Assembly: GCA_964462265.1 (NCBI GenBank) | Contig: CAYWXW010000003.1 | Coordinates: forward strand, 2,868-56,929 | Direction of reading: 5' to 3' | Origin: an uncultured Porticoccaceae bacterium | GTDB lineage: Bacteria > Pseudomonadota > Gammaproteobacteria > Pseudomonadales > Porticoccaceae | DNA: 54,062 nt | The notes under the pieces: generated by a model | Seen by the model: only the letters and a program-made list of their open reading frames with translations | Database searches by the model: none | What the model was told of the DNA's origin: nothing | Shown here: one piece after another, positions 1-54,062 of the stretch | Numbering within the stretch: the first letter of the stretch is position 1 | How the letters are laid out: every line of letters begins with the position of its first letter | Translations under genes and position numbers: made by a program

Positions 1-812
1 TCATTATCTTTGTCATCATCTTCATTATCTTTGTCATCATCAACTGATTCTTTAGTTGATAAAGGTGTTTTCTTTTTATCTGGATTATCACTTACTGTGT
101 CCTCATCACCTGTTACTGGTTTTACTTTTCCATTTAAAGGTTCAGCATATGTTTCAGGGTCAGTATGTTCTTTATCTTTTTTAGCTCTATTAAAGCCTTC
201 CATAATACCTTTACCATAATCTGTTTCCAGCTCTTCTTTTGTTAAAACAGGTGCGTCTGGAAATGCTTTTTGACCAACCTGTAAACCATCATCAAAGGTT
301 TGACCTGTTACTGCTCCACCTAAATAAAGCTGTGCTTTGCCTTCAAGCCATGATTTAAAATCACCCATAGTATGACCCTCAGAGCCATTAACTATAAATG
401 TATCAAGTCTTTCCTCATCATATTGACGTATTGTTACAACATATGCGTCATCACCAAAATTAGAATCTAATATCTGATAATCAAATTCAGAATTTTTTTC
501 TTTTAATGGTTTAAGTAGATTCAAAATAGCAACATGAGTAGCAGATGCGCCTTCTGGATCAGCTGTATTTGAAACCTCTCCTACTTCTTCTCCTTCTTCA
601 AGTACCATACCTTCATTAACTTTTTCAACCATTGCTTCACAAAAAGCAATGTAAGATTCTTCATTAATCTCAGTAAGATTTTCTTCAACAAAACTTAAAA
701 TAGCTTCTGGATTTTTATTCTCGATTGATTCAAGAAGTTTATCCTTAAATAGAGAATGCTGTTCTACAGTAAATTTTGCATCTTCTAAGATCTTTTTAAT
801 TGTAATTTTCAT
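1..812 (-). CDS. prohead scaffold/core protein (T4 gp22-like); C-terminal end lies beyond window edge
   Basis: Absent from the ORF track because no stop lies inside the window. ATG at 812-810 (MKITIKKILEDAKF...) has AAGGAG 8 nt upstream. I checked the frame codon by codon over positions 3-239 and read the rest through by eye, finding no in-frame stop. The protein is very acidic, and the gene sits directly downstream of the gp21-like protease, as gene 22 does in T4. Confidence 0.5.
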   Translation of the reverse strand, partial: MKITIKKILEDAKFTVEQHSLFKDKLLESIENKNPEAILSFVEENLTEINEESYIAFCEAMVEKVNEGMVLEEGEEVGEVSNTADPEGASATHVAILNLLKPLKEKNSEFDYQILDSNFGDDAYVVTIRQYDEERLDTFIVNGSEGHTMGDFKSWLEGKAQLYLGGAVTGQTFDDGLQVGQKAFPDAPVLTKEELETDYGKGIMEGFNRAKKDKEHTDPETYAEPLNGKVKPVTGDEDTVSDNPDKKKTPLSTKESVDDDKDNEDDDKDN

Positions 813-824
813 CTTTCGATCTCC

Positions 825-1541
825 TTAGATTTTCATTTTAAGTATATCATCATATATTTTATTTATAACGTCTTTTAACCCATTCTTTGGAGTTCTATGT
901 AATAAATATTTTGATTCTTCAATTATTTGAGTTGCATATACTGACTGCATTAAATCAACACTCTCAAAAATCATATTCATGACATCTTCTTTAATATATG
1001 TTGGTATTGCAGATGGTGCAGAATTATTCCAAACAACGTCTGCTGGTGTAATTAATTTTAAATCTTCTACAATAACCATATCTTTTGTTTTAAGAAGTTT
1101 ACCTGCGGCACGACTTGATGTTGCTATCTGTATACCATGATCCATATGACCAATAACCAATAAACCTAAACCATATGGTAAAACCTGTGATTTATGTCTG
1201 AAATCGTTTGTCTCACCAATTCTTTCATACTCAAGAATTTTTATAGCAATTCTCTCAGGATTTATTGATAATTCACCACTATGATTTAATTCTCCTACAG
1301 CTCTACCATTTTGAATTTCTGTTTGATATGACTCAGCTTCTCTTATCATTGGATCGAGCTTATAAAATCTCTTATTACGATTTAAAAATTCAGCCTGAGT
1401 AGCAACCCCCTCAAGTATATATTTCTTACCGTCATCATCATTTTCAATCTTTGTTTCAGTTATTTTAGATTCTTCTGTACAGACCCAAACATCACTGTTA
1501 TCTATTTTTTTAGCATTGGTATTTTCCATAATACACCCCAT
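825..1541 (-). CDS. gp21: prohead core protease (T4 gp21 family)
   Basis: Blocks QAEFLNRNKRFY, GELNHS, ATSSRAAG and DVVWNNSAPSA are collinear with T4 gp21 as I recall it. A TAATG stop/start overlap joins it to the portal gene. An alternative start is ATG 1529, behind GGGGTG. Confidence 0.9.
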   Translation of the reverse strand: MGCIMENTNAKKIDNSDVWVCTEESKITETKIENDDDGKKYILEGVATQAEFLNRNKRFYKLDPMIREAESYQTEIQNGRAVGELNHSGELSINPERIAIKILEYERIGETNDFRHKSQVLPYGLGLLVIGHMDHGIQIATSSRAAGKLLKTKDMVIVEDLKLITPADVVWNNSAPSAIPTYIKEDVMNMIFESVDLMQSVYATQIIEESKYLLHRTPKNGLKDVINKIYDDILKMKI

Positions 1542-3058
1542 TAATATTTAATATCTTCATTATAATCATCTTTTGGTATAAGCCCCAATTTAATCTTTAA
1601 ATGTCTCTCATTTGCAAGACGTATAAGATTTGATTTACGTTCCTCTTTTATTTTTATAACCTCATCAGGTGTCATATTAAAAACAGTTTCATAAAACCAA
1701 TCAAGACTCTGATAACCATCCTCGACAATCTCTTTAGCTTGTGGATATTTATCAAAAATACCCATTAGCTCCTGATATTTTTTATGTTCTTCATATTTAT
1801 TGTCATTATTATAATCATATTGAATTAATGGTACCAAACGCTTCCAATCTTCAATACCAATTTTATTCTGAGCTATTAGATCAACTTTCATTAATCCATT
1901 AAATATTGGTCGTATTGATCTTTTTCTTTCTTTTTTAATAAATTTAAAAAAGTCTAATTCTTCTCTATCAATTTCATCTTTACGACTTGAGAAATTAAAA
2001 GCCTTTTGTTCCTCAAATCTTGAAACAGGTACATTTAAACTACGTATACCTTTTCTTTCAAAATAACTAATGTCGGATATATCTGACATTGGAGCTGATC
2101 CTCTTAATATATCAACCTCATGACCTTCGCCCTGTTGTTTTGAAAACCAAAAATTCTCCATTAATGCTAATGATGATGTATCACCTCTAATTTCACCAGT
2201 TGTACCATCTATATAAAATCTATTACGATATTGTCGCATTAGATTACGCATATATTGTTCACCCATATTTTTATCAAGATTTTTTGTATCTATTTTAAAT
2301 ACAAATCTCTCTGGGCTTCTGGACATACGTGATATAACTAAACTATTTTCCATCATTTTAAGAGATGATATTGGTCTTATTGCTTTATTTAAAGGACCTA
2401 TTATTAATCCTTCTTTACCAATCATACCACTATCAATAAAAAGAACAAACTCAACTGGTATATCTACGAATTTTTCAGCTTTTTCTCTAACGTCATGCTT
2501 CTTAAAAGTATATCTATAGTAAAGTAAACCATCTTCTTTTTTAATTTTCTTAATACGTAAAGGATCTAACCAATATACATTTTTAAGACCAACACCAATT
2601 TCAAAATCCATATACAAATATAATCTTGCGTCAACATACCATCTTCTAAATAACATTTCACCTTCAACTGAAAAATTTAGAATGTTATATACACGATCAA
2701 ATGAAGCTAATGTCTCATCTCTCAAATAACTTAAAACATAATCTTCAATAATATTTGATTCTTTTTTAATCTTTATTTTTACTGGTTCATCCTCATCCGA
2801 AACTATAGCTTCATTTGTGATAATATCTATTGCATGCTCAACCTCTGTAATCTCTGCATATTCTCGATATTTATTAATTAATTCTTTACTATTATGTAGA
2901 TTTTTTTCATGTACACCATTAGAAAAAAAAGAGAAAAAATTAGCTCCATTATCAAGTATATATTCTTTATTCTGTTCATCTTTTAACATTCTCTCAACAG
3001 AATGCCTAAATGTTAGATAACTCCCTGATCTAACATCTCTTGATCTTCTTGATACCAT
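1541..3058 (-). CDS. gp20: portal vertex protein (T4 gp20 family)
   Basis: 505 aa. FRRWYVDARLY, ISRMSRSPERFVFKIDT, ENFWFSKQQGEGHEVD and NVPVSRF match the order of blocks in T4 gp20. The portal-protease-scaffold gene order is the same as in T4. Confidence 0.93.
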   Translation of the reverse strand: MVSRRSRDVRSGSYLTFRHSVERMLKDEQNKEYILDNGANFFSFFSNGVHEKNLHNSKELINKYREYAEITEVEHAIDIITNEAIVSDEDEPVKIKIKKESNIIEDYVLSYLRDETLASFDRVYNILNFSVEGEMLFRRWYVDARLYLYMDFEIGVGLKNVYWLDPLRIKKIKKEDGLLYYRYTFKKHDVREKAEKFVDIPVEFVLFIDSGMIGKEGLIIGPLNKAIRPISSLKMMENSLVISRMSRSPERFVFKIDTKNLDKNMGEQYMRNLMRQYRNRFYIDGTTGEIRGDTSSLALMENFWFSKQQGEGHEVDILRGSAPMSDISDISYFERKGIRSLNVPVSRFEEQKAFNFSSRKDEIDREELDFFKFIKKERKRSIRPIFNGLMKVDLIAQNKIGIEDWKRLVPLIQYDYNNDNKYEEHKKYQELMGIFDKYPQAKEIVEDGYQSLDWFYETVFNMTPDEVIKIKEERKSNLIRLANERHLKIKLGLIPKDDYNEDIKY

Positions 3059-3089
3059 ATTTTAACCTATTAATAATTCATATCGATAT

Positions 3090-3097
3090 TATTTATA
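3090..3097 (-). promoter_or_regulatory. T4-type late promoter TATAAATA upstream of portal gene
   Basis: Exact TATAAATA on the minus strand, 32 nt upstream of the portal ATG and just after the upstream stop codon. Confidence 0.6.
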
Positions 3098-3098
3098 T

Positions 3099-3794
3099 CT
3101 ATTTAAAACTCCAATCTGAATCAGCATATTTTATATAGTTTCTTTCAACCTCAGCATAAATCTCTTTAGCCGTTTTACGTTTAAATACAGGTGCAAATGT
3201 CATATTTAATTCTTGGTATTTATCTAATTCACCCATATTTAATTTAAATATACGACTGGCAATATGATTTGGTAAATATGATCTAACACATACTTTTAAA
3301 ACAGAGTTTTTATGAGATCCTAAAAACTGATTCATATAAGTTTCACCCCAACGTTGTAGTAATTTTTGATCAACTTCATCTAAATTAACTTCATGTTTGG
3401 TGTTTAAACTATAATATGTTCGAACTCTATTTTTTAGATATTTAATATAATTCTTAATAAAAATTTTTCTATTTGCTGGCTTTAAATAATGTAAATTAAA
3501 AGCAAAAATTCTACCTTTATCAAAAGTTATTGGTATATATAAAGGGAACTCATCATAAAAAGGTAATTTTTGAGGATCATCTTTATATTTAGGTATATAG
3601 ATATGTGCATATATATTTGCAATACTGAGTTTTTTTAGACCTCGACCCATAGGTGAAAATGATGTACGTGCAATCTTTATATCTTTTTTTAATTTTCGAT
3701 CACTACGTTTTTCAATATTACCTTTCGCATCTCTAACAATATCATGAAAAAGAGACCAAAAATATGATCGTGATTTATCACTACTATTTTTCAA
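3099..3794 (-). CDS. possible DNA end-protector protein (T4 gp2-like)
   Basis: LPFYDEFPLYIP...AFNLHYLKP resembles the gp2 family as I remember it. It is adjacent to a gp4 homologue, as genes 2 and 4 are in T4. This needs an HMM check. Confidence 0.45.
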   Translation of the reverse strand: MKNSSDKSRSYFWSLFHDIVRDAKGNIEKRSDRKLKKDIKIARTSFSPMGRGLKKLSIANIYAHIYIPKYKDDPQKLPFYDEFPLYIPITFDKGRIFAFNLHYLKPANRKIFIKNYIKYLKNRVRTYYSLNTKHEVNLDEVDQKLLQRWGETYMNQFLGSHKNSVLKVCVRSYLPNHIASRIFKLNMGELDKYQELNMTFAPVFKRKTAKEIYAEVERNYIKYADSDWSFK

Positions 3795-4263
3795 TTATAC
3801 CAACCTCTTTCAATGTATAATAATAAAATCTATTATCACTATAATCAACTAAATAAAAATACATGCCGTTATTTATAGCATATGTGTTCGCTGATAACCA
3901 TTTAGCTTTATTTAAATTATATACTAAAAGATCCTTCATAAAACCCTTTGGGCTATTAAATCTTTTTTGTTTATTAGGAGGGAACATTTGTTTTTTAGGT
4001 TTTATTTCAACTAACATTTTAAAAACCCCACCATCCTTTTTTTTATGTTTAACATAAAAATCAATTTTATACCTACGCACTTTTTTTGTAATGGGATCGT
4101 AATATCTAACCATTTTTCTTTCATAAGACCATTTTATAACATCAGGATTGTAATCACAAAAAACCATATAATTTAATTCCCATGATGATAGGAATCTCAA
4201 TTTAAAAGAAGCCCCATCATATTTTGAAATATTTTGTATGTTGTAAAATCCTTTTTTAGCCAT
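3784..4263 (-). CDS. gp4: head completion protein (T4 gp4 family)
   Basis: FLSSWELNYMVFCDYNPDVIKWSYE, YKIDFYV and VEIKPKKQ fit the gp4 head-completion signature. Confidence 0.75.
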   Translation of the reverse strand: MAKKGFYNIQNISKYDGASFKLRFLSSWELNYMVFCDYNPDVIKWSYERKMVRYYDPITKKVRRYKIDFYVKHKKKDGGVFKMLVEIKPKKQMFPPNKQKRFNSPKGFMKDLLVYNLNKAKWLSANTYAINNGMYFYLVDYSDNRFYYYTLKEVGIIEK

Positions 4264-4287
4264 ATATTTATTTATATGGATTATTTT

Positions 4288-4599
4288 TTAGATTATTTTA
4301 TATGATTGTTTATCAAAAGATTCAAAAAGATGATCATATTCCGTTGATCTATAACTATTTTTTTGAGCGAAATAAAATTCTTTAGCTTCCTCATTATTTA
4401 AAATTGAATTGACAGGGTAAAGATATAAATTACCTATCATTACACCAGAGTTAATAATATTTGGTAAATTTATATCAACAATATAATATTCTTTGTTTAG
4501 TAAATTACATTGGGCGACTATTTGTTTTGGAACCATATAAAGTCTATCATCAAGATCTTTTATAAAAACCTTTTGACCTATAACATATTTAAAATTCAT
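4288..4599 (-). CDS. hypothetical protein
   Basis: 103-aa ORF in the operon orientation. Its start overlaps the stop of the upstream gene by 4 nt. I recognise no motif. Confidence 0.55.
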   Translation of the reverse strand: MNFKYVIGQKVFIKDLDDRLYMVPKQIVAQCNLLNKEYYIVDINLPNIINSGVMIGNLYLYPVNSILNNEEAKEFYFAQKNSYRSTEYDHLFESFDKQSYKII

Positions 4600-5900
4600 A
4601 TTAGCTTACCTTTAAGGATTATTAATTCTTTTATATAAACCTGTTTAATATCTATGTTTTTATATTTTTTTATGAGATCAGCATTTTTTATAATCTTATT
4701 TTCTAATTCTGATATATGTTCATCAGTTAATCTATATATCGGTATATTTAAAAATGATTCAATGTAATCAGCATTATCAATAATATCTTTAAAATCTTTT
4801 TTCGTAACCTTTAATTTTAATTTGGATATTAATTTAATAGCTTTTTTAATAAATGTTATTTTTGACACTAAAAATAACACATCTTTTTGAAGATCTATTA
4901 TTAATTGCTTATATCTATTCTTATATATCGATAATCTATAATCTATGAAATCATCAATAATATCAAAAATATTTTCATAAACTTTTAATTTACCATCTTT
5001 TATGCAGGTTAGATTATAATTTACATATTGATATAATTTTAAAGTTTTTATGATATCGATATTTTCAATATTATTTTTAAATCTAATCTCAATATTGAAA
5101 TTATCACCCTGACTATTATCAATATAAGATGTAATTAGATCTTTATCCTCTAACTCATTTAATATTTTTATATATTTTGGTCTATCATATTGAGGTGGTA
5201 ATTCAATTATATTTATTTTTTGTTTACCTTTTATTTCAAATTTACCAGCAATATAAATTCGATTCAGATCAACTCTCTCTATATCAAGATTCATATTTCG
5301 CCAAAAAGGTAATATATCATTAGTTTTTTTACCTTTTAAATGACGTATAATATAATTAATCAAATCAAGTGGGTTATGAGGTGGTATATTCGTTGCGTGT
5401 CCAAGCCCTATACCACTTTTTTGATTTACTAATATCATTGGTATAATTGGGTAATAAAACTTTGGCTCCTTAGCCATTTGATCATCTGATGACTCATGCA
5501 AAAAATCATCCATAAAAATATAATCTGAAATTTTATTATATTTAATCTTAATATATCTTGCTGATGCTGATTCTCTAAATTGGCGATTACCAAAATTTCC
5601 ATAACCAATTAATAAATTTATATTATTATTGGATGCAATAAAATCAGTAGCCATATTTACGGCCGCATCAAAAGAAGATTTATCACCATGATGATAACCG
5701 CTTTCAGTTACACCACCAATTAATTTTAACATTGGTTGAAAATTATCTCTCATTTGTTTCTGAGCAACATAAAAAATCTTTCTTTGTACTGGTATCATAC
5801 CATCTTCGAATGATGGTATACCTCGATTATATAAAGTATAATAACCATGATTTCGATATTCCTTATCAACAAAATCAACAATATCAATTACTTCATTCAT
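4596..5900 (-). CDS. gp52: DNA topoisomerase II medium subunit (T4 gp52, GyrA-like cleavage domain)
   Basis: PVQRKIFY, GYHHGD and SASARYIKI (the catalytic Tyr context). 434 aa, against about 440 aa in T4. Confidence 0.85.
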   Translation of the reverse strand: MNEVIDIVDFVDKEYRNHGYYTLYNRGIPSFEDGMIPVQRKIFYVAQKQMRDNFQPMLKLIGGVTESGYHHGDKSSFDAAVNMATDFIASNNNINLLIGYGNFGNRQFRESASARYIKIKYNKISDYIFMDDFLHESSDDQMAKEPKFYYPIIPMILVNQKSGIGLGHATNIPPHNPLDLINYIIRHLKGKKTNDILPFWRNMNLDIERVDLNRIYIAGKFEIKGKQKINIIELPPQYDRPKYIKILNELEDKDLITSYIDNSQGDNFNIEIRFKNNIENIDIIKTLKLYQYVNYNLTCIKDGKLKVYENIFDIIDDFIDYRLSIYKNRYKQLIIDLQKDVLFLVSKITFIKKAIKLISKLKLKVTKKDFKDIIDNADYIESFLNIPIYRLTDEHISELENKIIKNADLIKKYKNIDIKQVYIKELIILKGKLI

Positions 5901-6289
5901 GATGATATAACCTCATAATCCTTTTCAGGTTCAGGTATAATTGCATCAAACACTTTTTTATAATCTTCAATTGTATTTGTACTGATGAACAAACGATAAG
6001 TTTTATCTAATTTTTCAAATGATGTTGGGTAATAAAAATCTAAAAATTTTAATAATTTTAAATTATTCTTATTTATATCATGCCTTATTCTCTGACCAGT
6101 TTTATCAAATGAAAAAGCCATTGACCGCAATGGTTCGATTATCGGTTCCTTACTAAAATCATCATAGAGTATCTTGTCAACAACAGCAAACACATCATGT
6201 AGCTTATCACCATCATGTAGACCTATTATATCAACTCCAAATTCAGTACTCCAACCAACCATTATACGCATTTTATCATAATCTGACAT
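5897..6289 (-). CDS. hypothetical protein
   Basis: 130-aa ORF packed between the polymerase and topoisomerase genes with an overlapping stop/start. Confidence 0.55.
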   Translation of the reverse strand: MSDYDKMRIMVGWSTEFGVDIIGLHDGDKLHDVFAVVDKILYDDFSKEPIIEPLRSMAFSFDKTGQRIRHDINKNNLKLLKFLDFYYPTSFEKLDKTYRLFISTNTIEDYKKVFDAIIPEPEKDYEVISS

Positions 6290-6292
6290 TTT

Positions 6293-9088
6293 TTATCTCC
6301 TTTTTGTTTTCCATGTACTTTTCCAATTTAAACCTAATTCTTTCATACAATCGAGCATTATTTTTGCAAAAATACGATTGAACTGAGCATTATAATCCAC
6401 ATATTTAATCAAATTAAATTCTTCATATAATTTCTCATCAAAAGCAATATATTTTATACCCACACTATTAGGCTCTTTAAGAAATATAAATTTTGCCTTT
6501 GAACCTTCTATGATTTTCTTATCTTCACCCAAATCATACTTATCAATTAAATTATTGTAAACTATAGCACCTTTGGCATTTTCATGTGTACCACCATCTT
6601 TACCTTGATTATAATTACGTAAATCCTTTTTCCAATTACTACGTTGTCGCTTTTTATCATTGATGTTTTTATCAATATAATTAACGTTCGATGATATAGC
6701 TATATCTCTATAATCATAAGTATTAAACTCTTTTTTAAAAGCCTTTAAAATCGAATAAAGTTCTCTACCACTTTTACGATCGAGTATCATTTTAATCATA
6801 TCTTTCATTTTTGGCTTAACACAATCAGGTATTGAACTCTTTACAATTGGAAACCCAACAATTTTAATCTTAGGCTCTTTATAGTATTTAATCTTTTCAT
6901 CAGAATAAATTCTCAAAGCATAGTATCTCTTATTTTGCCAAAATGATCTATCTGCAATAACCTCTCTACCCATATGCATTTTATTTTCAAAGGCATGACA
7001 TCTATCAGCCAAAACACTATAGCCACGACTTAGTTCCTTTGTAATAACATTATCAGCATAATCAAATAACCAATTAATAGTTTCCTCATGGGTCATATTT
7101 TTATATTTTTTATCTACAACAGGCGATAAACATAAATACATAGAGTCAGTTGATGAACCTACAACAAAATCATGATCTTTTATATCACATTCCTCATTCA
7201 AAAAATCATTAATCCAATTAATGATAAACCTAATTGAAAGCTGACCAGCAGATGTAATAGACTCACCTATGAAAGAATTATAATATCTAAAATTTTTCTC
7301 CAAGAAAGCACCATAAAATGAATTTAGAAAAATCTTTAAAACATATTGCTCATTGTTTAATATATCAGCTTCTATTTTCATTTTTTTAATCTTTTGTTTA
7401 TCTGTCTCATTTTGCATTAAGTTATAAAGCTCGTTAGCTTTCTTTTGAAAAACTTTACGATCTTTATATATACTTTCCATAATTATAGGTGCAATACCTC
7501 TAATATCTGATCTAAAAAACGATCCAGATGGTGTCATTATTAAATTATGTGACGCTATATAAGCATAATCAATCTTATTTTCTAGTGTAAGATCAACACC
7601 ATTAGAATGAGGGAATGGTTCAATATGATCTACTTTTTCTCTAGCCATCTCAGCATATTGTATTAATTTTTTATCTTTAATTTTCTCTAAAGGAATATAT
7701 GTCTCAGGACTAATGTTATATTGCATAATTAAATGAGGATAAAGAGAATTAAGGTCAAATGATGTAACCCAATCATATATATTTGGTATTGGTTGTTTAT
7801 TATAAGCACCCTCAATACTTCTTGGTTCAACATGTATAATTGGTGGTATAATTAGATTTAAGTTTTTAAGATAAACCGATAAATAACCATCCCATAAAAT
7901 CGTATTATGTTCAAACTGTTTAAATGGTAAAGAACATAAATGTACCATACCAAATGCAGTTGATATATAACTTAACTTTTTATCCATCAAATATAATAAA
8001 TCAGTATCTACAATATTATATTCAAAATATATTTGAGGTCGATTATGATAAAAATCCCAAAATGACTCCTCATGTTCAATTTTAGTATGACCTAGTTCTA
8101 ATTTAGCAACATCTTTTAACTTCCAACTTGGCTTCTCACCACGAGTATATTTTTTATATACGTTCATATAGTCAATAAGAGTTATACCAACAATATCATA
8201 TGATGGTACATAATTACCTCTCAAATCCTTATGTCTAGTTTTACGTATTGTTTTAAATGGTGATAACTCTTTTAGTTTGTCTTCACTAAATAACTTAATG
8301 ATGCGATTAAAAATATAAGGCATATCATATAGTTCACTATTATAACCAACAAAGGTATCAATATTTGTCTCAGAAACCCATTTAATAAAGGAATTTAATA
8401 ATTCTCTCTCATCAACAAATTCTTCATATATTATATTTTTGGTGTATGCTAAATAATCGAGCATATCTTTATAGTATTTTGTTTTTTCTTTATCTTTTTT
8501 AAACTCTTTTATTTTTTCTTTAATATGTAATTTAGTCTCTTTAAATTTTTTAAACTCTGACATCTCAGGATATCGATTTAAAAACATCTTAAATTTACGA
8601 AATATTTGTCTTTGTTTTTTATACTTATGCATACTATCCGTACGCAAGCCCCAAAGCCTTGTTTCCCTATCAGTTGATCTAACAACACATATAGCAGTAA
8701 TTGGGTATTTAACATTAATTGCGTCTGGGAATTCTTTAAATGATAAAACCTCAATATCTATAAAATAATGACTTAACAAAGCAAAATTCTTATTCAAAGA
8801 TAGTTTTTTACGTTGTATATATTGATTTACTATAGCTTGAGATCCTAGATGACCATAAACTCTATTCTCTCCGATCTCTTTAATGTAATCCTTATAATCA
8901 TAAATATTATTAAATTTTACTTTCTTTAGATTTTCATCAGTTATAAATCCTTTAAATTTAGACACACCTTGATCTTTAATATATAAAGATGGTTTAAATT
9001 TTGTATCTTTTATAAGCGTATATTTACCATCTTCATCATATTTTTTACAAAATACATTATTACCAATATTTCTAATATATGAGTACAT
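6293..9088 (-). CDS. gp43: family B DNA polymerase (T4 gp43-like)
   Basis: Exo I FIDIEV, Exo II YNSELYDMPYI, motif A SFDLNSLYPH, motif B KIFLNSFYGA, motif C SSTDSMY. Confidence 0.95.
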   Translation of the reverse strand: MYSYIRNIGNNVFCKKYDEDGKYTLIKDTKFKPSLYIKDQGVSKFKGFITDENLKKVKFNNIYDYKDYIKEIGENRVYGHLGSQAIVNQYIQRKKLSLNKNFALLSHYFIDIEVLSFKEFPDAINVKYPITAICVVRSTDRETRLWGLRTDSMHKYKKQRQIFRKFKMFLNRYPEMSEFKKFKETKLHIKEKIKEFKKDKEKTKYYKDMLDYLAYTKNIIYEEFVDERELLNSFIKWVSETNIDTFVGYNSELYDMPYIFNRIIKLFSEDKLKELSPFKTIRKTRHKDLRGNYVPSYDIVGITLIDYMNVYKKYTRGEKPSWKLKDVAKLELGHTKIEHEESFWDFYHNRPQIYFEYNIVDTDLLYLMDKKLSYISTAFGMVHLCSLPFKQFEHNTILWDGYLSVYLKNLNLIIPPIIHVEPRSIEGAYNKQPIPNIYDWVTSFDLNSLYPHLIMQYNISPETYIPLEKIKDKKLIQYAEMAREKVDHIEPFPHSNGVDLTLENKIDYAYIASHNLIMTPSGSFFRSDIRGIAPIIMESIYKDRKVFQKKANELYNLMQNETDKQKIKKMKIEADILNNEQYVLKIFLNSFYGAFLEKNFRYYNSFIGESITSAGQLSIRFIINWINDFLNEECDIKDHDFVVGSSTDSMYLCLSPVVDKKYKNMTHEETINWLFDYADNVITKELSRGYSVLADRCHAFENKMHMGREVIADRSFWQNKRYYALRIYSDEKIKYYKEPKIKIVGFPIVKSSIPDCVKPKMKDMIKMILDRKSGRELYSILKAFKKEFNTYDYRDIAISSNVNYIDKNINDKKRQRSNWKKDLRNYNQGKDGGTHENAKGAIVYNNLIDKYDLGEDKKIIEGSKAKFIFLKEPNSVGIKYIAFDEKLYEEFNLIKYVDYNAQFNRIFAKIMLDCMKELGLNWKSTWKTKRR

Positions 9089-9795
9089 TATTTTTTAACC
9101 TTATTTTCTTTAATTTTATAATTATTTAACCAAGCTTGCACCATATCATCACCACCAATTAATTGCCTTATATCTATTTCCTCAGATATTTCAGATAATG
9201 ATTTTTTTGCATATTTTTGCATATTAACAATACGTGGATCATTGCGATCAATTGTTTCTTTGCAATGTATATATGGATGATATAATTTGGTTTGAGTAAT
9301 CTCAGACTCAATCATTTTTAAAATTGATATTGGTTTAACTTTACGAGCAAAAACCAAACTAGCATATAAAGCCAAACGTTCCGTTTTTGGAGACATGCCC
9401 AAATAATTAATTAATGGAAATAAAACACCATTATTATTTATTTTACAATATCGAAGTGAGAATTTTTCATTTTTAGTTATCTCAACAACATGTTCAATCT
9501 TTGATAAATCATAACCTTTGGTTTTATATTTACTTAAATCAACTTTACGATCTTTTAGATCATTTAAAGCTTCCTCAAAAGTTACATAACCAGTTGTTAT
9601 ATAGTATTTTGCTTTGTTTGTTTTCTTATTAACCGACTTAGAAAAAATACCATAAAAATTTACACCATTATCTATTATCTTACTATATTTACGTAATTGT
9701 AATAAAACAAGTAATTCAAAAGGTGATATTGTATACTCTTTTAATTCAAAATTAGGTAATAAAGTATTACCTCGAAAATCTCTAACTTTGCGCAT
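9088..9795 (-). CDS. hypothetical protein
   Basis: The track start at 9855 is a TTG inside the gap after the primase gene. ATG 9795 (MRKVRDF...) has AAGAGG upstream and is preceded by the TTTGTTGTTAAGA motif. Confidence 0.6.
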   Translation of the reverse strand: MRKVRDFRGNTLLPNFELKEYTISPFELLVLLQLRKYSKIIDNGVNFYGIFSKSVNKKTNKAKYYITTGYVTFEEALNDLKDRKVDLSKYKTKGYDLSKIEHVVEITKNEKFSLRYCKINNNGVLFPLINYLGMSPKTERLALYASLVFARKVKPISILKMIESEITQTKLYHPYIHCKETIDRNDPRIVNMQKYAKKSLSEISEEIDIRQLIGGDDMVQAWLNNYKIKENKVKK

Positions 9796-9806
9796 AAAAA
9801 TGTACC

Positions 9807-9819
9807 TCTTAACAACAAA
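9807..9819 (-). promoter_or_regulatory. copy of recurrent motif TTTGTTGTTAAGA
   Basis: Exact 13-mer in gene-sense orientation, 11 nt upstream of ATG 9795. See the motif finding. Confidence 0.5.
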
Positions 9820-9851
9820 TAAACTCTTTATATTATATTTATAATTTAAAA

Positions 9852-10931
9852 TCAAACATAATATGATCTTTCTTTAAAAACTCTCACTCGATTATTGAGT
9901 TCAAAAATAGCATTAAAACCATAATATGTATTTCTTTCAAAATATGATATAAAATCATCATCATTCCAACCTTTTTGTTTTAAATCATTTATATCTTTTT
10001 CTTTCATTTCAACATCCCATATCATTAAACCAAAACCCATATCTATTACCTTTAATGCGCTTTCATATAAGTTCTTATTATCATATTCATTATCAAAAAC
10101 ATATATTATATTTCTTAAATTAATATTTTTTGGAATATTTTCAAATTTTAAATTCAAAGATAACATAGCCAAAATTTGTCTATCTTTTGAGAAAGATAAT
10201 TTGTCATATATACCTTCCAATATATAAACCTTTTTATTAAAATCTACTTTATTTATTCCTAAAAATTCAATAGTGATATCATCAACTGTTAAATTAAAAA
10301 ATCTTTGATATGATGTAGAATCTAAATTTCTAATTGCGAATCCATATAATAAATTCTCATGATTATAAAATGGGTAAAGTAAACCCTCAATATTTACTGA
10401 TTTATCTATATATTTTTTACTCTTAAAGATCTTTTTAAAAAAAGCATATGGATCACCACTAAAATAATAAATTTTTTTCCAGTGCCTTTTTGGTATTTGC
10501 CTTTTAGATAAATATAGTGCTGGTATACTATTTTCCATATAATCAGAAACAGGATGTAAATAATCAGTAATTTTCTTTATTTTTATTTTCTTTTTTATAG
10601 GTAATGTTATTTTTTTACTTCTTTTATTACCACCTTTAATAACCTCATTAAAATTAGAATCTTTAATTTCTTTTAATAACTCATAATACATAGACTCGTT
10701 TAATGTTTTAATAAACTGAGGGAAACTTAATTTAGTACCACATTTATGACAATAAAATTTTGGATAATCACTATCAACAGCTAATATATAAGCACGACCA
10801 TTTGATTTATGACTCTGAAGATCACCACACCCAACTAATGGACATTTAAAATAAAAATGATTTCTTGTCTTTTTAAATCGTTTAAGATTTAAACGATCTA
10901 GGTATTTCAAAACAATATATCTATTCATCAA
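9852..10931 (-). CDS. gp61: DNA primase (T4 gp61-like)
   Basis: N-terminal zinc finger CPLVGCGD...CHKCG. TOPRIM-like EGIYD and VFDNEYDN. 359 aa, against about 340 aa in T4. Confidence 0.8.
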   Translation of the reverse strand: MMNRYIVLKYLDRLNLKRFKKTRNHFYFKCPLVGCGDLQSHKSNGRAYILAVDSDYPKFYCHKCGTKLSFPQFIKTLNESMYYELLKEIKDSNFNEVIKGGNKRSKKITLPIKKKIKIKKITDYLHPVSDYMENSIPALYLSKRQIPKRHWKKIYYFSGDPYAFFKKIFKSKKYIDKSVNIEGLLYPFYNHENLLYGFAIRNLDSTSYQRFFNLTVDDITIEFLGINKVDFNKKVYILEGIYDKLSFSKDRQILAMLSLNLKFENIPKNINLRNIIYVFDNEYDNKNLYESALKVIDMGFGLMIWDVEMKEKDINDLKQKGWNDDDFISYFERNTYYGFNAIFELNNRVRVFKERSYYV

Positions 10932-11598
10932 CTGCCATATCAGAATAATTATATTTTAAACCCTTTACAAGACTACCAATAGAATGATCATCTAAACTCT
11001 GTTCCTGATTTGTATTTTCAAATTGATAAATCTTACGTTTACGCATATCTAATCGAGTTGTCTCATATTTTTTATCGTCATTTATAACTTGTATGAAATA
11101 ATTATAATGACATGATGTTAACCACGAAAAACCCTCTCTACCAATATTTACATCAAATGTATAAAAATACCCATAATAATACATCCTCTCTATACTATGT
11201 GATAGCATCTCATACTTTAATTCTTTAGTTTTAGATCTAAATTTAGGTGATTTTAATAATTCTTTACCAGCTTTATAATAATCTATTATTAATTCATCTT
11301 TTAATAATCGCAATTGTTTTTCATACTCTTTATAAATTGGACAATTTTCTTTTCTATCATCAGGAAAGGCTTTTAAAAAATAATGAATGTTTCTATATCT
11401 CTCTAATTTTAAAGTAATGATGGTTTTATTTAGATAATGATTTTTCTTAGTATCATTTACTTTTTTCTTTTTAATAATCTTATATTCATCTGGAACACTA
11501 GATTGTTTTTTATTTTCTTGTTTTGCCTTTTCCTTTTTTTCTTTTTTTAATTCTAATTTCCAAGCAGGAATTCTTTTACGACTTTTTTTATTTGCCAT
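10921..11598 (-). CDS. hypothetical protein with lysine-rich N-terminus
   Basis: 225-aa ORF that overlaps both neighbouring genes. No motif recognised. Confidence 0.55.
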   Translation of the reverse strand: MANKKSRKRIPAWKLELKKEKKEKAKQENKKQSSVPDEYKIIKKKKVNDTKKNHYLNKTIITLKLERYRNIHYFLKAFPDDRKENCPIYKEYEKQLRLLKDELIIDYYKAGKELLKSPKFRSKTKELKYEMLSHSIERMYYYGYFYTFDVNIGREGFSWLTSCHYNYFIQVINDDKKYETTRLDMRKRKIYQFENTNQEQSLDDHSIGSLVKGLKYNYSDMAVDE

Positions 11599-13435
11599 TT
11601 AATTTACCCTCCAACCACAACTTACGATATGAAGCATCATCTGAAAATATTTTTTCTATATAGCTCGATGTAATATCAGATATTTGGATTTTCTTATATC
11701 TTGGATTAAAAATTATATCCCTATATTGATTTTCATCGTAAGTACCCAAACCTTTATAATAATTAATATCAAAACCTACTAAATCAGCATTAATAAAATC
11801 ATCATAATTATAAAATATCTTTTCTGTTTTTTTATTTTTAGCAATAACCAAAGGCGCACTAACAATACGTAATCTACCTTTGGTTATTATATCTGGGAAA
11901 AATTTGTAAAAAAACAAAATTAATAACATTGCTATATGTTGTCCATCGGTATCATTATCAACCAAAAGATATATATTCTTAAAATTTATTTTATTTAAAT
12001 AATTATCGTCTCTAAGATCAACACCCAAAACTAAAAGTAAATCATTAACTTTTTTACTTTGACGTACTTTTAACTCACGCATATTAATTACATTAATAAA
12101 CTTGCCACCCAATGCATAAAATGCATGTTTCTTATTATCTCGTACTTTTAAGCCCATACCTATAGCAGAGTCACCCTCAGCAATAAAAAGATCACCTTCC
12201 CCTTTTTTATGCTTTTCAATACGTATAAATTTATCTAAATTTTTTAAATTTCTCTTTTTCTCAATCTTAATTATTTTTGTTATCTCTTTCTCTTCTGCAA
12301 CACTATTATATTGAGATGCTAAATTATAAAACAATGTTTCATTGTGCTGAAAATAATTATTTAAAAATTCACATATTTTAACAATATGATCTTTCATAAT
12401 ATTATTATATTCGATGATTGATATGGTAATTTTAGACTTATATTGTCCAATAAAATTTGGACTTAAAATACCATTTATAGAAAATAAAATATAAAATTCT
12501 TTTTGTATCAATGATGGTTTTAAGTCAACTTTGTATTTTTGATTTATTAATTTTCTTAAATAACCATAAACCATTGTAGTCATATTTGATAAATGAGACC
12601 CACCATCATATGTATTTACACCATTTGCAAAAGTAATATCAGCTTCGTTATCATTTTTTGAATATAAACCTAATAAAATATTACCATTACGATATACCAT
12701 ACCATTTTTTAAATATTGTGGTAAGCCATATATTATTTCTTCATCATTTAAATATATGCTCATATCATCATATAAAGTTTTTATCTCAATTAACTTCATT
12801 TTAATAATATTAAAAATATTATCAAAGGTTAATAATTCAATATTTTTAAATTTTTCCAAATCAATAATAAAATTTAAAGTTGTACCTCTTGTATGAGATC
12901 TGCGTCTAAGTAATTTTTCATTAATCTCACTCATATTATTTTCACATTTAAGAACATATTTATTATGATCATTAACAGTCACAACTTTAAATTTCTTAGA
13001 AAATAAATTAGTGAGTGATACCCCAACACCGTTCATACCAATACCAGATCTTTGTGTGTCATCAAAGTTTGACCCAGCCATTAATGATGTGAATGCTATT
13101 TTAGCAGAGATATCATCATTTATTTTGTCTGTACTTAAACCTCGACCATTATCCTCAATAGTATAAAGAACATGATCTTTTTTATTTTTTATATTTACTT
13201 TGAGTATATTACCAAATTTACCTTTAGTTTTTATATATTCATCAATTGCATTATCAATTGGTTCTTGTATTATTTTAAAATACCCATCATTGTAATATAT
13301 CTCATCATAATATGGTTCATCATCTTCAATAAACCACATATATTTTTTATATGTGGTAATATCACCAATATACATTGATGATCTTTTAAATACATGTTCG
13401 ACTTGAGATAATTGTTGTATTTTATCTGATTTCAT
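11588..13435 (-). CDS. gp39: DNA topoisomerase II large subunit (GyrB-like; fused T4 gp39+gp60 equivalent)
   Basis: IDNAIDE, EDNGRG, EGDSA and DNDTDGQHI. The track start is a TTG; ATG 13435 follows AAGGA. Its 615 aa cover both the gp39 and gp60 regions in a single ORF. Confidence 0.9.
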   Translation of the reverse strand: MKSDKIQQLSQVEHVFKRSSMYIGDITTYKKYMWFIEDDEPYYDEIYYNDGYFKIIQEPIDNAIDEYIKTKGKFGNILKVNIKNKKDHVLYTIEDNGRGLSTDKINDDISAKIAFTSLMAGSNFDDTQRSGIGMNGVGVSLTNLFSKKFKVVTVNDHNKYVLKCENNMSEINEKLLRRRSHTRGTTLNFIIDLEKFKNIELLTFDNIFNIIKMKLIEIKTLYDDMSIYLNDEEIIYGLPQYLKNGMVYRNGNILLGLYSKNDNEADITFANGVNTYDGGSHLSNMTTMVYGYLRKLINQKYKVDLKPSLIQKEFYILFSINGILSPNFIGQYKSKITISIIEYNNIMKDHIVKICEFLNNYFQHNETLFYNLASQYNSVAEEKEITKIIKIEKKRNLKNLDKFIRIEKHKKGEGDLFIAEGDSAIGMGLKVRDNKKHAFYALGGKFINVINMRELKVRQSKKVNDLLLVLGVDLRDDNYLNKINFKNIYLLVDNDTDGQHIAMLLILFFYKFFPDIITKGRLRIVSAPLVIAKNKKTEKIFYNYDDFINADLVGFDINYYKGLGTYDENQYRDIIFNPRYKKIQISDITSSYIEKIFSDDASYRKLWLEGKLNGK

Positions 13436-13450
13436 TATAATTCCTTGCAA

Positions 13451-13484
13451 CAAAAAAGTTTTACTTAGTCATTTAAGTAAAACT
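13451..13484 (-). terminator. rho-independent terminator after rnh
   Basis: Perfect 11-bp stem AGTTTTACTTA/TAAGTAAAACT (13457-13467 and 13474-13484) with a 6-nt loop, followed on the minus strand by TTTTTG. Confidence 0.7.
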
Positions 13485-13512
13485 TACTAAATTTTTTTAT
13501 TGATGTCAAGAT

Positions 13513-14487
13513 TTATCTTAATTTAAATAGACCAGTTTGTATATCTTTTTTTAGATCAGGTATTTCGTATTTTTTTAAATAATCAAATAATTTATTTCTT
13601 GATATTTTTCTGTCTTCCAATATTATATTTTTATTTTCATAAACGTTTAATATCTTCTCAATTATATAATCAGGAATAAAATCAAGACTTATCATTTGCC
13701 TATTTTGTTCATATCTTTCTTTATATTGAGATTTTATTTCTTTTAAGTTTTTTCTTCTTGTTTCTTTATCAACATCATCACCAAACCATTGATTGATTTT
13801 AGACTCACCTAGACCCTTAGCTCTTTGTGGTTTTCCTGTTTTCTCATTTATGGGTGTATTAGTATAAAAATCTATAGGATTAAAAATATTTGGAACATCA
13901 TCAGTTGCATCACCCATTAGAATATGTGATATTAAATATAGTTTAGGTTTTTTAACTTTCATAAATTCATTTTTAACAGGATCAAATATTTTAACTGTTT
14001 TATATTTTAATAATTGTTTAAAATCCTTATCAGATGATATAATAAAAATATTATGTGTATTATTAAACTCGTTTGTTAATGTGCCTATAATATCATCACC
14101 TTCCGCATCTTTTATACTCAACATTGGAATCTCAAACAGATCAGATATCTCATTTGCAATAATGCTCATCTGATCATTAAAACTATCCCAATCAATATTT
14201 TCATCTTTATTTTCTTTTCTTCTTTTTTTATAAAAAGGATTTTCTTTTTCTCTCCATGTACCATGATCACAACATAAAATGTAATTTTTTATGTTGATAT
14301 CATTGTTTTTCTTAAATAATAAAATACTTTTAATAACACCATATCTCACATTTTTATATGCTTCTGTATAATCAACTTTTTTGATATCATTATTCTTTAA
14401 TAATGATGATTGTCTGGTTACCTCCGGCATAGCATATCTATAAAATATCTGTGAAAAATCAAATAAAACCATACTTTTTTTACTCAT
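13513..14487 (-). CDS. rnh: RNase H / 5'-3' flap exonuclease (T4 rnh-like)
   Basis: FEN-family blocks DFSQIF, CCDHGTWREKENPFYKKRRK, EGDDIIG and ISSDKDFKQL. Confidence 0.85.
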   Translation of the reverse strand: MSKKSMVLFDFSQIFYRYAMPEVTRQSSLLKNNDIKKVDYTEAYKNVRYGVIKSILLFKKNNDINIKNYILCCDHGTWREKENPFYKKRRKENKDENIDWDSFNDQMSIIANEISDLFEIPMLSIKDAEGDDIIGTLTNEFNNTHNIFIISSDKDFKQLLKYKTVKIFDPVKNEFMKVKKPKLYLISHILMGDATDDVPNIFNPIDFYTNTPINEKTGKPQRAKGLGESKINQWFGDDVDKETRRKNLKEIKSQYKERYEQNRQMISLDFIPDYIIEKILNVYENKNIILEDRKISRNKLFDYLKKYEIPDLKKDIQTGLFKLR

Positions 14488-14517
14488 AATTTACTCCATA
14501 ATTTCATAACAACAAAT

Positions 14518-15591
14518 TTATCTAACAAATGTAAATGACTGTTCTAGTAATAATTTTTCAAAATTTATATTTTCTTCAAAACAATAAATAAAATATTTTC
14601 CAGAATCAGATGTCTGTAAGCTACTATTATATGGTGCAGTATTTCTTATTTCGACACAATCACCAATTTTTAAATTAGTATTACTAAAACTGTATTTAGC
14701 AACTAAAGTATTATTAAAATAATAATCTTCAAGATATAAAGAATTATGTAATGTTTTTATATTATTAATTCTATCTTGAGGATAAAATACATCATTATCT
14801 ATGCCCTTATTAATATATGATGGTGTTTTTGTATCAACATCAAAATTATATAAAATATAACCAGCCTTTGATGATTGACCATTATATAAATTACGAAATG
14901 ACCCCTGAATATTATTTGTGCGGTCAGTATCGTTTGTACCTATGACATTACTTAGATCAAACCTAAAAGTACTCGGAGAATTGAGAATAATACCTCTTTC
15001 TCTAACATAAATATCGGTATTATTATTACGTTCATATATAAAACTTGGTTCATCACCTAAGTATCTTATAATATTAATATCTTCTAATATATTTGCATTA
15101 CGACAATAATAAGTATATTTGTTATTATCAGTAATATCTACATTTATATTTAATTCATAATATTTAAAGATTTCATTTAACATCTCTGATTTTGTTTTAT
15201 TAACAAAAGTTTTATTAAATCTATCATTCATTAAATCATATAAACGATGATCTACTAGATCAAATTTTATATTTTGTATACTTGTGGATTTCTCCAATTC
15301 ATTTGATGGGATTGCATTTATTTTAAATAAAAACTCACGTGTTTCAAAATAATCTTCCATTAATCCTGTAGCATATGATATTCTAATTGTATCACCACTC
15401 TCTATAAATGATGATAATGATTCTTCTGTCTGAATCATAAGTTGCGCAACAGGAAATATGTTTAAGGATGAATGTACTATGTTTAAATATCGACATAATG
15501 CAGTAATTTCAATTTCTTTTTTATTGATATTTCTAAGAAAAATACCATTTAATTTAAATCGCCTATTTTGATTACGTCTCTCTATTACCAT
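14518..15591 (-). CDS. putative baseplate/tail structural protein
   Basis: Follows the gp48-like gene after a 5-nt gap. The C-terminal GDCVEI...SGKYFIY...EQSFTFVR is reminiscent of baseplate hub proteins, but the assignment is weak. Confidence 0.35.
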   Translation of the reverse strand: MVIERRNQNRRFKLNGIFLRNINKKEIEITALCRYLNIVHSSLNIFPVAQLMIQTEESLSSFIESGDTIRISYATGLMEDYFETREFLFKINAIPSNELEKSTSIQNIKFDLVDHRLYDLMNDRFNKTFVNKTKSEMLNEIFKYYELNINVDITDNNKYTYYCRNANILEDINIIRYLGDEPSFIYERNNNTDIYVRERGIILNSPSTFRFDLSNVIGTNDTDRTNNIQGSFRNLYNGQSSKAGYILYNFDVDTKTPSYINKGIDNDVFYPQDRINNIKTLHNSLYLEDYYFNNTLVAKYSFSNTNLKIGDCVEIRNTAPYNSSLQTSDSGKYFIYCFEENINFEKLLLEQSFTFVR

Positions 15592-15596
15592 TTTAT

Positions 15597-16553
15597 TTAC
15601 TTATAATTATTTTTAACAAACTTAACATTCTCATCCCAACTTTTAGTACCCATTTTTTCAAGTTCAATAAAACTCAAAGACATATCATAAATTGGTTCAC
15701 CTGATGGTGTTCTTGAAAAATTTACATTCTGAGATGTATCTCCAAAATTAAATGTGCTATCTACTAGACCACAATTATAATAATTTAAAAATGGATCGAT
15801 TGAAGTCTGTTGATCATTTATATTTGATCCATAACTCGTGAAACTTATAAACCAAGTTGCTGGTGCTGATACTGACCACACATCATCTTTATAATTACCA
15901 ATTTGTGTGGCTCTAAAAATTTCTCGAATGAGTTTTAAATCTTTTTCTTCTTCCGCATTTTGAGGTTTCATAAGATTATATGTAACACCAAAAGTACGTC
16001 TTTCAACACCATCATAAATCATCATATCATGTGGATTTTCCATATATCCATTACCAATAATAGACCGACCTAAAGCTTTCCATTCTTCAGGTGCTGATGA
16101 TAATATATTAGCTATTCCGCCTAAAGCATTACCAGCCATATTACCTCCAAACATATTTAGAGCATTACCACCCATTTTCATGATTGTTGTAAAATTAGCT
16201 AAAGACCACTTAAAGAATTCACCACTAGCCAATAAATCAAGACCATTTATTAACTTATAATTAGATTTTAATGTATCTCTAACTTTATTAATTGGTAAAG
16301 TTATACTTCGAACAATTTTACCATCGGGGTCTATTAATTGTTCAGCATAAATAATTCTCTCAGCTTGATCTAATCTATCAATAATTACTTGTTTTTTATC
16401 ACTATTACCTGTTAAACTATTCTTTAATTTTTCTTTATTAAGCATAAATTGTACGATTTTAGGTACAAACGTAACATATGCTTTACCTTCCAATGGCATA
16501 TCAGCTATTTTATTTGGATATATTATATCTCTAAACTCTCTTGTTTTTGCCAT
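15597..16553 (-). CDS. baseplate tail-tube cap-like protein (T4 gp48-like)
   Basis: A Gly/Ala/Asn-rich middle region, then MIYDGVERRTFGVTYNLMKPQNAEEE and SAPATWFISF...PIYDMSLSFIELE, follow the pattern of T4 gp48 (YGGAENRTKVFTWDLTPRSTED; NPTVWMVKNF...TFTLEITMREI). Confidence 0.5.
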   Translation of the reverse strand: MAKTREFRDIIYPNKIADMPLEGKAYVTFVPKIVQFMLNKEKLKNSLTGNSDKKQVIIDRLDQAERIIYAEQLIDPDGKIVRSITLPINKVRDTLKSNYKLINGLDLLASGEFFKWSLANFTTIMKMGGNALNMFGGNMAGNALGGIANILSSAPEEWKALGRSIIGNGYMENPHDMMIYDGVERRTFGVTYNLMKPQNAEEEKDLKLIREIFRATQIGNYKDDVWSVSAPATWFISFTSYGSNINDQQTSIDPFLNYYNCGLVDSTFNFGDTSQNVNFSRTPSGEPIYDMSLSFIELEKMGTKSWDENVKFVKNNYK

Positions 16554-16554
16554 T

Positions 16555-17010
16555 TTACCATTCCATTATTTTAATATTATTATTACGACTTTCTTGATAT
16601 GTGAGTACTTTAAATTTTATATACTCATCCGTAATAAAAATTGTATTTTCCTTACCAGATTGATCTAAATAAACCCACTCTTTTAGATCATCATTATTTA
16701 TGATTTTGATTAGATCATATTTAACTAATATTTGAGCTATTTTATTACGCAGTCTTAAATTTCTCTCATTTATATTACTATAGTCAGAATGATCTAATGC
16801 ATACATTTCTGACCAATGTACAATATAATATTTATTGCGTCTATGATATAAGTAACATTCCTGTATATATACATCATCTTTTAGTGTGCATATTCTAGCA
16901 ATTGTTTCCCTAACTAATCTATAACCATTTTCATTGATAAATTTAATTTCAATAAAATTTGATAATAATAAAAAATCATTTGATTTAGCTTCTATCGTTT
17001 TTGAAAACAT
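16555..17010 (-). CDS. regA: translational repressor RegA
   Basis: VRETIARICTLKDDVYIQECYLYHRRNKYYIVHWSEMYALD aligns with T4 RegA VKETLTRMGI...YQSCHILQKKGLYYIVHFKEMLRMD, and RNKIAQILVKYDLIKI aligns with RRDSIAWLLEDWGLIEI. The likely start is ATG 17010, which overlaps the gp47 3' end by 26 nt. Confidence 0.85.
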   Translation of the reverse strand: MFSKTIEAKSNDFLLLSNFIEIKFINENGYRLVRETIARICTLKDDVYIQECYLYHRRNKYYIVHWSEMYALDHSDYSNINERNLRLRNKIAQILVKYDLIKIINNDDLKEWVYLDQSGKENTIFITDEYIKFKVLTYQESRNNNIKIMEW

Positions 17011-18022
17011 AAAATCTCTTTTTAACCTCTTCCTCGATATCATCATCTAAAATCAAAGTATTAAAAAAATCTATTTCATTTTCTTCATTTGATTTATTTT
17101 CAACTTCTATTTCTTCAAAAGCAAATTCTTTATTTCTGAAGAAATATTTAACGTCAATTGGTTTATAATTCACATTTACATAGTTTATAATTTTATTTAT
17201 AACATCATTATCATCACTATCTATTGATATTTTAACTTTCTTATTATCAATATTATCAATTACATCAAGCCAATTATCATTATCAAATTCCTTAATATAT
17301 AATTCAATAAAAATATCATCATGCATATATACTGATTTTAGTTCTCTTTTATTATTTAAAATAAAGGTTTCATGATTTGTACCCTCACCAAATTTTGTTT
17401 GATATGGTGATCCCAAGTATACAACATTACGCTTTGTTTGATTTAAATGATAATGACCTGATATTACTTTATCATATTTATTATAAGTAGATCTTTTAAG
17501 CTGACTTGATGTCATAATATATTTATCATTAGTCTGAAATCCGCTCAATTCAAAATGACCCAGTAAAATATAATCACTTTTATTATATTTCATTATATCT
17601 GATATTATTTTTTCATTATTTTCTTTTGGTATCCATGGACATAAAACAATTTTTTCATCATCTAATACCAAAACATCATCTTGAATGAATCTAACATCAC
17701 ATTTGATCTGATTGCTAGCATACTCAAATATTTCTTTAGCTGAGAATATATCATTAACATTGTGATATGTTGAGTCATGATTTCCCATAATAAAATAAAA
17801 GTGATCCACCAATTCCATCATTTTATAATATAATGGTGTGAATATTGCTAAAGATTTATAATGCATATAAGATCTTTTATCACTCCAATCACCCAATATA
17901 ATAACTCTTTTAATTTTTTGAGTTTCTATTATATCAATCATATTATTTAAATATTTAATCGCATAATGTGTTAGAAAAGTATCGTCATTATGATGTAAAT
18001 CTGTCATTAATAATGTTTTCAT
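16985..18022 (-). CDS. gp47: recombination nuclease subunit (T4 gp47, Mre11/SbcD-like)
   Basis: Calcineurin-like phosphoesterase motifs: DLHH, ILGDWSD, MGNHD, LLGHFEL, SGHYH. ATG 18022 forms a TAATG overlap with the upstream gene. Confidence 0.88.
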   Translation of the reverse strand: MKTLLMTDLHHNDDTFLTHYAIKYLNNMIDIIETQKIKRVIILGDWSDKRSYMHYKSLAIFTPLYYKMMELVDHFYFIMGNHDSTYHNVNDIFSAKEIFEYASNQIKCDVRFIQDDVLVLDDEKIVLCPWIPKENNEKIISDIMKYNKSDYILLGHFELSGFQTNDKYIMTSSQLKRSTYNKYDKVISGHYHLNQTKRNVVYLGSPYQTKFGEGTNHETFILNNKRELKSVYMHDDIFIELYIKEFDNDNWLDVIDNIDNKKVKISIDSDDNDVINKIINYVNVNYKPIDVKYFFRNKEFAFEEIEVENKSNEENEIDFFNTLILDDDIEEEVKKRFYVFKNDRS

Positions 18023-18408
18023 TACCAAGTCCTCTTTTTACGTTTATCAATTTTTTTAATTATTACTTTTTTATTTTGAGATTTACATATATCGATCATA
18101 TGTGCTGTACCTGTTGATTTACCATCCCAAAAAGCAATAACAACATCACATATATTTGCCATTTGCATATTCCTAACTAATCCTGCTGATTTATCATATT
18201 TAACCCAATCAGCTTTATATTCAACAAAATTAATTTTATGTTCATTAGCATATCGCATTGCTAATGTATCAGCTCCTATAGCACCACCACTTATTATTTT
18301 TAAAACATTCTTAGTACTAAATATTTTATCTAATATTGCTTCCAAATAACGATAATCTTTAAAAGATCTTGACCCGACTACCGCATAAATTAATGGTTTA
18401 TTATACAT
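18022..18408 (-). CDS. SLOG-superfamily protein (DUF2493/YspA-like)
   Basis: VVGSRSF...ISGGAIGADTLAMRYA...ADWVKYDKSAGLVRN...AFWDGKSTGTAHM fits the GGAxGAD Rossmann signature of DUF2493 as I recall it. Confidence 0.7.
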   Translation of the reverse strand: MYNKPLIYAVVGSRSFKDYRYLEAILDKIFSTKNVLKIISGGAIGADTLAMRYANEHKINFVEYKADWVKYDKSAGLVRNMQMANICDVVIAFWDGKSTGTAHMIDICKSQNKKVIIKKIDKRKKRTW

Positions 18409-18439
18409 TTTTAAATCTCCTTCATAGCAACAAAATTTA

Positions 18440-19309
18440 TTACCAATTTCTCTTTTTACGATCCTTTTTACTTAACCTAAATACTCTTTTATCCCTAACC
18501 TCATTAAATCTTTCATTTATATAATCAGTTGGTATACCCATAGAAGCTCTTTGACCAACAATCCAAAATAAATCACCTTTCTGAATATATGGTATACATT
18601 TAGCTTCATAAATTGGATCTAACAAAATATCATTAAAATATGTAAATTCTTCTTTTTTATAATATTCATGATATGGTGAGTCTGATTTAATTAATTGTAC
18701 TCTTTTTCTCCAATTACGAGGTGCATATTTATCTAATCTTTCTTTTGGATCTGCACCAACTACTATACCAATAACTGGAATATTAATTTTAAGATCAATT
18801 AGACCCCATAACACTCCAGCCAAAGACATACCTGATCCAACAGGCATAACAATTCTTTTTATTTGATTTGGAATATGTTTAAGTTGTTTACGAGTTTGAT
18901 TAATAGCTTCAATAGTTTCCATACCAAAAGGTATTTCTTTATAACCATATTTACGAGCGGCTATTCTTGATCGATTAATTATAACTAAATTATAACCAGC
19001 TTCAACTTGATAAACAGTTGCACCATGAACAACTGCTAATTTAACCTCTGGCATTAATTCACCCTCTGGTGTAAAAACAATAGCAGGTATATTTAATCTA
19101 TTAGCAATCTCCGCAACAATATTAACTTGTGGTGATGATCTACTACCAGCAGTAACTAAACCCTTAGTTTTTTGTGCTAGATACCAACAAGAGCGAACTT
19201 TACCACCACATGATTTACCTATTTTAAATAAATCATCTCTTTTAAAATAAATACCATTCCTAAATTCTACTGGTGTTATTTCAATTGGTTCATATATTTT
19301 ATTTTCCAT
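18440..19309 (-). CDS. PLP-dependent enzyme, ACC deaminase / D-cysteine desulfhydrase family-like
   Basis: FKRDDL...CGGKVRS (the PLP-lysine context of KRDD..GGNKxRK), LVTAGSRSSPQ, MPVGSGMSLAG and ILLDPIYEAK are collinear with E. coli DcyD blocks. Confidence 0.7.
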   Translation of the reverse strand: MENKIYEPIEITPVEFRNGIYFKRDDLFKIGKSCGGKVRSCWYLAQKTKGLVTAGSRSSPQVNIVAEIANRLNIPAIVFTPEGELMPEVKLAVVHGATVYQVEAGYNLVIINRSRIAARKYGYKEIPFGMETIEAINQTRKQLKHIPNQIKRIVMPVGSGMSLAGVLWGLIDLKINIPVIGIVVGADPKERLDKYAPRNWRKRVQLIKSDSPYHEYYKKEEFTYFNDILLDPIYEAKCIPYIQKGDLFWIVGQRASMGIPTDYINERFNEVRDKRVFRLSKKDRKKRNW

Positions 19310-19602
19310 TAGTTAATGTCCTCAATCTTTGTATCATTGATAAAAATATCAAATATTATTTCAACCTCTAAAGAATTTTTTTCAATAATCATCTCACTGA
19401 CAGCAAAACTTATTAAACCAACTTTTTTTATTAGAAAATCATGAATGTTATCTAAATTATTTTTAACTAATAATTCATCATATATTTTATAATCTTCCTC
19501 AGATAATATATTTTGTATGATATTCTTAACTCTCGATTCTAAATTTTTATGAAACTCATCAAAAATGACTTCCATCATATTTAATTTTATATTATGGCTC
19601 AT
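19309..19602 (-). CDS. hypothetical protein
   Basis: 97-aa ORF with overlapping stop/start on both sides. Confidence 0.5.
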   Translation of the reverse strand: MSHNIKLNMMEVIFDEFHKNLESRVKNIIQNILSEEDYKIYDELLVKNNLDNIHDFLIKKVGLISFAVSEMIIEKNSLEVEIIFDIFINDTKIEDIN

Positions 19603-19799
19603 ACAAATTTATAATTATAATCATCAATAAAACTTATGATAAGTGTTTCCGGTATTCTTATACCACAACCCTTACATATGTAACCATCTTTTAGTTCATT
19701 CTTAATTAAAAGATTATTCTTTGAGCTCAAGAAATCAAAATTTTCCATATGACAAAAAGGGCAATCAAATCCAATTTTTTTCATTTTATATTTACGCAT
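19599..19799 (-). CDS. small zinc-ribbon protein
   Basis: CPFC...CKGC. The track start is a TTG; ATG 19799 follows AGGAG. Confidence 0.55.
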   Translation of the reverse strand: MRKYKMKKIGFDCPFCHMENFDFLSSKNNLLIKNELKDGYICKGCGIRIPETLIISFIDDYNYKFV

Positions 19800-19830
19800 A
19801 AATTCTCCTAACAACAAAATATCAAAATAT

Positions 19831-20787
19831 CTATAAGATATTTATATCTAAATATATATCATTAATTAATGTTGTGTCAACTTTATTATTATAAATCTGT
19901 TGTATAATTATTGGTTCATATTTATTTTTATTTTTATGTAGTCCTTTATCATTAACGCTAGCACCAATATTCATTTGAACATCTAATTTATCATAAGTAA
20001 ATATATAATAATTTAACCAATACTCAGCAACTTTATTCATAACAAAAGCATTAATATCATATTTCCAGTTAATTTTATAATTCTTTACTGGCATCGTTAA
20101 AATTAACTCATTACCATAATTTTCAACAATCATATATGCTAAAATATCATTATTTGAATTTTCTACGTATGTGATATATGCTGGTTTAAAATTATTTAGA
20201 TTATTTAGATAATATTTAATTCCTTTCATATTTTTATGATGCTTTATCCAATAATCTGTAATTTTTATTAATCTACGCATGGTTAAAGGATCAACTCTAC
20301 GTGTAGTCTCAACTCTTAATTGACCATTTTCCACAAGTTGATTATTTTTATTGATATATGTTCTAACTCGACCCCATTTTTTGCCTTTCATTAAACATAT
20401 CTTTTTAGCAGAATATATAAACTCATCATTTCCTTTATCAATCATGAGATTGTCAATATCTAAACCATAAATAATTACATCATCTATTGTTAATTTAGTT
20501 TTCACACCAATTAATGCTAAATCATTTATAATTTCTAACTCAAGTTTTCTATCATTATTTTTTGTAATTGGTGGTACTAAAAGATAAACATATTTATTAT
20601 TCATTATATGCCCTCTTTTAAAAATCAAAAGAGCTTTTTTATAAAAAGTATATATAAATTTTTTTGATTGTGTTAAATACATAAACGATTTATAGAAACG
20701 ATTATTTAGATTATTATAATATTGTGAATATTTTTCTAAATCATCAAACTCTATATGTTTAAATTTTAGTTCATTTAAAAATGACAT
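19831..20787 (-). CDS. DUF2156 / MprF C-terminal-like (aminoacyl-tRNA-dependent transferase fold) protein, paralog A
   Basis: EFIYSAKKICLMKGKKWGRVRTYINK and NIGASVNDKGLHKNKNKYEP resemble the DYIY..L..L.GKK..KRN.IN.F and N.E.D.G.eGLRkAK.SY.P blocks of DUF2156 as I remember them. ATG 20787 (GGAG upstream) forms a TAATG overlap with paralog B. Confidence 0.5.
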   Translation of the reverse strand: MSFLNELKFKHIEFDDLEKYSQYYNNLNNRFYKSFMYLTQSKKFIYTFYKKALLIFKRGHIMNNKYVYLLVPPITKNNDRKLELEIINDLALIGVKTKLTIDDVIIYGLDIDNLMIDKGNDEFIYSAKKICLMKGKKWGRVRTYINKNNQLVENGQLRVETTRRVDPLTMRRLIKITDYWIKHHKNMKGIKYYLNNLNNFKPAYITYVENSNNDILAYMIVENYGNELILTMPVKNYKINWKYDINAFVMNKVAEYWLNYYIFTYDKLDVQMNIGASVNDKGLHKNKNKYEPIIIQQIYNNKVDTTLINDIYLDINIL

Positions 20788-21842
20788 TATTTTCTCCAAG
20801 TAGATTTTAAGCGTGGATTTGTTATCTTGAGTTTTAAATCCTTTAATAATTTAAATTTATCAAAATTTTTCATTATTAATGATGTATCTGATTCTTTCTT
20901 ATAATGTTTAAGTACTTTAATTGGTTTATATTTCATTTTTTGTTTTTTAAGCTTCCCATTAAAACCACAATAACCTAAATTTATTAAAAAATGATTCCCT
21001 ATTTTATTATACCAATTATCAATACCTCTAAGCAAAATCATCTCATTAGCTTCGGGTAATAAATTATAATCATAATGTCTATAACCAGTTGTTGATAAAA
21101 TATGATCATTTGATATTTTTTCTGTTAATTCATATACAAGTTGTTGTTCACTTTGAACATCATGTATCGATAGATATTGAAACAAATCTAAATTATTGAT
21201 GTCTTTATGATATCGCTTAATATATGCTGATGGGTCTTCCCAAATACGATTATTATTATTTTTCCATCTATTTAACCAATGATCAAGAAGATCTAATGAT
21301 TTACTAATTGTATTATTGGAAGGATTTGTTATAAACAAATTTTCCATTAGATTAATATTTAATTGCTTCTCATATTGATTCTTACGCCATCTAAGTTTTT
21401 TAAAATCTTTACCTTTGAGTTCAATAAGCTTTTCAGAACTAGCAATATAATCATCAAAAGTTGATAAATATTTCCAATCACTATAATTATACCTTTCCAT
21501 ATCTTCTTCAGATATAATTATATTAACACCATGATTTGATAAGTAATCTATTATATCTTTTTCTTTATTGATATCACCATTTTTATTAATTGGTGCAGAA
21601 GATAGAGTTATAGACCCACCTTTTTTTCTCTTATATATTGATAAATTAAAATATAAAAAAGTATCATCAACTATTGTATAAAAATATTTTTCCTGACAAT
21701 ATAAATCTAAAAAACTCATACGTGAGGTTGAATAATCATGTGACTCAAAATATTTATCAAAATACTTTTGAATCTCTAAATGCTTATCAATTGATGGTTT
21801 TTTTATATCAAGATTGTTGAAAAAATCTATAAATTCTTTCAT
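20787..21842 (-). CDS. DUF2156 / MprF C-terminal-like protein, paralog B
   Basis: DDYIASSEKLIELKGKDFKKLRWRKNQ and INLGYCGFNGKLKKQKMKYKP align with the same blocks in paralog A. Confidence 0.5.
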   Translation of the reverse strand: MKEFIDFFNNLDIKKPSIDKHLEIQKYFDKYFESHDYSTSRMSFLDLYCQEKYFYTIVDDTFLYFNLSIYKRKKGGSITLSSAPINKNGDINKEKDIIDYLSNHGVNIIISEEDMERYNYSDWKYLSTFDDYIASSEKLIELKGKDFKKLRWRKNQYEKQLNINLMENLFITNPSNNTISKSLDLLDHWLNRWKNNNNRIWEDPSAYIKRYHKDINNLDLFQYLSIHDVQSEQQLVYELTEKISNDHILSTTGYRHYDYNLLPEANEMILLRGIDNWYNKIGNHFLINLGYCGFNGKLKKQKMKYKPIKVLKHYKKESDTSLIMKNFDKFKLLKDLKLKITNPRLKSTWRK

Positions 21843-22506
21843 ATGAGTTATCCCCTAAATAAAATCTTATCTCTTTTTCAAATTCAATGTATATTGGTTT
21901 TTGTAAAATAAAACCATCTTTTGTACCACTCATACAAGGCATATATTTAACACTTTCCCAAAATCTTGATAGTTTATTAATAGGATCATTATCATCTATA
22001 GTTTTACTAAAAATAAAATATCTATGATCATCTAAAACTATAATATCTAACGGAAATAAAGCACAAGATATTGGTTTATATTTTAAAGGATGATCACCAT
22101 GATCAACTGCATATTTTTGTAATACACACCCTTTCATACTTGAGTTTATATCTTGCATCATAATACAATGATTTTTGTTTTCATTATCTTTTAATTCTTT
22201 TATAATATTAGACTTATTAAATATTTGTTTTATATTCGTTTTAATATCTTTATAATCTAAATCCTTTAAAATTATCTTAATCATATTTTTATAATCATCG
22301 GTAACTTTAAATGGAGAACCATTACAACATCCATATTTTTTAGGACATAAATAACAATTTAAACTTATACCATTTGCTAATGATATTTTATCAAAAATTA
22401 AATTTTTATCTTTAATTAACCGATCACCATTATTATGAATGAAATCATAAACTCTATTAATTGTAACTTTTCTTAATTTTCGATTTTCTAACCCAAAATA
22501 ATGCAT
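21808..22506 (-). CDS. cysteine-cluster protein (YkgJ/CxxCxxCC-type putative Fe-S or Zn domain)
   Basis: CYLCPKKYGCCNGSPF matches the CxxCxxCC family pattern. Further conserved Cys residues lie downstream. Confidence 0.5.
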   Translation of the reverse strand: MHYFGLENRKLRKVTINRVYDFIHNNGDRLIKDKNLIFDKISLANGISLNCYLCPKKYGCCNGSPFKVTDDYKNMIKIILKDLDYKDIKTNIKQIFNKSNIIKELKDNENKNHCIMMQDINSSMKGCVLQKYAVDHGDHPLKYKPISCALFPLDIIVLDDHRYFIFSKTIDDNDPINKLSRFWESVKYMPCMSGTKDGFILQKPIYIEFEKEIRFYLGDNSYERIYRFFQQS

Positions 22507-22763
22507 TAGTCTTTCTCAACATATTTTTTTAATTTATAATAATAGTCTTTTCTTTCATTTAAATGAGCCAATGCAATTTCGAGAGCAACCATTGCATCAG
22601 TAGTATGCTCAAATTCAATCTGCATACCTTCACACAGATCAGATGGTTTAAATTTTGATATATCAGATTTTTTAACTTTACTCCCCTTTAAAGAAGTCTT
22701 AAAGTTATCAATGTTTATATTAAATCTTGCTTCTATCTCTAATTTAGCTTCTTTAAACCCCAT
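22506..22763 (-). CDS. small conserved phage protein (DUF5661-like)
   Basis: GMQIEFEHTTDAMVALEIALAHLNERKDYYYKLKK resembles the E.EHT...A..IA.DHL.E...YY..L motif. Confidence 0.45.
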   Translation of the reverse strand: MGFKEAKLEIEARFNINIDNFKTSLKGSKVKKSDISKFKPSDLCEGMQIEFEHTTDAMVALEIALAHLNERKDYYYKLKKYVEKD

Positions 22764-22766
22764 AAT

Positions 22767-23903
22767 TTACTCCTTTATAAAAACATAAATTCTTTCAAAT
22801 TTAAAACCAAACTTATCTTGAGTTCTTTCGTTTACATCTTTATTACGCATAAAAGGTGATTTATTTAGTTTTTGATTTAATATCTCATCTATCTTAAATC
22901 CTGTCTGTTTTGCAATGGAGAGCGTATCTTTCTCTAATGGGTATATCTTACCCTTAATAGTAACATCAGCAATGTTTATAACCAAACGTCCACCTTTTTT
23001 GAGTAAATACCACTGATTTTGAATCATAGGTAACAAAAAACCATCAATCCAATCATTATAATCATCACCATGTTTTAGATGATGTTGATTTTCATCACTT
23101 GAATATATTTCTTTTATAAAATAAGGTGGTGATGAAAAACATAGATCAAAATATTCCTTATATTTTTTTGGTCTAAAATCTTCAGCAGGACATTCGATAA
23201 AATCAAATTTTTTCTTACGAAATCCTTTCTTAGAATATGCTTTAACAATCATATCGTAAGATTTAAAATTTTTATGATTAACATCAACACCAACATATTC
23301 TTTACAACTAGAAGCTAAAAAACCAACAAGTCTCGCACCCCACCCCATTGAAAAATCAAAAACCTTGCCACGTCTACCATATAATTCATAAATTATTTTT
23401 GCAATATCCGGTTTATAATTATATGTAAAATAACCACCTGATAAAGATCTCAAAAATTTACGAAAAAATTTCATAGTTTTCTCATGCGATCTAAAAATTT
23501 TTTTATCTCTCAAAAACTTATCAAGCAATTTTTGCATTTTTATAGGATCATGCCATATATCATATAAAGATGGTTTATCATGTGATCTTGCTTCCCACAT
23601 ATGTTTAAAGAAAACATTTGCTAAAAGAACAAATGATACATTACCCCAATTTAGAAATTTCTCACCTTTTATAATTTCTATTTTATCAATAACACTCATT
23701 TGTTCTAATTTTTTGAAAAGACTTCTATAATCATTATCATCATTCCAATCTTCCCAATATATACCAAAATCAATTAACTCTTGAATATTATTTTTAAATA
23801 TATCCAATGGTATATTAGCCTTTGGTATTAAACCCATATTATATTTTTGTAATATATTTTGTTTCTCTTTTTCTGTATATTGCTTTGAAATATATTTTGG
23901 CAT
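22767..23903 (-). CDS. SAM-dependent methyltransferase with SPPY motif (putative DNA N4-C/N6-A methyltransferase)
   Basis: Motif I VFDFSMGWGARL, followed by motif IV CFSSPPYF. Confidence 0.6.
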   Translation of the reverse strand: MPKYISKQYTEKEKQNILQKYNMGLIPKANIPLDIFKNNIQELIDFGIYWEDWNDDNDYRSLFKKLEQMSVIDKIEIIKGEKFLNWGNVSFVLLANVFFKHMWEARSHDKPSLYDIWHDPIKMQKLLDKFLRDKKIFRSHEKTMKFFRKFLRSLSGGYFTYNYKPDIAKIIYELYGRRGKVFDFSMGWGARLVGFLASSCKEYVGVDVNHKNFKSYDMIVKAYSKKGFRKKKFDFIECPAEDFRPKKYKEYFDLCFSSPPYFIKEIYSSDENQHHLKHGDDYNDWIDGFLLPMIQNQWYLLKKGGRLVINIADVTIKGKIYPLEKDTLSIAKQTGFKIDEILNQKLNKSPFMRNKDVNERTQDKFGFKFERIYVFIKE

Positions 23904-23921
23904 AGTAACAAGATCCTTTAT

Positions 23922-24911
23922 CTACAAATAACTTGATATTTCTTTTAAAAAATTAACCATATTTGAGTTTGTTCGCATACACATAAAATTATTAGTATCA
24001 TAAATAGTAATTGCGCCAATTACATCAAATATATGTTTTTTAGCAAATTTATCTAAATTATCTTCAACTAACTTAAAAATTTCATTTACTGCATGATCAC
24101 CTACATATTTATATAAGCTCTCATGTTTGCCATCTTTTAAAATTTCTTTTAATCCATCAAAATCACCTTTAAAATCGTTAAAATAAATTTGTTTGGGTAT
24201 TTTATAAACCATAGAACCATCAACTTCTGTATATGCATTTGTAATAGCTATATTTTGTATTGTTTGTATTAATCTACGCATATCACAGCTATTATCAATA
24301 TATTCATATATAAATTCTCTCAAAGTTGATTTATCTACTATTACAACACCTTCCATTTTACATATTTGTCTTATACGTCTAAATAAAGGTTTTTTAATCT
24401 CTTCAATCTCTTCTTTAGTAAAGTTAAAATTAATTTCTACCAATCTTGACTCTCTAATAGGTGCAATTATCTTATGCGGTTCATTTGCTGTAAATAAAAA
24501 TATAACTCTACGAGAATGTTTCTCCATCATGCTACGCAATCCTGCTTGTAGCTGTGGTGTCATGCTATCGGCTTCTTCCAATATAACAATACGAGGTTTA
24601 TTATTACGGAGACCTCTCTCACAATAATCTTTTAGTGTTCCTCTCAAAACATCAATACCTCTATCATCAGATGCATTAATAACTAAAGTCTCCCATTTAA
24701 GAGTTTTAGCTAAAGCAAAAGCACTGGTGCTTTTACCTGATCCCTGACGACCAGAAAATATCATACTCTGTACTTGACCAGAAGCAACCATATTAGCAAA
24801 CATTGATGAATATCTTTTAGGTAAAATTACATCATTAATATTATTTGGTCTATATTTTTGAACCCATGTCATCTCATTAGATTGTTTATCTGTAATCTTT
24901 AAATCTGCCAT
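23922..24911 (-). CDS. gp44: sliding-clamp loader large subunit (T4 gp44, RFC-like AAA+)
   Basis: WVQKYRPNNINDVILP, P-loop GRQGSGKST, Walker B ILEEAD, and ESRL. Confidence 0.9.
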   Translation of the reverse strand: MADLKITDKQSNEMTWVQKYRPNNINDVILPKRYSSMFANMVASGQVQSMIFSGRQGSGKSTSAFALAKTLKWETLVINASDDRGIDVLRGTLKDYCERGLRNNKPRIVILEEADSMTPQLQAGLRSMMEKHSRRVIFLFTANEPHKIIAPIRESRLVEINFNFTKEEIEEIKKPLFRRIRQICKMEGVVIVDKSTLREFIYEYIDNSCDMRRLIQTIQNIAITNAYTEVDGSMVYKIPKQIYFNDFKGDFDGLKEILKDGKHESLYKYVGDHAVNEIFKLVEDNLDKFAKKHIFDVIGAITIYDTNNFMCMRTNSNMVNFLKEISSYL

Positions 24912-24913
24912 GA

Positions 24914-25081
24914 TTAATCTTCCTCAATAATCCAATTATTATCTTTGCATTTCAAACAATGTATTAATTCATTAATATCATACTTTTCTGTTACATCAAT
25001 ACCTTGTGGTTGTTTTAAAACCTGTTTATGACCACATGATGCACATGTAATAATTTTTTTATTTAATTTTATTTTATCCAT
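24914..25081 (-). CDS. small zinc-ribbon protein (55 aa, below the track cutoff)
   Basis: Hand translation gives MDKIKLNKKIITCASCGHKQVLKQPQGIDVTEKYDINELIHCLKCKDNNWIIEED. AAGGA lies 8 nt upstream, and the stop is 2 nt before the gp44 ATG. Confidence 0.55.
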   Translation of the reverse strand: MDKIKLNKKIITCASCGHKQVLKQPQGIDVTEKYDINELIHCLKCKDNNWIIEED

Positions 25082-25110
25082 AATTTTAATCCTTATAAAT
25101 ATATTTTAAT

Positions 25111-25323
25111 TTATTTATTAGGTAACTGTGATTTGATTTTTTCAATTATTAAATCACAGTTACCTAATGTAAAATCATGATCTAATTCAGGGGTTATTTT
25201 AATTTGATATTTATTACTCTCATAAAAAATATGAAAATAATCATTTAGTTTAACTATCTTCATATAACTTATTAGACCCTCATTATCTCTATATGATTTA
25301 AATTTTATATTATCATTAGACAT
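25111..25323 (-). CDS. hypothetical protein
   Basis: 70-aa ORF between gp45 and gp44. Its last 18 codons contain an 18-bp perfect inverted repeat. Confidence 0.45.
   Translation of the reverse strand: MSNDNIKFKSYRDNEGLISYMKIVKLNDYFHIFYESNKYQIKITPELDHDFTLGNCDLIIEKIKSQLPNK
25117..25168 (-). repeat. 18-bp perfect inverted repeat (hairpin, 16-nt loop)
   Basis: ATTAGGTAACTGTGATTT (25117-25134) is the exact reverse complement of AAATCACAGTTACCTAAT (25151-25168). No U-tract follows it on either strand. Confidence 0.9.
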
Positions 25324-25351
25324 TTTTAAAATAACCCTCTTTAAATATTTT

Positions 25352-26134
25352 TTAATCTATATCTTCGAAATCATCATCCATTATATCATCATCTATTAAA
25401 TGTGATATAGTCATATCATATTTACCATCATCAGAAACTAAGTATACATCTTCCTCTTCCTCAAAATAATAACAAGTCCAAGGCATTTCTATTAAATTAT
25501 TAATATCTATGAAAAATTCATGATTATGATCAAATTTGCTTTCTTTTAAAAGATTTAATTCAATATCATATTCTCTCTCATTTTTAAGATCAATATTAAT
25601 TAATTTAAAATTAATTTTATCTTTCTTTTTGCCTTTATTAAAAGATATACAAAGATCCTTTAAACCAAATTTACTTGAAATGTTTTTTAATTCCTTAATT
25701 GTCTCAGGTGCAAATTCAAATGAGAAAAAATTATGATCGTCTAACTCAGATAATCTACTTTTAAAACTATCAATATGTTCAACTGCCTTCTCTATATCAT
25801 TCTCAATATCTTTTTTAATATCACCATACTCAAGAGTAAAATTAAAACTCTTTTTATCATTTTGACTTTTAAAAATTATTGACTCATTTTTAAATTGGTA
25901 ATCAAAACCATCAAAAATTTGAAAAGCTGATATAAATTGATTTAAATCAGTAACAGCAAATTCCTCATTAAAAGTCGATCCCTCATATCTTAATATAATA
26001 TCACCTGATGTTGATGTATTAACTAAAGCATCTTCTTTAAATAAAACAGAAGAGTTATCAATACTATTAATTACTTGCATAGTATTGATAATAGATTTTA
26101 CATTGATATCATTATCCTTTGTTTTTTTAGCCAT
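25352..26134 (-). CDS. gp45: sliding clamp (T4 gp45-like) with acidic C-terminal tail
   Basis: IINTMQVINS, FAVTDLNQFISAF and FFIDINNLIEMP are collinear with T4 gp45 LLKNFATINS, VAIYDLNGFLGIL and FNFIINMANMKMQP. Confidence 0.75.
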   Translation of the reverse strand: MAKKTKDNDINVKSIINTMQVINSIDNSSVLFKEDALVNTSTSGDIILRYEGSTFNEEFAVTDLNQFISAFQIFDGFDYQFKNESIIFKSQNDKKSFNFTLEYGDIKKDIENDIEKAVEHIDSFKSRLSELDDHNFFSFEFAPETIKELKNISSKFGLKDLCISFNKGKKKDKINFKLINIDLKNEREYDIELNLLKESKFDHNHEFFIDINNLIEMPWTCYYFEEEEDVYLVSDDGKYDMTISHLIDDDIMDDDFEDID

Positions 26135-26145
26135 TATTATTCTCC

Positions 26146-27396
26146 TTAATCTTGTAATTCATCAATTGCGTCTTCTATGGCGTCCCTTAACTCATCCTCA
26201 TCAAGATTTTTCCAACCTTTAATTTTTATATCAAATTCTTTCATGTATTTTACTAACTCTTTTTTATTCATTGCATCTAAATCAACCTCATCTTCATCTT
26301 CTGATTCATCTTCATCTTCTGATTCATCTTCTAATTCATCTTCATCTTCTAATTCATCTTCATCTTCTAATTCATCTTCATCTTCTGGATCTTCTGATTC
26401 ATTTTCAGACTCATTATTACTTTCATCATCTTTATCTTCTAATTCATTATCAGAATCATCATGCTCGGACTCAATATCTTGTATTGCGTCTCTTAACTCA
26501 TCTTCAGACATTTTTTTCCAACCTTTAATTTTATAACCATGTTCTTTCATATATTCAACAAGCTCATCTTCATCAAGATCATCAAGATCAATATCATAAT
26601 CATCATCTTTTTTTATTTTATCTTGTATGTCTGCTTTCAATGCGGCTCCAGTTAATGTATCCAGATAATCATTCATTTCAATAACACTCATATAATCATC
26701 TTTGTTTATAAACTCTTCTAGATCATAGGTAGTCTCTAATACAGCATCCCATTTTTTAGTTTTGCCATTTAAAAATGCTGATGGTTTACGATCAACATTG
26801 CAACCATCGAAATTAGGTACATTTCTACCATCCCATTCTTTAACTTTAATATTGATTGTAAAATCATAACCCTCTTCACTAATATCCCAAACATTTTTAT
26901 CTTTTTCTTCAAGTGCATCATTAATAATTTTATATATTGTATATGGTAATTCCAAAACAACAACTGTATTAACTAATTCAGGTCTCTCATCCCATTCAAT
27001 AATATATGCATTGGCAAGATATTTACGTTTAGACATTCTTTTCTTTAATACTTCCTTTAAAGAATCATCAGCATCAGTCCAATCAGCCCATATTCTTTCA
27101 CACTGTGGACATTCCTCACCTAGATTCTCTAAACATTTAAAACTAACATTTTTTGTTCCATGTTTATACCAATGTGAAAAATTTTTAGCTATCAATAAAT
27201 CACTTTTTTCCTCAAGATAAGCCATACTAGGTAAAAATCTAACAACTATTTCTTGACCTTTTTCATCAGGTGTAAGACCTAATTTAATTATTCTTGAATC
27301 TTCTTCAAAGCTCTGAGTTGTATTTAAACTCTCAGTTGATTTTTTAGTTCTCTCACGTAAGTTTTGTTTAGATAACATGCTTGCTACTCTGCTCAT
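26146..27396 (-). CDS. gp32: ssDNA-binding protein (T4 gp32-like) with expanded C-terminal region
   Basis: VVRFLPS and the zinc site H...C(x8)CPQC match the T4 gp32 layout. The C-terminus carries two about 30-aa repeats and an acidic tandem repeat. Confidence 0.85.
   Translation of the reverse strand: MSRVASMLSKQNLRERTKKSTESLNTTQSFEEDSRIIKLGLTPDEKGQEIVVRFLPSMAYLEEKSDLLIAKNFSHWYKHGTKNVSFKCLENLGEECPQCERIWADWTDADDSLKEVLKKRMSKRKYLANAYIIEWDERPELVNTVVVLELPYTIYKIINDALEEKDKNVWDISEEGYDFTINIKVKEWDGRNVPNFDGCNVDRKPSAFLNGKTKKWDAVLETTYDLEEFINKDDYMSVIEMNDYLDTLTGAALKADIQDKIKKDDDYDIDLDDLDEDELVEYMKEHGYKIKGWKKMSEDELRDAIQDIESEHDDSDNELEDKDDESNNESENESEDPEDEDELEDEDELEDEDELEDESEDEDESEDEDEVDLDAMNKKELVKYMKEFDIKIKGWKNLDEDELRDAIEDAIDELQD
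26288..26400 (-). repeat. in-frame tandem repeat (18-nt and 12-nt units) encoding an (E/D)-rich tract in gp32
   Basis: tcatcttcatcttctgat x2, tcatcttctaat, tcatcttcatcttctaat x2, then a variant. This encodes EDEDELEDEDELEDEDELEDESEDEDESEDEDE. Confidence 0.9.
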
Positions 27397-27408
27397 AAAT
27401 TACTCCTT

Positions 27409-27636
27409 TTAATAATTAATTTTCTTTCGATCATTGCGTTTAAGCAAATTTTTACGCCTACACTCTTTTTCTAATTTACCACGTATAAGATCGTGATATT
27501 TTATTAACTTAATATCATCTATATGGTAGCCTTGTCGATATAATTCTTTTATAGCTTCTAAATAACCAATCTCTCGACCCTTATTTAGAACAAATTGAAT
27601 TATATCTGGATCTATATCTTTTTTTGATTTAGCCAT
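27409..27636 (-). CDS. hypothetical small basic protein
   Basis: 75-aa ORF, the first gene downstream of a sigma70-like promoter. Confidence 0.55.
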   Translation of the reverse strand: MAKSKKDIDPDIIQFVLNKGREIGYLEAIKELYRQGYHIDDIKLIKYHDLIRGKLEKECRRKNLLKRNDRKKINY

Positions 27637-27686
27637 TTTTGATTTGACCTCATAAGTTTAAATAACATAGCAACAAAATTAAAGTT

Positions 27687-27715
27687 AATATATATTTAAA
27701 TAATCATCTTGTCAA
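27687..27715 (-). promoter_or_regulatory. sigma70-like promoter TTGACA-N17-TATATT
   Basis: On the minus strand, TTGACA is at 27715-27710, followed by the 17-nt spacer AGATGATTATTTAAATA and TATATT at 27692-27687. The gap is otherwise non-coding. Confidence 0.6.
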
Positions 27716-27731
27716 CAAAATTAAATTATTT

Positions 27732-28352
27732 TTAATCATCATTCCAATCATCAGTAAAGTTTTGATTTATCTCATTGCGCATATCAATATCCTCGTTTGT
27801 ATCATTTTGATCTTCAATATATTGTGAGTCATCACGTGTTGGTATATTACTATCAACTTCGATATTTCCTGTATTTATAGATTCATGAGAATATGTCCAA
27901 ACTTCAACCTCTATGTGATAACAAAGATCATAACCATGTGTCTTATAATCCTCTCTATTAATATCATCAAAACCTTGTATTTTAAAAAACTTATTGAATA
28001 ATGGTACATATAAAATATCTCTAATTACTGGTTTTTCTATTTCACCACCAGTATAGAATTTAAAAGCTTCTATCTCAATAGTGAAACCTTGTTGCATTAA
28101 AAAATCAGCTCCATATATATTTGTACTTGAAGACCCACCTGTAAATGCAGCAACATCTCCAAGATCCATTGTCATCTCATATGATTTTTCAAAACTACTC
28201 AAATAATCTTCACCATGTAATTTATCTATATTTAAAGATGTACGAGGTAAATAAAAAACAGGATGACCATATTTTTCAATTGATTCTCTCTCAGCTCTTG
28301 CAAATAATTTTGCTTCTTTAAAACTTACACCATTAAAAGTCTGTGATTTCAT
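27732..28352 (-). CDS. gp14: neck protein (T4 gp14-like)
   Basis: RESIEKYGHPVFYLPR, HGED, PVIRDILYVPLFNKFFKIQGF and EVWTYSHESINTG follow T4 gp14 ([54 protein letters not shown]). Confidence 0.6.
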   Translation of the reverse strand: MKSQTFNGVSFKEAKLFARAERESIEKYGHPVFYLPRTSLNIDKLHGEDYLSSFEKSYEMTMDLGDVAAFTGGSSSTNIYGADFLMQQGFTIEIEAFKFYTGGEIEKPVIRDILYVPLFNKFFKIQGFDDINREDYKTHGYDLCYHIEVEVWTYSHESINTGNIEVDSNIPTRDDSQYIEDQNDTNEDIDMRNEINQNFTDDWNDD

Positions 28353-28386
28353 ATGTCACACCTTAATATATTATTTCTCTTAATAT

Positions 28387-28394
28387 TATTTATA
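28387..28394 (-). promoter_or_regulatory. T4-type late promoter TATAAATA upstream of gp14-like gene
   Basis: Exact octamer 34 nt upstream of ATG 28352. Confidence 0.6.
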
Positions 28395-28409
28395 TTTTAT
28401 TTTTTTACC

Positions 28410-29516
28410 TTAAATTTTCGTTAATAAAATTTTCTCAATATTATCATAATCCCAATATGGTATAATAACTAATTTAATCCCATTTTTATTTGCGTAATCT
28501 TTTTTTATATTATCTCTTAATTGACTCAATCTAAATTTATTATTATTATTTATGTTACCAAATGAATTATTATTATAATGCTGTTCACCATTATATTCTA
28601 TTAAAATTTGTTGATCAGGTATATAAAAATCAAAAATCAGCTGTTTCTTAAATATACAATCTTTAAATTTCATTTGATGTATATATTTAATTTTCATTTC
28701 CTTTAAAATTTTAATAATCCGCATCTCACCTTTAGATGATTTACATAGTGGACAACCATTACCTCTTTTATGATCTGATAAAACTTGTTCAAATTCTCCA
28801 TGTTTAGGGCATATAATTTTTATTTTTGATGTTGCTCTTAAATTAGGATAATTATATTTTGGATAATTATATTTACCATTATGTATTAATTTACATTCAT
28901 TAATATGTTCATCAAAACTCATTAAATAATTATTAGAGCATAATTTACACCCGTTTCCTTCTAAATGTGATGATAATCTTTGTTTAAATATCCCATGCTT
29001 AGGACATTTAATTTTAACATACTCATTAGCCTTGATACCTTTTTTAATTAAAGAATAATCATATTTATTATTATGAATTTTATTTGCAAGATTTATATAA
29101 TAATCACGTTTCTTTCTTGACTTTGATAATTTTTCAATTCCGCATTTAGGACAACCATAACCATTAATATGTGACGATAATCTTTGTTTAAACCATCCGT
29201 GCTTAGGACATTTAATCATTATTTTATCTTTACACGTTTTTATATCTTGATATTTTGGATAGTGATAAAAATTATCATGTTTTACTTTAGCTTCATTTAT
29301 ATAATCTTGATAACTTTTATCTTTTATATTTGGGTTGCAAGTAGGGCAGATTGCACCAGATTTATGATGTGATAAAAATTGATAAAAAACACCATGTAAA
29401 GGACAAATGATTTGTATTTTTTTATTAGTTATGAATTTTTGATTTAAAGGATACTTATAAAAATAATCATGTTGCAAATTACATTCATGTATATGTTTTT
29501 CCTTAGATTTTTTCAT
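28410..29516 (-). CDS. homing-endonuclease-like protein: four zinc-ribbon repeats plus a Vsr/DUF559-type PD-(D/E)XK nuclease motif
   Basis: Four repeats of I.CP.HG.F.Q.L..H..G.GCP.C, then EMRIIKILKEMKIKYIHQ...LIFDFYIPDQQILIEYNGEQHY. Confidence 0.6.
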   Translation of the reverse strand: MKKSKEKHIHECNLQHDYFYKYPLNQKFITNKKIQIICPLHGVFYQFLSHHKSGAICPTCNPNIKDKSYQDYINEAKVKHDNFYHYPKYQDIKTCKDKIMIKCPKHGWFKQRLSSHINGYGCPKCGIEKLSKSRKKRDYYINLANKIHNNKYDYSLIKKGIKANEYVKIKCPKHGIFKQRLSSHLEGNGCKLCSNNYLMSFDEHINECKLIHNGKYNYPKYNYPNLRATSKIKIICPKHGEFEQVLSDHKRGNGCPLCKSSKGEMRIIKILKEMKIKYIHQMKFKDCIFKKQLIFDFYIPDQQILIEYNGEQHYNNNSFGNINNNNKFRLSQLRDNIKKDYANKNGIKLVIIPYWDYDNIEKILLTKI

Positions 29517-31054
29517 TATTTTTTAACTTTAAAATTACCAACAAGATTAAAATCATAGCTATGATTTTTATAATATTTTAATCGATCATATCTATGACGA
29601 TAACATATACCCCCATATAAAAGTTCTTTTCTTTTAAAAAATAACTTATCTATTAAATCATAAATTATAACAATATTTTTACCTTTATATAATCTCATTC
29701 CACGACCAATTGCCTGTAATATGACTTGTTTTGATAAAACATCCTCAACCATATAAACAAAAAAGATATTATTGATACTTATACCCTCACCAAAAGTTTT
29801 AAACGACCCTACAACAACCTGATTGTCTTTTCGGTCTAGTTGTTTTTGTATTAATAACCTCTTTTTGTTTGGTATAGTACCATCCACGTAATGAATATCT
29901 TTATTTGGGAAACATTTAGTTAATTCATCATATAATTTCTTACCATATGATCTTTGTTTAAATAATATTATTGCGTTATGATGTGTTTTAGAAAGTTTTT
30001 TAATTATATAATCAATTTTACCCATTTTTTTAGCATAATATTTCAATTCCTCATCATAAGACATTGTTTTATTTTTCAATACACCATAATCAAATATAAC
30101 ACCTTTTATTTTTACCTTAGCAACATATTTATTCTCTTGTAAATATTTTGATGTTGTTGCTACTTTAACTCGACCATATAAACCTTCTATTGTTTTTCTT
30201 TTTAGTATCTCTACCTCATCCTCAGTAAAGATACTACCAGTTAAACCAATTCTATACACAGCATTTTTACATGATTGTACTATCTCAATAATCTTCTTTA
30301 CACTAACACTCAATTTGTTATCATCTGCTGAGTTATGAACCTCATCAACAAAAAGATATTTAAACATTTTAAAAAAATCAGGATCAAAATTTTGAAAACT
30401 CTGCCATGTACCAACTATGATTTTATGATGATCTTCAATGATCTTATCATACTCTGAATGAACCATTTTAATATATTTTTTTATATTATCTTCATTATTT
30501 AAATCATATTTTTCAAAATCTTTATATAACTGATCGACTAATTGTGTACGTGGAACTATTATTAATATTCTTTTATTAACTCTAACCTTATTAATGAATA
30601 ACTTACATAAACCATATGTGCTTAATGTTTTACCTGATGATGTTGGTGATATTATTGTTAATCTTTTTAGATTAAAACCCATCAAAATTGTTTTATATTG
30701 ATAATCTCTTAAAGGATAATATGGTTTAGGTAAATTCCATTTTTTGACTATTTTCTTTAAATCAGTAAGATTTAACTTACTGCCTTTGATTTTTAGATTA
30801 GGAGCAATATACACGTCATTATATTCAAGAGTTCGTATAAATCTCTTTAACTCATAAAATAAACCATAAGGCAGTAAGTGTCTTTCTTCGAGCAGAGTAA
30901 TATCATAAATCTTTTTATTTTTATAACCAGTCTCTTTATTTTCTTTATATACTTCTTTTTTATAAGTAAAATACTTTTCAATCTTATCAATTAGATTTGT
31001 ATCATCACTTTCAAGTTCAATATAATTATTATTTTTCTTACGTATATAAAGCAT
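29516..31054 (-). CDS. uvsW: SF2 DNA/RNA helicase (T4 UvsW-like)
   Basis: LRDYQ, SPTSSGKT, FVDEVHN, LTGS and QAIGRGMR. IVGTWQSF parallels T4 VVGTWQTV. Confidence 0.85.
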   Translation of the reverse strand: MLYIRKKNNNYIELESDDTNLIDKIEKYFTYKKEVYKENKETGYKNKKIYDITLLEERHLLPYGLFYELKRFIRTLEYNDVYIAPNLKIKGSKLNLTDLKKIVKKWNLPKPYYPLRDYQYKTILMGFNLKRLTIISPTSSGKTLSTYGLCKLFINKVRVNKRILIIVPRTQLVDQLYKDFEKYDLNNEDNIKKYIKMVHSEYDKIIEDHHKIIVGTWQSFQNFDPDFFKMFKYLFVDEVHNSADDNKLSVSVKKIIEIVQSCKNAVYRIGLTGSIFTEDEVEILKRKTIEGLYGRVKVATTSKYLQENKYVAKVKIKGVIFDYGVLKNKTMSYDEELKYYAKKMGKIDYIIKKLSKTHHNAIILFKQRSYGKKLYDELTKCFPNKDIHYVDGTIPNKKRLLIQKQLDRKDNQVVVGSFKTFGEGISINNIFFVYMVEDVLSKQVILQAIGRGMRLYKGKNIVIIYDLIDKLFFKRKELLYGGICYRHRYDRLKYYKNHSYDFNLVGNFKVKK

Positions 31055-31070
31055 AATATTAAACTAATTA

Positions 31071-31574
31071 TTATTCATCATCTTCATCAAGTTCAACTGT
31101 AGTATCATCTTCATCAAGTTCAAGCGCAGTATTAACAAATTCCAAATATCTTTTAATAAGAACTTTTTTTGAACCCTTATCATTAAGATTATGTTTACGC
31201 ATAACACCTCTTAAATCACCACTCTTCATTTCTTCTAATTCATGTTTCTCGTAAACCATAACACTTGTGTCTAATGTGCTTTCTTCTTCCTCTTCTTCGA
31301 TATCACAATCTTCCTCTTCTTCTGTAATATCTTTTGGTTCATCTACTTTGTTATTTTTTTCAATTATACTCTCAATATGAGCTTTAATCTCCTGTTTACG
31401 ATCTTGATCAACTAACTCAAAATAATCTGGAAACATTTTTGCTTCCGATTCTGATAATTTAATAATATTACCTTTTTTAATTTTAGAAAATTTTCTTTCT
31501 CTCGAAAACTTAATACTGATACCTTTAGGACCGTTGTCTTTCACGCACAAATAACGAAATCTTTTTTCTGACAT
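31071..31574 (-). CDS. acidic protein with SAP-like helix-extended-helix motif
   Basis: ATG 31574 follows AAGGAG. ELEEMKSGDLRGVMRKHNLNDKGSKKVLIKRYLEF is SAP-like. There are long E/D runs. Confidence 0.5.
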   Translation of the reverse strand: MSEKRFRYLCVKDNGPKGISIKFSRERKFSKIKKGNIIKLSESEAKMFPDYFELVDQDRKQEIKAHIESIIEKNNKVDEPKDITEEEEDCDIEEEEEESTLDTSVMVYEKHELEEMKSGDLRGVMRKHNLNDKGSKKVLIKRYLEFVNTALELDEDDTTVELDEDDE

Positions 31575-31667
31575 TTTAATCTCCTTAAAAAATAATAATG
31601 ATCTAGCCAGTGTAAACATTATATAATGATTATATAAAAAATCAAATCATATCAACAAAATATAAAT

Positions 31668-31916
31668 TTAATCATCAAACTCTATTAAATCAGCATCAAA
31701 TATAAAACTTTCAAAAGTAATATAAACTTTACCGGTTGATGATTCTTTTAACTCTTTTAATTTTTTTTTATATTTCTTAGACAACTTACCATTTTTAAAA
31801 AATGTTTGTGCTGTCGCTACTGGTAATTCATAAAACGTATCACTCTTTTTTATTGTATTAAGAGTAGATAAATTCTTCGGATATCCTTGTATATCACTAG
31901 TACTAGAAAAAGTCAT
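31668..31916 (-). CDS. hypothetical protein
   Basis: The track start is a TTG. ATG 31916 follows GGAG at a 7-nt spacing. Confidence 0.5.
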   Translation of the reverse strand: MTFSSTSDIQGYPKNLSTLNTIKKSDTFYELPVATAQTFFKNGKLSKKYKKKLKELKESSTGKVYITFESFIFDADLIEFDD

Positions 31917-31955
31917 ATTAATCTCCAACTATTATCTTATAGTATTTATAAAAGA

Positions 31956-33632
31956 TTAATATATATATACAGCATTACCACAATCAAATATTCTTAGATA
32001 ATCATTATTCAACATATTTTGATAACCAGATAAATTAGGATTAAAATTATCCAATATTTTTTCCTGTTTATGTTTTTGAAATTTAAGACGAGAATGTAAA
32101 ATTAATGTATTTTTCTTAAAATAAAAATAATTTGGTTGAGATATTTTTAGTAACTTAAAATTTGATTTAAGATAGCTTTCTCCAGTAAAATATCTTAAAT
32201 CAACATAAGAAATAATTGATGTTGATTTAAGATCATTTACTATAAATTTAATTAATTTAGAAAACCCACCAATAACACTAAATTGCTTAATAGTAAAAGA
32301 TCTTAATATTTCATAATCATAATTTTTATTATATCTCGATTTACCCATAGACATAATATATACTGGCTTATTTTCATAATATAAAGCATATATTTTATCT
32401 GATCTTATATAACCTTGTAGATGGTTCTCTTTAACTAATTTTTTATATAAATCATTATTGATTATTTTAACCTCACACTTACGAGCATATATTTTAATTT
32501 TATTTAAATTTAACCTATTAAAAAGAATTGATTTTACAATGTTATTTTTTAAAATCCATTCATTTTGAAATATATGTATAATATCTATGTTAAAATTTTT
32601 CTTAAAAAACTCACTTTTATCTTTATGATAATTTTTTGATTTTAACTGATCATTATGCCAATATATACCGTCGTATTCAATTCCTAATTTATAATCAGGT
32701 AAATAAACATCGATCTCTAAAGATTTTGAATTAAATGAAAATCTTTTATTATATATTACTTTAATACCATAGCTTTGAATAAATACACCTATTTCTTTTT
32801 CAGCTTTAGATTTACCATATTTATTACATTTTGAACATCCATGTCCGTGTTTATGATTATCTAAAGATTGTTTAAACCAACCATGATTTGGACATTTTAT
32901 CATAATTTTCGTAAAAACACCATCATCTAACTCTTGATATTTAGGATAATGATAAAAGTTCTCATGTGCTTTTTTACAAACCTCTATATTATCACTATAA
33001 GATAATAAACTATTTTTGGTTCTTTTATCATAAGCACATTTAGGGCAACCTTGTCCGCTTAAATGATTTTGTATATTTTGCCTAAAATTTCCATGTATAG
33101 GACATTTTATAACTATATAATCACTACAATTATCTATTTCTTGATTTTTTGGATAGATATAAAAATTATTATGAATTTCTTTAAATCTTTCAATATAATC
33201 ATAATAAGTTTTTTTATGCGTATTTATTAAATTCTCTTTAAAACAATCTTTACAACCAGAATTACCGCTAGCATGTAAACGAACTTTCACCTTAAATTTA
33301 CCATGCTTTGGGCATATAACACTAATTATACTATTATGATTCTTTATTTCTTGATTTTTTGGATAAATGTATTTATTACCATAAACATCTTTAAATTTTA
33401 TTAAATAATCTTCATATTTTTTTACTTTTCTTTTTTTATTACCACATTTAGGACAACCTTGACCACTTAAATGATTCCTTAGAGTTTGTTCAAATTCTCC
33501 ATGTTTAGGGCATATTATCTTTATTTTTGTATTATTATTTTCTATTTCTTGATTTTTTGGATAGATATAAAAATTATTATGAATATCTTTAGCTTTAATT
33601 ATATATTCTTTATATGTTTTCTTTTTAGGCAT
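31956..33632 (-). CDS. homing-endonuclease-like protein (zinc-ribbon repeats, Vsr/DUF559-type nuclease motif, Hef-like C-terminal domain)
   Basis: Four CP.HG.F...H.SGQGCPKC-type repeats paralogous to those in 28410-29516. Then EKEIGVFIQSYGIKV...LEIDVYLPDYKLGIEYDGIYWHN, and ARKCEVKII...ENHLQGY...GGFSKL...SYVDLRYFTGESY, as in T-even Hef-like proteins. Confidence 0.6.
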   Translation of the reverse strand: MPKKKTYKEYIIKAKDIHNNFYIYPKNQEIENNNTKIKIICPKHGEFEQTLRNHLSGQGCPKCGNKKRKVKKYEDYLIKFKDVYGNKYIYPKNQEIKNHNSIISVICPKHGKFKVKVRLHASGNSGCKDCFKENLINTHKKTYYDYIERFKEIHNNFYIYPKNQEIDNCSDYIVIKCPIHGNFRQNIQNHLSGQGCPKCAYDKRTKNSLLSYSDNIEVCKKAHENFYHYPKYQELDDGVFTKIMIKCPNHGWFKQSLDNHKHGHGCSKCNKYGKSKAEKEIGVFIQSYGIKVIYNKRFSFNSKSLEIDVYLPDYKLGIEYDGIYWHNDQLKSKNYHKDKSEFFKKNFNIDIIHIFQNEWILKNNIVKSILFNRLNLNKIKIYARKCEVKIINNDLYKKLVKENHLQGYIRSDKIYALYYENKPVYIMSMGKSRYNKNYDYEILRSFTIKQFSVIGGFSKLIKFIVNDLKSTSIISYVDLRYFTGESYLKSNFKLLKISQPNYFYFKKNTLILHSRLKFQKHKQEKILDNFNPNLSGYQNMLNNDYLRIFDCGNAVYIY

Positions 33633-33662
33633 ATAAATTAATTTTAATCATAACAATAAAAG

Positions 33663-33691
33663 TATAAATATTATATATATTTATATAAATA
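33663..33691 (+). promoter_or_regulatory. two T4-type late promoter octamers upstream of gp13
   Basis: TATAAATA at 33663-33670 and at 33684-33691. The ATG is at 33708, behind AAGAGG. Confidence 0.6.
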
Positions 33692-33707
33692 AATCAAGAG
33701 GTTTATT

Positions 33708-34406
33708 ATGACACAAGCAGAATTAATAGAAAAAATAAAATTACGTCTCGGTATTGAACTTATTGATGTAGAATTAACTGATGATGAAATTAAAGAATGT
33801 ATCGGTGATGCTACTGATAAATTTGTTCGTAGACATTATAACGGGTCTGAAAGATCGGTATATAAACTTGATATTGTTTTAGGTCAGATGCAATATAAAT
33901 TACCTGATTATATTCATGCAGTTACAAGCTATTATAAATTTAATGAATTTTCAACTCCAAATCTCCAAAGATTAGTTCTAACTGAGTTGAATATAATGTA
34001 TGAGTCATCTAACCTTATCAACTTTGCAGTATTCAAAGATTATATAAAAACAATTGAAAAAATACTCATGCCTAATTATGACTTCACATATAACTCAACA
34101 ACCAAAAATATATTCTTTAGACATAAACCAGTAATAGAACCTTTTGAAATTTATCTTGAGGTTTTTACTGATGTTTCACAAACTGATGCTGAATCAATGT
34201 ATGATAATCAATGGTTTATTAAATATTCAACCGAACTATCAAGATTACGTTGGGCGCAAATTGTAGGTAAATATACTAAAAAACTTACTAATGGTGCTGA
34301 ATATAATTATGAGTTTATGTATAATCAGGCTGTTGATGCTATTGAAAAATTAGAAGAAGAATTAGAAACTCAGTTTGCTAATATTATTGATTTCTTTGTT
34401 GACTAA
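33708..34406 (+). CDS. gp13: neck protein (T4 gp13-like)
   Basis: IEKIKLRLGIELIDVELTDDEIKECIGDA matches T4 gp13 [29 protein letters not shown]. The C-terminal helix EKLEEELE resembles EKEALREEL. Confidence 0.75.
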   Translation: MTQAELIEKIKLRLGIELIDVELTDDEIKECIGDATDKFVRRHYNGSERSVYKLDIVLGQMQYKLPDYIHAVTSYYKFNEFSTPNLQRLVLTELNIMYESSNLINFAVFKDYIKTIEKILMPNYDFTYNSTTKNIFFRHKPVIEPFEIYLEVFTDVSQTDAESMYDNQWFIKYSTELSRLRWAQIVGKYTKKLTNGAEYNYEFMYNQAVDAIEKLEEELETQFANIIDFFVD

Positions 34407-34810
34407 TTTTCATTTAAACCTTCAACACCACGGTTTTCTCTATCTTGTTTACGCTTATTTAACCAATAGAGGGCATCTTTTAATGCAGTAATTGTATTAA
34501 TATTCTCTATACAAGGGTATTTTTCATTTAACCCTTCGATAATCATCTTAGCGGCTTCAATAATTGTATCTACCTGACAACCATTTACACCATTCTCTTT
34601 TATCGGTCCATTTTGTAGAGTAAATGCAATTGAATTAACATCTTGTCTAACATATACAAAATTATTTGGTCTTATTTCTTTTTCAAACCATTTATAATCC
34701 ATTGCACCTGATTCATTGAATTTTTCTGGATATTGTTCTCTTAATTTATCCATTATAACTACATCAAATTCACCAATTTTTTTTACATCTTTTAACGTTT
34801 CTAAAGCCAT
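34403..34810 (-). CDS. conserved phage protein of unknown function
   Basis: 135 aa. I have seen the block NGPIKENGVNGCQVDTIIEAAKMIIEGLN...ALYWLNKRKQDRENRGVEG in other phage hypothetical proteins but cannot name the family. Confidence 0.55.
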   Translation of the reverse strand: MALETLKDVKKIGEFDVVIMDKLREQYPEKFNESGAMDYKWFEKEIRPNNFVYVRQDVNSIAFTLQNGPIKENGVNGCQVDTIIEAAKMIIEGLNEKYPCIENINTITALKDALYWLNKRKQDRENRGVEGLNEN

Positions 34811-34821
34811 TTTAATCTCCT

Positions 34822-35133
34822 TTAATTGTTTAAATATTTATCTAACTCATCACCCATATGTAATTTTAATAGATCATACTCTATCATAAACCATCTCTTT
34901 GGTCTATAATCTTCGGTATTTGAAAATAATTTTATTTCATCACTATTAAAACCAACAGCAGCAGCAGCAAATCTTCCATTATCTACCACACAAATTGGTA
35001 TATTTTTTGGTAGTCCAATTAATAAATTAAATAATATTTTTTCATGTCTTTCGAACTCTTTTGCTCCTAAATCTAATAAACCATTACATTTTTCTTCAAA
35101 TGATGCCCCACCTATTTGAACGTATAATCCCAT
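34822..35133 (-). CDS. hypothetical protein
   Basis: 103-aa ORF, tightly packed, with GGAG upstream. Confidence 0.55.
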   Translation of the reverse strand: MGLYVQIGGASFEEKCNGLLDLGAKEFERHEKILFNLLIGLPKNIPICVVDNGRFAAAAVGFNSDEIKLFSNTEDYRPKRWFMIEYDLLKLHMGDELDKYLNN

Positions 35134-35134
35134 C

Positions 35135-35734
35135 TTAATCTCCTTTAACTAAAATTTTAAGAAACTCAATCCCTTTTTGATCAATTGGAAGAATTTCTTG
35201 TTTATGTTCTACTAAATGTGAAAAATATTTTGTTAACTCTGGAATATCTTTTAAAAGTTTTTTAACAGTAGTATAAGGGCTTATTGTCTTAAAAATTTTA
35301 TCTTTCATTTGCTTTTTTTCATAATAATGATTATTAACTATTTCATGTGCCTTTTTGAAATTTAAATCATTCATATTATAATTACCTTTTCTAATGACTA
35401 TATAAGAATATATCTCATTTGATAATAAATATTTATTAGGTGTAGTTAATCTAAATCTATATGCTTCAATATTACCATATTTATTTACATCACCATTTTT
35501 ATATTCTATATCTACATGATCAGAGTATGCTATTCTATAATTTTGTAAATCATCACCTAAAATATTTTCTATTTCAATATATTTATCTTTTAGTTTTTGA
35601 TATAAATTAGACTCAATAACCAGAGCTAAACATTTTTTCTCTAAATCTTGATAAAACTCTCTTGGAAATTTTTCATCTATTATTATATTTACTAAATCTT
35701 TCTTACGATCATTTGTTAATCTAATTGATGCCAT
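35135..35734 (-). CDS. hypothetical protein
   Basis: 199-aa ORF, tightly packed. Confidence 0.55.
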   Translation of the reverse strand: MASIRLTNDRKKDLVNIIIDEKFPREFYQDLEKKCLALVIESNLYQKLKDKYIEIENILGDDLQNYRIAYSDHVDIEYKNGDVNKYGNIEAYRFRLTTPNKYLLSNEIYSYIVIRKGNYNMNDLNFKKAHEIVNNHYYEKKQMKDKIFKTISPYTTVKKLLKDIPELTKYFSHLVEHKQEILPIDQKGIEFLKILVKGD

Positions 35735-35746
35735 TTTTAATCCCCT

Positions 35747-36049
35747 TTAAATTTTATCACTTATCTCTTTAATTTGTTCTTTTGTAATATAACCATTTTT
35801 AACCATATAATGAATCATATAACCTTTACGTTTTGATTGTTTTCGATAACGTTTAGATTTATCTGCTTCTCTAAAATACATCCTCTGATAGAACTTAGCA
35901 TCATTAGTAATTAAACCATGTTTATCATCATGACCACATATAGGACAAGATGTTTCCTTTTTAGATAATGATTTATGAGCTATAATACCAAAAATATATC
36001 CAATAACATAAGATAAAATTATTACAAACACTATTGTAAATATTTCCAT
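35747..36049 (-). CDS. small membrane-anchored protein
   Basis: N-terminal hydrophobic helix IFTIVFVIILSYVIGYIFGIIA, followed by CPICGH. Confidence 0.55.
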   Translation of the reverse strand: MEIFTIVFVIILSYVIGYIFGIIAHKSLSKKETSCPICGHDDKHGLITNDAKFYQRMYFREADKSKRYRKQSKRKGYMIHYMVKNGYITKEQIKEISDKI

Positions 36050-36051
36050 AA

Positions 36052-37233
36052 TTAATTCCCCAATATAACTGTTAAATTCTTTTTTGCTCTGGTTATTCCA
36101 GTATATAACAACTTCTTACGCATTGCACTATTACCCCAAAGATCTCTCAAAAACAAAACAACATCATCAAATTCAGAACCCTGTGATGAATGTACTGTGA
36201 TTGCATATGCATACTCAAATGTATGCAAACCATACTCATATAAATTTTCAACCATAATATTACGATCAATTTTATCTGTTTCCTCAACAAAAGGAATAAA
36301 ATCGGTTTTAACCTCATCAAATGCAACTGATTTATGATAATATGGTTTAAAGTTTAAAGTATTATTATTCGAGTTGAAATCATCTACTGAGTAACCAATT
36401 AAACCATTGATAAGGTATAGCTCACCCCAACCCATTTCCGAGTTTATAGACCGAGTCCATTGATTTATCTTTGACATCAATTTATCACCAGCAACAGGTA
36501 AAGGTGTTTCACTTGTATCAATACCTCTATAACCTCTCAATTTTCTACTTATTATTGATCTCATTTTATTTGTATTACATATAATTTGATCTGCATTTTT
36601 AAAAACTGATCTGGATGCATTATTAACAATTTTAACATTATCTCCATAATGACCAACTTTTAAATATGGAGATTGTAATACTTCCTCAGCTAATGTAAGA
36701 ATATAATTACCATCTTTATGTCTTATACTTTCTTCTAATCTTACATCTGGGTTTAATACATAATCATGACATTTATTATGTCCAACTGGTGGTAACTGAT
36801 TATGATCACCAAGCCCAATTAGTGGAATACCTAATGATAATAAATCAGCAAATATATCATCTGTTACCATAGATACTTCGTCAATAACAAATAATGCATA
36901 CATATCTTTTAAATTATCTTTTAAATCCTTAATAAAAACTGGTTTACCTGTTTCTTTATCTTTAATTGTACGACAATTATAGCATGTTGAATGTATTGTC
37001 TTAGCGGATGTACCATTTTGATTCATAACATCAACAGCTTTTCCAGTATATGCCATAAAAGCTACTTTATATTGTGGAATACCTAACTCATTTATTATAT
37101 ATTTTACAGAGAACGTTTTTCCACTACCAGCGACCCCAGATATAATAAATGGTTTTTTATTATCTGGTTTATAATTTAAATAAAATTGAACTGCTTTTTT
37201 AACTCCATCTGCTTGAGGTTTTGTAAGTGACAT
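36052..37233 (-). CDS. dda: SF1 helicase (T4 Dda / RecD-like)
   Basis: GVAGSGKTF, VIDEVSMV, GDHNQLPPV, AITVHSSQGSEFD and YTGITRAKK. Confidence 0.88.
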   Translation of the reverse strand: MSLTKPQADGVKKAVQFYLNYKPDNKKPFIISGVAGSGKTFSVKYIINELGIPQYKVAFMAYTGKAVDVMNQNGTSAKTIHSTCYNCRTIKDKETGKPVFIKDLKDNLKDMYALFVIDEVSMVTDDIFADLLSLGIPLIGLGDHNQLPPVGHNKCHDYVLNPDVRLEESIRHKDGNYILTLAEEVLQSPYLKVGHYGDNVKIVNNASRSVFKNADQIICNTNKMRSIISRKLRGYRGIDTSETPLPVAGDKLMSKINQWTRSINSEMGWGELYLINGLIGYSVDDFNSNNNTLNFKPYYHKSVAFDEVKTDFIPFVEETDKIDRNIMVENLYEYGLHTFEYAYAITVHSSQGSEFDDVVLFLRDLWGNSAMRKKLLYTGITRAKKNLTVILGN

Positions 37234-37264
37234 TTTTTGACCTTTTATATTTTAAAATTAAATA

Positions 37265-37279
37265 AATCTTAACAACAAA
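37265..37279 (-). promoter_or_regulatory. copy of recurrent motif TTTGTTGTTAAGATT (upstream of dda)
   Basis: Exact 15-mer in dda orientation, 31 nt upstream of ATG 37233. Confidence 0.5.
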
Positions 37280-37932
37280 TAATATGTACTTTTACTTGAT
37301 TTTTAAAGGGTTGTCAAGTTTTTACTTATCATTTCAAACAATTAACATAAAAAAATATTAAAAAATATCTTGACAACAAAATAAAAATATAATAACGTCA
37401 TACCGTTTAAAGTATTTATATTGTTTTTATAATATTAAATATTATTGGTCTTTGAAAACGTGATTATGGCTCTGTAAATCATGATGAGTAAAAGATCATT
37501 ATGAACCGAGAGAGTTCTTTTTATGGTACTATATGTTATCTCTCTTTAATAAAAAATAAAATACAGTCGTAAACCTAAGTAATTGAGCTAATTTCTGGAA
37601 ATATGGAATTACAACAAGACTCACTTCTTTTTAAATCAATAATATTCTTGGTGAGATGGTAGATATAATAAAAATTTTATATCACAAGAAAACACAGATT
37701 TGTTAGGTTCATGAATCAGTAATATGAATTTTTTAAACCAAATTTAAACATGAAAGTTTATTTTTGTTTATTTACTATTAAGAATTGCCTGTGTCTCAGA
37801 GGTAAGGATATTTTTTTATATTTAAGCACATTTATTGTATATCGATGTTTCACATAAAACTATTTTCATTATTTTTTATGGTTTTCCTAAGATTTAATAA
37901 ATTCCTAGATTGGGTTGTTTTCTTGGTTCCTA

Positions 37933-38020
37933 AAATACCCCTTTAGGGGTATTTACGTGCGTGACGTACGTCCGCGCGCGCGTTCTAGGATATATAATAT
38001 ATATCTCCTAAGAGATATAT
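37933..38020. repeat. cluster of hairpins and palindromes with a GC-rich core
   Basis: AAATACCCC-TTTA-GGGGTATTT (37933-37954). The palindrome GACGTACGTC (37963-37972). CGCGCGCGCG (37973-37982). ATATATCTC-CTAA-GAGATATAT (37999-38020). Confidence 0.9.
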
Positions 38021-38172
38021 TATTATAAAGAAAAGTTTAAAAAGTTTTAAAGGTTTAACAATATGGATGATAAAAATACTAATTAGCTCGCTACGCTCAC
38101 TAAGTTAGATTTTTATTAAACTTCATAAAATAAAAAAAAAGAAAGAAAAGAAAGTATTATTTGTTCAAGTTC

Positions 38173-38470
38173 TAATATTCTTTCTTTCACGTCCGCATGG
38201 GAGGGAAATGGATAGGAAAGAAAAAGCGAGACCTACGGTCGAGTGTTTATAATCTATCACAGGTGATTAAAGAAATATATTATTAATTTTTTTAATGAAT
38301 GAAAAGTAAATAAATAAAATAATATATTCACTTAAAAGAATTATGATTAAAGAATTAATAATATAAAAATATTCACTTGATTAAAGAACTAGAATGATAA
38401 ATAAATAAAATCTATCATCTATTATGAAAATAATATTCACATCAGTAATGAAAGGAAGGATAGTAAAGTA
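38173..38470. repeat. degenerate iteron-like direct repeats
   Basis: GATTAAAGAA x3 (38265, 38345, 38379). ATATTCAC x3 (38324, 38369, 38433), plus ATATTC..TCAC at about 38175. TAAATAAATAAAAT x2 (38307, 38398). GGATAG(G/T)AAAG x2 (38210, 38458). Confidence 0.8.
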
Positions 38471-38691
38471 AGTAATAATTATTCAAGTGCAAAAAGAAGA
38501 TAAGATGTAACTTCTTGTACAAGGTCAGACAGGGTTGCGCCCGCCCCGCCCCGAGTAATTTTATTTTTATATCTGGCTAAAGCTTCTTATGTCCTTTGAT
38601 TTTTTTATATTTTTTAATACTAACATATGCCCCCAATTAAAAAATGGTCTTAAAACTAAAATACGGGCTTAAATATTTTTTTATTATTTCT

Positions 38692-38720
38692 TTGACATTT
38701 TGTTTTTGATTTATTATAAA
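38692..38720 (+). promoter_or_regulatory. sigma70-like promoter TTGACA-N17-TATAAA for the rightward operon
   Basis: TTGACA at 38692-38697, the 17-nt spacer TTTTGTTTTTGATTTAT, and TATAAA at 38715-38720, about 48 nt upstream of ATG 38769. Confidence 0.6.
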
Positions 38721-38733
38721 TATTAACACGATT

Positions 38734-38748
38734 TTTGTTGTTAAGATT
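38734..38748 (+). promoter_or_regulatory. copy of recurrent motif TTTGTTGTTAAGATT
   Basis: Exact 15-mer, 20 nt upstream of ATG 38769 and about 14 nt downstream of the -10 hexamer, so probably in the 5' UTR. Confidence 0.5.
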
Positions 38749-38768
38749 TTTTAAAGGTCACATATAAA

Positions 38769-39179
38769 ATGGAAAAAATATCATTAGAGAAAAAAATAGA
38801 TACTTTTTATTTCAGATTATCATTAAAAGATAATGATTTACTTAGTGTTCATAAAGATATACCAGATATTTATTCTGAGTCAACTTTACTTTATAGTCAG
38901 GCTATGACTAAAATAGCTCAGTTAACAAAAAGAATAAATAGAGATAAATCGAAGTTATATCGTAAATACAGACAAAATACTCAGTTTGATTTAAAAAAAG
39001 GTGAGATTGAAGAATATTATTTAACAAATGATAAGAGTATAAGGGATAAACAATTTAAAATTGATGTACTTGAAATACATATCACCAGATTAGAAAAATT
39101 ATTTCAATTGCTAAACAATATGTCTTTTATAACTGGTAATTTTATAAAAATACAAGAAAAAAGAGGTGTTAAATTATGA
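38769..39179 (+). CDS. hypothetical coiled-coil protein, translationally coupled to gp46
   Basis: 136-aa ORF. An ATGA stop/start overlap joins it to the gp46-like gene. Confidence 0.55.
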   Translation: MEKISLEKKIDTFYFRLSLKDNDLLSVHKDIPDIYSESTLLYSQAMTKIAQLTKRINRDKSKLYRKYRQNTQFDLKKGEIEEYYLTNDKSIRDKQFKIDVLEIHITRLEKLFQLLNNMSFITGNFIKIQEKRGVKL

Positions 39180-41617
39180 TTTCTGAATTAAAATGGATTA
39201 AGTTTAAAAATATATGTTCCGTTGGTGATGATTTAGTTACAATTACTTTAGATGATTCCTTACAGGTTATTACAGGTCTTAATGGTCAAGGTAAAAGTAC
39301 AATTATACAAGCAATATCATATAATTTACTTAATGAGCCTTATTCTAAAACATCAAGATCTTTGTCATTACCTGATTTGATTAATAATAAGAATAATAAA
39401 AAATTATATACAGAATCTTGCATTGTTAAAGATGATAAAGAATATATTATCATAAGAGGACAAAAACCAGATGTTTATAGCATTACATGTAATGGTGATC
39501 CAATACCATTAGAAGGTAAAGTTGATATGCAAGAAAAAATTTATGAAATTATTGGTCATAATAAAAAAGAGTTAAAACAGATGACTTTTTTCTCTCTTGA
39601 GTTTTATCAACCTTTCCTTGATTTAGATATAGATGGTAGACGTAGTTTCATGAGAGAATTTTTTAATTTAGATATTTATGATCATATTGCTTCTAAAGTT
39701 AAAGAATCAGCATCTTTAAATAAGAATAGTTTCATTGAGTATGAATCATCTTTAAAAGCAAAAGAAGAATTATATGATAAAATGAAGCAAAATTATAAAA
39801 CATTTAAGAGTGAAACAAAAGATGAGATAAAAGAATTAAAGGATAGAATTAAAGATAAAAATAATTCAATTGCTAAAATAGAAGAAAAATTAGAAGTTTT
39901 AAATTTTGATTCTAAAGAATTTAAAAATCTATCAATTAAAAAAGAACAAATTAATACAGCAATTTTTAAATGTAATAAAGAACTAGATAAATTAAATGAT
40001 ACTCTTGATTCATATACTGAGATGAAAGATAAATTGGATTTAATTGATATAAAGAAAATTAAAATACATAATCTTAATGATTTACATGAAAAACTAAAAG
40101 ATGCATCTGATGAGATCAATGAGTTAAAAGATTTAAAGATTAAATTAAAATATCAAAAAGAAGATGCAGAAAAATATATAAAAGAAAAAGAAAAAATAAT
40201 AAATGATATAAATGATTATAGGATTGTATTAAAAGATACAAAGAAAGATTACGATAAATTATTAAAGAATATATCTAAAATAGATGAAGATAAAGAAGAT
40301 AAATTATTTAAAATTTATAAGTCTTTTGATAAAAAGAGAGATATTCTTTATGCTGATATAGAAAGACGTAATAAAGATATTGATGCTTTTACTAAAATAG
40401 GTTCAACTTGCCCTCATTGTTACTCTAATTTAGATAATAAACATAAAGAAAGAATACTTAAAGATCTTTTTAATGGTGTTTCTAGGGTTAAAAAAGAGTA
40501 TGATGAATTAACTGAAAAAGAGAAAAAAGCTTATGATGATTATTGTAATATTAGAGATAAGAACGATGAAAATGATAAAAAATTAAAAGCGGTACAAAAT
40601 TACGAGAGAGTTATTAATGATATTAATCAAAATATAAAAGATCTAAACTTAAAATTAGAGTCAAAGGAAGAAATAAATATTAATGCTATAATTAAAAAGA
40701 TCAAAGATATTGATGATGATATAAAATTAATCAAAGATATTAAAATTGATAGTATCGAGAGTGATATAAAAGAAGCAACTAAAAATGATAGAATAATTAA
40801 AGAGTATAATTTTTTAAAAGAAAAATTAAAAGATATAAACATCAAAGACATCACTAAAAAAATTGATGCCTTAGAAGATGAAGATATAGAATTAAATAAT
40901 GATCTTAAAAAACTCAACATAGAGTTTAAAGTATATGAAGAAAAAAGCGAAACATATAAAACACTCCAAGACGATATCAAAAATATAAACGACATCAAAA
41001 AACAGATTAAAGATAAAATTACAATATCAAATACTTTAATAGAAAAAGAAAAAGAGAAAGTTAGAGATTTTAAACAAAATATAAAAGAGCTAAAAAATAG
41101 TTTCTCAGATTTAGAAAAAGAAAAAAGAATAATTGACGCATTACAATTTATTATATCTGATAAAGGAATTAAAAAATATATAATTGGTAAATATATTCCG
41201 TCATTGAACACTTTATTTTATAAATATTCAACTATATTAGAAAGTAATTTTATTTTAAAAATGAAAAATGATATGAGCATAACTGTTAATAGTTTAGGAC
41301 TCGAAAGAAAATATTATACTTTTAGTACCGGTGAGAGATCACAAATCAATTTAATTATTTTACTTTCTTTTATTGAGATGGCTAGACTAATGCATGGTGG
41401 TACTTTTAATAATCTTTTCTTAGATGAATTAACAGCACCATTAGACCCAGATAATACATATAAGATGTTTAAACTACTTAGAACATATTTTGATGATCTC
41501 AAAATATTATTAATCACACATAAAGAAACTGATAAAGAGATGAGTTTTATAGATAAGAGAGTGCAAGTAAAATTAAATAAACAAGGATTTTCTAAATATA
41601 AAATAATAAAAATTTAA
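39176..41617 (+). CDS. gp46: recombination ATPase subunit (T4 gp46, Rad50/SbcC-like) with expanded coiled coil
   Basis: P-loop GLNGQGKST. YIIIRGQKPDVYSITCNG parallels T4 YYIKRGQKPNVFEITVNG. A central CPHC hook-like motif. DKGIKKYIIGKYIP parallels DSGIKGAIIKKYIP. Signature FSTGERSQ and Walker B LFLDE. 813 aa, against about 560 aa in T4. Confidence 0.88.
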   Translation: MISELKWIKFKNICSVGDDLVTITLDDSLQVITGLNGQGKSTIIQAISYNLLNEPYSKTSRSLSLPDLINNKNNKKLYTESCIVKDDKEYIIIRGQKPDVYSITCNGDPIPLEGKVDMQEKIYEIIGHNKKELKQMTFFSLEFYQPFLDLDIDGRRSFMREFFNLDIYDHIASKVKESASLNKNSFIEYESSLKAKEELYDKMKQNYKTFKSETKDEIKELKDRIKDKNNSIAKIEEKLEVLNFDSKEFKNLSIKKEQINTAIFKCNKELDKLNDTLDSYTEMKDKLDLIDIKKIKIHNLNDLHEKLKDASDEINELKDLKIKLKYQKEDAEKYIKEKEKIINDINDYRIVLKDTKKDYDKLLKNISKIDEDKEDKLFKIYKSFDKKRDILYADIERRNKDIDAFTKIGSTCPHCYSNLDNKHKERILKDLFNGVSRVKKEYDELTEKEKKAYDDYCNIRDKNDENDKKLKAVQNYERVINDINQNIKDLNLKLESKEEININAIIKKIKDIDDDIKLIKDIKIDSIESDIKEATKNDRIIKEYNFLKEKLKDINIKDITKKIDALEDEDIELNNDLKKLNIEFKVYEEKSETYKTLQDDIKNINDIKKQIKDKITISNTLIEKEKEKVRDFKQNIKELKNSFSDLEKEKRIIDALQFIISDKGIKKYIIGKYIPSLNTLFYKYSTILESNFILKMKNDMSITVNSLGLERKYYTFSTGERSQINLIILLSFIEMARLMHGGTFNNLFLDELTAPLDPDNTYKMFKLLRTYFDDLKILLITHKETDKEMSFIDKRVQVKLNKQGFSKYKIIKI

Positions 41618-41635
41618 TGTGGGGTATTTGTTGTT

Positions 41636-42058
41636 ATGAAAAATAATAGAAGATCTGTACCAAATGAAAGACGTACATATACAGAATATAGTTACGATGG
41701 TCGATCTGAAGAAGAAAAATGTGCTGTTATTTTAGATTTAGTTAATGAAGCATTTGCAAAAAATGCTCTGATTTTTAATACATCATCAAAAAAATCACAT
41801 TTTTTGGATTATAAAAGATTTAAAATTAGTAAAGGTGCTGAGAAATATATTAAAAAATTACCAATAGTATTTAGAAAAATGAGAAAACAGGGTGATTTAA
41901 ATTATATTAAATCATGTAAATTTATTATACTAAAAGGTGGCTTATATCTACATTGTGATCTAGATAAGATATTTTTTAATGATGTAGTAAAATTTGATGA
42001 TCCTGTAATTGGCTTTGCTTATGCATATTTAAAAAGAAATCAAGAATATATATTTTAA
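41636..42058 (+). CDS. hypothetical protein
   Basis: 140-aa ORF. Its ATG is embedded in a TTTGTTGTTATG motif copy. Confidence 0.55.
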   Translation: MKNNRRSVPNERRTYTEYSYDGRSEEEKCAVILDLVNEAFAKNALIFNTSSKKSHFLDYKRFKISKGAEKYIKKLPIVFRKMRKQGDLNYIKSCKFIILKGGLYLHCDLDKIFFNDVVKFDDPVIGFAYAYLKRNQEYIF

Positions 42059-42067
42059 GGAGTTATT

Positions 42068-44002
42068 ATGAATGATATTTTAATAAAAAAATTAGAAAAA
42101 GCTTTAGATGCATATGATAAAGGTCAAGCAATTATGAGCGATTATGATTATGATTGTCTTATAGCTGAGTTACGTTCATCTGACCCTAAACATAAATTTT
42201 TACAAAAAATAAGTAATCAGGGTGGTGATTTCAAACATAAAACAAAAATGTTGAGTCTTGATAAAATACACACACCAGATGAACTCATAAAATGGTTTAA
42301 TAAAGTTAAATATTTTTGTTCATTTAAATTGGATGGTATAGCCATATCGATACATTATATACTACGTGATGATTATTTTTATATTCATAAAGCAGTTACA
42401 AGAGGTGATGGTAGTATAGGAAAAGATGTTACCCATATTATTCATGGTATTGATCTTCCTAATAAGATACAAAAAACAAATGAAAATTATACATCATTTG
42501 AGGTTAGAGGGGAAGCAATTATGGATAGAGCGGTATTTGCTGAACTTAAAAAAAGTTCTGATTTAGATTATAATACTCCTCGTAATTTAGTAGCAGGATC
42601 ATTTAATACTCTAAAAGACCCAGATATATTAAGAAAAAGAGGTATTAAATTCATTGCATATAATTTAATTGCTGATGGAATATATAATAATATCTCTGAT
42701 GATGATAGACTCAATATTAAATTTTCAATCAATTGGAAATATTTAAGATCAATTGGTTTTGAAACTGTACCTAAAATAGTAACATCTAAATATGATGAGA
42801 TAATGAAATGGATAAAAGAGACAGAAGATAGACGTAATAAAATACCATATGATATTGATGGTATAGTCATACAAAGAAATAATATCTATAGATTTTTACA
42901 AGAGGGTTTCACTGATCATCATCCTAAAGGCGCAATAGCATATAAATTCAAACCAAATATCACTAAAGCAATAATCAATGCTATTACATGGCAACTTGGT
43001 CGTACTGGTATATTAACACCTGTTGCTGAGATTGAGCCTATTGAATTAAATGGTGTTTTAATTAAAAGGGCAACATTACATAATTTAACATTTATCGAAG
43101 ATAAAAATATTACTATCGGATCAGTTGTTGAGTTACAAAGATCAGGTGATGTAATACCTAAAATAAACAAAGTATTAGAATGGAATGATGATAGTTATTT
43201 AACTATACCTAAAAAATGTCCAAAATGCGGAGAACCAATTATTAAAAAACTCAGCATATCAAATCAATATAATCTTTATTGTGATAATCCAACATGTAAA
43301 GGTAAGTTGGAATTAAAAATACTTTATTGGTTAAATATGACAGGTTGTAAAGGTATTGGTGATAAATTAATAATTAAAATGGTACGTAGAAGATTTATAA
43401 GTAAAATTGCTGATCTCTATAGTCTATCACCAAAAAGATTAATGATGTTGGATAAGATTAAAATAAAATCTGCAAATAATATTTGGAATGCTATACAAGA
43501 TACAAAAGAAATAACAACAGCTCAATTCATGGCTGGTCTTGGTATTGAAGGTGTTGGTATGGGTATGGCTGAAAAAATATCTGAACATTTTGATAATGAT
43601 TTTAGTGAGATATTAAGATGTAGCTATCCTGATTTTGAAGAAATTGATGGTGTCGGATCAATATTAGCAAAAAATATTGATAATTATTTTACACTAAATT
43701 ATGAAGAGATTGCAGAGTTGCTCTCTATAGTAAAAATAAAAAATGTTAATGATAGACTTAACTCTCAGCAAAAAGATGGCATCACAGGTCTCTCCTTTTG
43801 TATTTCAGGTAAAGTATCAAAAGGTAAAGCATATTATTATAATTTAATAGATTCTTACGGTGGTATCATACATACAAGTGTGAGTAAAAAATTAGATGTG
43901 TTAATTAGTAATGAAACTAGTACTTCTAAAGTTAAAAAAGCAAATGAGTATAAAATTAAAATTATAAATGAAAAAGAGCTTAATGATTTAATTTATAAAT
44001 GA
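42068..44002 (+). CDS. ligA: NAD-dependent DNA ligase (LigA family)
   Basis: Adenylation KxDG (CSFKLDG), VRGEAIM, TPRNLVAGS, DIDGIVIQ and AIAYKF. Zinc finger CPKCG...CDNPTC, HhH repeats, and a BRCT-like GLSFCISG. Confidence 0.9.
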   Translation: MNDILIKKLEKALDAYDKGQAIMSDYDYDCLIAELRSSDPKHKFLQKISNQGGDFKHKTKMLSLDKIHTPDELIKWFNKVKYFCSFKLDGIAISIHYILRDDYFYIHKAVTRGDGSIGKDVTHIIHGIDLPNKIQKTNENYTSFEVRGEAIMDRAVFAELKKSSDLDYNTPRNLVAGSFNTLKDPDILRKRGIKFIAYNLIADGIYNNISDDDRLNIKFSINWKYLRSIGFETVPKIVTSKYDEIMKWIKETEDRRNKIPYDIDGIVIQRNNIYRFLQEGFTDHHPKGAIAYKFKPNITKAIINAITWQLGRTGILTPVAEIEPIELNGVLIKRATLHNLTFIEDKNITIGSVVELQRSGDVIPKINKVLEWNDDSYLTIPKKCPKCGEPIIKKLSISNQYNLYCDNPTCKGKLELKILYWLNMTGCKGIGDKLIIKMVRRRFISKIADLYSLSPKRLMMLDKIKIKSANNIWNAIQDTKEITTAQFMAGLGIEGVGMGMAEKISEHFDNDFSEILRCSYPDFEEIDGVGSILAKNIDNYFTLNYEEIAELLSIVKIKNVNDRLNSQQKDGITGLSFCISGKVSKGKAYYYNLIDSYGGIIHTSVSKKLDVLISNETSTSKVKKANEYKIKIINEKELNDLIYK

Positions 44003-44010
44003 GACTTATA

Positions 44011-44172
44011 ATGAAAAATAAAATATACTATTTTATACTCTGCATATCAGCTTTTTTAATAACTTTCTCATATTTTGTTATGAGGGAGCATAATAAAGAA
44101 AAATGCTACAAACGCTGTATTAAATCATCAAATAAAACGGAGTGGATTTGTGATAAAATATGCAATAGCTAA
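44011..44172 (+). CDS. small membrane protein with Cys-rich tail (53 aa, below the track cutoff)
   Basis: Hand translation gives MKNKIYYFILCISAFLITFSYFVMREHNKEKCYKRCIKSSNKTEWICDKICNS. The SD is weak. Confidence 0.35.
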   Translation: MKNKIYYFILCISAFLITFSYFVMREHNKEKCYKRCIKSSNKTEWICDKICNS

Positions 44173-44599
44173 TCTATTAATTTTATTTTTATTATTCCCA
44201 AATATTATACATGGTTTTAAAATTCATAATAAAGCTAAATTAATATATGATTATTTTCAAAAAACTGAATATAAGAATGTAGCAATGATAATAGCAAGTC
44301 AGGCTATTTTAGAGACAGGTCATTTTAAATCTAGTAAACATAATGAATTAAATAATTATTTTTCCATAAAAGATTGGAAAGATAATAGATGTAAAATGAA
44401 GCCTATCTATTGTATGAAAAGATATAAAAATATTAAAGAATCAATAATAGATATGCATAATTATATAAGTCGCAAGAAATATAGAACATCACCATTAACA
44501 TATTATAATGATCTAGTTAAAAATGGTTATGCGCAAGATCCTCTTTACGTACAAAAAATTAAATCAGTTGTTAAATCTTTTAAAAATAATTATAAATAA
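44150..44599 (+). CDS. secreted/membrane-anchored peptidoglycan hydrolase (glucosaminidase, FlgJ/GH73-like)
   Basis: GTG start with GGAG 7 nt upstream. N-terminal signal-like IANLLILFLLFPNIIHG. ASQAILETGHFKS...NNYFSIK resembles the AQAALESGWG...NNLFGIK motif. Confidence 0.55.
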   Translation: MIKYAIANLLILFLLFPNIIHGFKIHNKAKLIYDYFQKTEYKNVAMIIASQAILETGHFKSSKHNELNNYFSIKDWKDNRCKMKPIYCMKRYKNIKESIIDMHNYISRKKYRTSPLTYYNDLVKNGYAQDPLYVQKIKSVVKSFKNNYK

Positions 44600-44631
44600 T
44601 AGTACCTTAATAATTATTTAAAGAGGTCATT

Positions 44632-44811
44632 ATGAACAAATGCACAGGCGAAATGGAAGTCTTCAGCCGAGTTGTTGGTTATTACCGTCCAGTTAGTAGT
44701 TGGAATAAAGGTAAAAAACATGAATTTTTTATGAGAAAAACCTTTAAGATGCCAGAATTGGAAGATGTAGAAACTGATGATGATAGATCACTTCTATCTG
44801 TAGCAGATTAA
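44632..44811 (+). CDS. stand-alone NrdD C-terminal glycyl-radical-domain-like peptide (59 aa, below the track cutoff)
   Basis: Hand translation gives MNKCTGEMEVFSRVVGYYRPVSSWNKGKKHEFFMRKTFKMPELEDVETDDDRSLLSVAD. AAGAGG lies 5 nt upstream. SRVxGYxRPVxxWNxGKxxEF is the class III RNR glycyl radical region pattern. Confidence 0.6.
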   Translation: MNKCTGEMEVFSRVVGYYRPVSSWNKGKKHEFFMRKTFKMPELEDVETDDDRSLLSVAD

Positions 44812-44829
44812 CTTTTGAGGTAGGTGTAT

Positions 44830-45249
44830 ATGGTTTGGCTTTATACATTAGAAAATAAATTTATATATCATACTAAAAAACCTTGTTCCAAAGAGTCTAA
44901 ATTTTATGATAGTAAATCTAATCTAAGAATGACAATAACTAAATTTGGAACCATAATAATTGGAGCTGGGTATTCATGGAACGGTTGTTCTCCCAAAGTA
45001 AAAATAGGTAAGTGGATTTTTGGTACACCTGATGGTGATATTGATGAGGATACTGGTAAACCTATAACATATTATGCGTCCTTAGTACATGATGCTCTAA
45101 CCCAATTTTATAAACACCCAGACATGTGTTTCACACGTAAAGCGATGGATGATATTTTTTATGATATGTTAGTTGAAGCTGATTTTGAATATGCCTACCT
45201 TTATTATTTTGCAGTAAGATCATATGCAGTTGTTACTTTCAAAAAATAA
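44830..45249 (+). CDS. DUF1353-family protein
   Basis: GYSWNGCSPK...YASLVHDALTQFY...TRKAMDDIFYDML fits the DUF1353 pattern. ATG 44830 is preferred over GTG 44824 because of its spacing from GAGG. Confidence 0.55.
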   Translation: MVWLYTLENKFIYHTKKPCSKESKFYDSKSNLRMTITKFGTIIIGAGYSWNGCSPKVKIGKWIFGTPDGDIDEDTGKPITYYASLVHDALTQFYKHPDMCFTRKAMDDIFYDMLVEADFEYAYLYYFAVRSYAVVTFKK

Positions 45250-45301
45250 AATTTTGTTTTATTGATTTTTTAATATGTAAATGATATAAGATCAAATACT
45301 A

Positions 45302-45316
45302 TTTGTTGTTAAGATT
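45302..45316 (+). promoter_or_regulatory. copy of recurrent motif TTTGTTGTTAAGATT
   Basis: Exact 15-mer, 14 nt upstream of ATG 45331. Confidence 0.5.
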
Positions 45317-45330
45317 AATGAGGTTTAAAA

Positions 45331-45549
45331 ATGCTAAAATTAAAGTATCAGTTTAATGTTAAGATCGATAACCGTTTCTATAAAACCGACCCGCATATAG
45401 AAAGATTTAATATCAATCCTATACCTTTAAGACCAAATATTTATGCTCAAGAAGATATTTTTTCATTTTATTTGAACATACCTAAAAATAATGAACATAA
45501 TATTTTAAAAATTAAAGAGAATTTTATTATAACAAAAGATTGGAGATAA
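45331..45549 (+). CDS. hypothetical protein
   Basis: 72-aa ORF with GAGG upstream. Confidence 0.5.
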   Translation: MLKLKYQFNVKIDNRFYKTDPHIERFNINPIPLRPNIYAQEDIFSFYLNIPKNNEHNILKIKENFIITKDWR

Positions 45550-45553
45550 AATT

Positions 45554-46699
45554 ATGAAATTAATTAAACCTAGTTTTTATGAGCTTGATAAAGACGTAGA
45601 GTTAGATTACAAAAAGAAAATTGAAAGATGCACTCGCATTGCCTATAAATCAGAAGACAAAATGGAAAATATGCTATTTAATGTTGATACACAAAATCAA
45701 ATGAATGATAAGGAAAAAGAAGAAGCAGAGAAAAGGAAAAAAGAAATAGAAATAGACTCTAAAAGAATTACTTTTTTATCTTCCGTTATCAATAGAGGTC
45801 ATACATCTGTATTAGAACATTATAGAGTATGCTTCAAAATTACTGGTGATTTTATAAATGATTTTATAGAATTTGAAGAAAGACCAGCCCCATCATTTTT
45901 TAAAAAGAATAAAACAATAAAAGTTGCCAATAAAACAAAATTTATTGAACACCCACATATTCGATTTAATTATGATTATAAAGAGGAAGCTGTATATTTG
46001 AGTGGTAATTTGAGAGCATTTTATGATTTACATTATCATGGTGATGATTCTAAACGTAAATCAATGCAGTATATTATGTCACATTTAGGTAGACATTATA
46101 GTATTTTCTTTACACATCAAACAAATTTTCTATCTGATGACATAGAAGAGATTGATCCTTTTACAATTCCTAATTTGGAAATAAGATCATATCATACATA
46201 TAAAACAATGATTTTTGTTACAAATAGAGGGGTTAGTCATGAATCAGTTCGACACAGAGTAGCTAGCTTTTCACAGGAAAGTACGAGATATTGCTCCTAT
46301 GATAAAGATAAGTTTGGTAATGAGATTACATTTATAGATCCAACAACAACATTAGACTCGATATTTAAAAATGATAAAAAATATGGTACGCTAGATTATA
46401 TGAAACAAAATATACCTGAGATCATAGATACAATAAATATGATTTATGGTGATATAGAAAAAGCATACATGCATCTTAAATCTTTAGGTTGTCCACCTGA
46501 TGTTGCTCGTAATGTTTTACCAATAGGTGTTAAAACTGAATTTGCGATAACACAAACAATGCATTGGTGGAGAGAATTTTTTAAATTAAGAACAACAAAG
46601 CATGTGCATCCCGATATGTTATATTTATCTCGTCCTTTATTGGGTCATTTTAAAGAAAAATACCCTGAATTGTTTAATGATATAAGTTATGGAGATTAA
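45554..46699 (+). CDS. thyX: FAD-dependent thymidylate synthase ThyX (with extra inserted segments)
   Basis: RGHTSVLEH and the ThyX signature RHRVASFSQESTRY (RHRxxSxxxxSxRY). 381 aa is much longer than typical ThyX. Confidence 0.85.
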   Translation: MKLIKPSFYELDKDVELDYKKKIERCTRIAYKSEDKMENMLFNVDTQNQMNDKEKEEAEKRKKEIEIDSKRITFLSSVINRGHTSVLEHYRVCFKITGDFINDFIEFEERPAPSFFKKNKTIKVANKTKFIEHPHIRFNYDYKEEAVYLSGNLRAFYDLHYHGDDSKRKSMQYIMSHLGRHYSIFFTHQTNFLSDDIEEIDPFTIPNLEIRSYHTYKTMIFVTNRGVSHESVRHRVASFSQESTRYCSYDKDKFGNEITFIDPTTTLDSIFKNDKKYGTLDYMKQNIPEIIDTINMIYGDIEKAYMHLKSLGCPPDVARNVLPIGVKTEFAITQTMHWWREFFKLRTTKHVHPDMLYLSRPLLGHFKEKYPELFNDISYGD

Positions 46700-46701
46700 T
46701 A

Positions 46702-46866
46702 ATGAATATTAAATATTTTTTTGATGAGATGGTCGAAGAATCCGAAAATAATATAGATTGGGAAAATATAAATAGTGTTAAAGATTTGTTACCAAGATTA
46801 ATAAAAATTGAAATATTAATAAAAGCCAAAATGATTAATGAAGGTGTTTATGATGAAAAGTTCTAA
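46702..46866 (+). CDS. small hypothetical protein (54 aa, below the track cutoff)
   Basis: ATG with GGAG 7 nt upstream, inside the thyX 3' end. Hand translation gives MNIKYFFDEMVEESENNIDWENINSVKDLLPRLIKIEILIKAKMINEGVYDEKF. Confidence 0.4.
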   Translation: MNIKYFFDEMVEESENNIDWENINSVKDLLPRLIKIEILIKAKMINEGVYDEKF

Positions 46867-47368
46867 AATAAAAATTAAAAAAGGAAAAAAGAAAGAAAAA
46901 CCAAAATTTATTAAAACAACTTTTACATGTCCTAAATGTAAAACAATTAATGATGTTTCAGCAAGTGGGTATGGTAATCATCTCAGATCATGTAAAGGAT
47001 GTAGTGAACAGATAATGTTTGAGTATGAAGCACCATTGAGACATTATTCACAATTATCTGAGGATAAAATAAGCAAATTACCAGAAGATTTACAAGAGCA
47101 GGTTCGTAAAGAAATTCAAGAAATAAAAGATAGAGAAGAACTTGAAAGAAAAAATCCAGATTTAAAAAAAGAAAGATTAGCAATGGAAAAGAAAAATAAA
47201 CCTACTGATCTTATAACAACAAGAGGTCAGATGATTATTGCAAAAATGATTGAGGAAGGTTTAAATATAGATACTGATGATCCAGATGAGGATTTAAATA
47301 ATAAAAAAAGATTTATTGAAATATTTAAAGAGGTAACAGGGCAAGATATAAATATTGAAGATTTATAG
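46850..47368 (+). CDS. zinc-ribbon protein with charged C-terminal region
   Basis: CPKCKT...CKGC. ATG 46850 is preferred, behind GAAGGTG; the track start is 46838. Confidence 0.55.
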   Translation: MMKSSKIKIKKGKKKEKPKFIKTTFTCPKCKTINDVSASGYGNHLRSCKGCSEQIMFEYEAPLRHYSQLSEDKISKLPEDLQEQVRKEIQEIKDREELERKNPDLKKERLAMEKKNKPTDLITTRGQMIIAKMIEEGLNIDTDDPDEDLNNKKRFIEIFKEVTGQDINIEDL

Positions 47369-47379
47369 AGGGGAGTAAA

Positions 47380-47874
47380 ATGAGACAAGGTTGGAATAAA
47401 TATTTTATTGAGTTAACCAAAGAGATAGCTAAAAGATCAACATGCATCAGAAGACAGGTTGGTGCGATAATTATTAAAGATAATCGCATTTTAGCAACTG
47501 GTTATAATGGTGCTCCATCTAGTATTGATCATTGCACTGATAAAGGTATATGCATGCGTACAGAGAGAAATATAAAATCGGGAACAAACATTGAAACTTG
47601 TATGGCTGTACATGCAGAACAAAATGCATTAATACAATGTGCTAAATATGGTCTATCTGCTAAAGACTCTAAAATATTTATTACTCACCAACCTTGTTCA
47701 GTTTGTACTAAGCTAATAATACAGGCTGGTATTACTGAAATCTTTTTTATTGAGTCTTACCCTGATGAATTTGCAATGGAATTACTCTCTATGAGCAAAA
47801 TAAATGTTTACCAATACAATGGCATTAATTTTGATATTATATTTGAACATGGTCAACTTCAATATGGAGAATAG
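47380..47874 (+). CDS. cd: dCMP deaminase
   Basis: Zinc-binding HAEQNAL and PCSVCTKLI, with GYNGAP upstream. Confidence 0.88.
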   Translation: MRQGWNKYFIELTKEIAKRSTCIRRQVGAIIIKDNRILATGYNGAPSSIDHCTDKGICMRTERNIKSGTNIETCMAVHAEQNALIQCAKYGLSAKDSKIFITHQPCSVCTKLIIQAGITEIFFIESYPDEFAMELLSMSKINVYQYNGINFDIIFEHGQLQYGE

Positions 47875-47876
47875 TT

Positions 47877-48533
47877 ATGGGTAACACTAATAACTCTTAT
47901 ATAAAAGATTTTGATAAGATTGTTGATTTTGAATTAAATGGAAAGACTTTGATCATATTAGATGGTACAGATAATAGTGGTAAAACAACAACAATAAATG
48001 AATTAAGAGAGTTATATAAAGATAGTGTTAATTTCGTTCATTTTCCTAGTGATAATCTCGTTAAATCTTTTGAATTTAAAAGATGTATCAATAATCCAAA
48101 TGTATGCAATAATACCGAATTTTTAAAAAATCTCATGATAGAAATAATTGATACCATAAGTAAATTAGACTCAGATTATATTATTGTTGATCGCATGATT
48201 TTATCATCAATGGTCTATCAGGGTCTCTATGATTTTATGAATGATGTGATAATTAATTTATATAAAGAGGTTTTTGAAAAATTAAAGATAAAAGAAATAT
48301 ATCATATAAACATGATTGGTTTTATCCAAAACGATGATTCAGAAAATGATCCAACAAAAAAGAAAATTGATGCAGATATAACATATCAAACAAAATGGAA
48401 TAATCTTTTATCGTTTATATATGAGTCAAATGAATCAATTTTTAATAATATCTATAGTTTCAAAATAAATAAAGATAATATTCATACCGTAAGAAAGAAT
48501 ATAATTAATATCATAAATAATATCATAGTTTAA
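47877..48533 (+). CDS. tmk: thymidylate (dNMP) kinase-like P-loop kinase
   Basis: ILDGTDNSGKTTT P-loop and DRMILSSMVYQG (Tmk DRY..S..AYQ-like). Confidence 0.65.
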   Translation: MGNTNNSYIKDFDKIVDFELNGKTLIILDGTDNSGKTTTINELRELYKDSVNFVHFPSDNLVKSFEFKRCINNPNVCNNTEFLKNLMIEIIDTISKLDSDYIIVDRMILSSMVYQGLYDFMNDVIINLYKEVFEKLKIKEIYHINMIGFIQNDDSENDPTKKKIDADITYQTKWNNLLSFIYESNESIFNNIYSFKINKDNIHTVRKNIINIINNIIV

Positions 48534-48552
48534 TAATCTATATTGAGGTTAA

Positions 48553-50049
48553 ATGATGTATACTCTTTATAAAGGCATTTTTATTTTTATTGCTGTTTCT
48601 TATTCTTATTTTTTGAGATTCATAACAACAGATTTAGTTATGAACATATTTTATATACTTAAAGGTTTTTTTGACGGAGAACTTTTTTGCGCTATTAGTG
48701 GTAAAGAACAATTTTATAAAGTTAAACAAGCCAATTCAGAAAAAGAAAAAGATCAATGGATAACAAGAGTTTATGAATATTTAGAAGACCCACTGCATGG
48801 TAAAATTGATTGGTTTCCTAGATTTTTAACTGTTATTATTCTAAGACGTTATTATGGAGATTGTGTTGCCGAGTATGAAAAAATAATTACAGAAAGAGGA
48901 AATATACCCATTAAAGATTTAAATAAAAATGATAAAGTTTTATCCTATAATTTTAATTTAAAGAAATATGAATTTAAAGAAATACTAAATCACGTCAATA
49001 AAGGTAAAAAAAATATTGTACGAGTACATTATAAAACTGGTAATTATAGCGATTTTACACCTGATCATAAAATATATCATGGGAATATAGATTATAAAGT
49101 ATCTAAAATAAAAGACATTGACATAAATAACCATAATGAAAGGAAAGTGCCAGTTATAACTAAAATGCCATATACAATTCAAGATAATGATTATTATACT
49201 GAGGATATTTGTTTTTTATTGGGTTATTATATGGCTGAAGGTTATTATTATAAAAAACGATGTTATATAGGTGGTCACGATATACCTAAATATATAATAC
49301 CAATACTAGATAAATATGATATTAAATATTCTTTGAAAATAAGAGAAGGTGATAATTTACCAATTATAGAATTTTTAACCTCTGATTTTCGTAATAATAT
49401 ATTAGGTGAGATGGTTTTAAATAGTTTTAATATTAATCCACCAAAAATATTATATAATTTACCACCTAAAAAACTTCAAAAAATATTAGATGGATATTTT
49501 TTAGGTGATGGTCATATGAGAGAAAATAAAGAAAAATGTTATTCCACATCTTGTGATATTTTAAAAGATTTTATTGTTGAAATATCTTTTAAAATTGGAA
49601 ATCCTGTTGCACCATATCATCAGTTAAAACATGGTGGTGTTGGTAATAAACCGATTTGGAGAATATATGATCGCCCAAAAGCGTTTCATAAAAAAAATTA
49701 TGGTTATACTAATTTAAGTGAAACACATATTAAAAAAATTGAAAACTTAAATGATAAAGTTAATGTTTATGATATTGAGGTTAAAGATAATCATAACTTT
49801 ATTATGGCAAATAGTGGAGTAATAGTCCATAATTGTGACGATTTTGGAATATTAGCTAGATATATGTATGGTGACGGTAAACTTTATTCAATATTACCAT
49901 ATAATAAAAAATATTGGAATAGAATGCATGTTGTCTATGTACGTAATAATAAAATATATAGTTCTGATAAAATATATTTTATGAGTTTACAAGAGTATTT
50001 AGATAGATATTATAATAGTATTGATTATTTTAAATTAAAAGTTATTTAA
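48553..50049 (+). CDS. membrane-anchored transglutaminase-like (BTLCP-type) cysteine peptidase interrupted by an intein
   Basis: The joined exteins read ...DWFPRFLTVIILRRYYGD|CDDFGILARYMYGDG...MHVVYV...SSD, a GDC(D/E)D(F/Y) Cys-His-Asp layout. There is an N-terminal hydrophobic segment. Confidence 0.6.
   Translation: MMYTLYKGIFIFIAVSYSYFLRFITTDLVMNIFYILKGFFDGELFCAISGKEQFYKVKQANSEKEKDQWITRVYEYLEDPLHGKIDWFPRFLTVIILRRYYGDCVAEYEKIITERGNIPIKDLNKNDKVLSYNFNLKKYEFKEILNHVNKGKKNIVRVHYKTGNYSDFTPDHKIYHGNIDYKVSKIKDIDINNHNERKVPVITKMPYTIQDNDYYTEDICFLLGYYMAEGYYYKKRCYIGGHDIPKYIIPILDKYDIKYSLKIREGDNLPIIEFLTSDFRNNILGEMVLNSFNINPPKILYNLPPKKLQKILDGYFLGDGHMRENKEKCYSTSCDILKDFIVEISFKIGNPVAPYHQLKHGGVGNKPIWRIYDRPKAFHKKNYGYTNLSETHIKKIENLNDKVNVYDIEVKDNHNFIMANSGVIVHNCDDFGILARYMYGDGKLYSILPYNKKYWNRMHVVYVRNNKIYSSDKIYFMSLQEYLDRYYNSIDYFKLKVI
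48862..49833 (+). mobile_element. class 1 intein with LAGLIDADG homing endonuclease domain (324 aa)
   Basis: Starts CVAEYEKIITERGNIPIKDL. Block B is FTPDH. LAGLIDADG motifs LLGYYMAEGY and ILDGYFLGDGH. Ends VYDIEVKDNHNFIMANSGVIVHN, followed by the +1 Cys. Confidence 0.85.
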
Positions 50050-50501
50050 TCAACGAACTGTGAGAATTGTCTTTCTTCACCTTTAAGAAAAGCTCTATAA
50101 TCTTCAACTGAAAAATTTGGACAGGTTTTACCATTATAAAGCTCATAATGACCAACAACATCATCAATATTTAATTCGTATTTTTCAATCAACTCTAAAA
50201 CAAGTTCAGTCATTGCGGTAAACTGTTTATTTGAAAATTCTTTATCACCGATGAGACAAATAGCTATCGCACCTTCATTATGATTCTTAATTGATGAAGG
50301 AGGTGAACCAATATCTCTACCAATTTCAATTTGACCATTTAAAGCTTCCAGAAATGCGGCTGGTTTTAACCAACCATTACAAATTACAAAATGATAACCA
50401 CAACCAGACCATCCTCGCTCTTTGTGCCAATCATCGATTATTGTCTGTGAACCCCATGTAGATGCACTACAATGTAAATGAATTTTATTTATTTTTCTCA
50501 T
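50046..50501 (-). CDS. N-acetylmuramoyl-L-alanine amidase endolysin (T7 lysozyme/PGRP fold)
   Basis: IHLHCSAS...DDWHKERGWSGCGYHFVI...GHYEL...KTCPNF carries the Amidase_2 zinc ligands. Confidence 0.85.
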   Translation of the reverse strand: MRKINKIHLHCSASTWGSQTIIDDWHKERGWSGCGYHFVICNGWLKPAAFLEALNGQIEIGRDIGSPPSSIKNHNEGAIAICLIGDKEFSNKQFTAMTELVLELIEKYELNIDDVVGHYELYNGKTCPNFSVEDYRAFLKGEERQFSQFVD

Positions 50502-50778
50502 CAGTTTTACCTACAACATTGTTAATAATAGTATCATTTTTGCTGTTTAAAGCCTTGATTAATTTCTCTGCCTTTGGAAAGACGACATAACCAAGCAAAA
50601 ATATAAACACATTAAAAAGTGTTGCTGGCGCATCCTGTGGTGTTTTGCCTTTATAAACAGCGATAGCATAGAGCACCCAAAAAAACACCAAACAAGTGAA
50701 TGTTAACCACAATAAGACTGCACCTTTAGATATTGTATCTTGACCATTTTTATCCATGATTAAATGTTTAATATGCAT
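50485..50778 (-). CDS. putative holin
   Basis: 97 aa with two hydrophobic helices (AVLLWLTFTCLVFFWVLYAIAVY and LFNVFIFLLGYVVF) and a charged C-terminus. It overlaps the endolysin start. Confidence 0.6.
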   Translation of the reverse strand: MHIKHLIMDKNGQDTISKGAVLLWLTFTCLVFFWVLYAIAVYKGKTPQDAPATLFNVFIFLLGYVVFPKAEKLIKALNSKNDTIINNVVGKTDEKNK

Positions 50779-50787
50779 CTTAGTCTC

Positions 50788-50895
50788 CTAACTACAAATA
50801 TGTACAATAATTGGCATCATAATCATTATTATGACTGCACTATAACCGAGAACTCTAAATGTTAAAGGTAATTGTTTACGTGTTAAAAATTCCAT
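50788..50895 (-). CDS. small hydrophobic peptide (35 aa)
   Basis: Hand translation gives MEFLTRKQLPLTFRVLGYSAVIIMIMMPIIVHICS. GAGG is upstream, and the ORF lies immediately upstream of the holin. Confidence 0.35.
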   Translation of the reverse strand: MEFLTRKQLPLTFRVLGYSAVIIMIMMPIIVHICS

Positions 50896-50902
50896 AATAA
50901 CC

Positions 50903-51493
50903 TCACTTATTAAGTTTATTAAATTCTTTAAAATACTTATCCATATCACCATTAATATTACAAGTATGTTTTTCTAAATCACAAATAGCAAAAAATAATG
51001 ATAATAAAATTAATGAAAAAACATTATATAATTTGTGATCTTGTGATCTTTTTCCAAAATCAGACATAATGATATCATGTATCATTTGATTTATTTCTTT
51101 TATTCTGGGTGCATGGTATGCCGATACTCTATCAATTAGTTGAACTGGTATACCCATACTGATCGCATCACTATAACTCTTTTGTAGAATTGTTTTAGAA
51201 ACATCTTGCATATATGATGCTAATTCAGCATCATTTTCAAAACCATTTCTAGAATAATAATAATCTAATTCTTTTAATAAGATTTCTCTATAATATTTAA
51301 GACGTAAATCAAATATTATTATTAGTGCATGCTTTTTCTTTTGTATATCTAATGATGGTAATACTTGCTTACGCATGCGTTTAATTTCTGAAAATAATAA
51401 ATGTTTTCTAAGATCAAATTTATTATTATATTTACTTAAAACTTGAACCAATCCGATAATCTCTTTAACGAGATTAATAATTTTTTTAATCAT
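50903..51493 (-). CDS. hypothetical protein with C-terminal hydrophobic helix
   Basis: 196-aa ORF in the late operon, with the helix VFSLILLSLFFAICDL. Confidence 0.55.
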   Translation of the reverse strand: MIKKIINLVKEIIGLVQVLSKYNNKFDLRKHLLFSEIKRMRKQVLPSLDIQKKKHALIIIFDLRLKYYREILLKELDYYYSRNGFENDAELASYMQDVSKTILQKSYSDAISMGIPVQLIDRVSAYHAPRIKEINQMIHDIIMSDFGKRSQDHKLYNVFSLILLSLFFAICDLEKHTCNINGDMDKYFKEFNKLNK

Positions 51494-52107
51494 AAGTCTC
51501 TCAATATTCTAATTATCAAATCTCTTATAAAAAAATCAATAGCCATTAATAACATTTCTATTTTTTGTTTTTTAGTTTTATAGAATTTATCTTGTAGAGT
51601 ATCATCAACGCTTAAAGTAACTGTAGTTTTTACTTTTAATATTGAACTGATTATCAGATCTTTATTTTTCTTATTGCATATTGAATCATCTATTTGTTTA
51701 TGAAATCTTTTATAGAAAACTTTAAATGCTTTTTTTAAATAAACGTCATTTAAAACAGTTTTACCATCAATTAAATCATTTAAATAAAATTTTAATGATT
51801 GATCAATATTATCAATTAGAATAATTAAACCAATTTCTAAATTTTTATTTGAGTCATGTAATTTTTCTTCAATATCAATTTTAATATTTTTTAAATTATA
51901 GAAAATTGGTGAGAGAAAATAATAATTAATTGCGGATTTTTTTATACCTATTTTGATTTTATTTCTGAGTAAAAAAGATATAAAACCAAGTAATGATATA
52001 ATCCAACTTATATAATCTGCATAGTTCGCATTTTTAAAATAATTAAGTATTGATTCAATTGGTACATTAATGGTTATATTTGTAAAATCTATCATAAAAT
52101 TTCTCAT
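51490..52107 (-). CDS. hypothetical membrane protein
   Basis: 205-aa ORF with the helix ISWIISLLGFISFLL. It is the first gene after a late promoter. Confidence 0.55.
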   Translation of the reverse strand: MRNFMIDFTNITINVPIESILNYFKNANYADYISWIISLLGFISFLLRNKIKIGIKKSAINYYFLSPIFYNLKNIKIDIEEKLHDSNKNLEIGLIILIDNIDQSLKFYLNDLIDGKTVLNDVYLKKAFKVFYKRFHKQIDDSICNKKNKDLIISSILKVKTTVTLSVDDTLQDKFYKTKKQKIEMLLMAIDFFIRDLIIRILRDL

Positions 52108-52138
52108 AACAAAAATAATTTTTATTTAGCTTTACAAA

Positions 52139-52146
52139 TATTTATA
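52139..52146 (-). promoter_or_regulatory. T4-type late promoter TATAAATA upstream of the lysis-region operon
   Basis: Exact octamer 31 nt upstream of ATG 52107. Confidence 0.55.
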
Positions 52147-52154
52147 ATGGAAAA

Positions 52155-52415
52155 TTATTCACCTTCTAGCTTTACCATTGTTAACCATTTTTGGGCATAT
52201 AGTTTGCCAAGAAGATCAAAATTTTGAGTAAAATAAAACTCTTTGGTTTCAAAACTAACAATAGAATCGGGTGTGCAATAATTATCAATTTCTGTTTTAA
52301 CTAAGGCATGCAGACGAGATAATCCATCAAATATCTGTTCTTTATTAGTATTAACAAATTTCATTTCCATAAAGAAAGCAGTTGTAGCAATCAGCAGAGC
52401 TTTATCAAAATCCAT
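52155..52415 (-). CDS. hypothetical protein
   Basis: 86-aa ORF immediately after the 269-aa gene. Confidence 0.5.
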   Translation of the reverse strand: MDFDKALLIATTAFFMEMKFVNTNKEQIFDGLSRLHALVKTEIDNYCTPDSIVSFETKEFYFTQNFDLLGKLYAQKWLTMVKLEGE

Positions 52416-52417
52416 AT

Positions 52418-53227
52418 TTATATCTCCACGTTAGGTCTATAAGTTTCTATCAGTTCTCTGTACTCTTTTTTAGACAACACCATTGTTACTACACCTTCAA
52501 GTGTTTCAATATTATCTATAGTGAAATATGAATCAAGATATTCAAGACTTCCAACAGCATCACCATTTTTGTCTTCTTCAGAAACAATACCTCGGAGATA
52601 CTGTTCCCATGTTTTCTGAATCATATTTTCTGTTGGTACAAGTTCCTGAACGTCATAGTTTTCAAACTGCAATACATTTTCCACATATGACTCTTCAACC
52701 TTGACAGGACTCATTTCTTTTGTTTCATCTGAAAGTAAGTCCTCATATTGCTGTTCTGTGAGTATTGTGTACTCTGTTCCTGTGTTATTATCTACCCACA
52801 CGGGTCTCTGTTCCCCATCAACTTCCACGAACTTGTTTACAAGTCTTGTTCTTTCTTCAGGAACAATAACCTGTCTTTCGGAAGTTTCTCCAGTCACTGG
52901 GTCTGTGTACTCTTCCATGAGTGGCCTTGATTTTATAACCGTACCCATAACCATTTCTGGAGTTTGACTATTAGGCAACCATTCTGGAACGGGATCTGTC
53001 AAGTCTTTCTTTTTAAGCTGTACGCAAAATGGATATCTCCCGAACACTAGTCCTTTTGCTTTGAAGTTCTTCACCTCTGTAAAGGACATACTGTCTAGAT
53101 TGATATTATCCAGTTCAACCTCGTCAGGATTATAACTTTTGTTCTTTAAGTTCTGACTTAGCATTAACTGAATGACATCCATGTCGATATCAGTTTTTTT
53201 GAATTTCACTTTAGTTTTCTTTGGCAT
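52418..53227 (-). CDS. hypothetical protein downstream of the tail fibre gene (possible fibre accessory or structural protein)
   Basis: 269-aa ORF with GAGGAG upstream. Its GC content is clearly higher than in the neighbouring genes. Confidence 0.5.
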   Translation of the reverse strand: MPKKTKVKFKKTDIDMDVIQLMLSQNLKNKSYNPDEVELDNINLDSMSFTEVKNFKAKGLVFGRYPFCVQLKKKDLTDPVPEWLPNSQTPEMVMGTVIKSRPLMEEYTDPVTGETSERQVIVPEERTRLVNKFVEVDGEQRPVWVDNNTGTEYTILTEQQYEDLLSDETKEMSPVKVEESYVENVLQFENYDVQELVPTENMIQKTWEQYLRGIVSEEDKNGDAVGSLEYLDSYFTIDNIETLEGVVTMVLSKKEYRELIETYRPNVEI

Positions 53228-53230
53228 TAT

Positions 53231-54062
53231 TTACTCCTCATTTATGTTATTGTAGTTTTTAACTCGATCTTTTAATTCAGCTTTTTCCTGATCAAAAACA
53301 GATTCAGCATCATTGGGATTTTTCAGCTTAGCTATGTTTGTTAAAGGATTTCCAAAGACATCATTTTCAGGATCAGATTGATCTGCTGGAATGAAAACTT
53401 CCTTAACTGAAATGTAATCTATTGTAAAATCTTCATTTTGTGTTTGCACGTCATTTCTAGCTATATTTAAGTAAAATCTTTCGTCATCGCCATTATTAGG
53501 AATTACAACTCTGTATATACCTGCTTCGTAAAAACGATGTAATATAGTGGTTGAACTTCCAATAGCAATTGAGACTTCACCTAATGTTAAATCAGTAATA
53601 GAGATTTCAACTAAGTACGGTTTTTCATACTTACATACCCCTGTTTGATACATTGTTGCCCATTGTACCACATTATCATTAACACAATGTGCATGACCTG
53701 TTGGTGATTCTTCAATGTATTTTGTTGCATCTTCTGTGAAATTAACAACCCAACCGTCAGGATCGCCAGCAGTCCAATCTGTAAAGTCACCATTAGTTAA
53801 AAGCTCATCTCCAACGCTGAATCCATATTCATTATTGTAATTGATGTCTTTGAGTCGTTTCCATGCATCATCTGGTTGTATTGCTAATACATCTAATTCA
53901 AGACTTCCAGCATTTGTTGCATGATTTCCATTTCCAGAAACATCATAAAGACTCCCAGCAAGTGGATATCTAGCGATTATGTCACCATTTGCATCTTCAA
54001 ATTTAACATCCCACATTTTATAGGGTGCTACAAATCCCTGATAAGTTGTTTCAGACTCAAAC
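53231..54062 (-). CDS. C-terminal part of a tail fibre / receptor-binding protein with a carbohydrate-binding-module-like domain; N-terminus lies beyond the window
   Basis: The reading frame stays open upstream of the track Met at 54016 (FESETTYQGFVAPYK-MWDV...), all the way to the window edge. LTNGDFTDWTAGDPDGWVV is typical of CBM/jelly-roll modules in fibres. Confidence 0.55.
   Translation of the reverse strand, partial: FESETTYQGFVAPYKMWDVKFEDANGDIIARYPLAGSLYDVSGNGNHATNAGSLELDVLAIQPDDAWKRLKDINYNNEYGFSVGDELLTNGDFTDWTAGDPDGWVVNFTEDATKYIEESPTGHAHCVNDNVVQWATMYQTGVCKYEKPYLVEISITDLTLGEVSIAIGSSTTILHRFYEAGIYRVVIPNNGDDERFYLNIARNDVQTQNEDFTIDYISVKEVFIPADQSDPENDVFGNPLTNIAKLKNPNDAESVFDQEKAELKDRVKNYNNINEE

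What the first reader, a model, noticed from the sequence alone, without database searches (positions are those of the whole stretch)
18022..19309. SLOG (DUF2493-like) protein paired with an ACC-deaminase/DcyD-family PLP enzyme inside the replication module
The 128-aa SLOG protein has a GGAIGAD Rossmann signature. The 289-aa PLP enzyme has KRDDL...GGK(V)R, a TAGS block and an LLDPIYEAK block. The two genes are adjacent between gp47 and the rest of an accessory island. Neither belongs to the T4 core. SLOG proteins are nucleotide or base-processing modules, and PLP enzymes of this fold perform beta/gamma elimination or replacement. PLP enzymes are known parts of phage thymidine hypermodification pathways. 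However, I see no dUMP hydroxymethylase or 5-hmdU DNA kinase in this window, so that link is speculative. The pair could make or destroy a small-molecule or nucleotide signal, or it could modify nucleotides.
Basis: partly seen in the sequence, partly recalled or inferred. Interest (0 to 1): 0.6.

Follow-up and report, generated by a model that had tools for sequence, protein, structure and literature searches.

The report
PLP enzyme partners methyltransferase, not SLOG

Summary
18022-18408(-) encodes a 128-aa YAcAr/SLOG protein. 18440-19309(-) encodes a 289-aa fold-type II PLP enzyme whose nearest solved folds are D-cysteine desulfhydrase and ACC deaminase.

The pairing is not supported. No SLOG gene lies near the PLP gene in 80 viral loci, 13 genome loci or a 60%-identical relative, and none is found in five complete phage genomes that carry a PLP homologue. 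A 22-nt direct repeat brackets the SLOG gene, which has its own upstream motif and is coupled to gp47.

The PLP gene ends a tightly packed eight-gene block running to the SPPY methyltransferase-like gene at 22767-23903. In most relatives this PLP domain is fused into or next to that methyltransferase family. One protein also fuses in a DUF2156 domain like the window's two paralogues.

By profile, the PLP enzyme is closer to Salmonella phage ViI gp226 than to DcyD or ACC deaminase. gp226 decarboxylates amino acids attached to DNA.

My reading is an unfused DNA hypermodification cassette. Its chemistry is inferred, not shown. This scan had already flagged the methyltransferase-PLP module on four other genomes and in this window's DUF2156 finding. 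I found no paper describing it.

The parts
18022..18408 (-). SLOG (YAcAr/DUF2493) protein, 128 aa. It is a minimal DprA-like Rossmannoid domain with an extra basic tail ...IDKRKKRTW. Its stop overlaps the gp47 ATG (TAATG).
   Evidence: Pfam and PHROG matches. Fold. Only P0122 among the homologues examined shares the tail. Sequence read.
18021..18042 (-). Copy 2 of a 22-nt direct repeat, CGTAAAAAGAGGACTTGGTAAT. It encodes the RKKRTW-stop tail of SLOG and a Shine-Dalgarno-like AAGAGGA in front of gp47.
   Evidence: Only two copies in the window, none expected by chance. Alignment.
18423..18434 (-). TTTGTTGCTATG motif in the 31-nt gap between PLP and SLOG, followed by AAGGAG and the SLOG ATG. It is a candidate regulatory signal of the SLOG gene.
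   Evidence: 8 copies in the window against 0.01 expected. Sequence read.
18439..18460 (-). Copy 1 of the 22-nt direct repeat, CGTAAAAAGAGAAATTGGTAAT. It encodes the RKKRNW-stop tail of the PLP enzyme.
   Evidence: The tail is conserved in PLP relatives P0002-P0004 and L085.
18440..19309 (-). Fold-type II PLP enzyme, 289 aa. It has a ~255-aa core plus a ~35-aa helical and basic C-terminal extension. The predicted PLP lysine is K37.
   Evidence: It matches phrog_3650 (the family of ViI gp226) at E 3.6e-27. hhalign to gp226 gives 98% probability. The active-site set is conserved in 73 of 74 relatives.
19309..19602 (-). 97-aa ORF with no family match, overlapping the PLP start by 1 nt. The position is conserved in relative L085.
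19599..19817 (-). 72-aa zinc-ribbon-like ORF (CPFC...CKGC). It is conserved in L085.
19831..20799 (-). DUF2156 / MprF-C-like (aminoacyl-tRNA transferase fold) paralogue 1.
   Evidence: Pfam PF09924 scores 35.4 bits against 27.5. L085 has a 46%-identical homologue in the same position. An HMM built from these proteins hits the fused protein P0297 at E 1.3e-16.
20787..21842 (-). DUF2156 / MprF-C-like paralogue 2.
   Evidence: Pfam PF09924 scores 33.6 bits against 27.5. 25% identical to paralogue 1.
21808..22506 (-). 232-aa cysteine-cluster protein with a weak DUF3109 resemblance.
   Evidence: Pfam PF11307 E 2.4e-4, below the cut-off. Some fused MTase-PLP proteins give similar sub-threshold DUF3109 hits. 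This link is weak.
22506..22763 (-). 85-aa DUF5661 protein.
   Evidence: Pfam PF18905 scores 39 bits against 27.
22767..23903 (-). 378-aa DNA amino-methyltransferase-like protein. Motif I is FDFSMGWG and motif IV is SSPPY. It is a divergent member of the family that partners the PLP domain elsewhere.
   Evidence: phrog_12517 E 6.6e-14. hhalign against 12 unfused partner methyltransferases gives 96.4% probability, E 1.1e-9. jackhmmer seeded with it reaches the partner in 66 of 80 PLP loci. PF01555 scores 31.1 bits in a six-frame search. PADLOC MTase_II E 1.8e-12.

Best explanation
The two genes belong to different units.

(1) The PLP enzyme is the last gene of an eight-gene block with overlapping or nearly abutting reading frames (23903 down to 18440). 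The block runs: SPPY methyltransferase-like, DUF5661, Cys-cluster protein, two DUF2156 aminoacyl-tRNA-transferase-like paralogues, zinc ribbon, 97-aa ORF, PLP. I read it as an unfused form of a widespread phage DNA-modification module. In most phages that module is one polypeptide: [ParB]-methyltransferase with the PLP domain inserted between SAM-binding motif I and catalytic motif IV, or appended to it.

Inferred mechanism: the methyltransferase-like enzyme flips out a base and attaches a group that carries a free alpha-amino group to its exocyclic amine. The most economical candidate is the 3-amino-3-carboxypropyl end of SAM. The PLP enzyme, like its relative ViI gp226, then forms a Schiff base through K37 with that DNA-borne amine and trims it, most likely by decarboxylation to an aminopropyl group. 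The two DUF2156 enzymes may add amino acids from charged tRNA to the product.

Shown here: the homologies, the fusions and the gene order. Inferred: the substrate, the reaction type and the order of steps.

(2) The SLOG gene is a minimal DprA/ShosA-like Rossmannoid protein of a family very common in phage replication modules. It sits in a 418-bp unit bracketed by a 22-nt direct repeat, has its own upstream motif and ribosome-binding site, and is translationally coupled to gp47. It most likely arrived by recombination in the 3' tail of the PLP gene. It probably serves replication or recombination by binding ssDNA or a nucleotide, not PLP chemistry.

The confidence of 0.6 is for the assignment: PLP belongs with the methyltransferase-like and DUF2156 genes in a DNA-modification cassette, and SLOG is not its partner. 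I put the specific chemistry of aminocarboxypropyl transfer followed by decarboxylation at about 0.3.
For: Partner of the PLP enzyme:
- Of 74 viral loci with a PLP ORF, 49 fuse it to the motif-IV half of a PF01555/phrog_12517 methyltransferase. Nine have that methyltransferase within 300 bp and seven more within about 4 kb.
- A search for longer homologues found 447. Of the best 120, 113 carry both PLP and the methyltransferase half, in inserted (89) and appended (about 18) arrangements. One is fused to a Dam-type methyltransferase instead, and a SET-PLP fusion also exists.
- The window's methyltransferase-like gene belongs to that partner family.

DUF2156 link:
- P0297 is ParB-MTase(I)-PLP-DUF2156-MTase(IV). 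Its DUF2156 part matches an HMM of the window's paralogues at E 1.3e-16.
- Jumbo-phage contig L027 has PLP, DUF2156, a class I methyltransferase and a second DUF2156 with overlapping frames.
- Relative L085 keeps DUF2156-ZnR-ORF100-PLP.

Type of PLP enzyme:
- phrog_3650, whose core member is ViI gp226 (E 2.5e-241), matches at E 3.6e-27. PALP gives 5e-12 and ACC_deam_rel scores 41.6 bits against a cut-off of 289.
- hhalign to gp226 gives 98% probability, E 1.5e-13. To M6 gp52 it gives 75%, and gp52 K36 aligns with K37.
- The SPQ and GYN motifs are shared with gp226, and Y-(E/D)-x-K with gp52.
- gp226 and gp52 are shown decarboxylases of amino-acid-nucleobase conjugates in DNA (PMC8989533).
- A homologue in phage Montesquieu lies next to an aGPT-Pplase2 amino acid:DNA transferase.

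SLOG independence:
- No SLOG in 80 viral PLP loci or in 13 genome loci, and PF10686 rings in none of 5 complete PLP-carrying phage genomes while the own-genome control rings.
- L085 has PLP directly followed by gp47.
- The nearest viral SLOG relatives lie by primase and topoisomerase with no PLP gene.
- SLOG is found in 1318 phage records, PLP in 8.
- Repeat, motif and coupling to gp47.
Against: - In this phage PLP and the methyltransferase-like gene are 3.4 kb and six ORFs apart.
- The methyltransferase-like protein is divergent. It has SPPY where 66 of 71 partners have CPPY, and hmmscan of the exact ORF gave no Pfam family at E <= 0.01.
- Eight of the 74 viral loci and 6 of 13 genome loci show PLP without a detectable partner within 6-8 kb.
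- No chemistry is shown. The nearest solved folds are eliminating deaminases, not decarboxylases.
- An earlier check in this scan reports that most members of the methyltransferase family lack a PLP partner, so that enzyme may simply methylate.
- The SLOG-PLP adjacency and both W-ended basic tails seem to be kept in one relative: P0003 and P0122 are each seen on a single 6430-bp Logan contig, probably the same one. The tail may therefore be a shared functional peptide rather than a recombination scar.
- The phage is uncultured, and the rest of its genome may not be in the assembly.
Confidence: 0.6

Rival explanations
1. The methyltransferase simply methylates DNA, and the PLP enzyme is a helper acting on the cofactor rather than on DNA. 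For example, it could destroy the inhibitory product S-adenosylhomocysteine, or SAM-derived ACC or vinylglycine, by elimination and deamination, as its nearest solved relatives do.
For: The PLP domain is linked to several unrelated SAM-using folds: PF01555, Dam-type PF02086, a class I methyltransferase in L027, and SET in L078. SAM could therefore be the common denominator. The nearest solved folds are ACC deaminase, D-cysteine desulfhydrase and threonine deaminases. Y234-E235 resembles the Tyr-Glu of true ACC deaminases (from memory, not tested here). An earlier check in this scan reports that most members of the methyltransferase family have no PLP partner.
Against: The profile affinity is stronger to the DNA-acting decarboxylase gp226 than to DcyD/ACCD, and the SNH motif of DcyD/ACCD is replaced by the SPQ of gp226. 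The DUF2156 aminoacyl-transferase domains fused into or next to the module have no role in cofactor salvage. Inserting the PLP domain at the target-recognition position of the methyltransferase suggests action at the flipped base.
Confidence: 0.2
2. One reading: SLOG and PLP are a two-gene unit that makes or destroys a nucleotide or small-molecule signal, or jointly modifies nucleotides.
For: The genes are adjacent and on the same strand, and both end in a K/R-rich tail with a terminal Trp. The adjacency and both tails probably recur in one relative, P0003/P0122. YAcAr SLOG domains have been predicted to use NAD+ or nucleotides (PMC7824862).
Against: The pair is not co-conserved anywhere else tested. 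SLOG has its own upstream motif and ribosome-binding site and is coupled to gp47, while PLP is coupled to the upstream block. The shared tail is a 22-nt DNA repeat bracketing SLOG, and the other SLOG homologues examined lack it.
Confidence: 0.08
3. The PLP enzyme is an auxiliary metabolic gene acting on a free amino acid of the host, as a D-cysteine desulfhydrase, ACC deaminase or serine/threonine dehydratase, unrelated to DNA.
For: Sources name the homologues ACC deaminase/D-cysteine desulfhydrase-like. Fold and PDB sequence matches agree. Some loci have a stand-alone PLP gene without a methyltransferase.
Against: TIGR01275 scores 41.6 bits against a cut-off of 289, and all the equivalog models are far below threshold. 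The core is about 75 residues shorter than DcyD/ACCD, and the SNH motif is changed. Hundreds of fusions to DNA methyltransferases and ParB domains argue for a DNA-linked role.
Confidence: 0.07
4. The SLOG protein is an anti-defence decoy that mimics the DprA-like antitoxins ShosA or PsyrA of toxin-antitoxin defence systems.
For: PADLOC ShosA E 1.9e-9 and PsyrA E 5.8e-5. The best Foldseek hit is ShosA 8zva at TM 0.71. ShosA is a DprA-like ssDNA-binding antitoxin (PMC11961720).
Against: The ShosA match covers only 47 residues of the shared SLOG core. The protein lacks ShosA's SAM domain and about half of its Rossmann domain. DprA scores equally well.
Confidence: 0.1

Closest known systems
Salmonella phage ViI gp226 (phrog_3650) and Pseudomonas phage M6 gp52 (phrog_7093): PLP-dependent decarboxylases of thymidine hypermodification
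   Same: Same fold-type II PLP scaffold modelled on 1j0a. The PLP lysine aligns (gp52 K36 with K37). KRD, SPQ and GYN motifs are shared with gp226, and Y-(D/E)-x-K with gp52. All are phage-encoded and lie in DNA-metabolism regions.
   Different: gp226 and gp52 work after a 5-hmdU DNA kinase and an aGPT-Pplase2 amino acid:DNA transferase. With M6 queries, neither was found in the assembly that holds the window. Here the partner is an amino-methyltransferase-like enzyme plus DUF2156 proteins. Identity is low, and hhalign to gp226 covers only the first 157 columns.
D-cysteine desulfhydrase (PDB 4d8t) and ACC deaminase and homologues (1j0a, 1tzk, 1f2d)
   Same: Nearest solved folds (Foldseek E about 5e-13, TM 0.64-0.72). 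Shared features are KRDD, the GG(N)K lysine loop, the Gly-rich phosphate loop and the LDP(V/I)Y..K block.
   Different: About 250-aa core against 320-340 aa. SNH is replaced by SPQ. TIGR01275 and all equivalog models score far below their cut-offs. The domain is usually fused to DNA methyltransferases.
ParB-N6/N4 DNA methyltransferases (Pfam PF01555, phrog_12517/phrog_498)
   Same: The window's 378-aa protein aligns from motif I through motif IV to the C-terminus (hhalign 96.4%).
   Different: It has no ParB domain, SPPY instead of the partners' CPPY, motif I DFSMGWG instead of DPFAGGS, and it is not fused or adjacent to PLP.
YAcAr (PF10686) SLOG family; DprA and ShosA Rossmann domains
   Same: The Pfam score is well above the cut-off. 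The GGAxGAD, RN and AFWDG.S.GT motifs are present. The Rossmannoid fold is nearest to ShosA and DprA.
   Different: It consists of the minimal domain only (about 115 aa) plus an 11-aa basic tail seen only in this phage and P0122. No SAM or winged-helix domains. The ligand or DNA binding is untested.
MprF C-terminal domain / DUF2156 (PF09924) aminoacyl-tRNA-dependent transferases
   Same: Both window paralogues score above the Pfam cut-off.
   Different: They are soluble, phage-encoded and embedded in or fused to a DNA methyltransferase-PLP module. The acceptor is unlikely to be a lipid.

Membership tests
SLOG superfamily, YAcAr family (PF10686) | Profile score above Pfam's gathering cut-off | tested here: met
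   55.3 bits against 28.2. The six-frame control in the own genome scored 55.8 bits.
SLOG superfamily, YAcAr family (PF10686) | Rossmannoid alpha/beta fold with a Gly-rich GGxxGxD loop | tested here: met
   AF2 model pLDDT 94.3 with a beta-alpha-beta order. Foldseek hits ShosA, DprA, ThsA SLOG, MoCo carrier and YpsA. G41, G45, A46 and D47 are invariant in 31 homologues.
SLOG superfamily, YAcAr family (PF10686) | Binding or processing of a nucleotide-derived ligand or ssDNA | not testable with these tools
   This needs binding or enzyme assays.
Fold-type II PLP-dependent enzymes (PF00291) | Profile score above the cut-off, and the fold | tested here: met
   46.2 bits against 35. Foldseek TM 0.64-0.72 to DcyD, ACCD and threonine deaminases.
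Fold-type II PLP-dependent enzymes (PF00291) | Schiff-base lysine and phosphate-binding Gly-rich loop | tested here: met
   K37 aligns with the GGNK lysine of 1j0a and 4d8t and with gp52 K36. K37 is present in 73 of 74 relatives and G158 in 73 of 74, with the other loop positions (S159, G160, M161, S162) in 56-71 of 74.
ACC deaminase / D-cysteine desulfhydrase family (TIGR01275 and equivalogs) | Score above NCBIfam's curated cut-off | tested here: not met
   41.6 bits against 289.4. The DcyD, ACCD, CuyA and XcbE models score 16-32 bits against cut-offs of 429-550.
ACC deaminase / D-cysteine desulfhydrase family (TIGR01275 and equivalogs) | Ser-Asn-His active-site triplet after the TAG(A/S) strand | tested here: not met
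   It aligns to S59-P60-Q61, which is near-invariant in the phage family (72, 69 and 72 of 74).
gp226/gp52-type DNA-appended amino-acid decarboxylases (phrog_3650 / phrog_7093) | Profile-level homology to the characterised enzymes | tested here: met
   phrog_3650 E 3.6e-27, and gp226 itself scores 2.5e-241 on that profile. hhalign gives 98% to gp226 and 75% to gp52.
gp226/gp52-type DNA-appended amino-acid decarboxylases (phrog_3650 / phrog_7093) | Co-occurrence with a 5-hmdU DNA kinase and an aGPT-Pplase2 amino acid:DNA transferase | tested here: not met
   No match to M6 gp51 or gp54 in the 3.66-Mb assembly that holds the window. The only PF00303 thymidylate-synthase-family match lies on another contig. 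Caveat: single-protein queries, and the phage genome may be incomplete in the bin.
gp226/gp52-type DNA-appended amino-acid decarboxylases (phrog_3650 / phrog_7093) | Decarboxylation of an amino acid attached to a base in polymeric DNA | not testable with these tools
   This needs in vitro reconstitution and LC-MS.
Methyltransferase-PLP module (seen here and earlier in this scan; I found no paper on it) | A phrog_12517/PF01555-type methyltransferase in the same gene block | tested here: met
   22767-23903: phrog_12517 E 6.6e-14, hhalign 96.4%. It lies on the same strand, and eight ORFs with overlaps or gaps of 13 nt or less connect it to PLP.
Methyltransferase-PLP module (seen here and earlier in this scan; I found no paper on it) | PLP fused into or directly adjacent to the methyltransferase | tested here: not met
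   They are 3.4 kb apart with six ORFs between. Four viral loci show separations of 2.1-4.2 kb.

The most novel reading that the evidence does not exclude
The eight-gene block makes a DNA base modification of a new kind. A methyltransferase-like enzyme transfers the amino-acid end of SAM (or another amine-bearing group) to a base. The PLP enzyme trims it on the DNA. Two DUF2156 enzymes then extend it with amino acids taken from charged tRNA. That would be the first use of aminoacyl-tRNA in DNA modification, giving an aminoacyl- or peptidyl-decorated phage genome.
Probability: 0.2. Interest if true: 0.85.

Novelty: new variant of a known kind. Interest (0 to 1): 0.6.

Why it matters
The known PLP-dependent steps in phage DNA hypermodification all follow 5-hydroxymethyl-pyrimidine chemistry. 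Here the same kind of PLP enzyme is tied to amino-methyltransferase-like enzymes through hundreds of fusions, and in this phage also to tRNA-dependent aminoacyl-transferase-like enzymes. That points to an unexplored route to modified adenine or cytosine. Such a route would bear on how phages evade restriction and other DNA-sensing defences, on sequencing artefacts in viromes, and on enzymes for site-directed DNA functionalisation. The unfused arrangement in this window gives separate genes that can be expressed and tested one at a time. The SLOG result is a caution: adjacency inside a phage accessory island did not mean partnership here.

Tried and rejected
- I could not read the contigs of the closest PLP relatives P0002-P0005.
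- **Searches that gave little.** A single-protein scan of viral contigs found nothing. The metagenome scan gave one locus. The first genome scan gave none.
- **Thymidine-hypermodification pathway.** No homologues of M6 gp51 or gp54 in the own assembly, and one thymidylate synthase on another contig. I dropped this as the context here.
- **DUF3109-like protein as a module component.** Only sub-threshold Pfam hits in a few fused proteins, and jackhmmer found nothing. It stays a weak lead.
- **First version of the C-terminal domain HMM.** It was contaminated by long proteins and I rebuilt it.
- **Promoter and terminator scan of the block.** Counts equalled the shuffles, so it was uninformative.
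- **Literature.** Six searches found no description of a methyltransferase-PLP DNA-modification enzyme. Iyer et al. 2013 (NAR 41:7635) is not held in the library.
- **Not possible here.** The models are not exposed as coordinates, so I could not measure the geometry between the PLP and methyltransferase active sites in a fused protein.


Full report
**What is there**

The window is the replication module of an uncultured T4-like phage of about 25% G+C. It lies on contig C3 of a 3.66-Mb metagenome-assembled genome. On the minus strand, between gp47/SbcD (16985-18028) and the gp44 clamp loader (23922-24911), lie ten ORFs. The two ORFs of the finding are at the stated coordinates, and all the quoted motifs are present.

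**SLOG protein**

The 128-aa protein is a clear YAcAr/SLOG member.
- Pfam PF10686 scores 55.3 bits against a cut-off of 28.2, and phrog_289 gives E 3e-31.
- The AF2 model has pLDDT 94.3. Its nearest solved folds are ShosA (8zva, TM 0.71) and DprA (3uqz, TM 0.72). After these come methylglyoxal synthases, which are not SLOG proteins, and then ThsA SLOG, MoCo carrier proteins and YpsA.
- The family is found in 1318 phage records and is sometimes fused to helicases such as ICP1 HelB.

**PLP enzyme**

The 289-aa protein is a fold-type II PLP enzyme.
- Pfam PALP scores 46.2 bits against 35. The AF2 model has pLDDT 92.4.
- Its nearest solved folds are D-cysteine desulfhydrase 4d8t and the ACC-deaminase homologue 1j0a.
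- It is not a member of that family in the strict sense. TIGR01275 scores 41.6 bits against a cut-off of 289. The core is about 75 residues shorter. The Ser-Asn-His triplet is replaced by a near-invariant Ser-Pro-Gln.

**Is SLOG-PLP a pair? No.**

- Starting from the PLP enzyme I collected 80 viral loci and 13 prokaryotic-genome loci. None has a SLOG gene within 6-8 kb.
- PF10686 rings in 0 of 5 complete genomes of cultured phages that carry a PLP homologue, while the same search finds the window's own gene.
- A metagenomic relative with a 60%-identical PLP enzyme (L085) has DUF2156-Zn ribbon-ORF100-PLP followed directly by gp47, with no SLOG.
- The nearest viral SLOG relatives sit beside primase and topoisomerase genes with no PLP gene.

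The sequence itself separates the two genes.
- From the methyltransferase-like gene down to PLP, eight ORFs overlap or are at most 13 nt apart.
- A 31-nt gap then follows. It holds TTTGTTGCTATG, a motif with 8 copies in the window against 0.01 expected, and an AAGGAG ribosome-binding site.
- The SLOG stop overlaps the gp47 ATG (TAATG).
- The K/R-rich, Trp-ended tails of both proteins are encoded by a 22-nt direct repeat (20 of 22 identical). It occurs only twice in the window and brackets the SLOG gene.
- PLP relatives have this tail. The SLOG homologues I examined end about 11 residues earlier, with one exception.
- This fits insertion of a 418-bp SLOG cassette by recombination in the 3' end of the PLP gene.

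The exception is P0122. It is 62% identical, has the same tail, and was seen on one 6430-bp contig. That is also the contig length of PLP relative P0003. The insertion is therefore probably shared by one sister phage, and I cannot exclude that the tail is a functional peptide common to both proteins.

**What the PLP enzyme really goes with**

- *Viral loci.* In 49 of 74 viral loci with a PLP ORF, the PLP domain is part of a 560-1130-aa protein. Its order is an optional ParB_N domain, then the SAM-binding motif-I part of a PF01555 DNA methyltransferase, then PLP, then a 180-aa domain carrying motif IV (FSCPPYxDLEVYSDD). So the PLP domain is inserted where alpha-class methyltransferases carry their target-recognition domain. 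In nine more loci an intact methyltransferase of the same family (phrog_12517/phrog_498) lies within 300 bp, and in seven more within about 4 kb.
- *Wider census.* The search for longer homologues in the protein collection found 447. Of the best 120, 113 carry both parts, 89 as insertions and about 18 with PLP appended after a whole methyltransferase. The PLP domain is also fused to a Dam-type methyltransferase (P0335) and to a SET domain (L078).
- *The window's own methyltransferase-like gene.* The 378-aa protein at 22767-23903 is a divergent member of this partner family: phrog_12517 E 6.6e-14, hhalign 96.4% from motif I to the C-terminus, and jackhmmer from it reaches the partner in 66 of 80 loci. 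It has SPPY where 66 of 71 partners have CPPY.
- *DUF2156.* The two DUF2156 paralogues between PLP and the methyltransferase-like gene also belong to the set. P0297 is ParB-MTase(I)-PLP-DUF2156-MTase(IV), with E 1.3e-16 against an HMM of the window's paralogues. Jumbo-phage contig L027 has PLP, DUF2156, a class I methyltransferase and a second DUF2156 with overlapping frames.

**What the PLP enzyme is related to**

- Its best profile match is phrog_3650 (E 3.6e-27), whose core member is Salmonella phage ViI gp226.
- hhalign gives 98% probability to gp226 and 75% to Pseudomonas phage M6 gp52, whose proposed PLP lysine K36 aligns with K37.
- Both are experimentally shown PLP-dependent decarboxylases of amino acids attached to bases in polymeric DNA (PMC8989533).
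- The window enzyme shares KRD, K, R, SPQ and GYN with gp226, and Y-(D/E)-x-K with gp52. This set is conserved in 73 of 74 viral relatives, fused or not.
- A homologue in Glutamicibacter phage Montesquieu lies beside an aGPT-Pplase2 amino acid:DNA transferase. In Mycobacterium phage Vincenzo the homologue follows a ParB-like gene.
- With M6 gp51 and gp54 as queries, the assembly that holds the window has no aGPT-Pplase2 or 5-hmdU kinase homologue.

**Mechanism (inferred)**

A PLP enzyme of this kind needs a primary alpha-amine on its substrate, and a decarboxylase also needs a free carboxylate. An amino-methyltransferase-like partner that binds SAM offers the 3-amino-3-carboxypropyl group as the simplest such handle. 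Decarboxylation would leave an aminopropyl group, which the DUF2156 enzymes could acylate from aminoacyl-tRNA.

Earlier agents of this scan reached the same proposal on other DNA, so their agreement is not independent evidence. The main rival is plain methylation with the PLP enzyme acting on SAM or SAH-derived small molecules. The link to several unrelated SAM-using folds fits both readings.

**Literature and verdict**

I found no paper describing a methyltransferase-PLP DNA-modification enzyme. Iyer et al. 2013 could not be read.

The PLP gene is re-assigned to an unfused DNA hypermodification cassette that I found in no paper. This scan had already flagged the methyltransferase-PLP module on four other genomes and in this window's DUF2156 finding.

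Noticed in passing
window 18021-18042 and 18439-18460: A 22-nt direct repeat (20 of 22 identical) encodes the RKKRxW-stop tails of the SLOG and PLP proteins and brackets a 418-bp SLOG unit. It is either an insertion scar or a shared C-terminal peptide.
   Followed up: partly
window 9808, 14505, 18423, 27666, 37268 (-); 38734, 41627, 45302 (+): TTTGTTGYTAWG occurs 8 times against 0.01 expected, each time just upstream of a gene. It resembles, from memory, the T4 RegA RNA operator consensus. A regA-like gene lies at 16555-17046.
   Followed up: partly
window 18020-18028: gp47 most likely starts at the ATG that overlaps the SLOG stop (TAATG, giving MKTLLMTDLH), not at the upstream TTG listed by the ORF finder.
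   Followed up: partly
L027:7998-11481: A 257-kb jumbo-phage contig carries PLP, DUF2156, a class I SAM methyltransferase and a second DUF2156 with overlapping frames. This parallels the window's block but uses a different methyltransferase fold.
   Followed up: partly
L078:2128-3654: A SET-domain-PLP fusion (509 aa) on a contig labelled as a giant-virus MAG.
   Followed up: no
P0335 (1513 aa, metagenome): PLP domain, Dam-type D12 adenine methyltransferase and XkdF-like protease in one polypeptide.
   Followed up: no
partner methyltransferases in L003-L082, L097-L105: Motif IV reads CPPY, with Cys in place of the usual Asp/Asn/Ser, in 66 of 71 non-redundant PLP-associated methyltransferases. 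The window's protein has SPPY.
   Followed up: partly
P0124 (216 aa, metagenome): A DUF4326-SLOG fusion among the SLOG homologues. DUF4326 has been predicted to link NAD+-using systems with DNA modification (PMC7824862).
   Followed up: no
window 28410-29516 and 31956-33632: Two HNH/homing-endonuclease paralogues (phrog_559) lie either side of the helicase gene at 29516-31054 (31956-33632 is about 0.9 kb upstream of it).
   Followed up: no
L023:6588-7986: In one viral contig the stand-alone PLP gene is preceded by a ThyX-like gene and a Nudix gene rather than a methyltransferase.
   Followed up: no

Follow-up and report, generated by a model that had tools for sequence, protein, structure and literature searches.

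An ORF-free island between divergent operons of an uncultivated T4-like phage, a possible replication origin or control region

The locus and its flanking genes

The window analysed here, a 54-kb stretch of DNA from an uncultivated T4-like phage, contains a single large gap without open reading frames, an island at 37234-38768. A first-pass annotation reported that this interval carries no ORF of 60 aa or more on either strand, and that gaps elsewhere do not exceed about 95 nt. An ORF scan bears out both statements, the next real gap measuring 95 nt when ORFs of at least 50 aa are counted. The same annotation described the ORFs inside the island as 13-34 codons long; they are indeed small, but the two longest (Table 1) exceed the upper figure. 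A 605-nt gap at 220-824, considered as a second ORF-free gap, proved to be a minus-strand gene running off the end of the window.

No tRNA could be folded in the island during the first pass, and ARAGORN likewise finds no tRNA or tmRNA gene in the whole window. The Rfam search proposed at that stage has now been run: Rfam 15 gives no family at gathering score, only noise at E values up to 10 (the best match reaching 23 bits versus a gathering score of 90). Searching phage and plasmid collections with the island's nucleotide sequence produced one 58-nt chance match and nothing else. Scans of IMG/VR with protein and with the C-rich motif returned only chance matches in GC-rich contigs, scans of JGI metagenomes recovered no relative beyond a contig already in the comparison set, and GTDB genomes scanned with the loop-hairpin sequence (see below) gave no match.

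The phage encodes a T4-like gene set (UvsW, gp32, gp44, RNase H, Dda, gp46 and RegA) together with a T4-type portal, and its clade consists of uncultivated, deep-branching and very distant relatives of T4. The island had been placed between divergent dda and gp46 operons. A Dda-like helicase gene does form the left flank and a gp46-like gene does belong to the right-hand operon, but the first gene of that operon is UvsY-like, and not gp46. This last assignment is probable, and we hold it with moderate confidence. The Pfam UvsY profile matches five of the six family members, all below threshold; an AlphaFold2 model of the product (mean pLDDT 82) finds T4 UvsY as its best fold match in the PDB, and its BFVD matches include UvsY proteins at TM 0.73-0.75. 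An hhalign comparison of the product with T4 UvsY was not significant.

Table 1. Positions of the island's features, its flanking genes and the related leader motifs in the window
Feature	Position	Strand	Details
Dda-like helicase, left flank	36052-37233	-	phrog_325, E 1e-69
Exact 15-mer TTTGTTGTTAAGATT, dda leader	37265-37279	-	after the -10 box, before the AAAGGT Shine-Dalgarno sequence
Pdda, outward sigma70-type promoter	37289-37317	-	-35 TTGACA (37317-37312), 17-nt spacer, -10 TAAAAG (37294-37289); own scan
Two-mismatch copy TTTGTTGTCAAGATA of the leader motif	37366-37380	-	in a 25-nt direct duplication of 37256-37280; repeat families D8, I16
Second-longest ORF in island	37750-37857		35 aa, ATG start
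Block TTAAGAATTGCCT...CTCAGAGG	37778-37802	.	common to the closest relative, L007 (380-423); z = 3.6; among the few alignable pieces of the left half
Longest ORF in island	37915-38028		37 aa, TTG start
H1, C4/G4 hairpin AAATACCCC-TTTA-GGGGTATTT	37933-37954	.
H2, alternating purine-pyrimidine (CG/TG) tract ACGTGCGTGACGTACGTCCGCGCGCGCGT	37955-37983	.	self-complementary, Z-DNA-prone
H3, AT-rich palindrome TATAATATATATCTC-CTAA-GAGATATATTATTATA	37992-38028	.
Stem-loop with 11-nt island-specific loop TCGCTACGCTC	38072-38114	-	loop at 38088-38098; sole copy in 54 kb
Purine-run hairpin GAAAGAAAAGAAAG...CTTTCTTTC	38137-38190	.	overlap with a copy of degenerate repeat D1 (47 nt)
Second mini-hairpin GACC-GTA-GGTC	38230-38240	-	CCGTAGG at 38232-38238; inside GC-rich block 38186-38245
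AT-rich segment resembling a DNA unwinding element	38248-38447	.	14-16% GC; degenerate repeats TGATTAAAGAAnTA (three copies) and ATATTCAC (three copies), D4-D6
C-rich block GTTGCGCCCGCCCCGCCCCG	38534-38553	.	GC-rich flank on the right of the AT-rich segment; also conserved in the L009, L028 and L033 types
PuvsY, outward sigma70-type promoter	38692-38720	+	-35 TTGACA (38692-38697), 17-nt spacer, -10 TATAAA (38715-38720); own scan
Exact 15-mer TTTGTTGTTAAGATT, right-operon leader	38734-38748	+
Probable uvsY-like gene	38769-39179	+	136 aa; first gene of right-hand operon
SbcC/gp46-like ATPase, right flank	39176-41617	+	phrog_77, E 4e-78
Third exact copy of TTTGTTGTTAAGATT	45302-45316	+

Outward promoters and a shared leader motif

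Two promoters of the sigma70 type, Pdda and PuvsY, face outward from the island, and a scan of the 1,374 bp between them found no strong promoter of this type. PuvsY is conserved in the L023 and L009 types of relative, and it is an early-type promoter with a consensus sigma70 -35 element. The DNA just downstream of it (38700-38850) has a GC content of only 17-19%. Promoters of the AR9/PBS1 type, AACA-N6-TW, were also considered, the nearest named homologues of Dda being those of AR9/PBS1-type phages; the idea was dropped since the phage is T4-like with sigma70-type promoters.

Inverted copies of one 15-mer had been described as bracketing the island. Exact inverted copies are present, but they do not mark its boundaries, and the motif also precedes genes elsewhere. 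The 15-mers are instances of a generic leader motif, TTTGTTGTTA, that follows the two outward promoters. Of eight TTTGTTGTT sites, seven are in the sense orientation and no more than 35 nt 5' of a start codon, the one at 41627 includes an annotated start codon, and the three exact 15-mer copies stand 14-31 nt upstream of AUG.

Considering that the phage encodes a RegA homologue (16555-17046; PF01818, 51.9 bits versus a cut-off of 25), the leader motif UUUGUUGUUAAGAUU and its variants may, judging from sequence, be RegA-type operators. The motif resembles the T4 operators in being rich in A+U and in standing either 5' of start codons or over them, and the variants UUUGUUGUUAUGAAA have UUGUUAUG in common with the T4 SELEX consensus aaAAUUGUUAUGUAA. 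Unlike the T4 operators, the three exact copies are upstream of AUG rather than over it and have no 5' poly(A) tract. The outcome is a candidate set of RegA-type operators for a very distant relative of T4.

Hairpins, GC-rich blocks and an easily melted segment

The palindrome cluster noted during the first pass is real and comprises three palindromes, H1, H2 and H3: a 161-nt interval (37890-38050) folds with z = -6.2 relative to shuffled sequences, on both strands, and local folding z-scores in general stand out only at strand-symmetric palindromes. The C4/G4 hairpin of this cluster was tried as an intrinsic terminator and rejected, its U-tails being weak and inconsistent across relatives and the terminator scan negative.

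To the right of the cluster is a stem-loop whose 11-nt loop, TCGCTACGCTC, reads GAGCGTAGCGA on the minus strand and thereby contains the DNA mini-hairpin GCGTAGC (38090-38096). G.A and A.G mismatches separate the mini-hairpin from the AT-rich stem below it. The match of the loop to the GCGNAGC consensus of this stable DNA mini-hairpin was noticed post hoc. When ssi-type hairpins are defined as sequences of the GCGNAGC, GCGNNAGC or CCGAAGG type, two mini-hairpins of the window qualify, GCGTAGC and CCGTAGG, and both are on the minus strand. The GCGNAGC/GCGNNAGC mini-hairpin is documented at the complementary-strand origins of G4, St-1 and alpha3 and at ssiA of RSF1010 (PMC13037366; PMC8567376).

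Further right lies the AT-rich segment, which ranks second in the window for ease of melting at 100 and 200 bp and third at 60 bp (the top 0.01-0.07% of windows), and which has GC-rich blocks on both flanks. The GC-rich islands of the first-pass annotation are confirmed. Its iteron-like repeats exist as degenerate direct repeats, but the term is generous for elements that are 71-93% identical and unevenly spaced (34, 80, 95 and 318 nt). Taken together, the island's elements sensitive to unwinding stress are of three kinds: cruciform-prone palindromes, a CG/TG tract, and an AT-rich segment held between GC blocks. Across the window, cumulative G-C skew reaches its minimum at about 36-37 kb, adjoining the island, a position confounded by the switch in gene orientation that occurs at the same point.

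Conservation among relatives

A comparison with related phages, also proposed at the first pass, has been carried out. The ORF-free island is kept at the same place, with a length of 1.1-1.5 kb, in relatives whose flanking proteins are 37-66% identical. Measured individually, it extends over 1,487 nt in L009/L031, 1,228 nt in L023, 1,138 nt in L028 and at least 898 nt in L007. The first-pass annotation had raised the prospect that relatives might carry intact genes here, which would make the island a decayed pseudogene region. This reading fails, because the relatives are gene-free there too and because tblastn of their island-adjacent proteins against the window was negative. That search also means that the window has no homologue of these small genes as an initiator gene beside its island.

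How strongly is the island itself conserved? Within the L009 subclade its right-hand 650 nt or so are 82-86% identical, compared with 80-87% for neighbouring coding DNA and 61-71% for third codon positions. The window's island cannot be aligned with that of L007 or L023 except at the promoters and a few blocks, even though the flanking genes are 77% identical, and so purifying selection is demonstrated only in the L009 subclade. The left half is also unalignable among the L009, L028 and L033 types.

Individual elements recur nonetheless. A Cn-loop-Gn hairpin is found in the islands of four of five relative types (L007 293-312, L009 8745-8760, L028 and L033; none was seen in that of L023), and CG/TG tracts like H2 occur in L007 (340-356) and L028 (2392-2411). 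The loop sequence TCGCTACGCTC is shared by the window and distant relatives, with an expected chance count of about 0.001, and it is confined to islands, with five copies in the 21-kb L009 locus against the one in the window. Ten of 12 copies sit in hairpin loops, and their stems are unrelated to one another in sequence (Fisher p about 2e-7 from flank shuffling, for eight distinct stems); a wider scan yielded two diverged copies in hairpins. Both orientations are found within one island. At one aligned position the mini-hairpin copies read GCG-T-AGC, GCG-C-AGC and GCG-AT-AGC, varying only at the free N, and the positional counterpart in L009 (8712-8722) of the window's second mini-hairpin reads GCGTAGC. 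A pair of mini-hairpins on opposite strands is present in L009, L028, L033 and L026 and absent from the window. Clean 27-nt repeats are seen in L009-type relatives only; L009 has three, spaced 52 and 46 nt, as well as two copies of an exact 18-nt repeat. The loop-motif hairpins were considered as mobile REP/MITE-like elements, an idea set aside given their restriction to the island, and a link to IS200/IS605 was dropped because those elements (in L006 and L028) are outside the islands.

Small genes adjoining the left edge of the island differ from one relative to another, encoding products of 201, 152, 126/137 and 628 aa, and DNA-binding genes of replication type are among the island's neighbours. 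The island neighbour in L009 is a winged-helix HTH_36/DnaD_N-like protein (HTH_36, 39 bits). The 628-aa neighbour in L023 was examined as an archaeo-eukaryotic-type primase and not accepted as such, its motifs having been recognised on visual inspection, whereas sequence searches of Pfam and PDB gave no match.

Possible functions of the island

Because the island is dense in DNA hairpins and contains an easily melted segment, we tentatively favour the explanation that it is cis-acting DNA rather than a gene: it may well control the two divergent operons of early type on either side and, if so, is probably a replication origin. A replication origin was among the readings offered at the first pass, and it is now the best supported of them, on circumstantial evidence: the divergent transcription with its skew minimum, the easily melted segment, the hairpins topped by mini-hairpins, the probable uvsY gene next door, and the DNA-binding genes beside the island in relatives. 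In such a scheme, divergent transcription from Pdda and PuvsY would underwind the intervening DNA, leading to melting of the AT-rich segment and extrusion of the hairpins. The PuvsY transcript could then prime synthesis as an R-loop, in the manner of T4 oriF. Another possibility is that stem-loops capped by mini-hairpins resist coating by single-strand-binding protein and provide priming or loading signals, as at the ssi sites of G4-type phages and IncQ plasmids. In either case, replication would start once melting and priming had occurred. Among the relatives, the variable winged-helix genes inserted beside the island, together with one gene that may be primase-like, could serve as dedicated initiators.

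A more specific proposal, which we consider unlikely though worth stating, is that the island represents an origin of an undescribed kind in a large dsDNA phage, in which mini-hairpin-capped stem-loops (GCGNAGC/GCGNNAGC) act as strand-specific priming or loading signals and are extruded as the two divergent promoters underwind the DNA, the arrangement being conserved across the clade with differing initiator genes recruited. To our knowledge, mini-hairpin priming or loading signals have so far been found only in ssDNA phages and IncQ plasmids.

Perhaps the island is instead transcribed and acts as RNA, either as one or more structured ncRNAs or as extended 5' leaders of the two operons, dda and uvsY-gp46, with capped hairpins (GUA or GNRA-like loops) serving stability, processing, antitermination or protein binding. 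Loops that stay the same while their stems vary are a well-known mark of RNA, the right half shows a coding-like level of conservation in the L009 subclade, and the plus strand of 38050-38520 is purine-rich, as are sense strands in this phage. Moreover, the L023 island holds a canonical intrinsic terminator on the plus strand (GGCCTTG-GAA-CAAGGCC followed by TTTT), and a G-to-A change in L009 preserves a G-U pair on that strand. However, no Rfam family matches the window or the islands of relatives, the strong internal promoter that such a transcript might use was not found, a scan detected no terminator in the window, and the notable folding z-scores are confined to palindromes that fold equally on both strands. 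The covariation term of RNAalifold is about 0, with compensatory changes in 4 of 88 pairs, a result obtained with four L009-type sequences; a MAFFT alignment of the window with the L009 subclade was unreliable. The loops themselves are divided: GUAA and GAAA obey the GNRA rule, but GAUA, GUUA and the dominant GUA triloop do not, and the violation by GATA and GTTA loops favours a role at the DNA level. Occurrence of the loop motif in both orientations inside a single island also weighs against RNA. The structured ncRNA suggested at the first pass thus gained no positive evidence, and we keep an RNA function as a fairly unlikely rival; if it were correct, the island would amount to a new large phage RNA.

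It is also conceivable, though decidedly improbable, that the island is simply a fast-evolving, plastic region made up of duplicated promoter-leader cassettes, incidental hairpins and what is left of small genes since lost, and with no function beyond its two promoters. The failure of the left and central parts to align with L007 and L023, the divergence of the left half among other types, the turnover of small genes at the left edge, the duplicated leader module (repeat D8), and the fact that several assemblies break in the island interior are all in keeping with such plasticity. It fits less well with an ORF-free state and size that persist at such low identity of the flanking proteins, with right-half conservation above that of neutral sites in the L009 subclade, or with retention of the island-specific 11-mer within hairpins in distant relatives. 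Nor does it account for the recurrence of the Cn/Gn hairpin, the CG/TG tracts and the C-rich block in most relatives, and no similarity to the relatives' neighbouring proteins was found. Finally, a dense palindrome cluster adjoining recombination genes (uvsY-like and gp46-like), along with relatives' contigs that terminate within the island in several cases, might suggest a programmed fragile or recombination site, where a nuclease such as the neighbouring gp46/47-type hairpin nuclease would cut the hairpins and so initiate recombination-dependent replication, or else a genome terminus with packaging ends. Three independent assemblies cross the island uninterrupted, however, and the contig ends are scattered through AT-rich or variable parts. 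The T4-type portal suggests, by analogy with T4 biology, headful packaging without a fixed site, and cleavage itself is conjectural. We regard this last explanation as very improbable.

Comparison with known origins

The origin reading gains interest from the fact that replication origins of T4-like phages are poorly defined. In this clade a compact non-coding region keeps its position and bears marks that can be recognised and tested, namely a loop motif matching the mini-hairpin consensus, GC-rich blocks around an unwinding segment, and a promoter close to uvsY. Only oriF and oriG of T4 are understood mechanistically, and the T4 origins have no common motif (PMC3016281). T4 oriE, oriF and oriG sit at points of transcriptional divergence (PMC3016281), as does the island. 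T4 oriF, at the beginning of uvsY, combines a promoter with an AT-rich unwinding element (PMC3016281); in the T4 sequence record it is positioned 6 nt into uvsY, with the uvsY transcript named as the primer. Here too, PuvsY is directly upstream of the probable uvsY gene, with AT-rich DNA downstream. The T4 promoter, however, is a MotA-dependent middle promoter with a MotA box at -30, whereas PuvsY has a consensus sigma70 -35 element and no MotA-type promoter was seen. In addition, about 100 bp suffices for T4 oriF, while the promoter here has a further 1.4 kb of structured DNA upstream of it, and T4 oriF lacks mini-hairpin stem-loops, the matches in the T4 uvsY region all falling inside coding genes and none at the origin.

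An early-type promoter has been reported at T4 oriE, where the role of the iterons is unproven according to a review (PMC3016281). The island resembles oriE and the iteron plasmids in having clustered direct repeats near an early-type promoter, and in L009 the likeness includes the 27-nt repeats and the adjoining HTH_36/DnaD_N-like gene. The repeats in the window, unlike those of iteron plasmids, are degenerate and uneven, and no initiator gene is adjacent.

The ssi signals of G4, St-1 and alpha3 and of RSF1010 (ssiA and ssiB) provide a further parallel, in that a mini-hairpin tops a longer hairpin here as well. The L009-type relatives have an inverted, opposite-strand pair about 235 nt apart, like ssiA and ssiB, whereas both copies in the window are on one strand. 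The origin oriV of IncQ plasmids combines direct repeats, a GC-rich block and an AT-rich segment, and the same three elements lie alongside one another in the island. The setting differs, for this is a large dsDNA T4-like phage and not an ssDNA phage or small plasmid, and no primase of the RepB' type was identified. Should the hairpins turn out to be signals for priming or loading, they would connect large dsDNA phages with ssi-type initiation and supply a sequence rule for finding origins in the genomes of uncultivated phages.

An ORF-free island in a distant T4 relative

The island at 37234-38768 is the largest ORF-free stretch in the 54-kb window, flanked on the left by the gene for a Dda-like helicase and on the right by genes that include one for an SbcC/gp46-like ATPase. 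The first-pass annotation saw no ORF that reaches 60 aa here and gaps of at most about 95 nt elsewhere, and both statements hold: the longest ORFs inside are 37 aa and 35 aa, and the runner-up among real gaps is 95 nt (ORFs of at least 50 aa counted). A second large gap, at 220-824, was dropped as a minus-strand gene running past the window end. ARAGORN found no tRNA in the entire window; the earlier reading could fold none in this region. The structured ncRNA proposed in that reading found no family in Rfam 15 at the gathering score (only noise at E ≤10), and searches of phage and plasmid collections likewise brought up nothing similar.

The phage, with a GC content of about 25%, is a deep, uncultivated T4-like lineage. 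The window derives from a 57.5-kb JGI metagenome contig, with an identical copy in a Logan assembly. A T4-type core is encoded: portal gp20, prohead protease and gp13/gp14 neck proteins; family B DNA polymerase, gp32, gp44 clamp loader and T4-type RNase H; UvsW, topoisomerase II subunits, Dda, gp46-like ATPase and RegA. UvsW is only about 28% identical to that of the nearest cultured T4-like phages, and the nearest named Dda homologues, about 37% identical, belong to AR9/PBS1 and Staphylococcus jumbo phages.

The window also carries an intein splicing domain in a 498-aa ORF (48553-50049, +; LAGLIDADG-type match weak and sub-threshold) and two DUF723/zinc-ribbon HNH-type homing-endonuclease genes (31956-33632 and 28410-29516, both -), to which a gene in the related phage contig L006 (7142-8812) is related. 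A 135-aa protein (34403-34810, -) with a precomputed match to the Acb2/Tad1 hairpin family (PF24729) may act as a sponge that soaks up cyclic-nucleotide signals of host defence. Two adjacent LPG_synthase_C-like proteins, a PLP-dependent enzyme and a weak match to Nmad5, a nucleotide-modification-associated family (19831-21842, 18440-19309 and 35135-35734, all -), might together make up a module that modifies DNA or nucleotides. A stand-alone 59-aa ORF of the NrdD (glycyl-radical) family (about 44632-44811, +; also 11864-12043 in the related contig L002) resembles a spare-part glycyl-radical domain.

Promoters, leader motifs and the UvsY-like gene

In a promoter scan, the region proved to hold just two strong sigma70-type promoters, both facing outward: Pdda, before the left operon, and PuvsY, before the right. 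Each is followed after 9-13 nt by TTTGTTGTTAAGATT and then by an AAAGGT Shine-Dalgarno sequence, and a third exact copy of TTTGTTGTTAAGATT, at 45302, likewise stands behind a promoter. TTTGTTGTT occurs eight times where 1.7 would be expected. At seven sites it is in sense orientation, no more than 35 nt 5' of a start codon, and there it often merges with the Shine-Dalgarno sequence or the ATG (TTTGTTGTTAGGAGA, TTTGTTGTTATGAAA). TTTGTTG(T/C)TA sites (9805, 14502, 18434, 19804, 27677, 41627, 45302) lie just 5' of many start codons, the one at 41627 spanning its start codon. The 15-mers, palindromes, GC islands and repeats are all present where the first-pass annotation placed them. Because the motif trails both outward promoters and recurs before other genes, however, the inverted 15-mers that seemed to bracket the island are leader motifs and not its boundaries, the bracket being the appearance of two divergent promoter-leader cassettes.

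A homologue of the translational repressor RegA is encoded at 16555-17046 (-; PF01818, 51.9 bits). The SELEX consensus of T4 RegA, aaAAUUGUUAUGUAA (PMC3014915), has UUGUUAUG in common with leader-motif variants of the window. Judged by sequence, the leader motif is a reasonable candidate for a RegA-type operator, and the sites look like a set of candidate operators for the encoded RegA homologue, in a phage only very distantly related to T4.

The gene next to PuvsY encodes a 136-aa protein with no Pfam match at threshold; the Pfam UvsY model matches five of six family members, always below threshold, and hhalign gave no significant match to T4 UvsY. The top PDB match of its AlphaFold2 model (mean pLDDT 82) is T4 UvsY over its full length (probability 0.85), and UvsY-type proteins of a cyanophage and a Campylobacter phage also match (TM 0.73-0.75). 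Its predicted fold and the sub-threshold Pfam matches together make it a probable UvsY recombination mediator, though a divergent one.

Palindromes and capped stem-loops

Features of the island and its right-hand neighbour
Feature	Position	Strand	Description
Pdda	37317-37289	-	TTGACA-17-TAAAAG
Inter-promoter DNA	37318-38691
Palindrome cluster H1+H2+H3	37933-38028
H1			AAATACCCC-TTTA-GGGGTATTT
H2			alternating CG/TG tract
H3			AT-rich palindrome
Stem-loop	38072-38114		loop TCGCTACGCTC
Left GC-rich block	38186-38245
Second mini-hairpin	38230-38240	-	GACC-GTA-GGTC
AT-rich segment	38248-38447		14-16% GC; degenerate repeats
Right GC-rich block	38515-38560		contains GTTGCGCCCGCCCCGCCCCG
PuvsY	38692-38720	+	TTGACA-17-TATAAA
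UvsY-like gene	38769-39179	+	136 aa

The palindrome cluster folds far better than shuffled sequence on both strands (z about -6). A Cn-loop-Gn hairpin occurs in the islands of the related contigs L007, L009, L028 and L033, with none seen in that of L023, and CG/TG tracts occur in those of L007 and L028. The AT-rich segment, with GC-rich blocks on either side, is the second easiest-melting stretch of 100-200 bp in the window; GTTGCGCCCGCCCCGCCCCG is also found in the L009 subclade. The easiest-melting stretch of all (33512-33711) surrounds a second divergent intergenic region, 75 nt between an HNH gene and a gp13-like gene, with TATAAATA-like boxes.

TCGCTACGCTC is present once in the window, and in relatives it is confined to the islands (L009 has five copies, L028 three and a variant, L033 and L026 two each). 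Ten of the 12 copies found sit in a hairpin loop on stems of unrelated sequence, a context supported by a Fisher combined p of about 2e-7 over eight distinct stems (flanks shuffled), and a wider scan found diverged copies in hairpins of L007 and L028. The complement of the loop, GAGCGTAGCGA, includes GCGTAGC. GCGNAGC/GCGNNAGC (any N) is the consensus of a DNA mini-hairpin of extraordinary stability, which is built on two G-C pairs plus one sheared G.A pair. Reported sites are RSF1010 ssiA, the N4 early promoters and the complementary-strand origins of three phages, G4, St-1 and alpha3 (PMC13037366; PMC8567376). The variants at one aligned position (GCG-T-AGC, GCG-C-AGC, GCG-AT-AGC) and at others (GCGTAAGC, GCGAAAGC, GCGTTAGC) indicate that copies differ only at the free N positions, with one exception, GCATAGC in L009. 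By an estimate from motif counts, mini-hairpin motifs are roughly ten times denser inside islands than outside. Those of the window lie on the minus strand only; left and central copies have the mini-hairpin on the dda-sense strand, and the rightmost copy in L009-type islands on the opposite one.

Conservation in related phages

Relatives were found via the flanking proteins and then their contigs. Their ORF-free stretches measure 1,487 nt in L009/L031 (flanking-protein identity to the window: Dda 50%, gp46 37%), 1,228 nt in L023 (UvsY-like 64%), 1,138 nt in L028 (UvsY-like 52%) and at least 898 nt in L007 (Dda 66%). The island is kept in place while its sequence evolves fast: that of the window cannot be aligned with L007 or L023 save for the promoters and a few blocks, despite 77% identical flanking genes. 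In the L009 subclade, identity across the right ~650 nt is 82-86%, which matches that of the coding DNA alongside (80-87%), far exceeds that of third codon positions (61-71%) and indicates purifying selection there; the left half could not be aligned.

Small genes at the left edge vary between relatives, and no homologues of them are found in the window: a 201-aa HTH_36/DnaD_N-like protein in L009, winged-helix-like proteins of 152, 126 and 137 aa in L028 and L006, and in L023 a 628-aa protein with primase-like motifs by eye and no Pfam or PDB sequence match. Just downstream of the L009 HTH_36 gene, an exact 18-nt direct repeat, AGGTGTGACAAAATTGAC (8313-8330 and 8405-8422, 92 nt apart; absent from the window), may provide binding sites for that protein. 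IS200/IS605-type TnpA (Y1 transposase) genes near dda, in L006 (3126-4708, plus TnpB) and L028 (547-915), lie outside the island. Five independent assemblies of relatives (L004, L007, L026, L030, L033) end inside it, all at different positions, a pattern that points to variability between strains or to loss of coverage where the DNA is palindromic or extremely AT-rich.

Possible functions and comparison with T4

A cis-acting DNA region fits the facts better than a gene, given the lack of ORFs, of a known RNA family and of a strong internal promoter, a folding signal that lies solely at strand-symmetric palindromes, and loop variation that obeys a DNA rule. GATA and GTTA loops go against the RNA GNRA rule, and the stem mismatch swapped from G.A to A.G between L009 and L026 is sensible on the G-rich strand only. 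A long leader or ncRNA, the reading in which the island acts as RNA, is kept as a rival and is rather unlikely. That the region is plastic and mostly functionless is less likely still; in the L009 subclade the unalignable left half speaks for this reading and the conserved right ~650 nt against it. Very improbable is a site of recombination or fragility, or the end of the genome: the neighbouring UvsY-like gene speaks for it, the scattered positions of the contig breaks against it.

From the twin-domain model we infer that negative supercoiling would arise between divergent promoters such as Pdda and PuvsY. Three element types that respond to it, cruciform-prone palindromes, a Z-DNA-prone CG/TG tract and an unwinding segment, lie in the inter-promoter DNA, and this too favours cis-acting DNA. 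Our tentative preference, in line with one reading of the first-pass annotation, is therefore a replication origin or control region, at which initiation could run through an R-loop of the oriF kind formed from PuvsY, through priming of the ssi kind where the hairpins are capped, or by both routes. Of all its features, the family of capped stem-loops most merits a test.

In T4, transcription diverges and skew shifts where oriE, oriF and oriG lie; oriF and oriG combine a promoter with an AT-rich unwinding element, and oriE combines iterons with an early promoter (PMC3016281). In the T4 record, oriF is annotated 6 nt within uvsY, and the uvsY transcript is named as primer. Unlike T4 oriF, which is without them, the island here carries capped hairpins.

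Follow-up and report, generated by a model that had tools for sequence, protein, structure and literature searches.

Small free-standing spare-part proteins are established among the glycyl-radical enzymes for pyruvate formate-lyase, where they are represented by YfiD/GrcA of E. coli and Y06I of phage T4, and a 2026 review of these enzymes knows spare parts from the formate lyases only, their existence for other members being "yet to be determined". The original prediction for the locus described here, which was made from the sequence alone, had named the formate-lyase examples with their T4 homologue and knew of no described equivalent of the NrdD type. The examples are documented, and the literature that we searched held no description of a split NrdD or of a free-standing NrdD radical domain. 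The class III ribonucleotide reductase (RNR) NrdD is described in fused form from T. maritima (4COI/4U3E), phage T4 and P. copri, and these enzymes have in common with our ORF an SRVxGY loop and a WNxGKxxEF helix. The class I RNR of phage Aeh1 is encoded by genes in pieces, and its products work as separate pieces. Likewise, the split class II RNR NrdJa/NrdJb of P. aeruginosa works as separately encoded pieces. In both of these systems, however, a single genome supplies both pieces and the radical-bearing element is not set apart by the split, unlike in the arrangement that we report here.

The DNA analysed was a stretch of 54,062 nucleotides (hereafter the window) from a contig filed under an uncultured Porticoccaceae bacterium, and the ORF of interest encodes a product of 59 residues, MNKCTGEMEVFSRVVGYYRPVSSWNKGKKHEFFMRKTFKMPELEDVETDDDRSLLSVAD. 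The features of this ORF and of the sequence just upstream of it are the following.

44591..44598, + strand: TATAAATA, a putative signal that resembles a T4 late promoter and lies 41 nt before the ATG of the ORF.
44621..44626, + strand: the Shine-Dalgarno sequence AAGAGG, with the ATG 5 nt downstream (read directly from the sequence).
44632..44811, + strand, stop codon included: a free-standing NrdD-type glycyl-radical mini-protein of 59 aa (profile homology and family membership).
44641..44643, + strand: the codon of Cys4, at -8 from Ser12; in alignments this residue corresponds to the final zinc ligand in the CPxC knuckle of NrdD.
44665..44745, + strand: the conserved core S12-F38, SRVVGYYRPVSSWNKGKKHEFFMRKTF (profile match and family alignment).
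44677..44679, + strand: the codon (ggt) of Gly16, the predicted radical-bearing glycine (alignment).
44746..44808, + strand: an acidic tail of 21 residues, KMPELEDVETDDDRSLLSVAD, predicted to be disordered (pLDDT 54-60).

An ORF of 59 codons is not significant by its length alone in DNA of 26% GC, and we therefore accepted this one as real because of its homology. The Pfam family NRDD (PF13597) matched with an E-value of 1.6e-9 and 37.5 bits, above the gathering score of 26.2 that serves as its cut-off, and residues 3-38 of the ORF aligned with positions 526-562 of the 562 in the profile, which are the last 37 positions only. Three NCBIfam NrdD models matched at this same C-terminal end of NrdD (E 1.3e-10, 1.4e-8 and up to 2e-7), and their equivalog cut-offs of 326-585 bits were not reached. 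In a Pfam scan at E <= 1 NRDD was the sole match and Gly_radical (PF01228) was absent, whereas GrcA and YfiD belong to the Gly_radical sequence family (IPR011140, PF01228). The likeness to these proteins and to Y06I, which is also phage-encoded, is that of a small free-standing protein with a glycyl-radical loop, and, as with GrcA/YfiD, the product of the ORF would need the activase of the parent enzyme. Compared with the fused NrdD enzymes, in which the last zinc ligand of the C-terminal domain aligns with Cys4, the ORF is a separate protein with its own start and acidic tail; it lacks profile positions 1-525, including the ten-stranded barrel and the thiyl-radical cysteine loop, and has one of the four zinc ligands. 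Judged by its sequence, then, the product is not an NrdD enzyme.

Gly16 stands in the motif SRVVG16YY and was invariant in the 46 mini-proteins of this type that we aligned (46/46). A profile built from 46 family members aligned the core to residues 612-645 of T. maritima NrdD (4COI), with Gly16 falling on the glycine of RIVGY, which we take to be the radical site of that enzyme. An AlphaFold2 model based on the family alignment predicted a β-hairpin formed by strands 9-12 and 17-20, with SRVVG and Gly16 in the connecting loop, followed by a helix at residues 26-33; the block-mean pLDDT was 85-89 across residues 11-30 and the tail was of low confidence. A Foldseek search with this model gave no significant match (4U3E ranked fourth, with an E-value of about 4) and a phmmer search of the PDB with the ORF gave no match, while the family profile found no more than weak matches in the PDB, to T. 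maritima NrdD (E 0.02-0.03). A single-sequence search of a set of 5.8 billion proteins returned nothing besides the ORF itself, an exact look-up of contigs encoding it found none, and tblastn against the GenBank phages gave two matches, both to full-length NrdD in unrelated elements.

The contig that carries the ORF has a GC content of 26%, against an average of 51% for the rest of the 374-contig MAG. Its T4-type genes encode a DNA polymerase, topoisomerase II subunits, a gp32-like SSB, gp41-like and Dda-like helicases, a portal, a prohead protease, a Rad50-like ATPase, an NAD-dependent ligase, ThyX, a dCMP deaminase and a thymidylate kinase; no terminal repeat was found on it. We concluded that the contig represents part of a T4-like phage genome, misbinned into a bacterial MAG and a contamination of that bin; the MAG says nothing about the host of the phage. 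Searches of IMG/VR with the DUF1353-like neighbour of the ORF, ThyX and the DNA polymerase found no close relatives of this phage, and the best identity of its ligase among the GenBank phages was only about 30%.

Within the contig, the ORF is preceded by a GH73-type glucosaminidase (PF01832, E 6e-17) and lies about 740 nt upstream of ThyX, the first of the genes for dNTP supply in this phage, after which come the dCMP deaminase and the thymidylate kinase. In profile searches across the whole assembly, that is the contig together with the MAG, the ORF was the sole NRDD match and both an NrdD body and NrdG were absent; no class I or class II RNR was found on the phage contig. At 0.35, the GC content of the ORF exceeded the mean of the phage's genes (0.26), and its GC3 was 0.25 (against 0.149 +/- 0.038), which ranks it within the highest 4% of in-frame windows of 180 nt. 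With these results the observation behind the original prediction was borne out: the proposed HMM search supported a free-standing NrdD-type module that includes the radical glycine, as both the Pfam and the NCBIfam models match, the good Shine-Dalgarno sequence is present, the lack of an adjacent NrdD body extends to the whole assembly, and the higher GC content holds modestly. As for the two neighbours that had been named, the GH73 assignment stands, whereas the downstream gene has a weak DUF1353 match that falls below the cut-off (E 0.017).

The motif TATAAATA also occurs at 38715 and 47347 on the + strand, upstream of + strand genes starting at 38769 and 47380, so that together with the ORF three genes of this strand have the motif 33-54 nt before their start. 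The motifs may be T4-type late promoters, although such motifs arise by chance in AT-rich DNA. A scan for sigma-70 promoters and terminators did no better than with shuffled sequences, and no tRNA genes were found in the window. Several other ORFs of the window were recorded as well. In the region 43999-44599 (+), next to the mini-protein gene on its upstream side, the start of the GH73 glucosaminidase is overlapped by an ORF of 57 aa that is rich in Cys and has a hydrophobic stretch at its N-terminus. A 557-aa HNH/homing-endonuclease-like protein (31956-33632, -), which matches phrog_559 with an E-value of 1.6e-127, is encoded amid the replication genes. At 48553-50049 (+), an ORF of 498 aa combines an extein of roughly 174 aa with an intein that carries a LAGLIDADG endonuclease (PF14890, E 7e-14) and sits in front of one of the extein's Cys residues; the joined exteins matched no Pfam family. 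An apparent NrdD match at 48862-49827 was rejected, as it reflected only the similarity of one intein to another; the intein of this ORF resembles one in the viral NrdD L007.

The mini-protein proved to belong to a large family. A first scan of IMG/VR gave six tails of fused NrdD and six short stand-alone ORFs, four of them distinct, on unrelated viral contigs, and a search with a profile of five phage mini-proteins and a length filter gave at least 1282 short protein clusters. All of the 120 mini-proteins listed from these clusters start with Met and have a leader of 9-32 residues before SRVxGY, a conserved core and variable tails, the core of the family being (P/C)xE(V/I)(Y/F/W)SRV(V/C)GY(Y/F)RPxxxWNKGKxxEFxxRK. 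Family members were defined by a start of their own 9-32 residues before SRVxGY, a length of about 42-107 aa and a core that continues through RKxF. The ORF belongs here, with a core 57-80% identical to those of its nearest members and a leader of 11 residues, the commonest length among the called mini-proteins (42 of 120). As in the ORF, a Met is found at -11 from the Ser of SRVxGY in 48 of 67 orphan mini-proteins from IMG/VR, and a Cys at -8, corresponding to Cys4, in 58 of the same 67 and in 43 of the 120 called mini-proteins. The tail beyond the core has a median of 10-16 aa in mini-proteins, compared with 8 aa in fused NrdD.

Because the start is at the position that is standard for the family and has a good Shine-Dalgarno sequence, we do not regard the ORF as a decayed tail, and the suggestion that it might be the remnant of a deleted nrdD is not supported, for a similar reason: its start, its Cys at -8 and its tail match those of a large family of intact mini-proteins. 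The 35-residue core of the ORF has a mean identity of 0.64 to the tails of fused NrdD and of 0.62 to mini-proteins, and scoring of the core, which we tried as a test of origin, did not separate the two. Since the core is equally similar to both, the sequence does not establish that the ORF descends from a two-piece system.

Such two-piece systems exist in cells. In several bacterial lineages an nrdD body without the Gly loop is directly followed by a mini-protein gene and then by nrdG, an operon whose mini-protein has the same architecture and core as the ORF. In one example, P0116, the part that aligns with the ORF is 73% identical to it, and the body in the operon of P0116 ends in ...CPVHGYVPGEHHTCPHMNNDG...stop. 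In contrast to these operons, the copy in the window is a phage orphan with neither body nor activase on the contig. The break between the two chains falls inside the second zinc knuckle, as the bodies keep C-x2-H...C-P and then stop and the mini-proteins begin with M-x-K-C-G. The zinc ligands on the two sides are complementary: bodies that end in C-P-x, and so lack the last ligand, go with mini-proteins that have Cys(-8), and bodies that keep CPKC go with mini-proteins that do not. The latter style is seen in the Elusimicrobiaceae (L195, L197), where the bodies keep CPKC, with all four zinc ligands and a helical tail, and the mini-proteins have a helical leader and no Cys at -8. From this pattern we infer that the Cys at -8 would complete the zinc site across two chains. 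Mini-proteins of the helical-leader style were also seen in the complete 45.7-kb phage record L052 and in the similar P0074.

In some genomes two or three mini-proteins follow one body in tandem, and one spirochaete mini-protein stands alone, far from any nrdD. A Lentisphaeria chromosome (G041:C1:852160-854383; L204, L206, L211) has an nrdD body followed by three tandem mini-proteins, and the same genome contains four orphan mini-proteins elsewhere. In L215 the ATP-cone forms a separate ORF of 89 aa (33-302, -) upstream of a cone-less two-piece body (733-2448, +). In L035 (3930-6487) nrdD was called as two ORFs of 279 and 382 aa, followed by two tandem mini-proteins and nrdG; the two ORFs may represent a frameshift error of long-read sequencing or a further split.

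On balance, these comparisons incline us to think that the ORF is a working phage gene for a detachable radical subunit, the partner of which would be an NrdD body from another source, most likely the host, with the NrdG of the host arming the peptide. The proposal that the ORF is one half of a split gene would then have been right in kind, with the other half probably belonging to the host. The gene would be transcribed with the + strand block for replication and nucleotide metabolism and translated from its own Shine-Dalgarno sequence. An NrdG-type activase, probably that of the host, would take a hydrogen from Gly16 at the tip of the β-hairpin, and the peptide would dock onto an NrdD catalytic body that has no Gly loop of its own, where Cys4 would complete the three-ligand zinc site of the docked body. 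The radical would be handed to the active-site cysteine of the body, and anaerobic dNTP synthesis could continue during infection, at a time when synthesis by the host of a small subunit that oxygen can cleave may fail.

The nearest relatives of the ORF, P0070 and P0110 (79% and 76% identical, respectively, over the aligned part), are found in replication and recombination modules of phages without nrdD, and the gene order of P0110 (Rad50-like, ligase, SMC-like, mini-protein, amidase) resembles that of the window. A second scan of IMG/VR gave 496 related stretches, and the best 80 of these comprised 13 fused NrdDs and 67 mini-proteins, none of which (0/67) had an NrdD body within 3 kb. Similarly, no NrdD body was found in any of 33 viral records with a mini-protein, all of at least 32 kb and searched over their whole length; these records match solely positions 504 or later of the NrdD profile, for 13 of them completeness is 90% or higher, and terminal repeats were present in three. 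A further complete phage of 91.9 kb has its mini-protein gene between terminase and portal and no NrdD body. The orphan state is the rule for phage copies of the mini-protein.

We consider it unlikely that the ORF is the small subunit of a two-piece NrdD of the phage's own, with the body, and perhaps nrdG, encoded in phage DNA missing from the recovered contig. Such a body would be favoured by the fragmentary state of the contig, which has no terminal repeat and carries T4-type replication genes, a portal and a prohead protease, and by the nature of T4-like phages, whose genomes much exceed 57 kb in size and often encode NrdD and NrdG. Against it, the bodies are lacking in all 33 viral records, the 13 near-complete ones included, as well as in the complete 91.9-kb phage; cellular two-piece mini-proteins directly follow their body, which the ORF does not; and the recovered 57 kb contains a nucleotide-metabolism cluster without any RNR gene.

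To weigh a regular part against a spare part, we determined what type of NrdD occurs alongside orphan mini-proteins in cells. Among genomes of Lentisphaeria/Victivallales with orphan mini-proteins, the resident NrdD was two-piece in the four that could be evaluated (4/4); one orphan mini-protein among these four genomes has phage-like neighbours. A larger sample covered 121 genomes of the same phylum, which is possibly not the phylum of the phage host. In this sample 14 of the 16 orphan-bearing genomes had a two-piece NrdD, and orphan mini-proteins occurred in two of the 54 genomes with fused NrdD only. The association of orphans with two-piece NrdD gave a Fisher p of 1.7e-7, uncorrected for the relatedness of the genomes, a value that overstates independence because related genomes share both traits, although the direction is still clear. 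Ten genomes of the sample (for example G047, G055, G058 and G076) have both a fused and a two-piece NrdD. From these comparisons, where the NrdD body has no loop the mini-protein looks like the regular radical subunit and not a backup.

This association also weighs on the idea of a spare part in the manner of GrcA/YfiD, according to which a fused NrdD of the host, once oxygen had cut its chain at the radical glycine, would have its Gly loop replaced by the peptide. Spare parts are established for pyruvate formate-lyase, with a phage case in Y06I, the same cleavage afflicts all glycyl-radical enzymes, and the orphan mini-proteins of the two fused-only genomes and the solitary spirochaete mini-protein could be accommodated in this way. 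GrcA, however, backs up an enzyme that has a loop of its own, whereas the mini-proteins are the only loop of the two-piece NrdDs, and orphan mini-proteins are strongly enriched where NrdD has no loop and the mini-protein is a regular part. Moreover, a cleaved fused NrdD would retain its zinc ribbon and a stub of the loop, which the peptide would have to displace. We thus find a spare-part role distinctly unlikely; of the spare-part idea in the original prediction the free-standing module stands, and the data, namely the sole Gly loop of the cellular two-piece NrdDs and the co-occurrence of orphans with them, point to a regular subunit instead.

There is still less to recommend a decoy, in which the peptide would soak up NrdG or block the docking site and so stop anaerobic dNTP synthesis by the host. 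Both the motif recognised by the activase and the residues for docking are kept, and a competitive inhibitor would need them no less than a working subunit; yet the radical glycine and the whole core are invariant across the phage copies, an invariance that inhibition would not call for. A phage also depends on dNTPs, the gene has genes for dNTP supply around it, and no phage RNR that could be favoured instead was found on the contig, so that we hold this explanation to be highly improbable. Least probable of all is that the ORF has no function and is carried along as a passenger or relic, whether newly acquired or in decay, under no selection in the phage, for although the GC3 in the top 4% of windows suggests recent acquisition, the ORF has an intact frame, a family-typical start, a Shine-Dalgarno sequence and every invariant residue, and its boundaries are common to hundreds of independent phage copies.

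The reading of the ORF as a detachable radical subunit can be carried one step further, to an exchangeable radical cartridge: a subunit of 6-7 kDa, made by the phage and armed by the host, that would be plugged into a loop-less host NrdD and sustain the supply of dNTPs after host shut-off or oxygen damage. We put this forward tentatively, as a possibility that may well need revision. Cyanophages carry psbA for the fast-turnover D1 protein, and the role of that gene has been shown experimentally. By analogy, the phage described here would carry just the labile, consumable part of a host machine that it needs; psbA differs in that it concerns an unrelated protein and pathway, and the role of the ORF is inferred.

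If the cartridge reading is true, the ORF would be the first viral radical-cofactor gene of its kind, and it would extend exchangeable glycyl-radical modules beyond pyruvate formate-lyase for the first time. The peptide, with its 59 aa, makes a simple reagent as well. Should it work in trans, class III RNR would have an unnoticed two-subunit form, in which the part of this essential anaerobic enzyme that is most fragile towards oxygen would be cheaply replaceable, and viruses of anaerobes would exploit this replaceable subunit to secure their DNA precursors.

What the first reader, a model, noticed from the sequence alone, without database searches (positions are those of the whole stretch)
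48553..50049. LAGLIDADG intein inserted exactly at the catalytic Cys of a transglutaminase-like (BTLCP-type) cysteine peptidase
Residues 104-427 (nt 48862-49833) have all the intein hallmarks. These are an N-terminal Cys (CVAEYEKIITERG), block B TPDH, two LAGLIDADG motifs and a C-terminal VIVHN followed by Cys. Removing the intein joins ...LRRYYGD to CDDFGILARYMYGDG...MHVVYV...SSD. The junction recreates a GDC(D/E)D(F/Y) nucleophile motif with downstream His and Asp, as in bacterial transglutaminase-like cysteine proteinases. The protein also has an N-terminal membrane anchor. Inteins usually sit in replication or nucleotide-metabolism enzymes, and I do not know of one reported in this enzyme class. 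The gene converges on the endolysin and holin genes, so the peptidase may act on the envelope.
Basis: partly seen in the sequence, partly recalled or inferred. Interest (0 to 1): 0.7.

Follow-up and report, generated by a model that had tools for sequence, protein, structure and literature searches.

The report
Intein inside phage LapG-like peptidase
A self-splicing mobile protein element (an intein) sits directly in front of the catalytic cysteine of a small, undescribed phage enzyme distantly related to the bacterial surface-remodelling protease LapG, so the enzyme can only form after the intein removes itself; the intein is ordinary in kind, but I found no report of one in this type of host protein.

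Summary
ORF 48553-50049 (+, 498 aa) carries a canonical class-1 LAGLIDADG intein at aa 104-427 (nt 48862-49833). Pfam Intein_splicing scores 52 bits against a cut-off of 35.8. All splicing blocks and both endonuclease motifs are intact.

An intein-less homologue from a syntenic metagenomic phage (P0001, 57% identity) aligns without gaps across the restored GDCDD junction. This fixes the intein boundaries and the homing site.

The spliced 174-aa extein matches no Pfam, PHROG or NCBIfam model. It belongs to a family of about 36 metagenomic representatives, and every other member lacks an intein.

A family profile finds only LapG (BTLCP, peptidase C93) among PDB sequences (E 7.7e-6). Profile-profile comparison with PF06035 members gives 88.7% probability. 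A pLDDT-96 model has LapG as its only confident Foldseek match.

D103 and C104 are invariant and H135 is present in 32 of 33 members. The conserved third residue is most likely S146, giving a Cys-His-Ser triad.

The N-terminal hydrophobic helix, an extracytoplasmic location and a role at the envelope are inferred, not shown.

Verdict: a real new intein in an extein class where I found none reported, inside an uncharacterised phage LapG-like family. It is a new member of known kinds and of moderate interest.

The parts
48553..50049 (+). Precursor gene: 498 aa, 59.4 kDa; N-extein + intein + C-extein, stop codon included
48553..48861 (+). N-extein, aa 1-103, ending ...RRYYGD (D103 is invariant in the family)
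48553..48672 (+). N-terminal hydrophobic, aromatic-rich helix (aa 1-40; AF2 helix 2-40). Putative signal-anchor with a basic N-flank, and with conserved D27 and N31 in its second half.
   Evidence: Best 19-residue Kyte-Doolittle mean is 1.5 here and 1.5-2.5 in most relatives. Inferred, not proven.
48772..48816 (+). Motif YxYxxDPxxGxxDW (aa 74-88). It aligns with 'FNYETDPITGASDDYW' of L. pneumophila LapG, in the N-terminal half of the crystallised chain; equivalence to LapG's calcium-binding loop is inferred from knowledge of LapG and was not checked here.
   Evidence: D79 30/33, G83 30/33, D86 24/33
48862..49833 (+). Class-1 intein with LAGLIDADG homing endonuclease, aa 104-427 (324 aa, 38.1 kDa)
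48862..48900 (+). Intein block A, CVAEYEKIITERG (Cys1 nucleophile)
49057..49068 (+). Intein block B, TPDH (TxxH)
49207..49248 (+). LAGLIDADG motif 1 (ICFLLGYYMAEGYY; acidic residue E229)
   Evidence: aligned to PI-PkoII 'LLGYYVSEGY'
49474..49518 (+). LAGLIDADG motif 2 (LQKILDGYFLGDGHM; acidic residue D319)
   Evidence: aligned to PI-PkoII 'FLEGYFIGDGD'; Pfam LAGLIDADG_3 20.9 bits, below the 22.5 cut-off
49765..49833 (+). Intein blocks F and G (VYDIEVKDNHNFIMAN, SGVIVHN), with penultimate His and terminal Asn427
49834..50046 (+). C-extein, aa 428-498, beginning CDDFG
49834..49836 (+). Cys428: the +1 splice nucleophile and, after splicing, the invariant predicted catalytic Cys104 of the peptidase
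49927..49929 (+). His459 (H135 of the spliced protein) in MHVVYV; predicted general base, aligned with the LapG 'AHMVL' His
   Evidence: 32/33
49960..49962 (+). Ser470 (S146 of the spliced protein) in the family motif VYSSG; proposed third triad residue
   Evidence: 30/33 Ser; Thr, Asp, Ala in the rest. By the hairpin register it pairs with His+2. Inference.
49966..49968 (+). It is not conserved.
   Evidence: Asp in 1/33, Gly in 28/33
47877..48533 (+). Upstream gene, thymidylate kinase. Together with dCMP deaminase (47380-47874) it is syntenic with the intein-less locus L001.
50046..50501 (-). Convergent Amidase_2 endolysin; its stop codon overlaps the stop of the peptidase gene
50485..50778 (-). 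97-aa ORF with two hydrophobic segments, a putative holin by position only. A 60%-identical homologue converges directly on the intein-less allele in L001.

Best explanation
The gene encodes a 59-kDa precursor. A canonical class-1 intein with an apparently intact LAGLIDADG homing endonuclease interrupts a 174-aa phage protein between Asp103 and the nucleophilic Cys104.

Splicing (inferred): Cys1 makes the N-S acyl shift, Cys+1 carries out the trans-thioesterification, and Asn427 cyclises with help from His426. This would release a 38-kDa intein and ligate a 21-kDa protein with the family-invariant GDCDD motif restored. The residue used as the +1 splice nucleophile is the enzyme's own catalytic Cys. 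The insertion also separates the N-terminal part (YxYxxDPxxGxxDW, D103) from the part carrying Cys, His135 and Ser146. The enzyme therefore cannot form before splicing.

Homing (inferred): at the DNA level the endonuclease is expected to cut intein-less alleles, such as the one on contig L001, at or near GGT GAT|TGT GAC GAT during co-infection. Repair from the intein-bearing copy would then spread the intein.

Extein (shown by homology): it belongs to an uncharacterised, apparently phage-restricted family of small transglutaminase-fold cysteine peptidase homologues. Its closest known relatives are the periplasmic BTLCP enzymes LapG and HvyA.

Extein mechanism and role (inferred): it most likely uses Cys104-His135 with Ser146 in place of the BTLCP Asp. 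Acidic residues flank the Cys as in the Ca2+-dependent LapG. An N-terminal hydrophobic helix probably tethers it to the inner membrane with the catalytic domain outside the cytoplasm. There it would cleave or modify a host envelope or surface component during infection.
For: Intein:
- Pfam PF14890 gives 52.3 bits against a cut-off of 35.8.
- PDB matches to the PI-PkoII endonuclease domain and to the Spl DnaX mini-intein cover both LAGLIDADG motifs and blocks F and G.
- All catalytic splice residues are present.

Boundaries and homing site:
- P0001 (167 aa) aligns without gaps at 57% identity across the junction.
- Its contig L001 has the same gene order: dCMP deaminase, thymidylate kinase, this gene, then a convergent homologue of the 97-aa ORF with two hydrophobic segments (putative holin).
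- 14 of the 15 nt around the insertion point are identical.
- Of 37 representative hits among 1.84 billion proteins, only the window's own protein carries the insertion.

Extein identity:
- In the family alignment D103 and C104 are invariant. H135 is 32/33, S146 30/33, D105 30/33 and D79 30/33.
- The profile finds LapG only among PDB sequences (4fgo E 7.7e-6, 4u65 E 0.024).
- hhalign against PF06035 members gives 88.7% probability and E 2.6e-6.
- The AF2 model has pLDDT 96.0 and pTM 0.90.
- The Foldseek top hit is LapG 4u65_E at probability 1.00. Weak hits to other transglutaminase or papain folds follow (menin, NAT1, XPC, USPs, PeiP).

Literature:
- LapG has a transglutaminase-like fold, a C-H-D triad and calcium bound near the active site (PMC4359373).
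- BTLCPs are predicted to be exported and to act on periplasmic or extracytoplasmic targets, and HvyA needs its Cys, His and Asp/Asn (PMC4241560).
- A Cys-His-Ser/Thr triad has been proposed in the same superfamily for vasohibins (PMC4866520).

N-terminal helix: hydrophobic with a basic N-flank in most members and modelled as one helix, residues 2-40.
Against: - No experimental or transcript evidence for expression, splicing, endonuclease activity or proteolysis.
- No family member reaches the Pfam Peptidase_C93 model at E <= 1, and Transglut_core reaches only E 0.012 in 2 of 33 members.
- The sequence and profile alignments to LapG stop just after the His.
- The Foldseek TM-score is only 0.46.
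- The assignment of Ser146 as the third triad residue rests on conservation and on hairpin register. Model coordinates could not be inspected.
- The equivalent of the LapG calcium ligand D139 (position 106) is Asp in only 14 of 33 members.
- The best 19-residue hydrophobicity in this protein (1.5) is borderline for a transmembrane helix, and the helix contains R22 and D27.
- An intein needs to fold in order to splice. That sits awkwardly with co-translational export of the catalytic domain.
- Genomic contexts of relatives are heterogeneous and give no consistent functional partner.
Confidence: 0.8

Rival explanations
1. The extein has the LapG-like fold but is not a protease. It catalyses another acyl-transfer reaction of the superfamily, such as transamidation or cross-linking, deamidation, or N-acetyl or other acyl transfer, on a host or phage target.
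For: - The superfamily includes transglutaminases, N-acetyltransferases and phytochelatin synthases (PMC4866520).
- The BTLCP domain of HvyA is discussed as possibly cross-linking, hydrolysing or deamidating (PMC4241560).
- NAT1 appears among the weak Foldseek hits.
- The third residue and the region after the His differ from LapG.
Against: The only confident sequence and structure matches are to LapG, a demonstrated protease. The NAT, menin and XPC hits have E >= 0.8.
Confidence: 0.2
2. The enzyme is a lysis accessory. It would be a membrane-tethered peptidoglycan endopeptidase or amidase, or a processor of a lysis protein, working with the adjacent amidase and putative holin.
For: - The gene converges on and overlaps the Amidase_2 endolysin gene. 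The ORF with two hydrophobic segments (putative holin) is next to that.
- In L001 the homologue of that ORF abuts the intein-less allele directly.
- The phage-encoded pseudomurein endoisopeptidase PeiP has a related fold and appears as a weak Foldseek hit (rank 44).
- In L010 a weak endolysin-like gene and LysM proteins lie downstream.
Against: - The gene is on the opposite strand from the lysis genes. It is the last gene of a thymidylate-metabolism block (ThyX, dCMP deaminase, thymidylate kinase).
- Other relatives sit after SSB, a trypsin-like protease or unknown genes, with no lysis neighbours.
- The PeiP hit has E 9.0.
- No similarity to NlpC/P60 or CHAP families was found.
Confidence: 0.15
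3. The N-terminal helix is not a membrane anchor, or the topology is N-out/C-in. The enzyme would then work in the cytoplasm, where the intein can fold and splice normally, on a cytoplasmic host or phage target.
For: - Reported inteins lie mainly in replication, repair and transcription proteins, which are cytoplasmic (PMC4760082).
- The helix carries conserved polar residues (D27 20/33, N31 22/33) and R22.
- Its hydrophobicity is borderline.
- Several members (P0015, P0016, P0033, P0036) lack or shorten it.
Against: - Most members have a basic N-flank followed by 17-20 hydrophobic residues, as in signal anchors.
- Characterised BTLCPs are periplasmic.
- The acidic residues flanking the Cys resemble the calcium site of LapG, which suits an extracytoplasmic enzyme.
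Confidence: 0.35
4. The intein is a decaying remnant that no longer splices, or splices poorly. The gene in this phage would then be effectively inactivated.
For: - The gene is an accessory gene found in few phages.
- Asp at the -1 position can disturb splicing in some inteins (general knowledge, not tested here).
- Only one intein-bearing allele is known.
Against: - All splicing residues and both endonuclease acidic residues are intact in one open frame of 498 aa.
- The identical protein occurs on four contigs from two sources, JGI and Logan.
- The exteins keep every family-invariant residue.
Confidence: 0.07

Closest known systems
LapG (BTLCP, MEROPS C93, Pfam PF06035; PDB 4FGO/4FGP/4FGQ, 4U65)
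   Same: - It is the only confident match by sequence profile, profile-profile comparison and fold search.
- Shared motifs are YxYxxDPxxGxxD(Y/W)W, GDC(D/E)D(F/Y)A and xHxV.
- It has a nucleophilic Cys flanked by acidic residues, and a similar domain size.
   Different: - No family member reaches PF06035 at E <= 1.
- The third triad residue is Ser146 instead of the Asp of 'PLILDN', and the His-to-third-residue hairpin is shorter.
- An N-terminal hydrophobic helix replaces a cleaved Sec signal peptide.
- The family was found only on metagenomic contigs, where the recognisable neighbouring genes are phage-like.
- No LapD or LapA partners are known for it, and this allele carries an intein.
HvyA of Caulobacter crescentus (BTLCP that blocks capsulation and controls sensitivity to phage phiCr30; PMC4241560)
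   Same: It belongs to the same BTLCP group as LapG. It is periplasmic, depends on its Cys and His, and remodels the cell surface in a way that matters for phage adsorption.
   Different: It is a host protein with a signal peptide and a C/H/D(N) triad. No direct sequence match to it was tested here. The functional analogy is a lead only.
Vasohibins and vasohibin-like proteins (transglutaminase-like proteases proposed to have a Cys-His-Ser/Thr triad; PMC4866520)
   Same: They belong to the same superfamily. Ser or Thr is proposed in the third triad position, and there is an acidic residue two positions after the Cys, aligned with LapG D139.
   Different: No vasohibin appears in the PDB profile search or in the Foldseek top 50. 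They are eukaryotic tubulin carboxypeptidases. The resemblance is in triad type only.
Canonical class-1 LAGLIDADG inteins (for example PI-PkoII of Thermococcus kodakarensis Pol, 2CW7; phage inteins in NrdD, PhoH and a DNA methylase)
   Same: They share Cys1, TxxH, two LAGLIDADG motifs, blocks F and G, His-Asn and +1 Cys, and insertion at an invariant active-site residue.
   Different: Identity to any intein in 50,697 phage records is only 24-37% over partial alignments. No close relative was found in IMG/VR. The extein is a small cysteine-peptidase homologue rather than a replication, repair or nucleotide-metabolism protein.
Inteins in other proteases (chloroplast ClpP of Chlamydomonas eugametos; archaeal LonB; cited in PMC4760082)
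   Same: They are inteins that interrupt a proteolytic enzyme.
   Different: Those are cytoplasmic or stromal ATP-dependent serine protease systems. Here the host is a papain/transglutaminase-fold cysteine enzyme whose own nucleophile doubles as the +1 splice residue.

Membership tests
Intein (class 1, Hint fold) | In-frame insertion in a conserved host protein whose homologues lack it, with a clean junction | tested here: met
   The spliced sequence aligns without gaps to P0001. All 32 other aligned family members lack the insert.
Intein (class 1, Hint fold) | Splicing-domain profile above the curated threshold | tested here: met
   PF14890 gives 52.3 bits against a cut-off of 35.8, E 7.3e-14.
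Intein (class 1, Hint fold) | Catalytic residues: Cys/Ser1, block B TxxH, penultimate His, terminal Asn, +1 Cys/Ser/Thr | tested here: met
   C104, T169-H172, H426-N427 and C428 are read directly from the sequence.
Intein (class 1, Hint fold) | Protein splicing actually occurs | not testable with these tools
   Needs expression followed by SDS-PAGE and mass spectrometry.
LAGLIDADG homing endonuclease (double-motif) | Two LAGLIDADG motifs with conserved acidic residues inside a recognisable endonuclease domain | tested here: met
   PI-PkoII (2cw7) gives E 3e-6, aligning both motifs (E229, D319). Pfam LAGLIDADG_3 gives only 20.9 bits, below the 22.5 cut-off.
LAGLIDADG homing endonuclease (double-motif) | Cleaves the intein-less allele (homing) | not testable with these tools
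   A candidate target exists in L001, GGTGAT|TGTGACGAT. No intein-less variant was seen in contigs from the same sample.
BTLCP / Peptidase_C93 (Pfam PF06035) | Match to the curated family model | tested here: not met
   No PF06035 hit at E <= 10 for the extein, nor at E <= 1 for any of 33 members. No NCBIfam hit either.
BTLCP / Peptidase_C93 (Pfam PF06035) | Detectable homology to characterised members (LapG) | tested here: met
   Profile against PDB sequences: 4fgo E 7.7e-6 and 4u65 E 0.024. hhalign: 88.7% probability, E 2.6e-6.
BTLCP / Peptidase_C93 (Pfam PF06035) | Transglutaminase-like fold that superposes on LapG | tested here: met
   AF2 pLDDT 96.0. Foldseek 4u65_E: probability 1.00, E 2e-3, TM 0.46 over 154 columns.
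BTLCP / Peptidase_C93 (Pfam PF06035) | Conserved Cys and His of the triad in the aligned positions | tested here: met
   C104 33/33 and H135 32/33, aligned to GDCED and AHMV of LapG.
BTLCP / Peptidase_C93 (Pfam PF06035) | Third triad residue Asp (or Asn) | tested here: not met
The conserved residue is S146 (30/33), with Asp in one member only.
BTLCP / Peptidase_C93 (Pfam PF06035) | Export to the periplasm (Sec signal peptide) | tested here: inconclusive
   There is a hydrophobic N-terminal helix with a basic N-flank, but no signal-peptide predictor was available. Hydrophobicity is borderline and polar residues lie inside the helix.
BTLCP / Peptidase_C93 (Pfam PF06035) | Acidic calcium ligands around the nucleophile | tested here: inconclusive
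   D103 is 33/33 and D105 is 30/33 (plus 2 Glu). The LapG D139 equivalent (D106) is Asp in only 14/33 (PMC4866520).
Transglutaminase-like / papain-like cysteine protease superfamily (Pfam clan CL0125) | A helix bearing the nucleophilic Cys packed against a beta-sheet bearing the His, and remote hits restricted to this fold class | tested here: met
   Secondary-structure order H104-115, E119-125, E135-140, E143-146. Many of the top Foldseek hits are LapG, menin, NAT1, XPC, USPs and PeiP. Weak Transglut_core and DUF553 hits occur in 2 members each.
Vasohibin family (PF14822) | Sequence or structural similarity to vasohibins | tested here: not met
   Vasohibins are absent from the PDB profile hits, the Foldseek top 50 and the Pfam scans.

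The most novel reading that the evidence does not exclude
The intein acts as an obligatory maturation switch for a membrane-anchored enzyme that works outside the cytoplasm. The phage's LapG-like peptidase would stay inert until protein splicing rebuilds its active site, either before or after the catalytic domain crosses the inner membrane. Once active, it would remodel the host surface from the periplasm, for example by releasing an adhesin or blocking capsule formation, as LapG and HvyA do. The effect could be to control superinfection, detachment from the microbial mat, or release of progeny. I know of no precedent for an intein in an exported enzyme, nor for a phage-encoded LapG-type surface-remodelling protease.
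Probability: 0.2. Interest if true: 0.75.

Novelty: new member of a known kind. Interest (0 to 1): 0.5.

Why it matters
Surveys place inteins mainly in replication, repair and nucleotide-metabolism proteins (PMC4760082). This one sits in a small cysteine-peptidase homologue and uses the enzyme's own catalytic Cys as its +1 nucleophile. That adds an extein class and a homing site that is defined by an empty allele.

The work also uncovers a phage protein family of about 36 representatives at 50% identity. No member scored significantly against any Pfam, PHROG or NCBIfam model, although it is related to LapG and HvyA, the bacterial enzymes that control adhesin release and capsulation. That gives a testable lead on how some phages may modify the host surface.

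If the catalytic domain really is exported, the precursor would be a natural test case for how protein splicing and membrane translocation are ordered. The short extein and canonical Cys/Cys junction also make it a convenient system for splicing-dependent activation of a protease.

Tried and rejected
- The extein alone gave nothing against Pfam (E <= 10) or PHROGs.
- All 33 family members scanned singly gave nothing against PHROGs or NCBIfam. Against Pfam there were only two weak Transglut_core/DUF553 hits.
- Megablast of the locus found nothing in 50,697 phage records. Neither did tblastn of the extein, P0039 or P0036.
- The word-index search found only 1 relative with the extein and 5 with the family alignment. 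The exhaustive HMMER search was needed to find the family.
- AF2 with a 2-sequence alignment was useless (pLDDT 46.5). The 2-sequence profile found nothing in PDB sequences.
- The search for related loci with the family alignment failed on IMG/VR, metagenome contigs and GTDB genomes. With the intein it failed on IMG/VR. No bacterial or prophage copy and no host clue were obtained.
- I tried to look for intein-less variants in the source population. The second showed only the same 19-kb contig at depth 18.5, with no joint. Contigs cannot show rare variants.
- Promoter and terminator scans were at background level. No tRNA genes were found.
- The primary LapG papers (PMC3416269, PMC3416268) are not held. 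The LapG residue roles are therefore taken from PMC4359373 and PMC4866520.
Cys-His-Ser distances could not be measured.
- Rejected: NlpC/P60 or CHAP identity, as there were no hits.
- Rejected: vasohibin membership, as there were no hits.
Full report
**1. The observation**

ORF 48553-50049 (+) is a single open frame of 498 aa. A GAGG ribosome-binding site lies just upstream of the ATG.
- Cys104 opens 'CVAEYEKIITERG'.
- 'TPDH' is at aa 169-172.
- The two LAGLIDADG motifs are 'ICFLLGYYMAEGYY' (aa 219-232) and 'LQKILDGYFLGDGHM' (aa 308-322).
- Block F is 'VYDIEVKDNHNFIMAN'.
- 'SGVIVHN' ends at Asn427, and Cys428 follows.

The insert is 324 aa (nt 48862-49833). Pfam Intein_splicing matches residues 116-427 with E 7.3e-14 and 52.3 bits, against a curated cut-off of 35.8. 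LAGLIDADG_3 is just under its cut-off, at 20.9 against 22.5 bits. Against PDB sequences, the central part aligns to the endonuclease domain of PI-PkoII (2cw7, E 3e-6) across both LAGLIDADG motifs, including the acidic residues E229 and D319. The ends align to the Spl DnaX mini-intein (7cfv, E 3e-5). This is a canonical class-1 intein with an apparently intact homing endonuclease, not a chance pattern.

**2. Boundaries and the empty site**

The conceptually spliced 174-aa protein finds one close relative in the 5.8-billion-protein index: P0001, 167 aa, E 5.4e-55. The two align at 57% identity with no gap. The alignment runs straight through ...GDCDD... at the predicted junction.

P0001 lies on a 2.1-kb JGI contig (L001) with the same gene order as the window: dCMP deaminase, thymidylate kinase, this gene, then a convergent small ORF with two hydrophobic segments. 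The neighbours are 68%, 49% and 60% identical to the window's proteins. L001 is therefore a related phage carrying the intein-less allele. At the DNA level the empty site reads GGT GAT|TGT GAC GAT. The window's flanks read GGA GAT|...|TGT GAC GAT, so 14 of 15 nt are identical.

**3. The extein family**

On its own the extein matches nothing in Pfam or PHROGs and nothing in 50,697 GenBank phage records. An exhaustive HMMER search of 1.84 billion representative proteins found 37 hits with E <= 1e-3, of which 20 had E <= 1e-10. The 34 family hits besides the window's own protein (P0002, 497 aa, matched in two stretches) and P0034 are 67-256 aa and lack the insert; P0034 (1066 aa) matched only through the hydrophobic N-terminal helix, in 15 repeated stretches, and was set aside as probably spurious.

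In a 33-sequence alignment (A2), conservation is as follows:
- D103 and C104 are invariant.
- H135 is 32/33, D105 is 30/33 with 2 Glu, D79 is 30/33 and G83 is 30/33.
- S146 is 30/33, with Thr, Asp and Ala in the other three.

It cannot be a conserved catalytic residue.

**4. What the family is related to**

A profile of A2 searched against all PDB sequences gives two relevant hits, and both are LapG: Legionella pneumophila LapG (4fgo/4fgp/4fgq, E 7.7e-6) and Pseudomonas fluorescens LapG (4u65, E 0.024). The alignments run from the YxYxxDPxxGxxDW motif through GDC(D/E)DFA to the His strand.

I collected four PF06035-annotated proteins using the LapG fragment and aligned them with the two PDB fragments. 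hhalign between this alignment and A2 gives 88.7% probability and E 2.6e-6 over 74 columns, with Cys on Cys and His on His.

With the 33-sequence alignment, AlphaFold2 gives pLDDT 96.0 and pTM 0.90, against 46.5 with two sequences. Foldseek against the PDB returns LapG (4u65_E) as the only confident match: probability 1.00, E 2e-3, TM 0.46 over 154 columns. Weak hits (E >= 0.8) to other transglutaminase or papain folds follow: menin, arylamine N-acetyltransferase 1, XPC, USPs and the phage pseudomurein endoisopeptidase PeiP.

As membership of Peptidase_C93 it fails. No member reaches PF06035 at E <= 1, no NCBIfam or PHROG model matches, and the Asp is missing.

**5. The active site**

In BTLCPs the Asp lies in 'PLILDN', 17 residues after the His. 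In this family the His strand (135-140) is followed by a two-residue turn and a second strand (143-146). In that hairpin register S146 pairs with V137 (His+2). This is the position I infer the BTLCP Asp to occupy. One member has Asp and one has Thr at position 146.

A Cys-His-Ser/Thr triad has been proposed for vasohibins in the same superfamily. In that proposal the hydroxyl orients the His (PMC4866520). HvyA tolerates Asp-to-Asn at this position (PMC4241560). I therefore propose Cys104-His135-Ser146.

The acidic residues flanking the Cys (D103 and D105) resemble those of LapG, where calcium binds next to the active site (PMC4359373). The equivalent of the LapG ligand D139 is Asp in only 14 of 33 members. 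Calcium dependence is possible but not shown.

**6. How it most likely works**

Shown:
- the anatomy of the intein;
- the empty allele;
- homology of the extein to LapG, with conserved Cys and His.

Inferred:
- The precursor (59.4 kDa) splices to a 21.3-kDa enzyme and a 38.1-kDa intein.
- Cys428 first serves as the +1 splice nucleophile and afterwards as the catalytic Cys104.
- The insertion separates D103 and the N-terminal motif from the Cys-His-Ser part, so the enzyme is inactive until it is spliced.
- The endonuclease targets the invariant, and therefore constrained, D-C-D codons of intein-less alleles during co-infection.

The N-terminal 40 residues are hydrophobic and aromatic-rich, and they have a basic N-flank in most members. 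The best 19-residue Kyte-Doolittle mean is 1.5 in this protein and about 1.5-2.5 in most relatives. AF2 models them as one long helix. By the positive-inside rule this suggests a signal anchor with the catalytic domain outside the cytoplasm. That agrees with the periplasmic location of LapG and HvyA and with the statement that BTLCPs act on extracytoplasmic targets. However, R22, D27 and N31 lie within the helix, so the topology is uncertain.

**7. Context and function**

The window is part of a distant T4-like phage with 25.7% G+C. It encodes:
- a gp20-type portal, topoisomerase II subunits, a family-B DNA polymerase, a gp32-like SSB, and gp41- and Dda-like helicases;
- an SbcC-like ATPase, a NAD-dependent ligase, ThyX, dCMP deaminase and thymidylate kinase.

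The portal is at most 33-34% identical to any GenBank phage. The sequence comes from a microbial-mat metagenome, and the identical protein occurs on four contigs.

The peptidase gene is the last gene of the thymidylate-metabolism block. It converges on an Amidase_2 endolysin, with overlapping stop codons, and on a 97-aa ORF with two hydrophobic segments and no family hit. More distant relatives lie after SSB and converge on a DarB-like giant gene (L002-L007). Others lie after a trypsin-like protease (L008), near ThyX-like, dGTP-diphosphohydrolase and LysM genes (L010), or beside unknown genes (L012, L017).

There is thus no consistent partner. The link to lysis rests on two related phages only. 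I consider surface or envelope remodelling from the periplasm the most likely role, by analogy with LapG (adhesin release) and HvyA (capsule prevention and phage sensitivity). I give it modest confidence. A dedicated lysis role or a cytoplasmic role remain open.

**8. Novelty**

The intein is only 24-37% identical, over partial alignments, to inteins in GenBank phages: NrdD of Lactococcus 949-like phages, a methylase of Pseudomonas phage Lana, and PhoH of Campylobacter phages. It has no close relative in IMG/VR.

Intein surveys list replication, repair, nucleotide-metabolism and packaging proteins, and among proteases only ClpP and LonB (PMC4760082, PMC5050341). Only one paper in the library contains both 'intein' and 'transglutaminase-like', and it is unrelated. 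A 2023 classification of papain-like cysteine proteinases does not mention inteins.

Within the limits of a text search, this is a new extein class and a new insertion site, in a protein family that no curated library covers. In kind, both parts are known: a class-1 LAGLIDADG intein at an active-site nucleophile, and a member of the transglutaminase-like superfamily.

**9. Verdict**

Novelty: a new member of known kinds. Interest is moderate (0.5). It would be higher if the enzyme proves to be exported, because the intein would then gate an extracytoplasmic protease.

Noticed in passing
window 28410-29516 (-) and 31956-33632 (-): Two paralogous free-standing HNH homing-endonuclease ORFs (both match phrog_559) bracket the region that holds the gp41-like helicase gene (29516-31054). 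The genome therefore carries several mobile endonucleases besides the intein.
   Followed up: no
window 45554-46699 (+): ThyX is unusually long at 381 aa. The Pfam Thy1 match comes in two stretches with the core at aa 217-372, which implies about 100 or more extra residues in the N-terminal half. No intein signature was seen.
   Followed up: partly
window 42068-44002 (+): A NAD-dependent (LigA-type) DNA ligase with OB, HhH and BRCT domains sits in a T4-like replication module.
   Followed up: no
window 50485-50778 (-); L001 1520-1795 (-): A 97-aa ORF with two hydrophobic segments has no Pfam or PHROG hit. It is 60% identical to the ORF that converges directly on the intein-less allele in L001, where no amidase gene lies between them. 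It is a putative holin by position only.
   Followed up: partly
window 50046-50049: The stop codons of the convergent peptidase and amidase genes overlap, so there is no intergenic space for a terminator. The L001 genes overlap in the same way (1520-1527).
   Followed up: no
L002-L007, L017, L018 and the window: In several unrelated contigs the family gene is the last gene of a same-strand block and converges on opposite-strand genes. In L002 that gene is a DarB-like giant protein fragment, and in L017 it is an 882-aa DUF2207_C protein.
   Followed up: partly
L010 3823-5152: A 35.8-kb phage contig carrying a distant family member also encodes a ThyX-like protein and a protein with a dGTP_diPhyd_N domain. 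This hints at modified-nucleotide metabolism.
   Followed up: no
family alignment A2, positions 27 and 31 of the spliced protein: The N-terminal hydrophobic helix has a conserved polar pair, D27 (20/33) and N31 (22/33), often preceded by Pro. That is unusual for a plain membrane anchor.
   Followed up: partly
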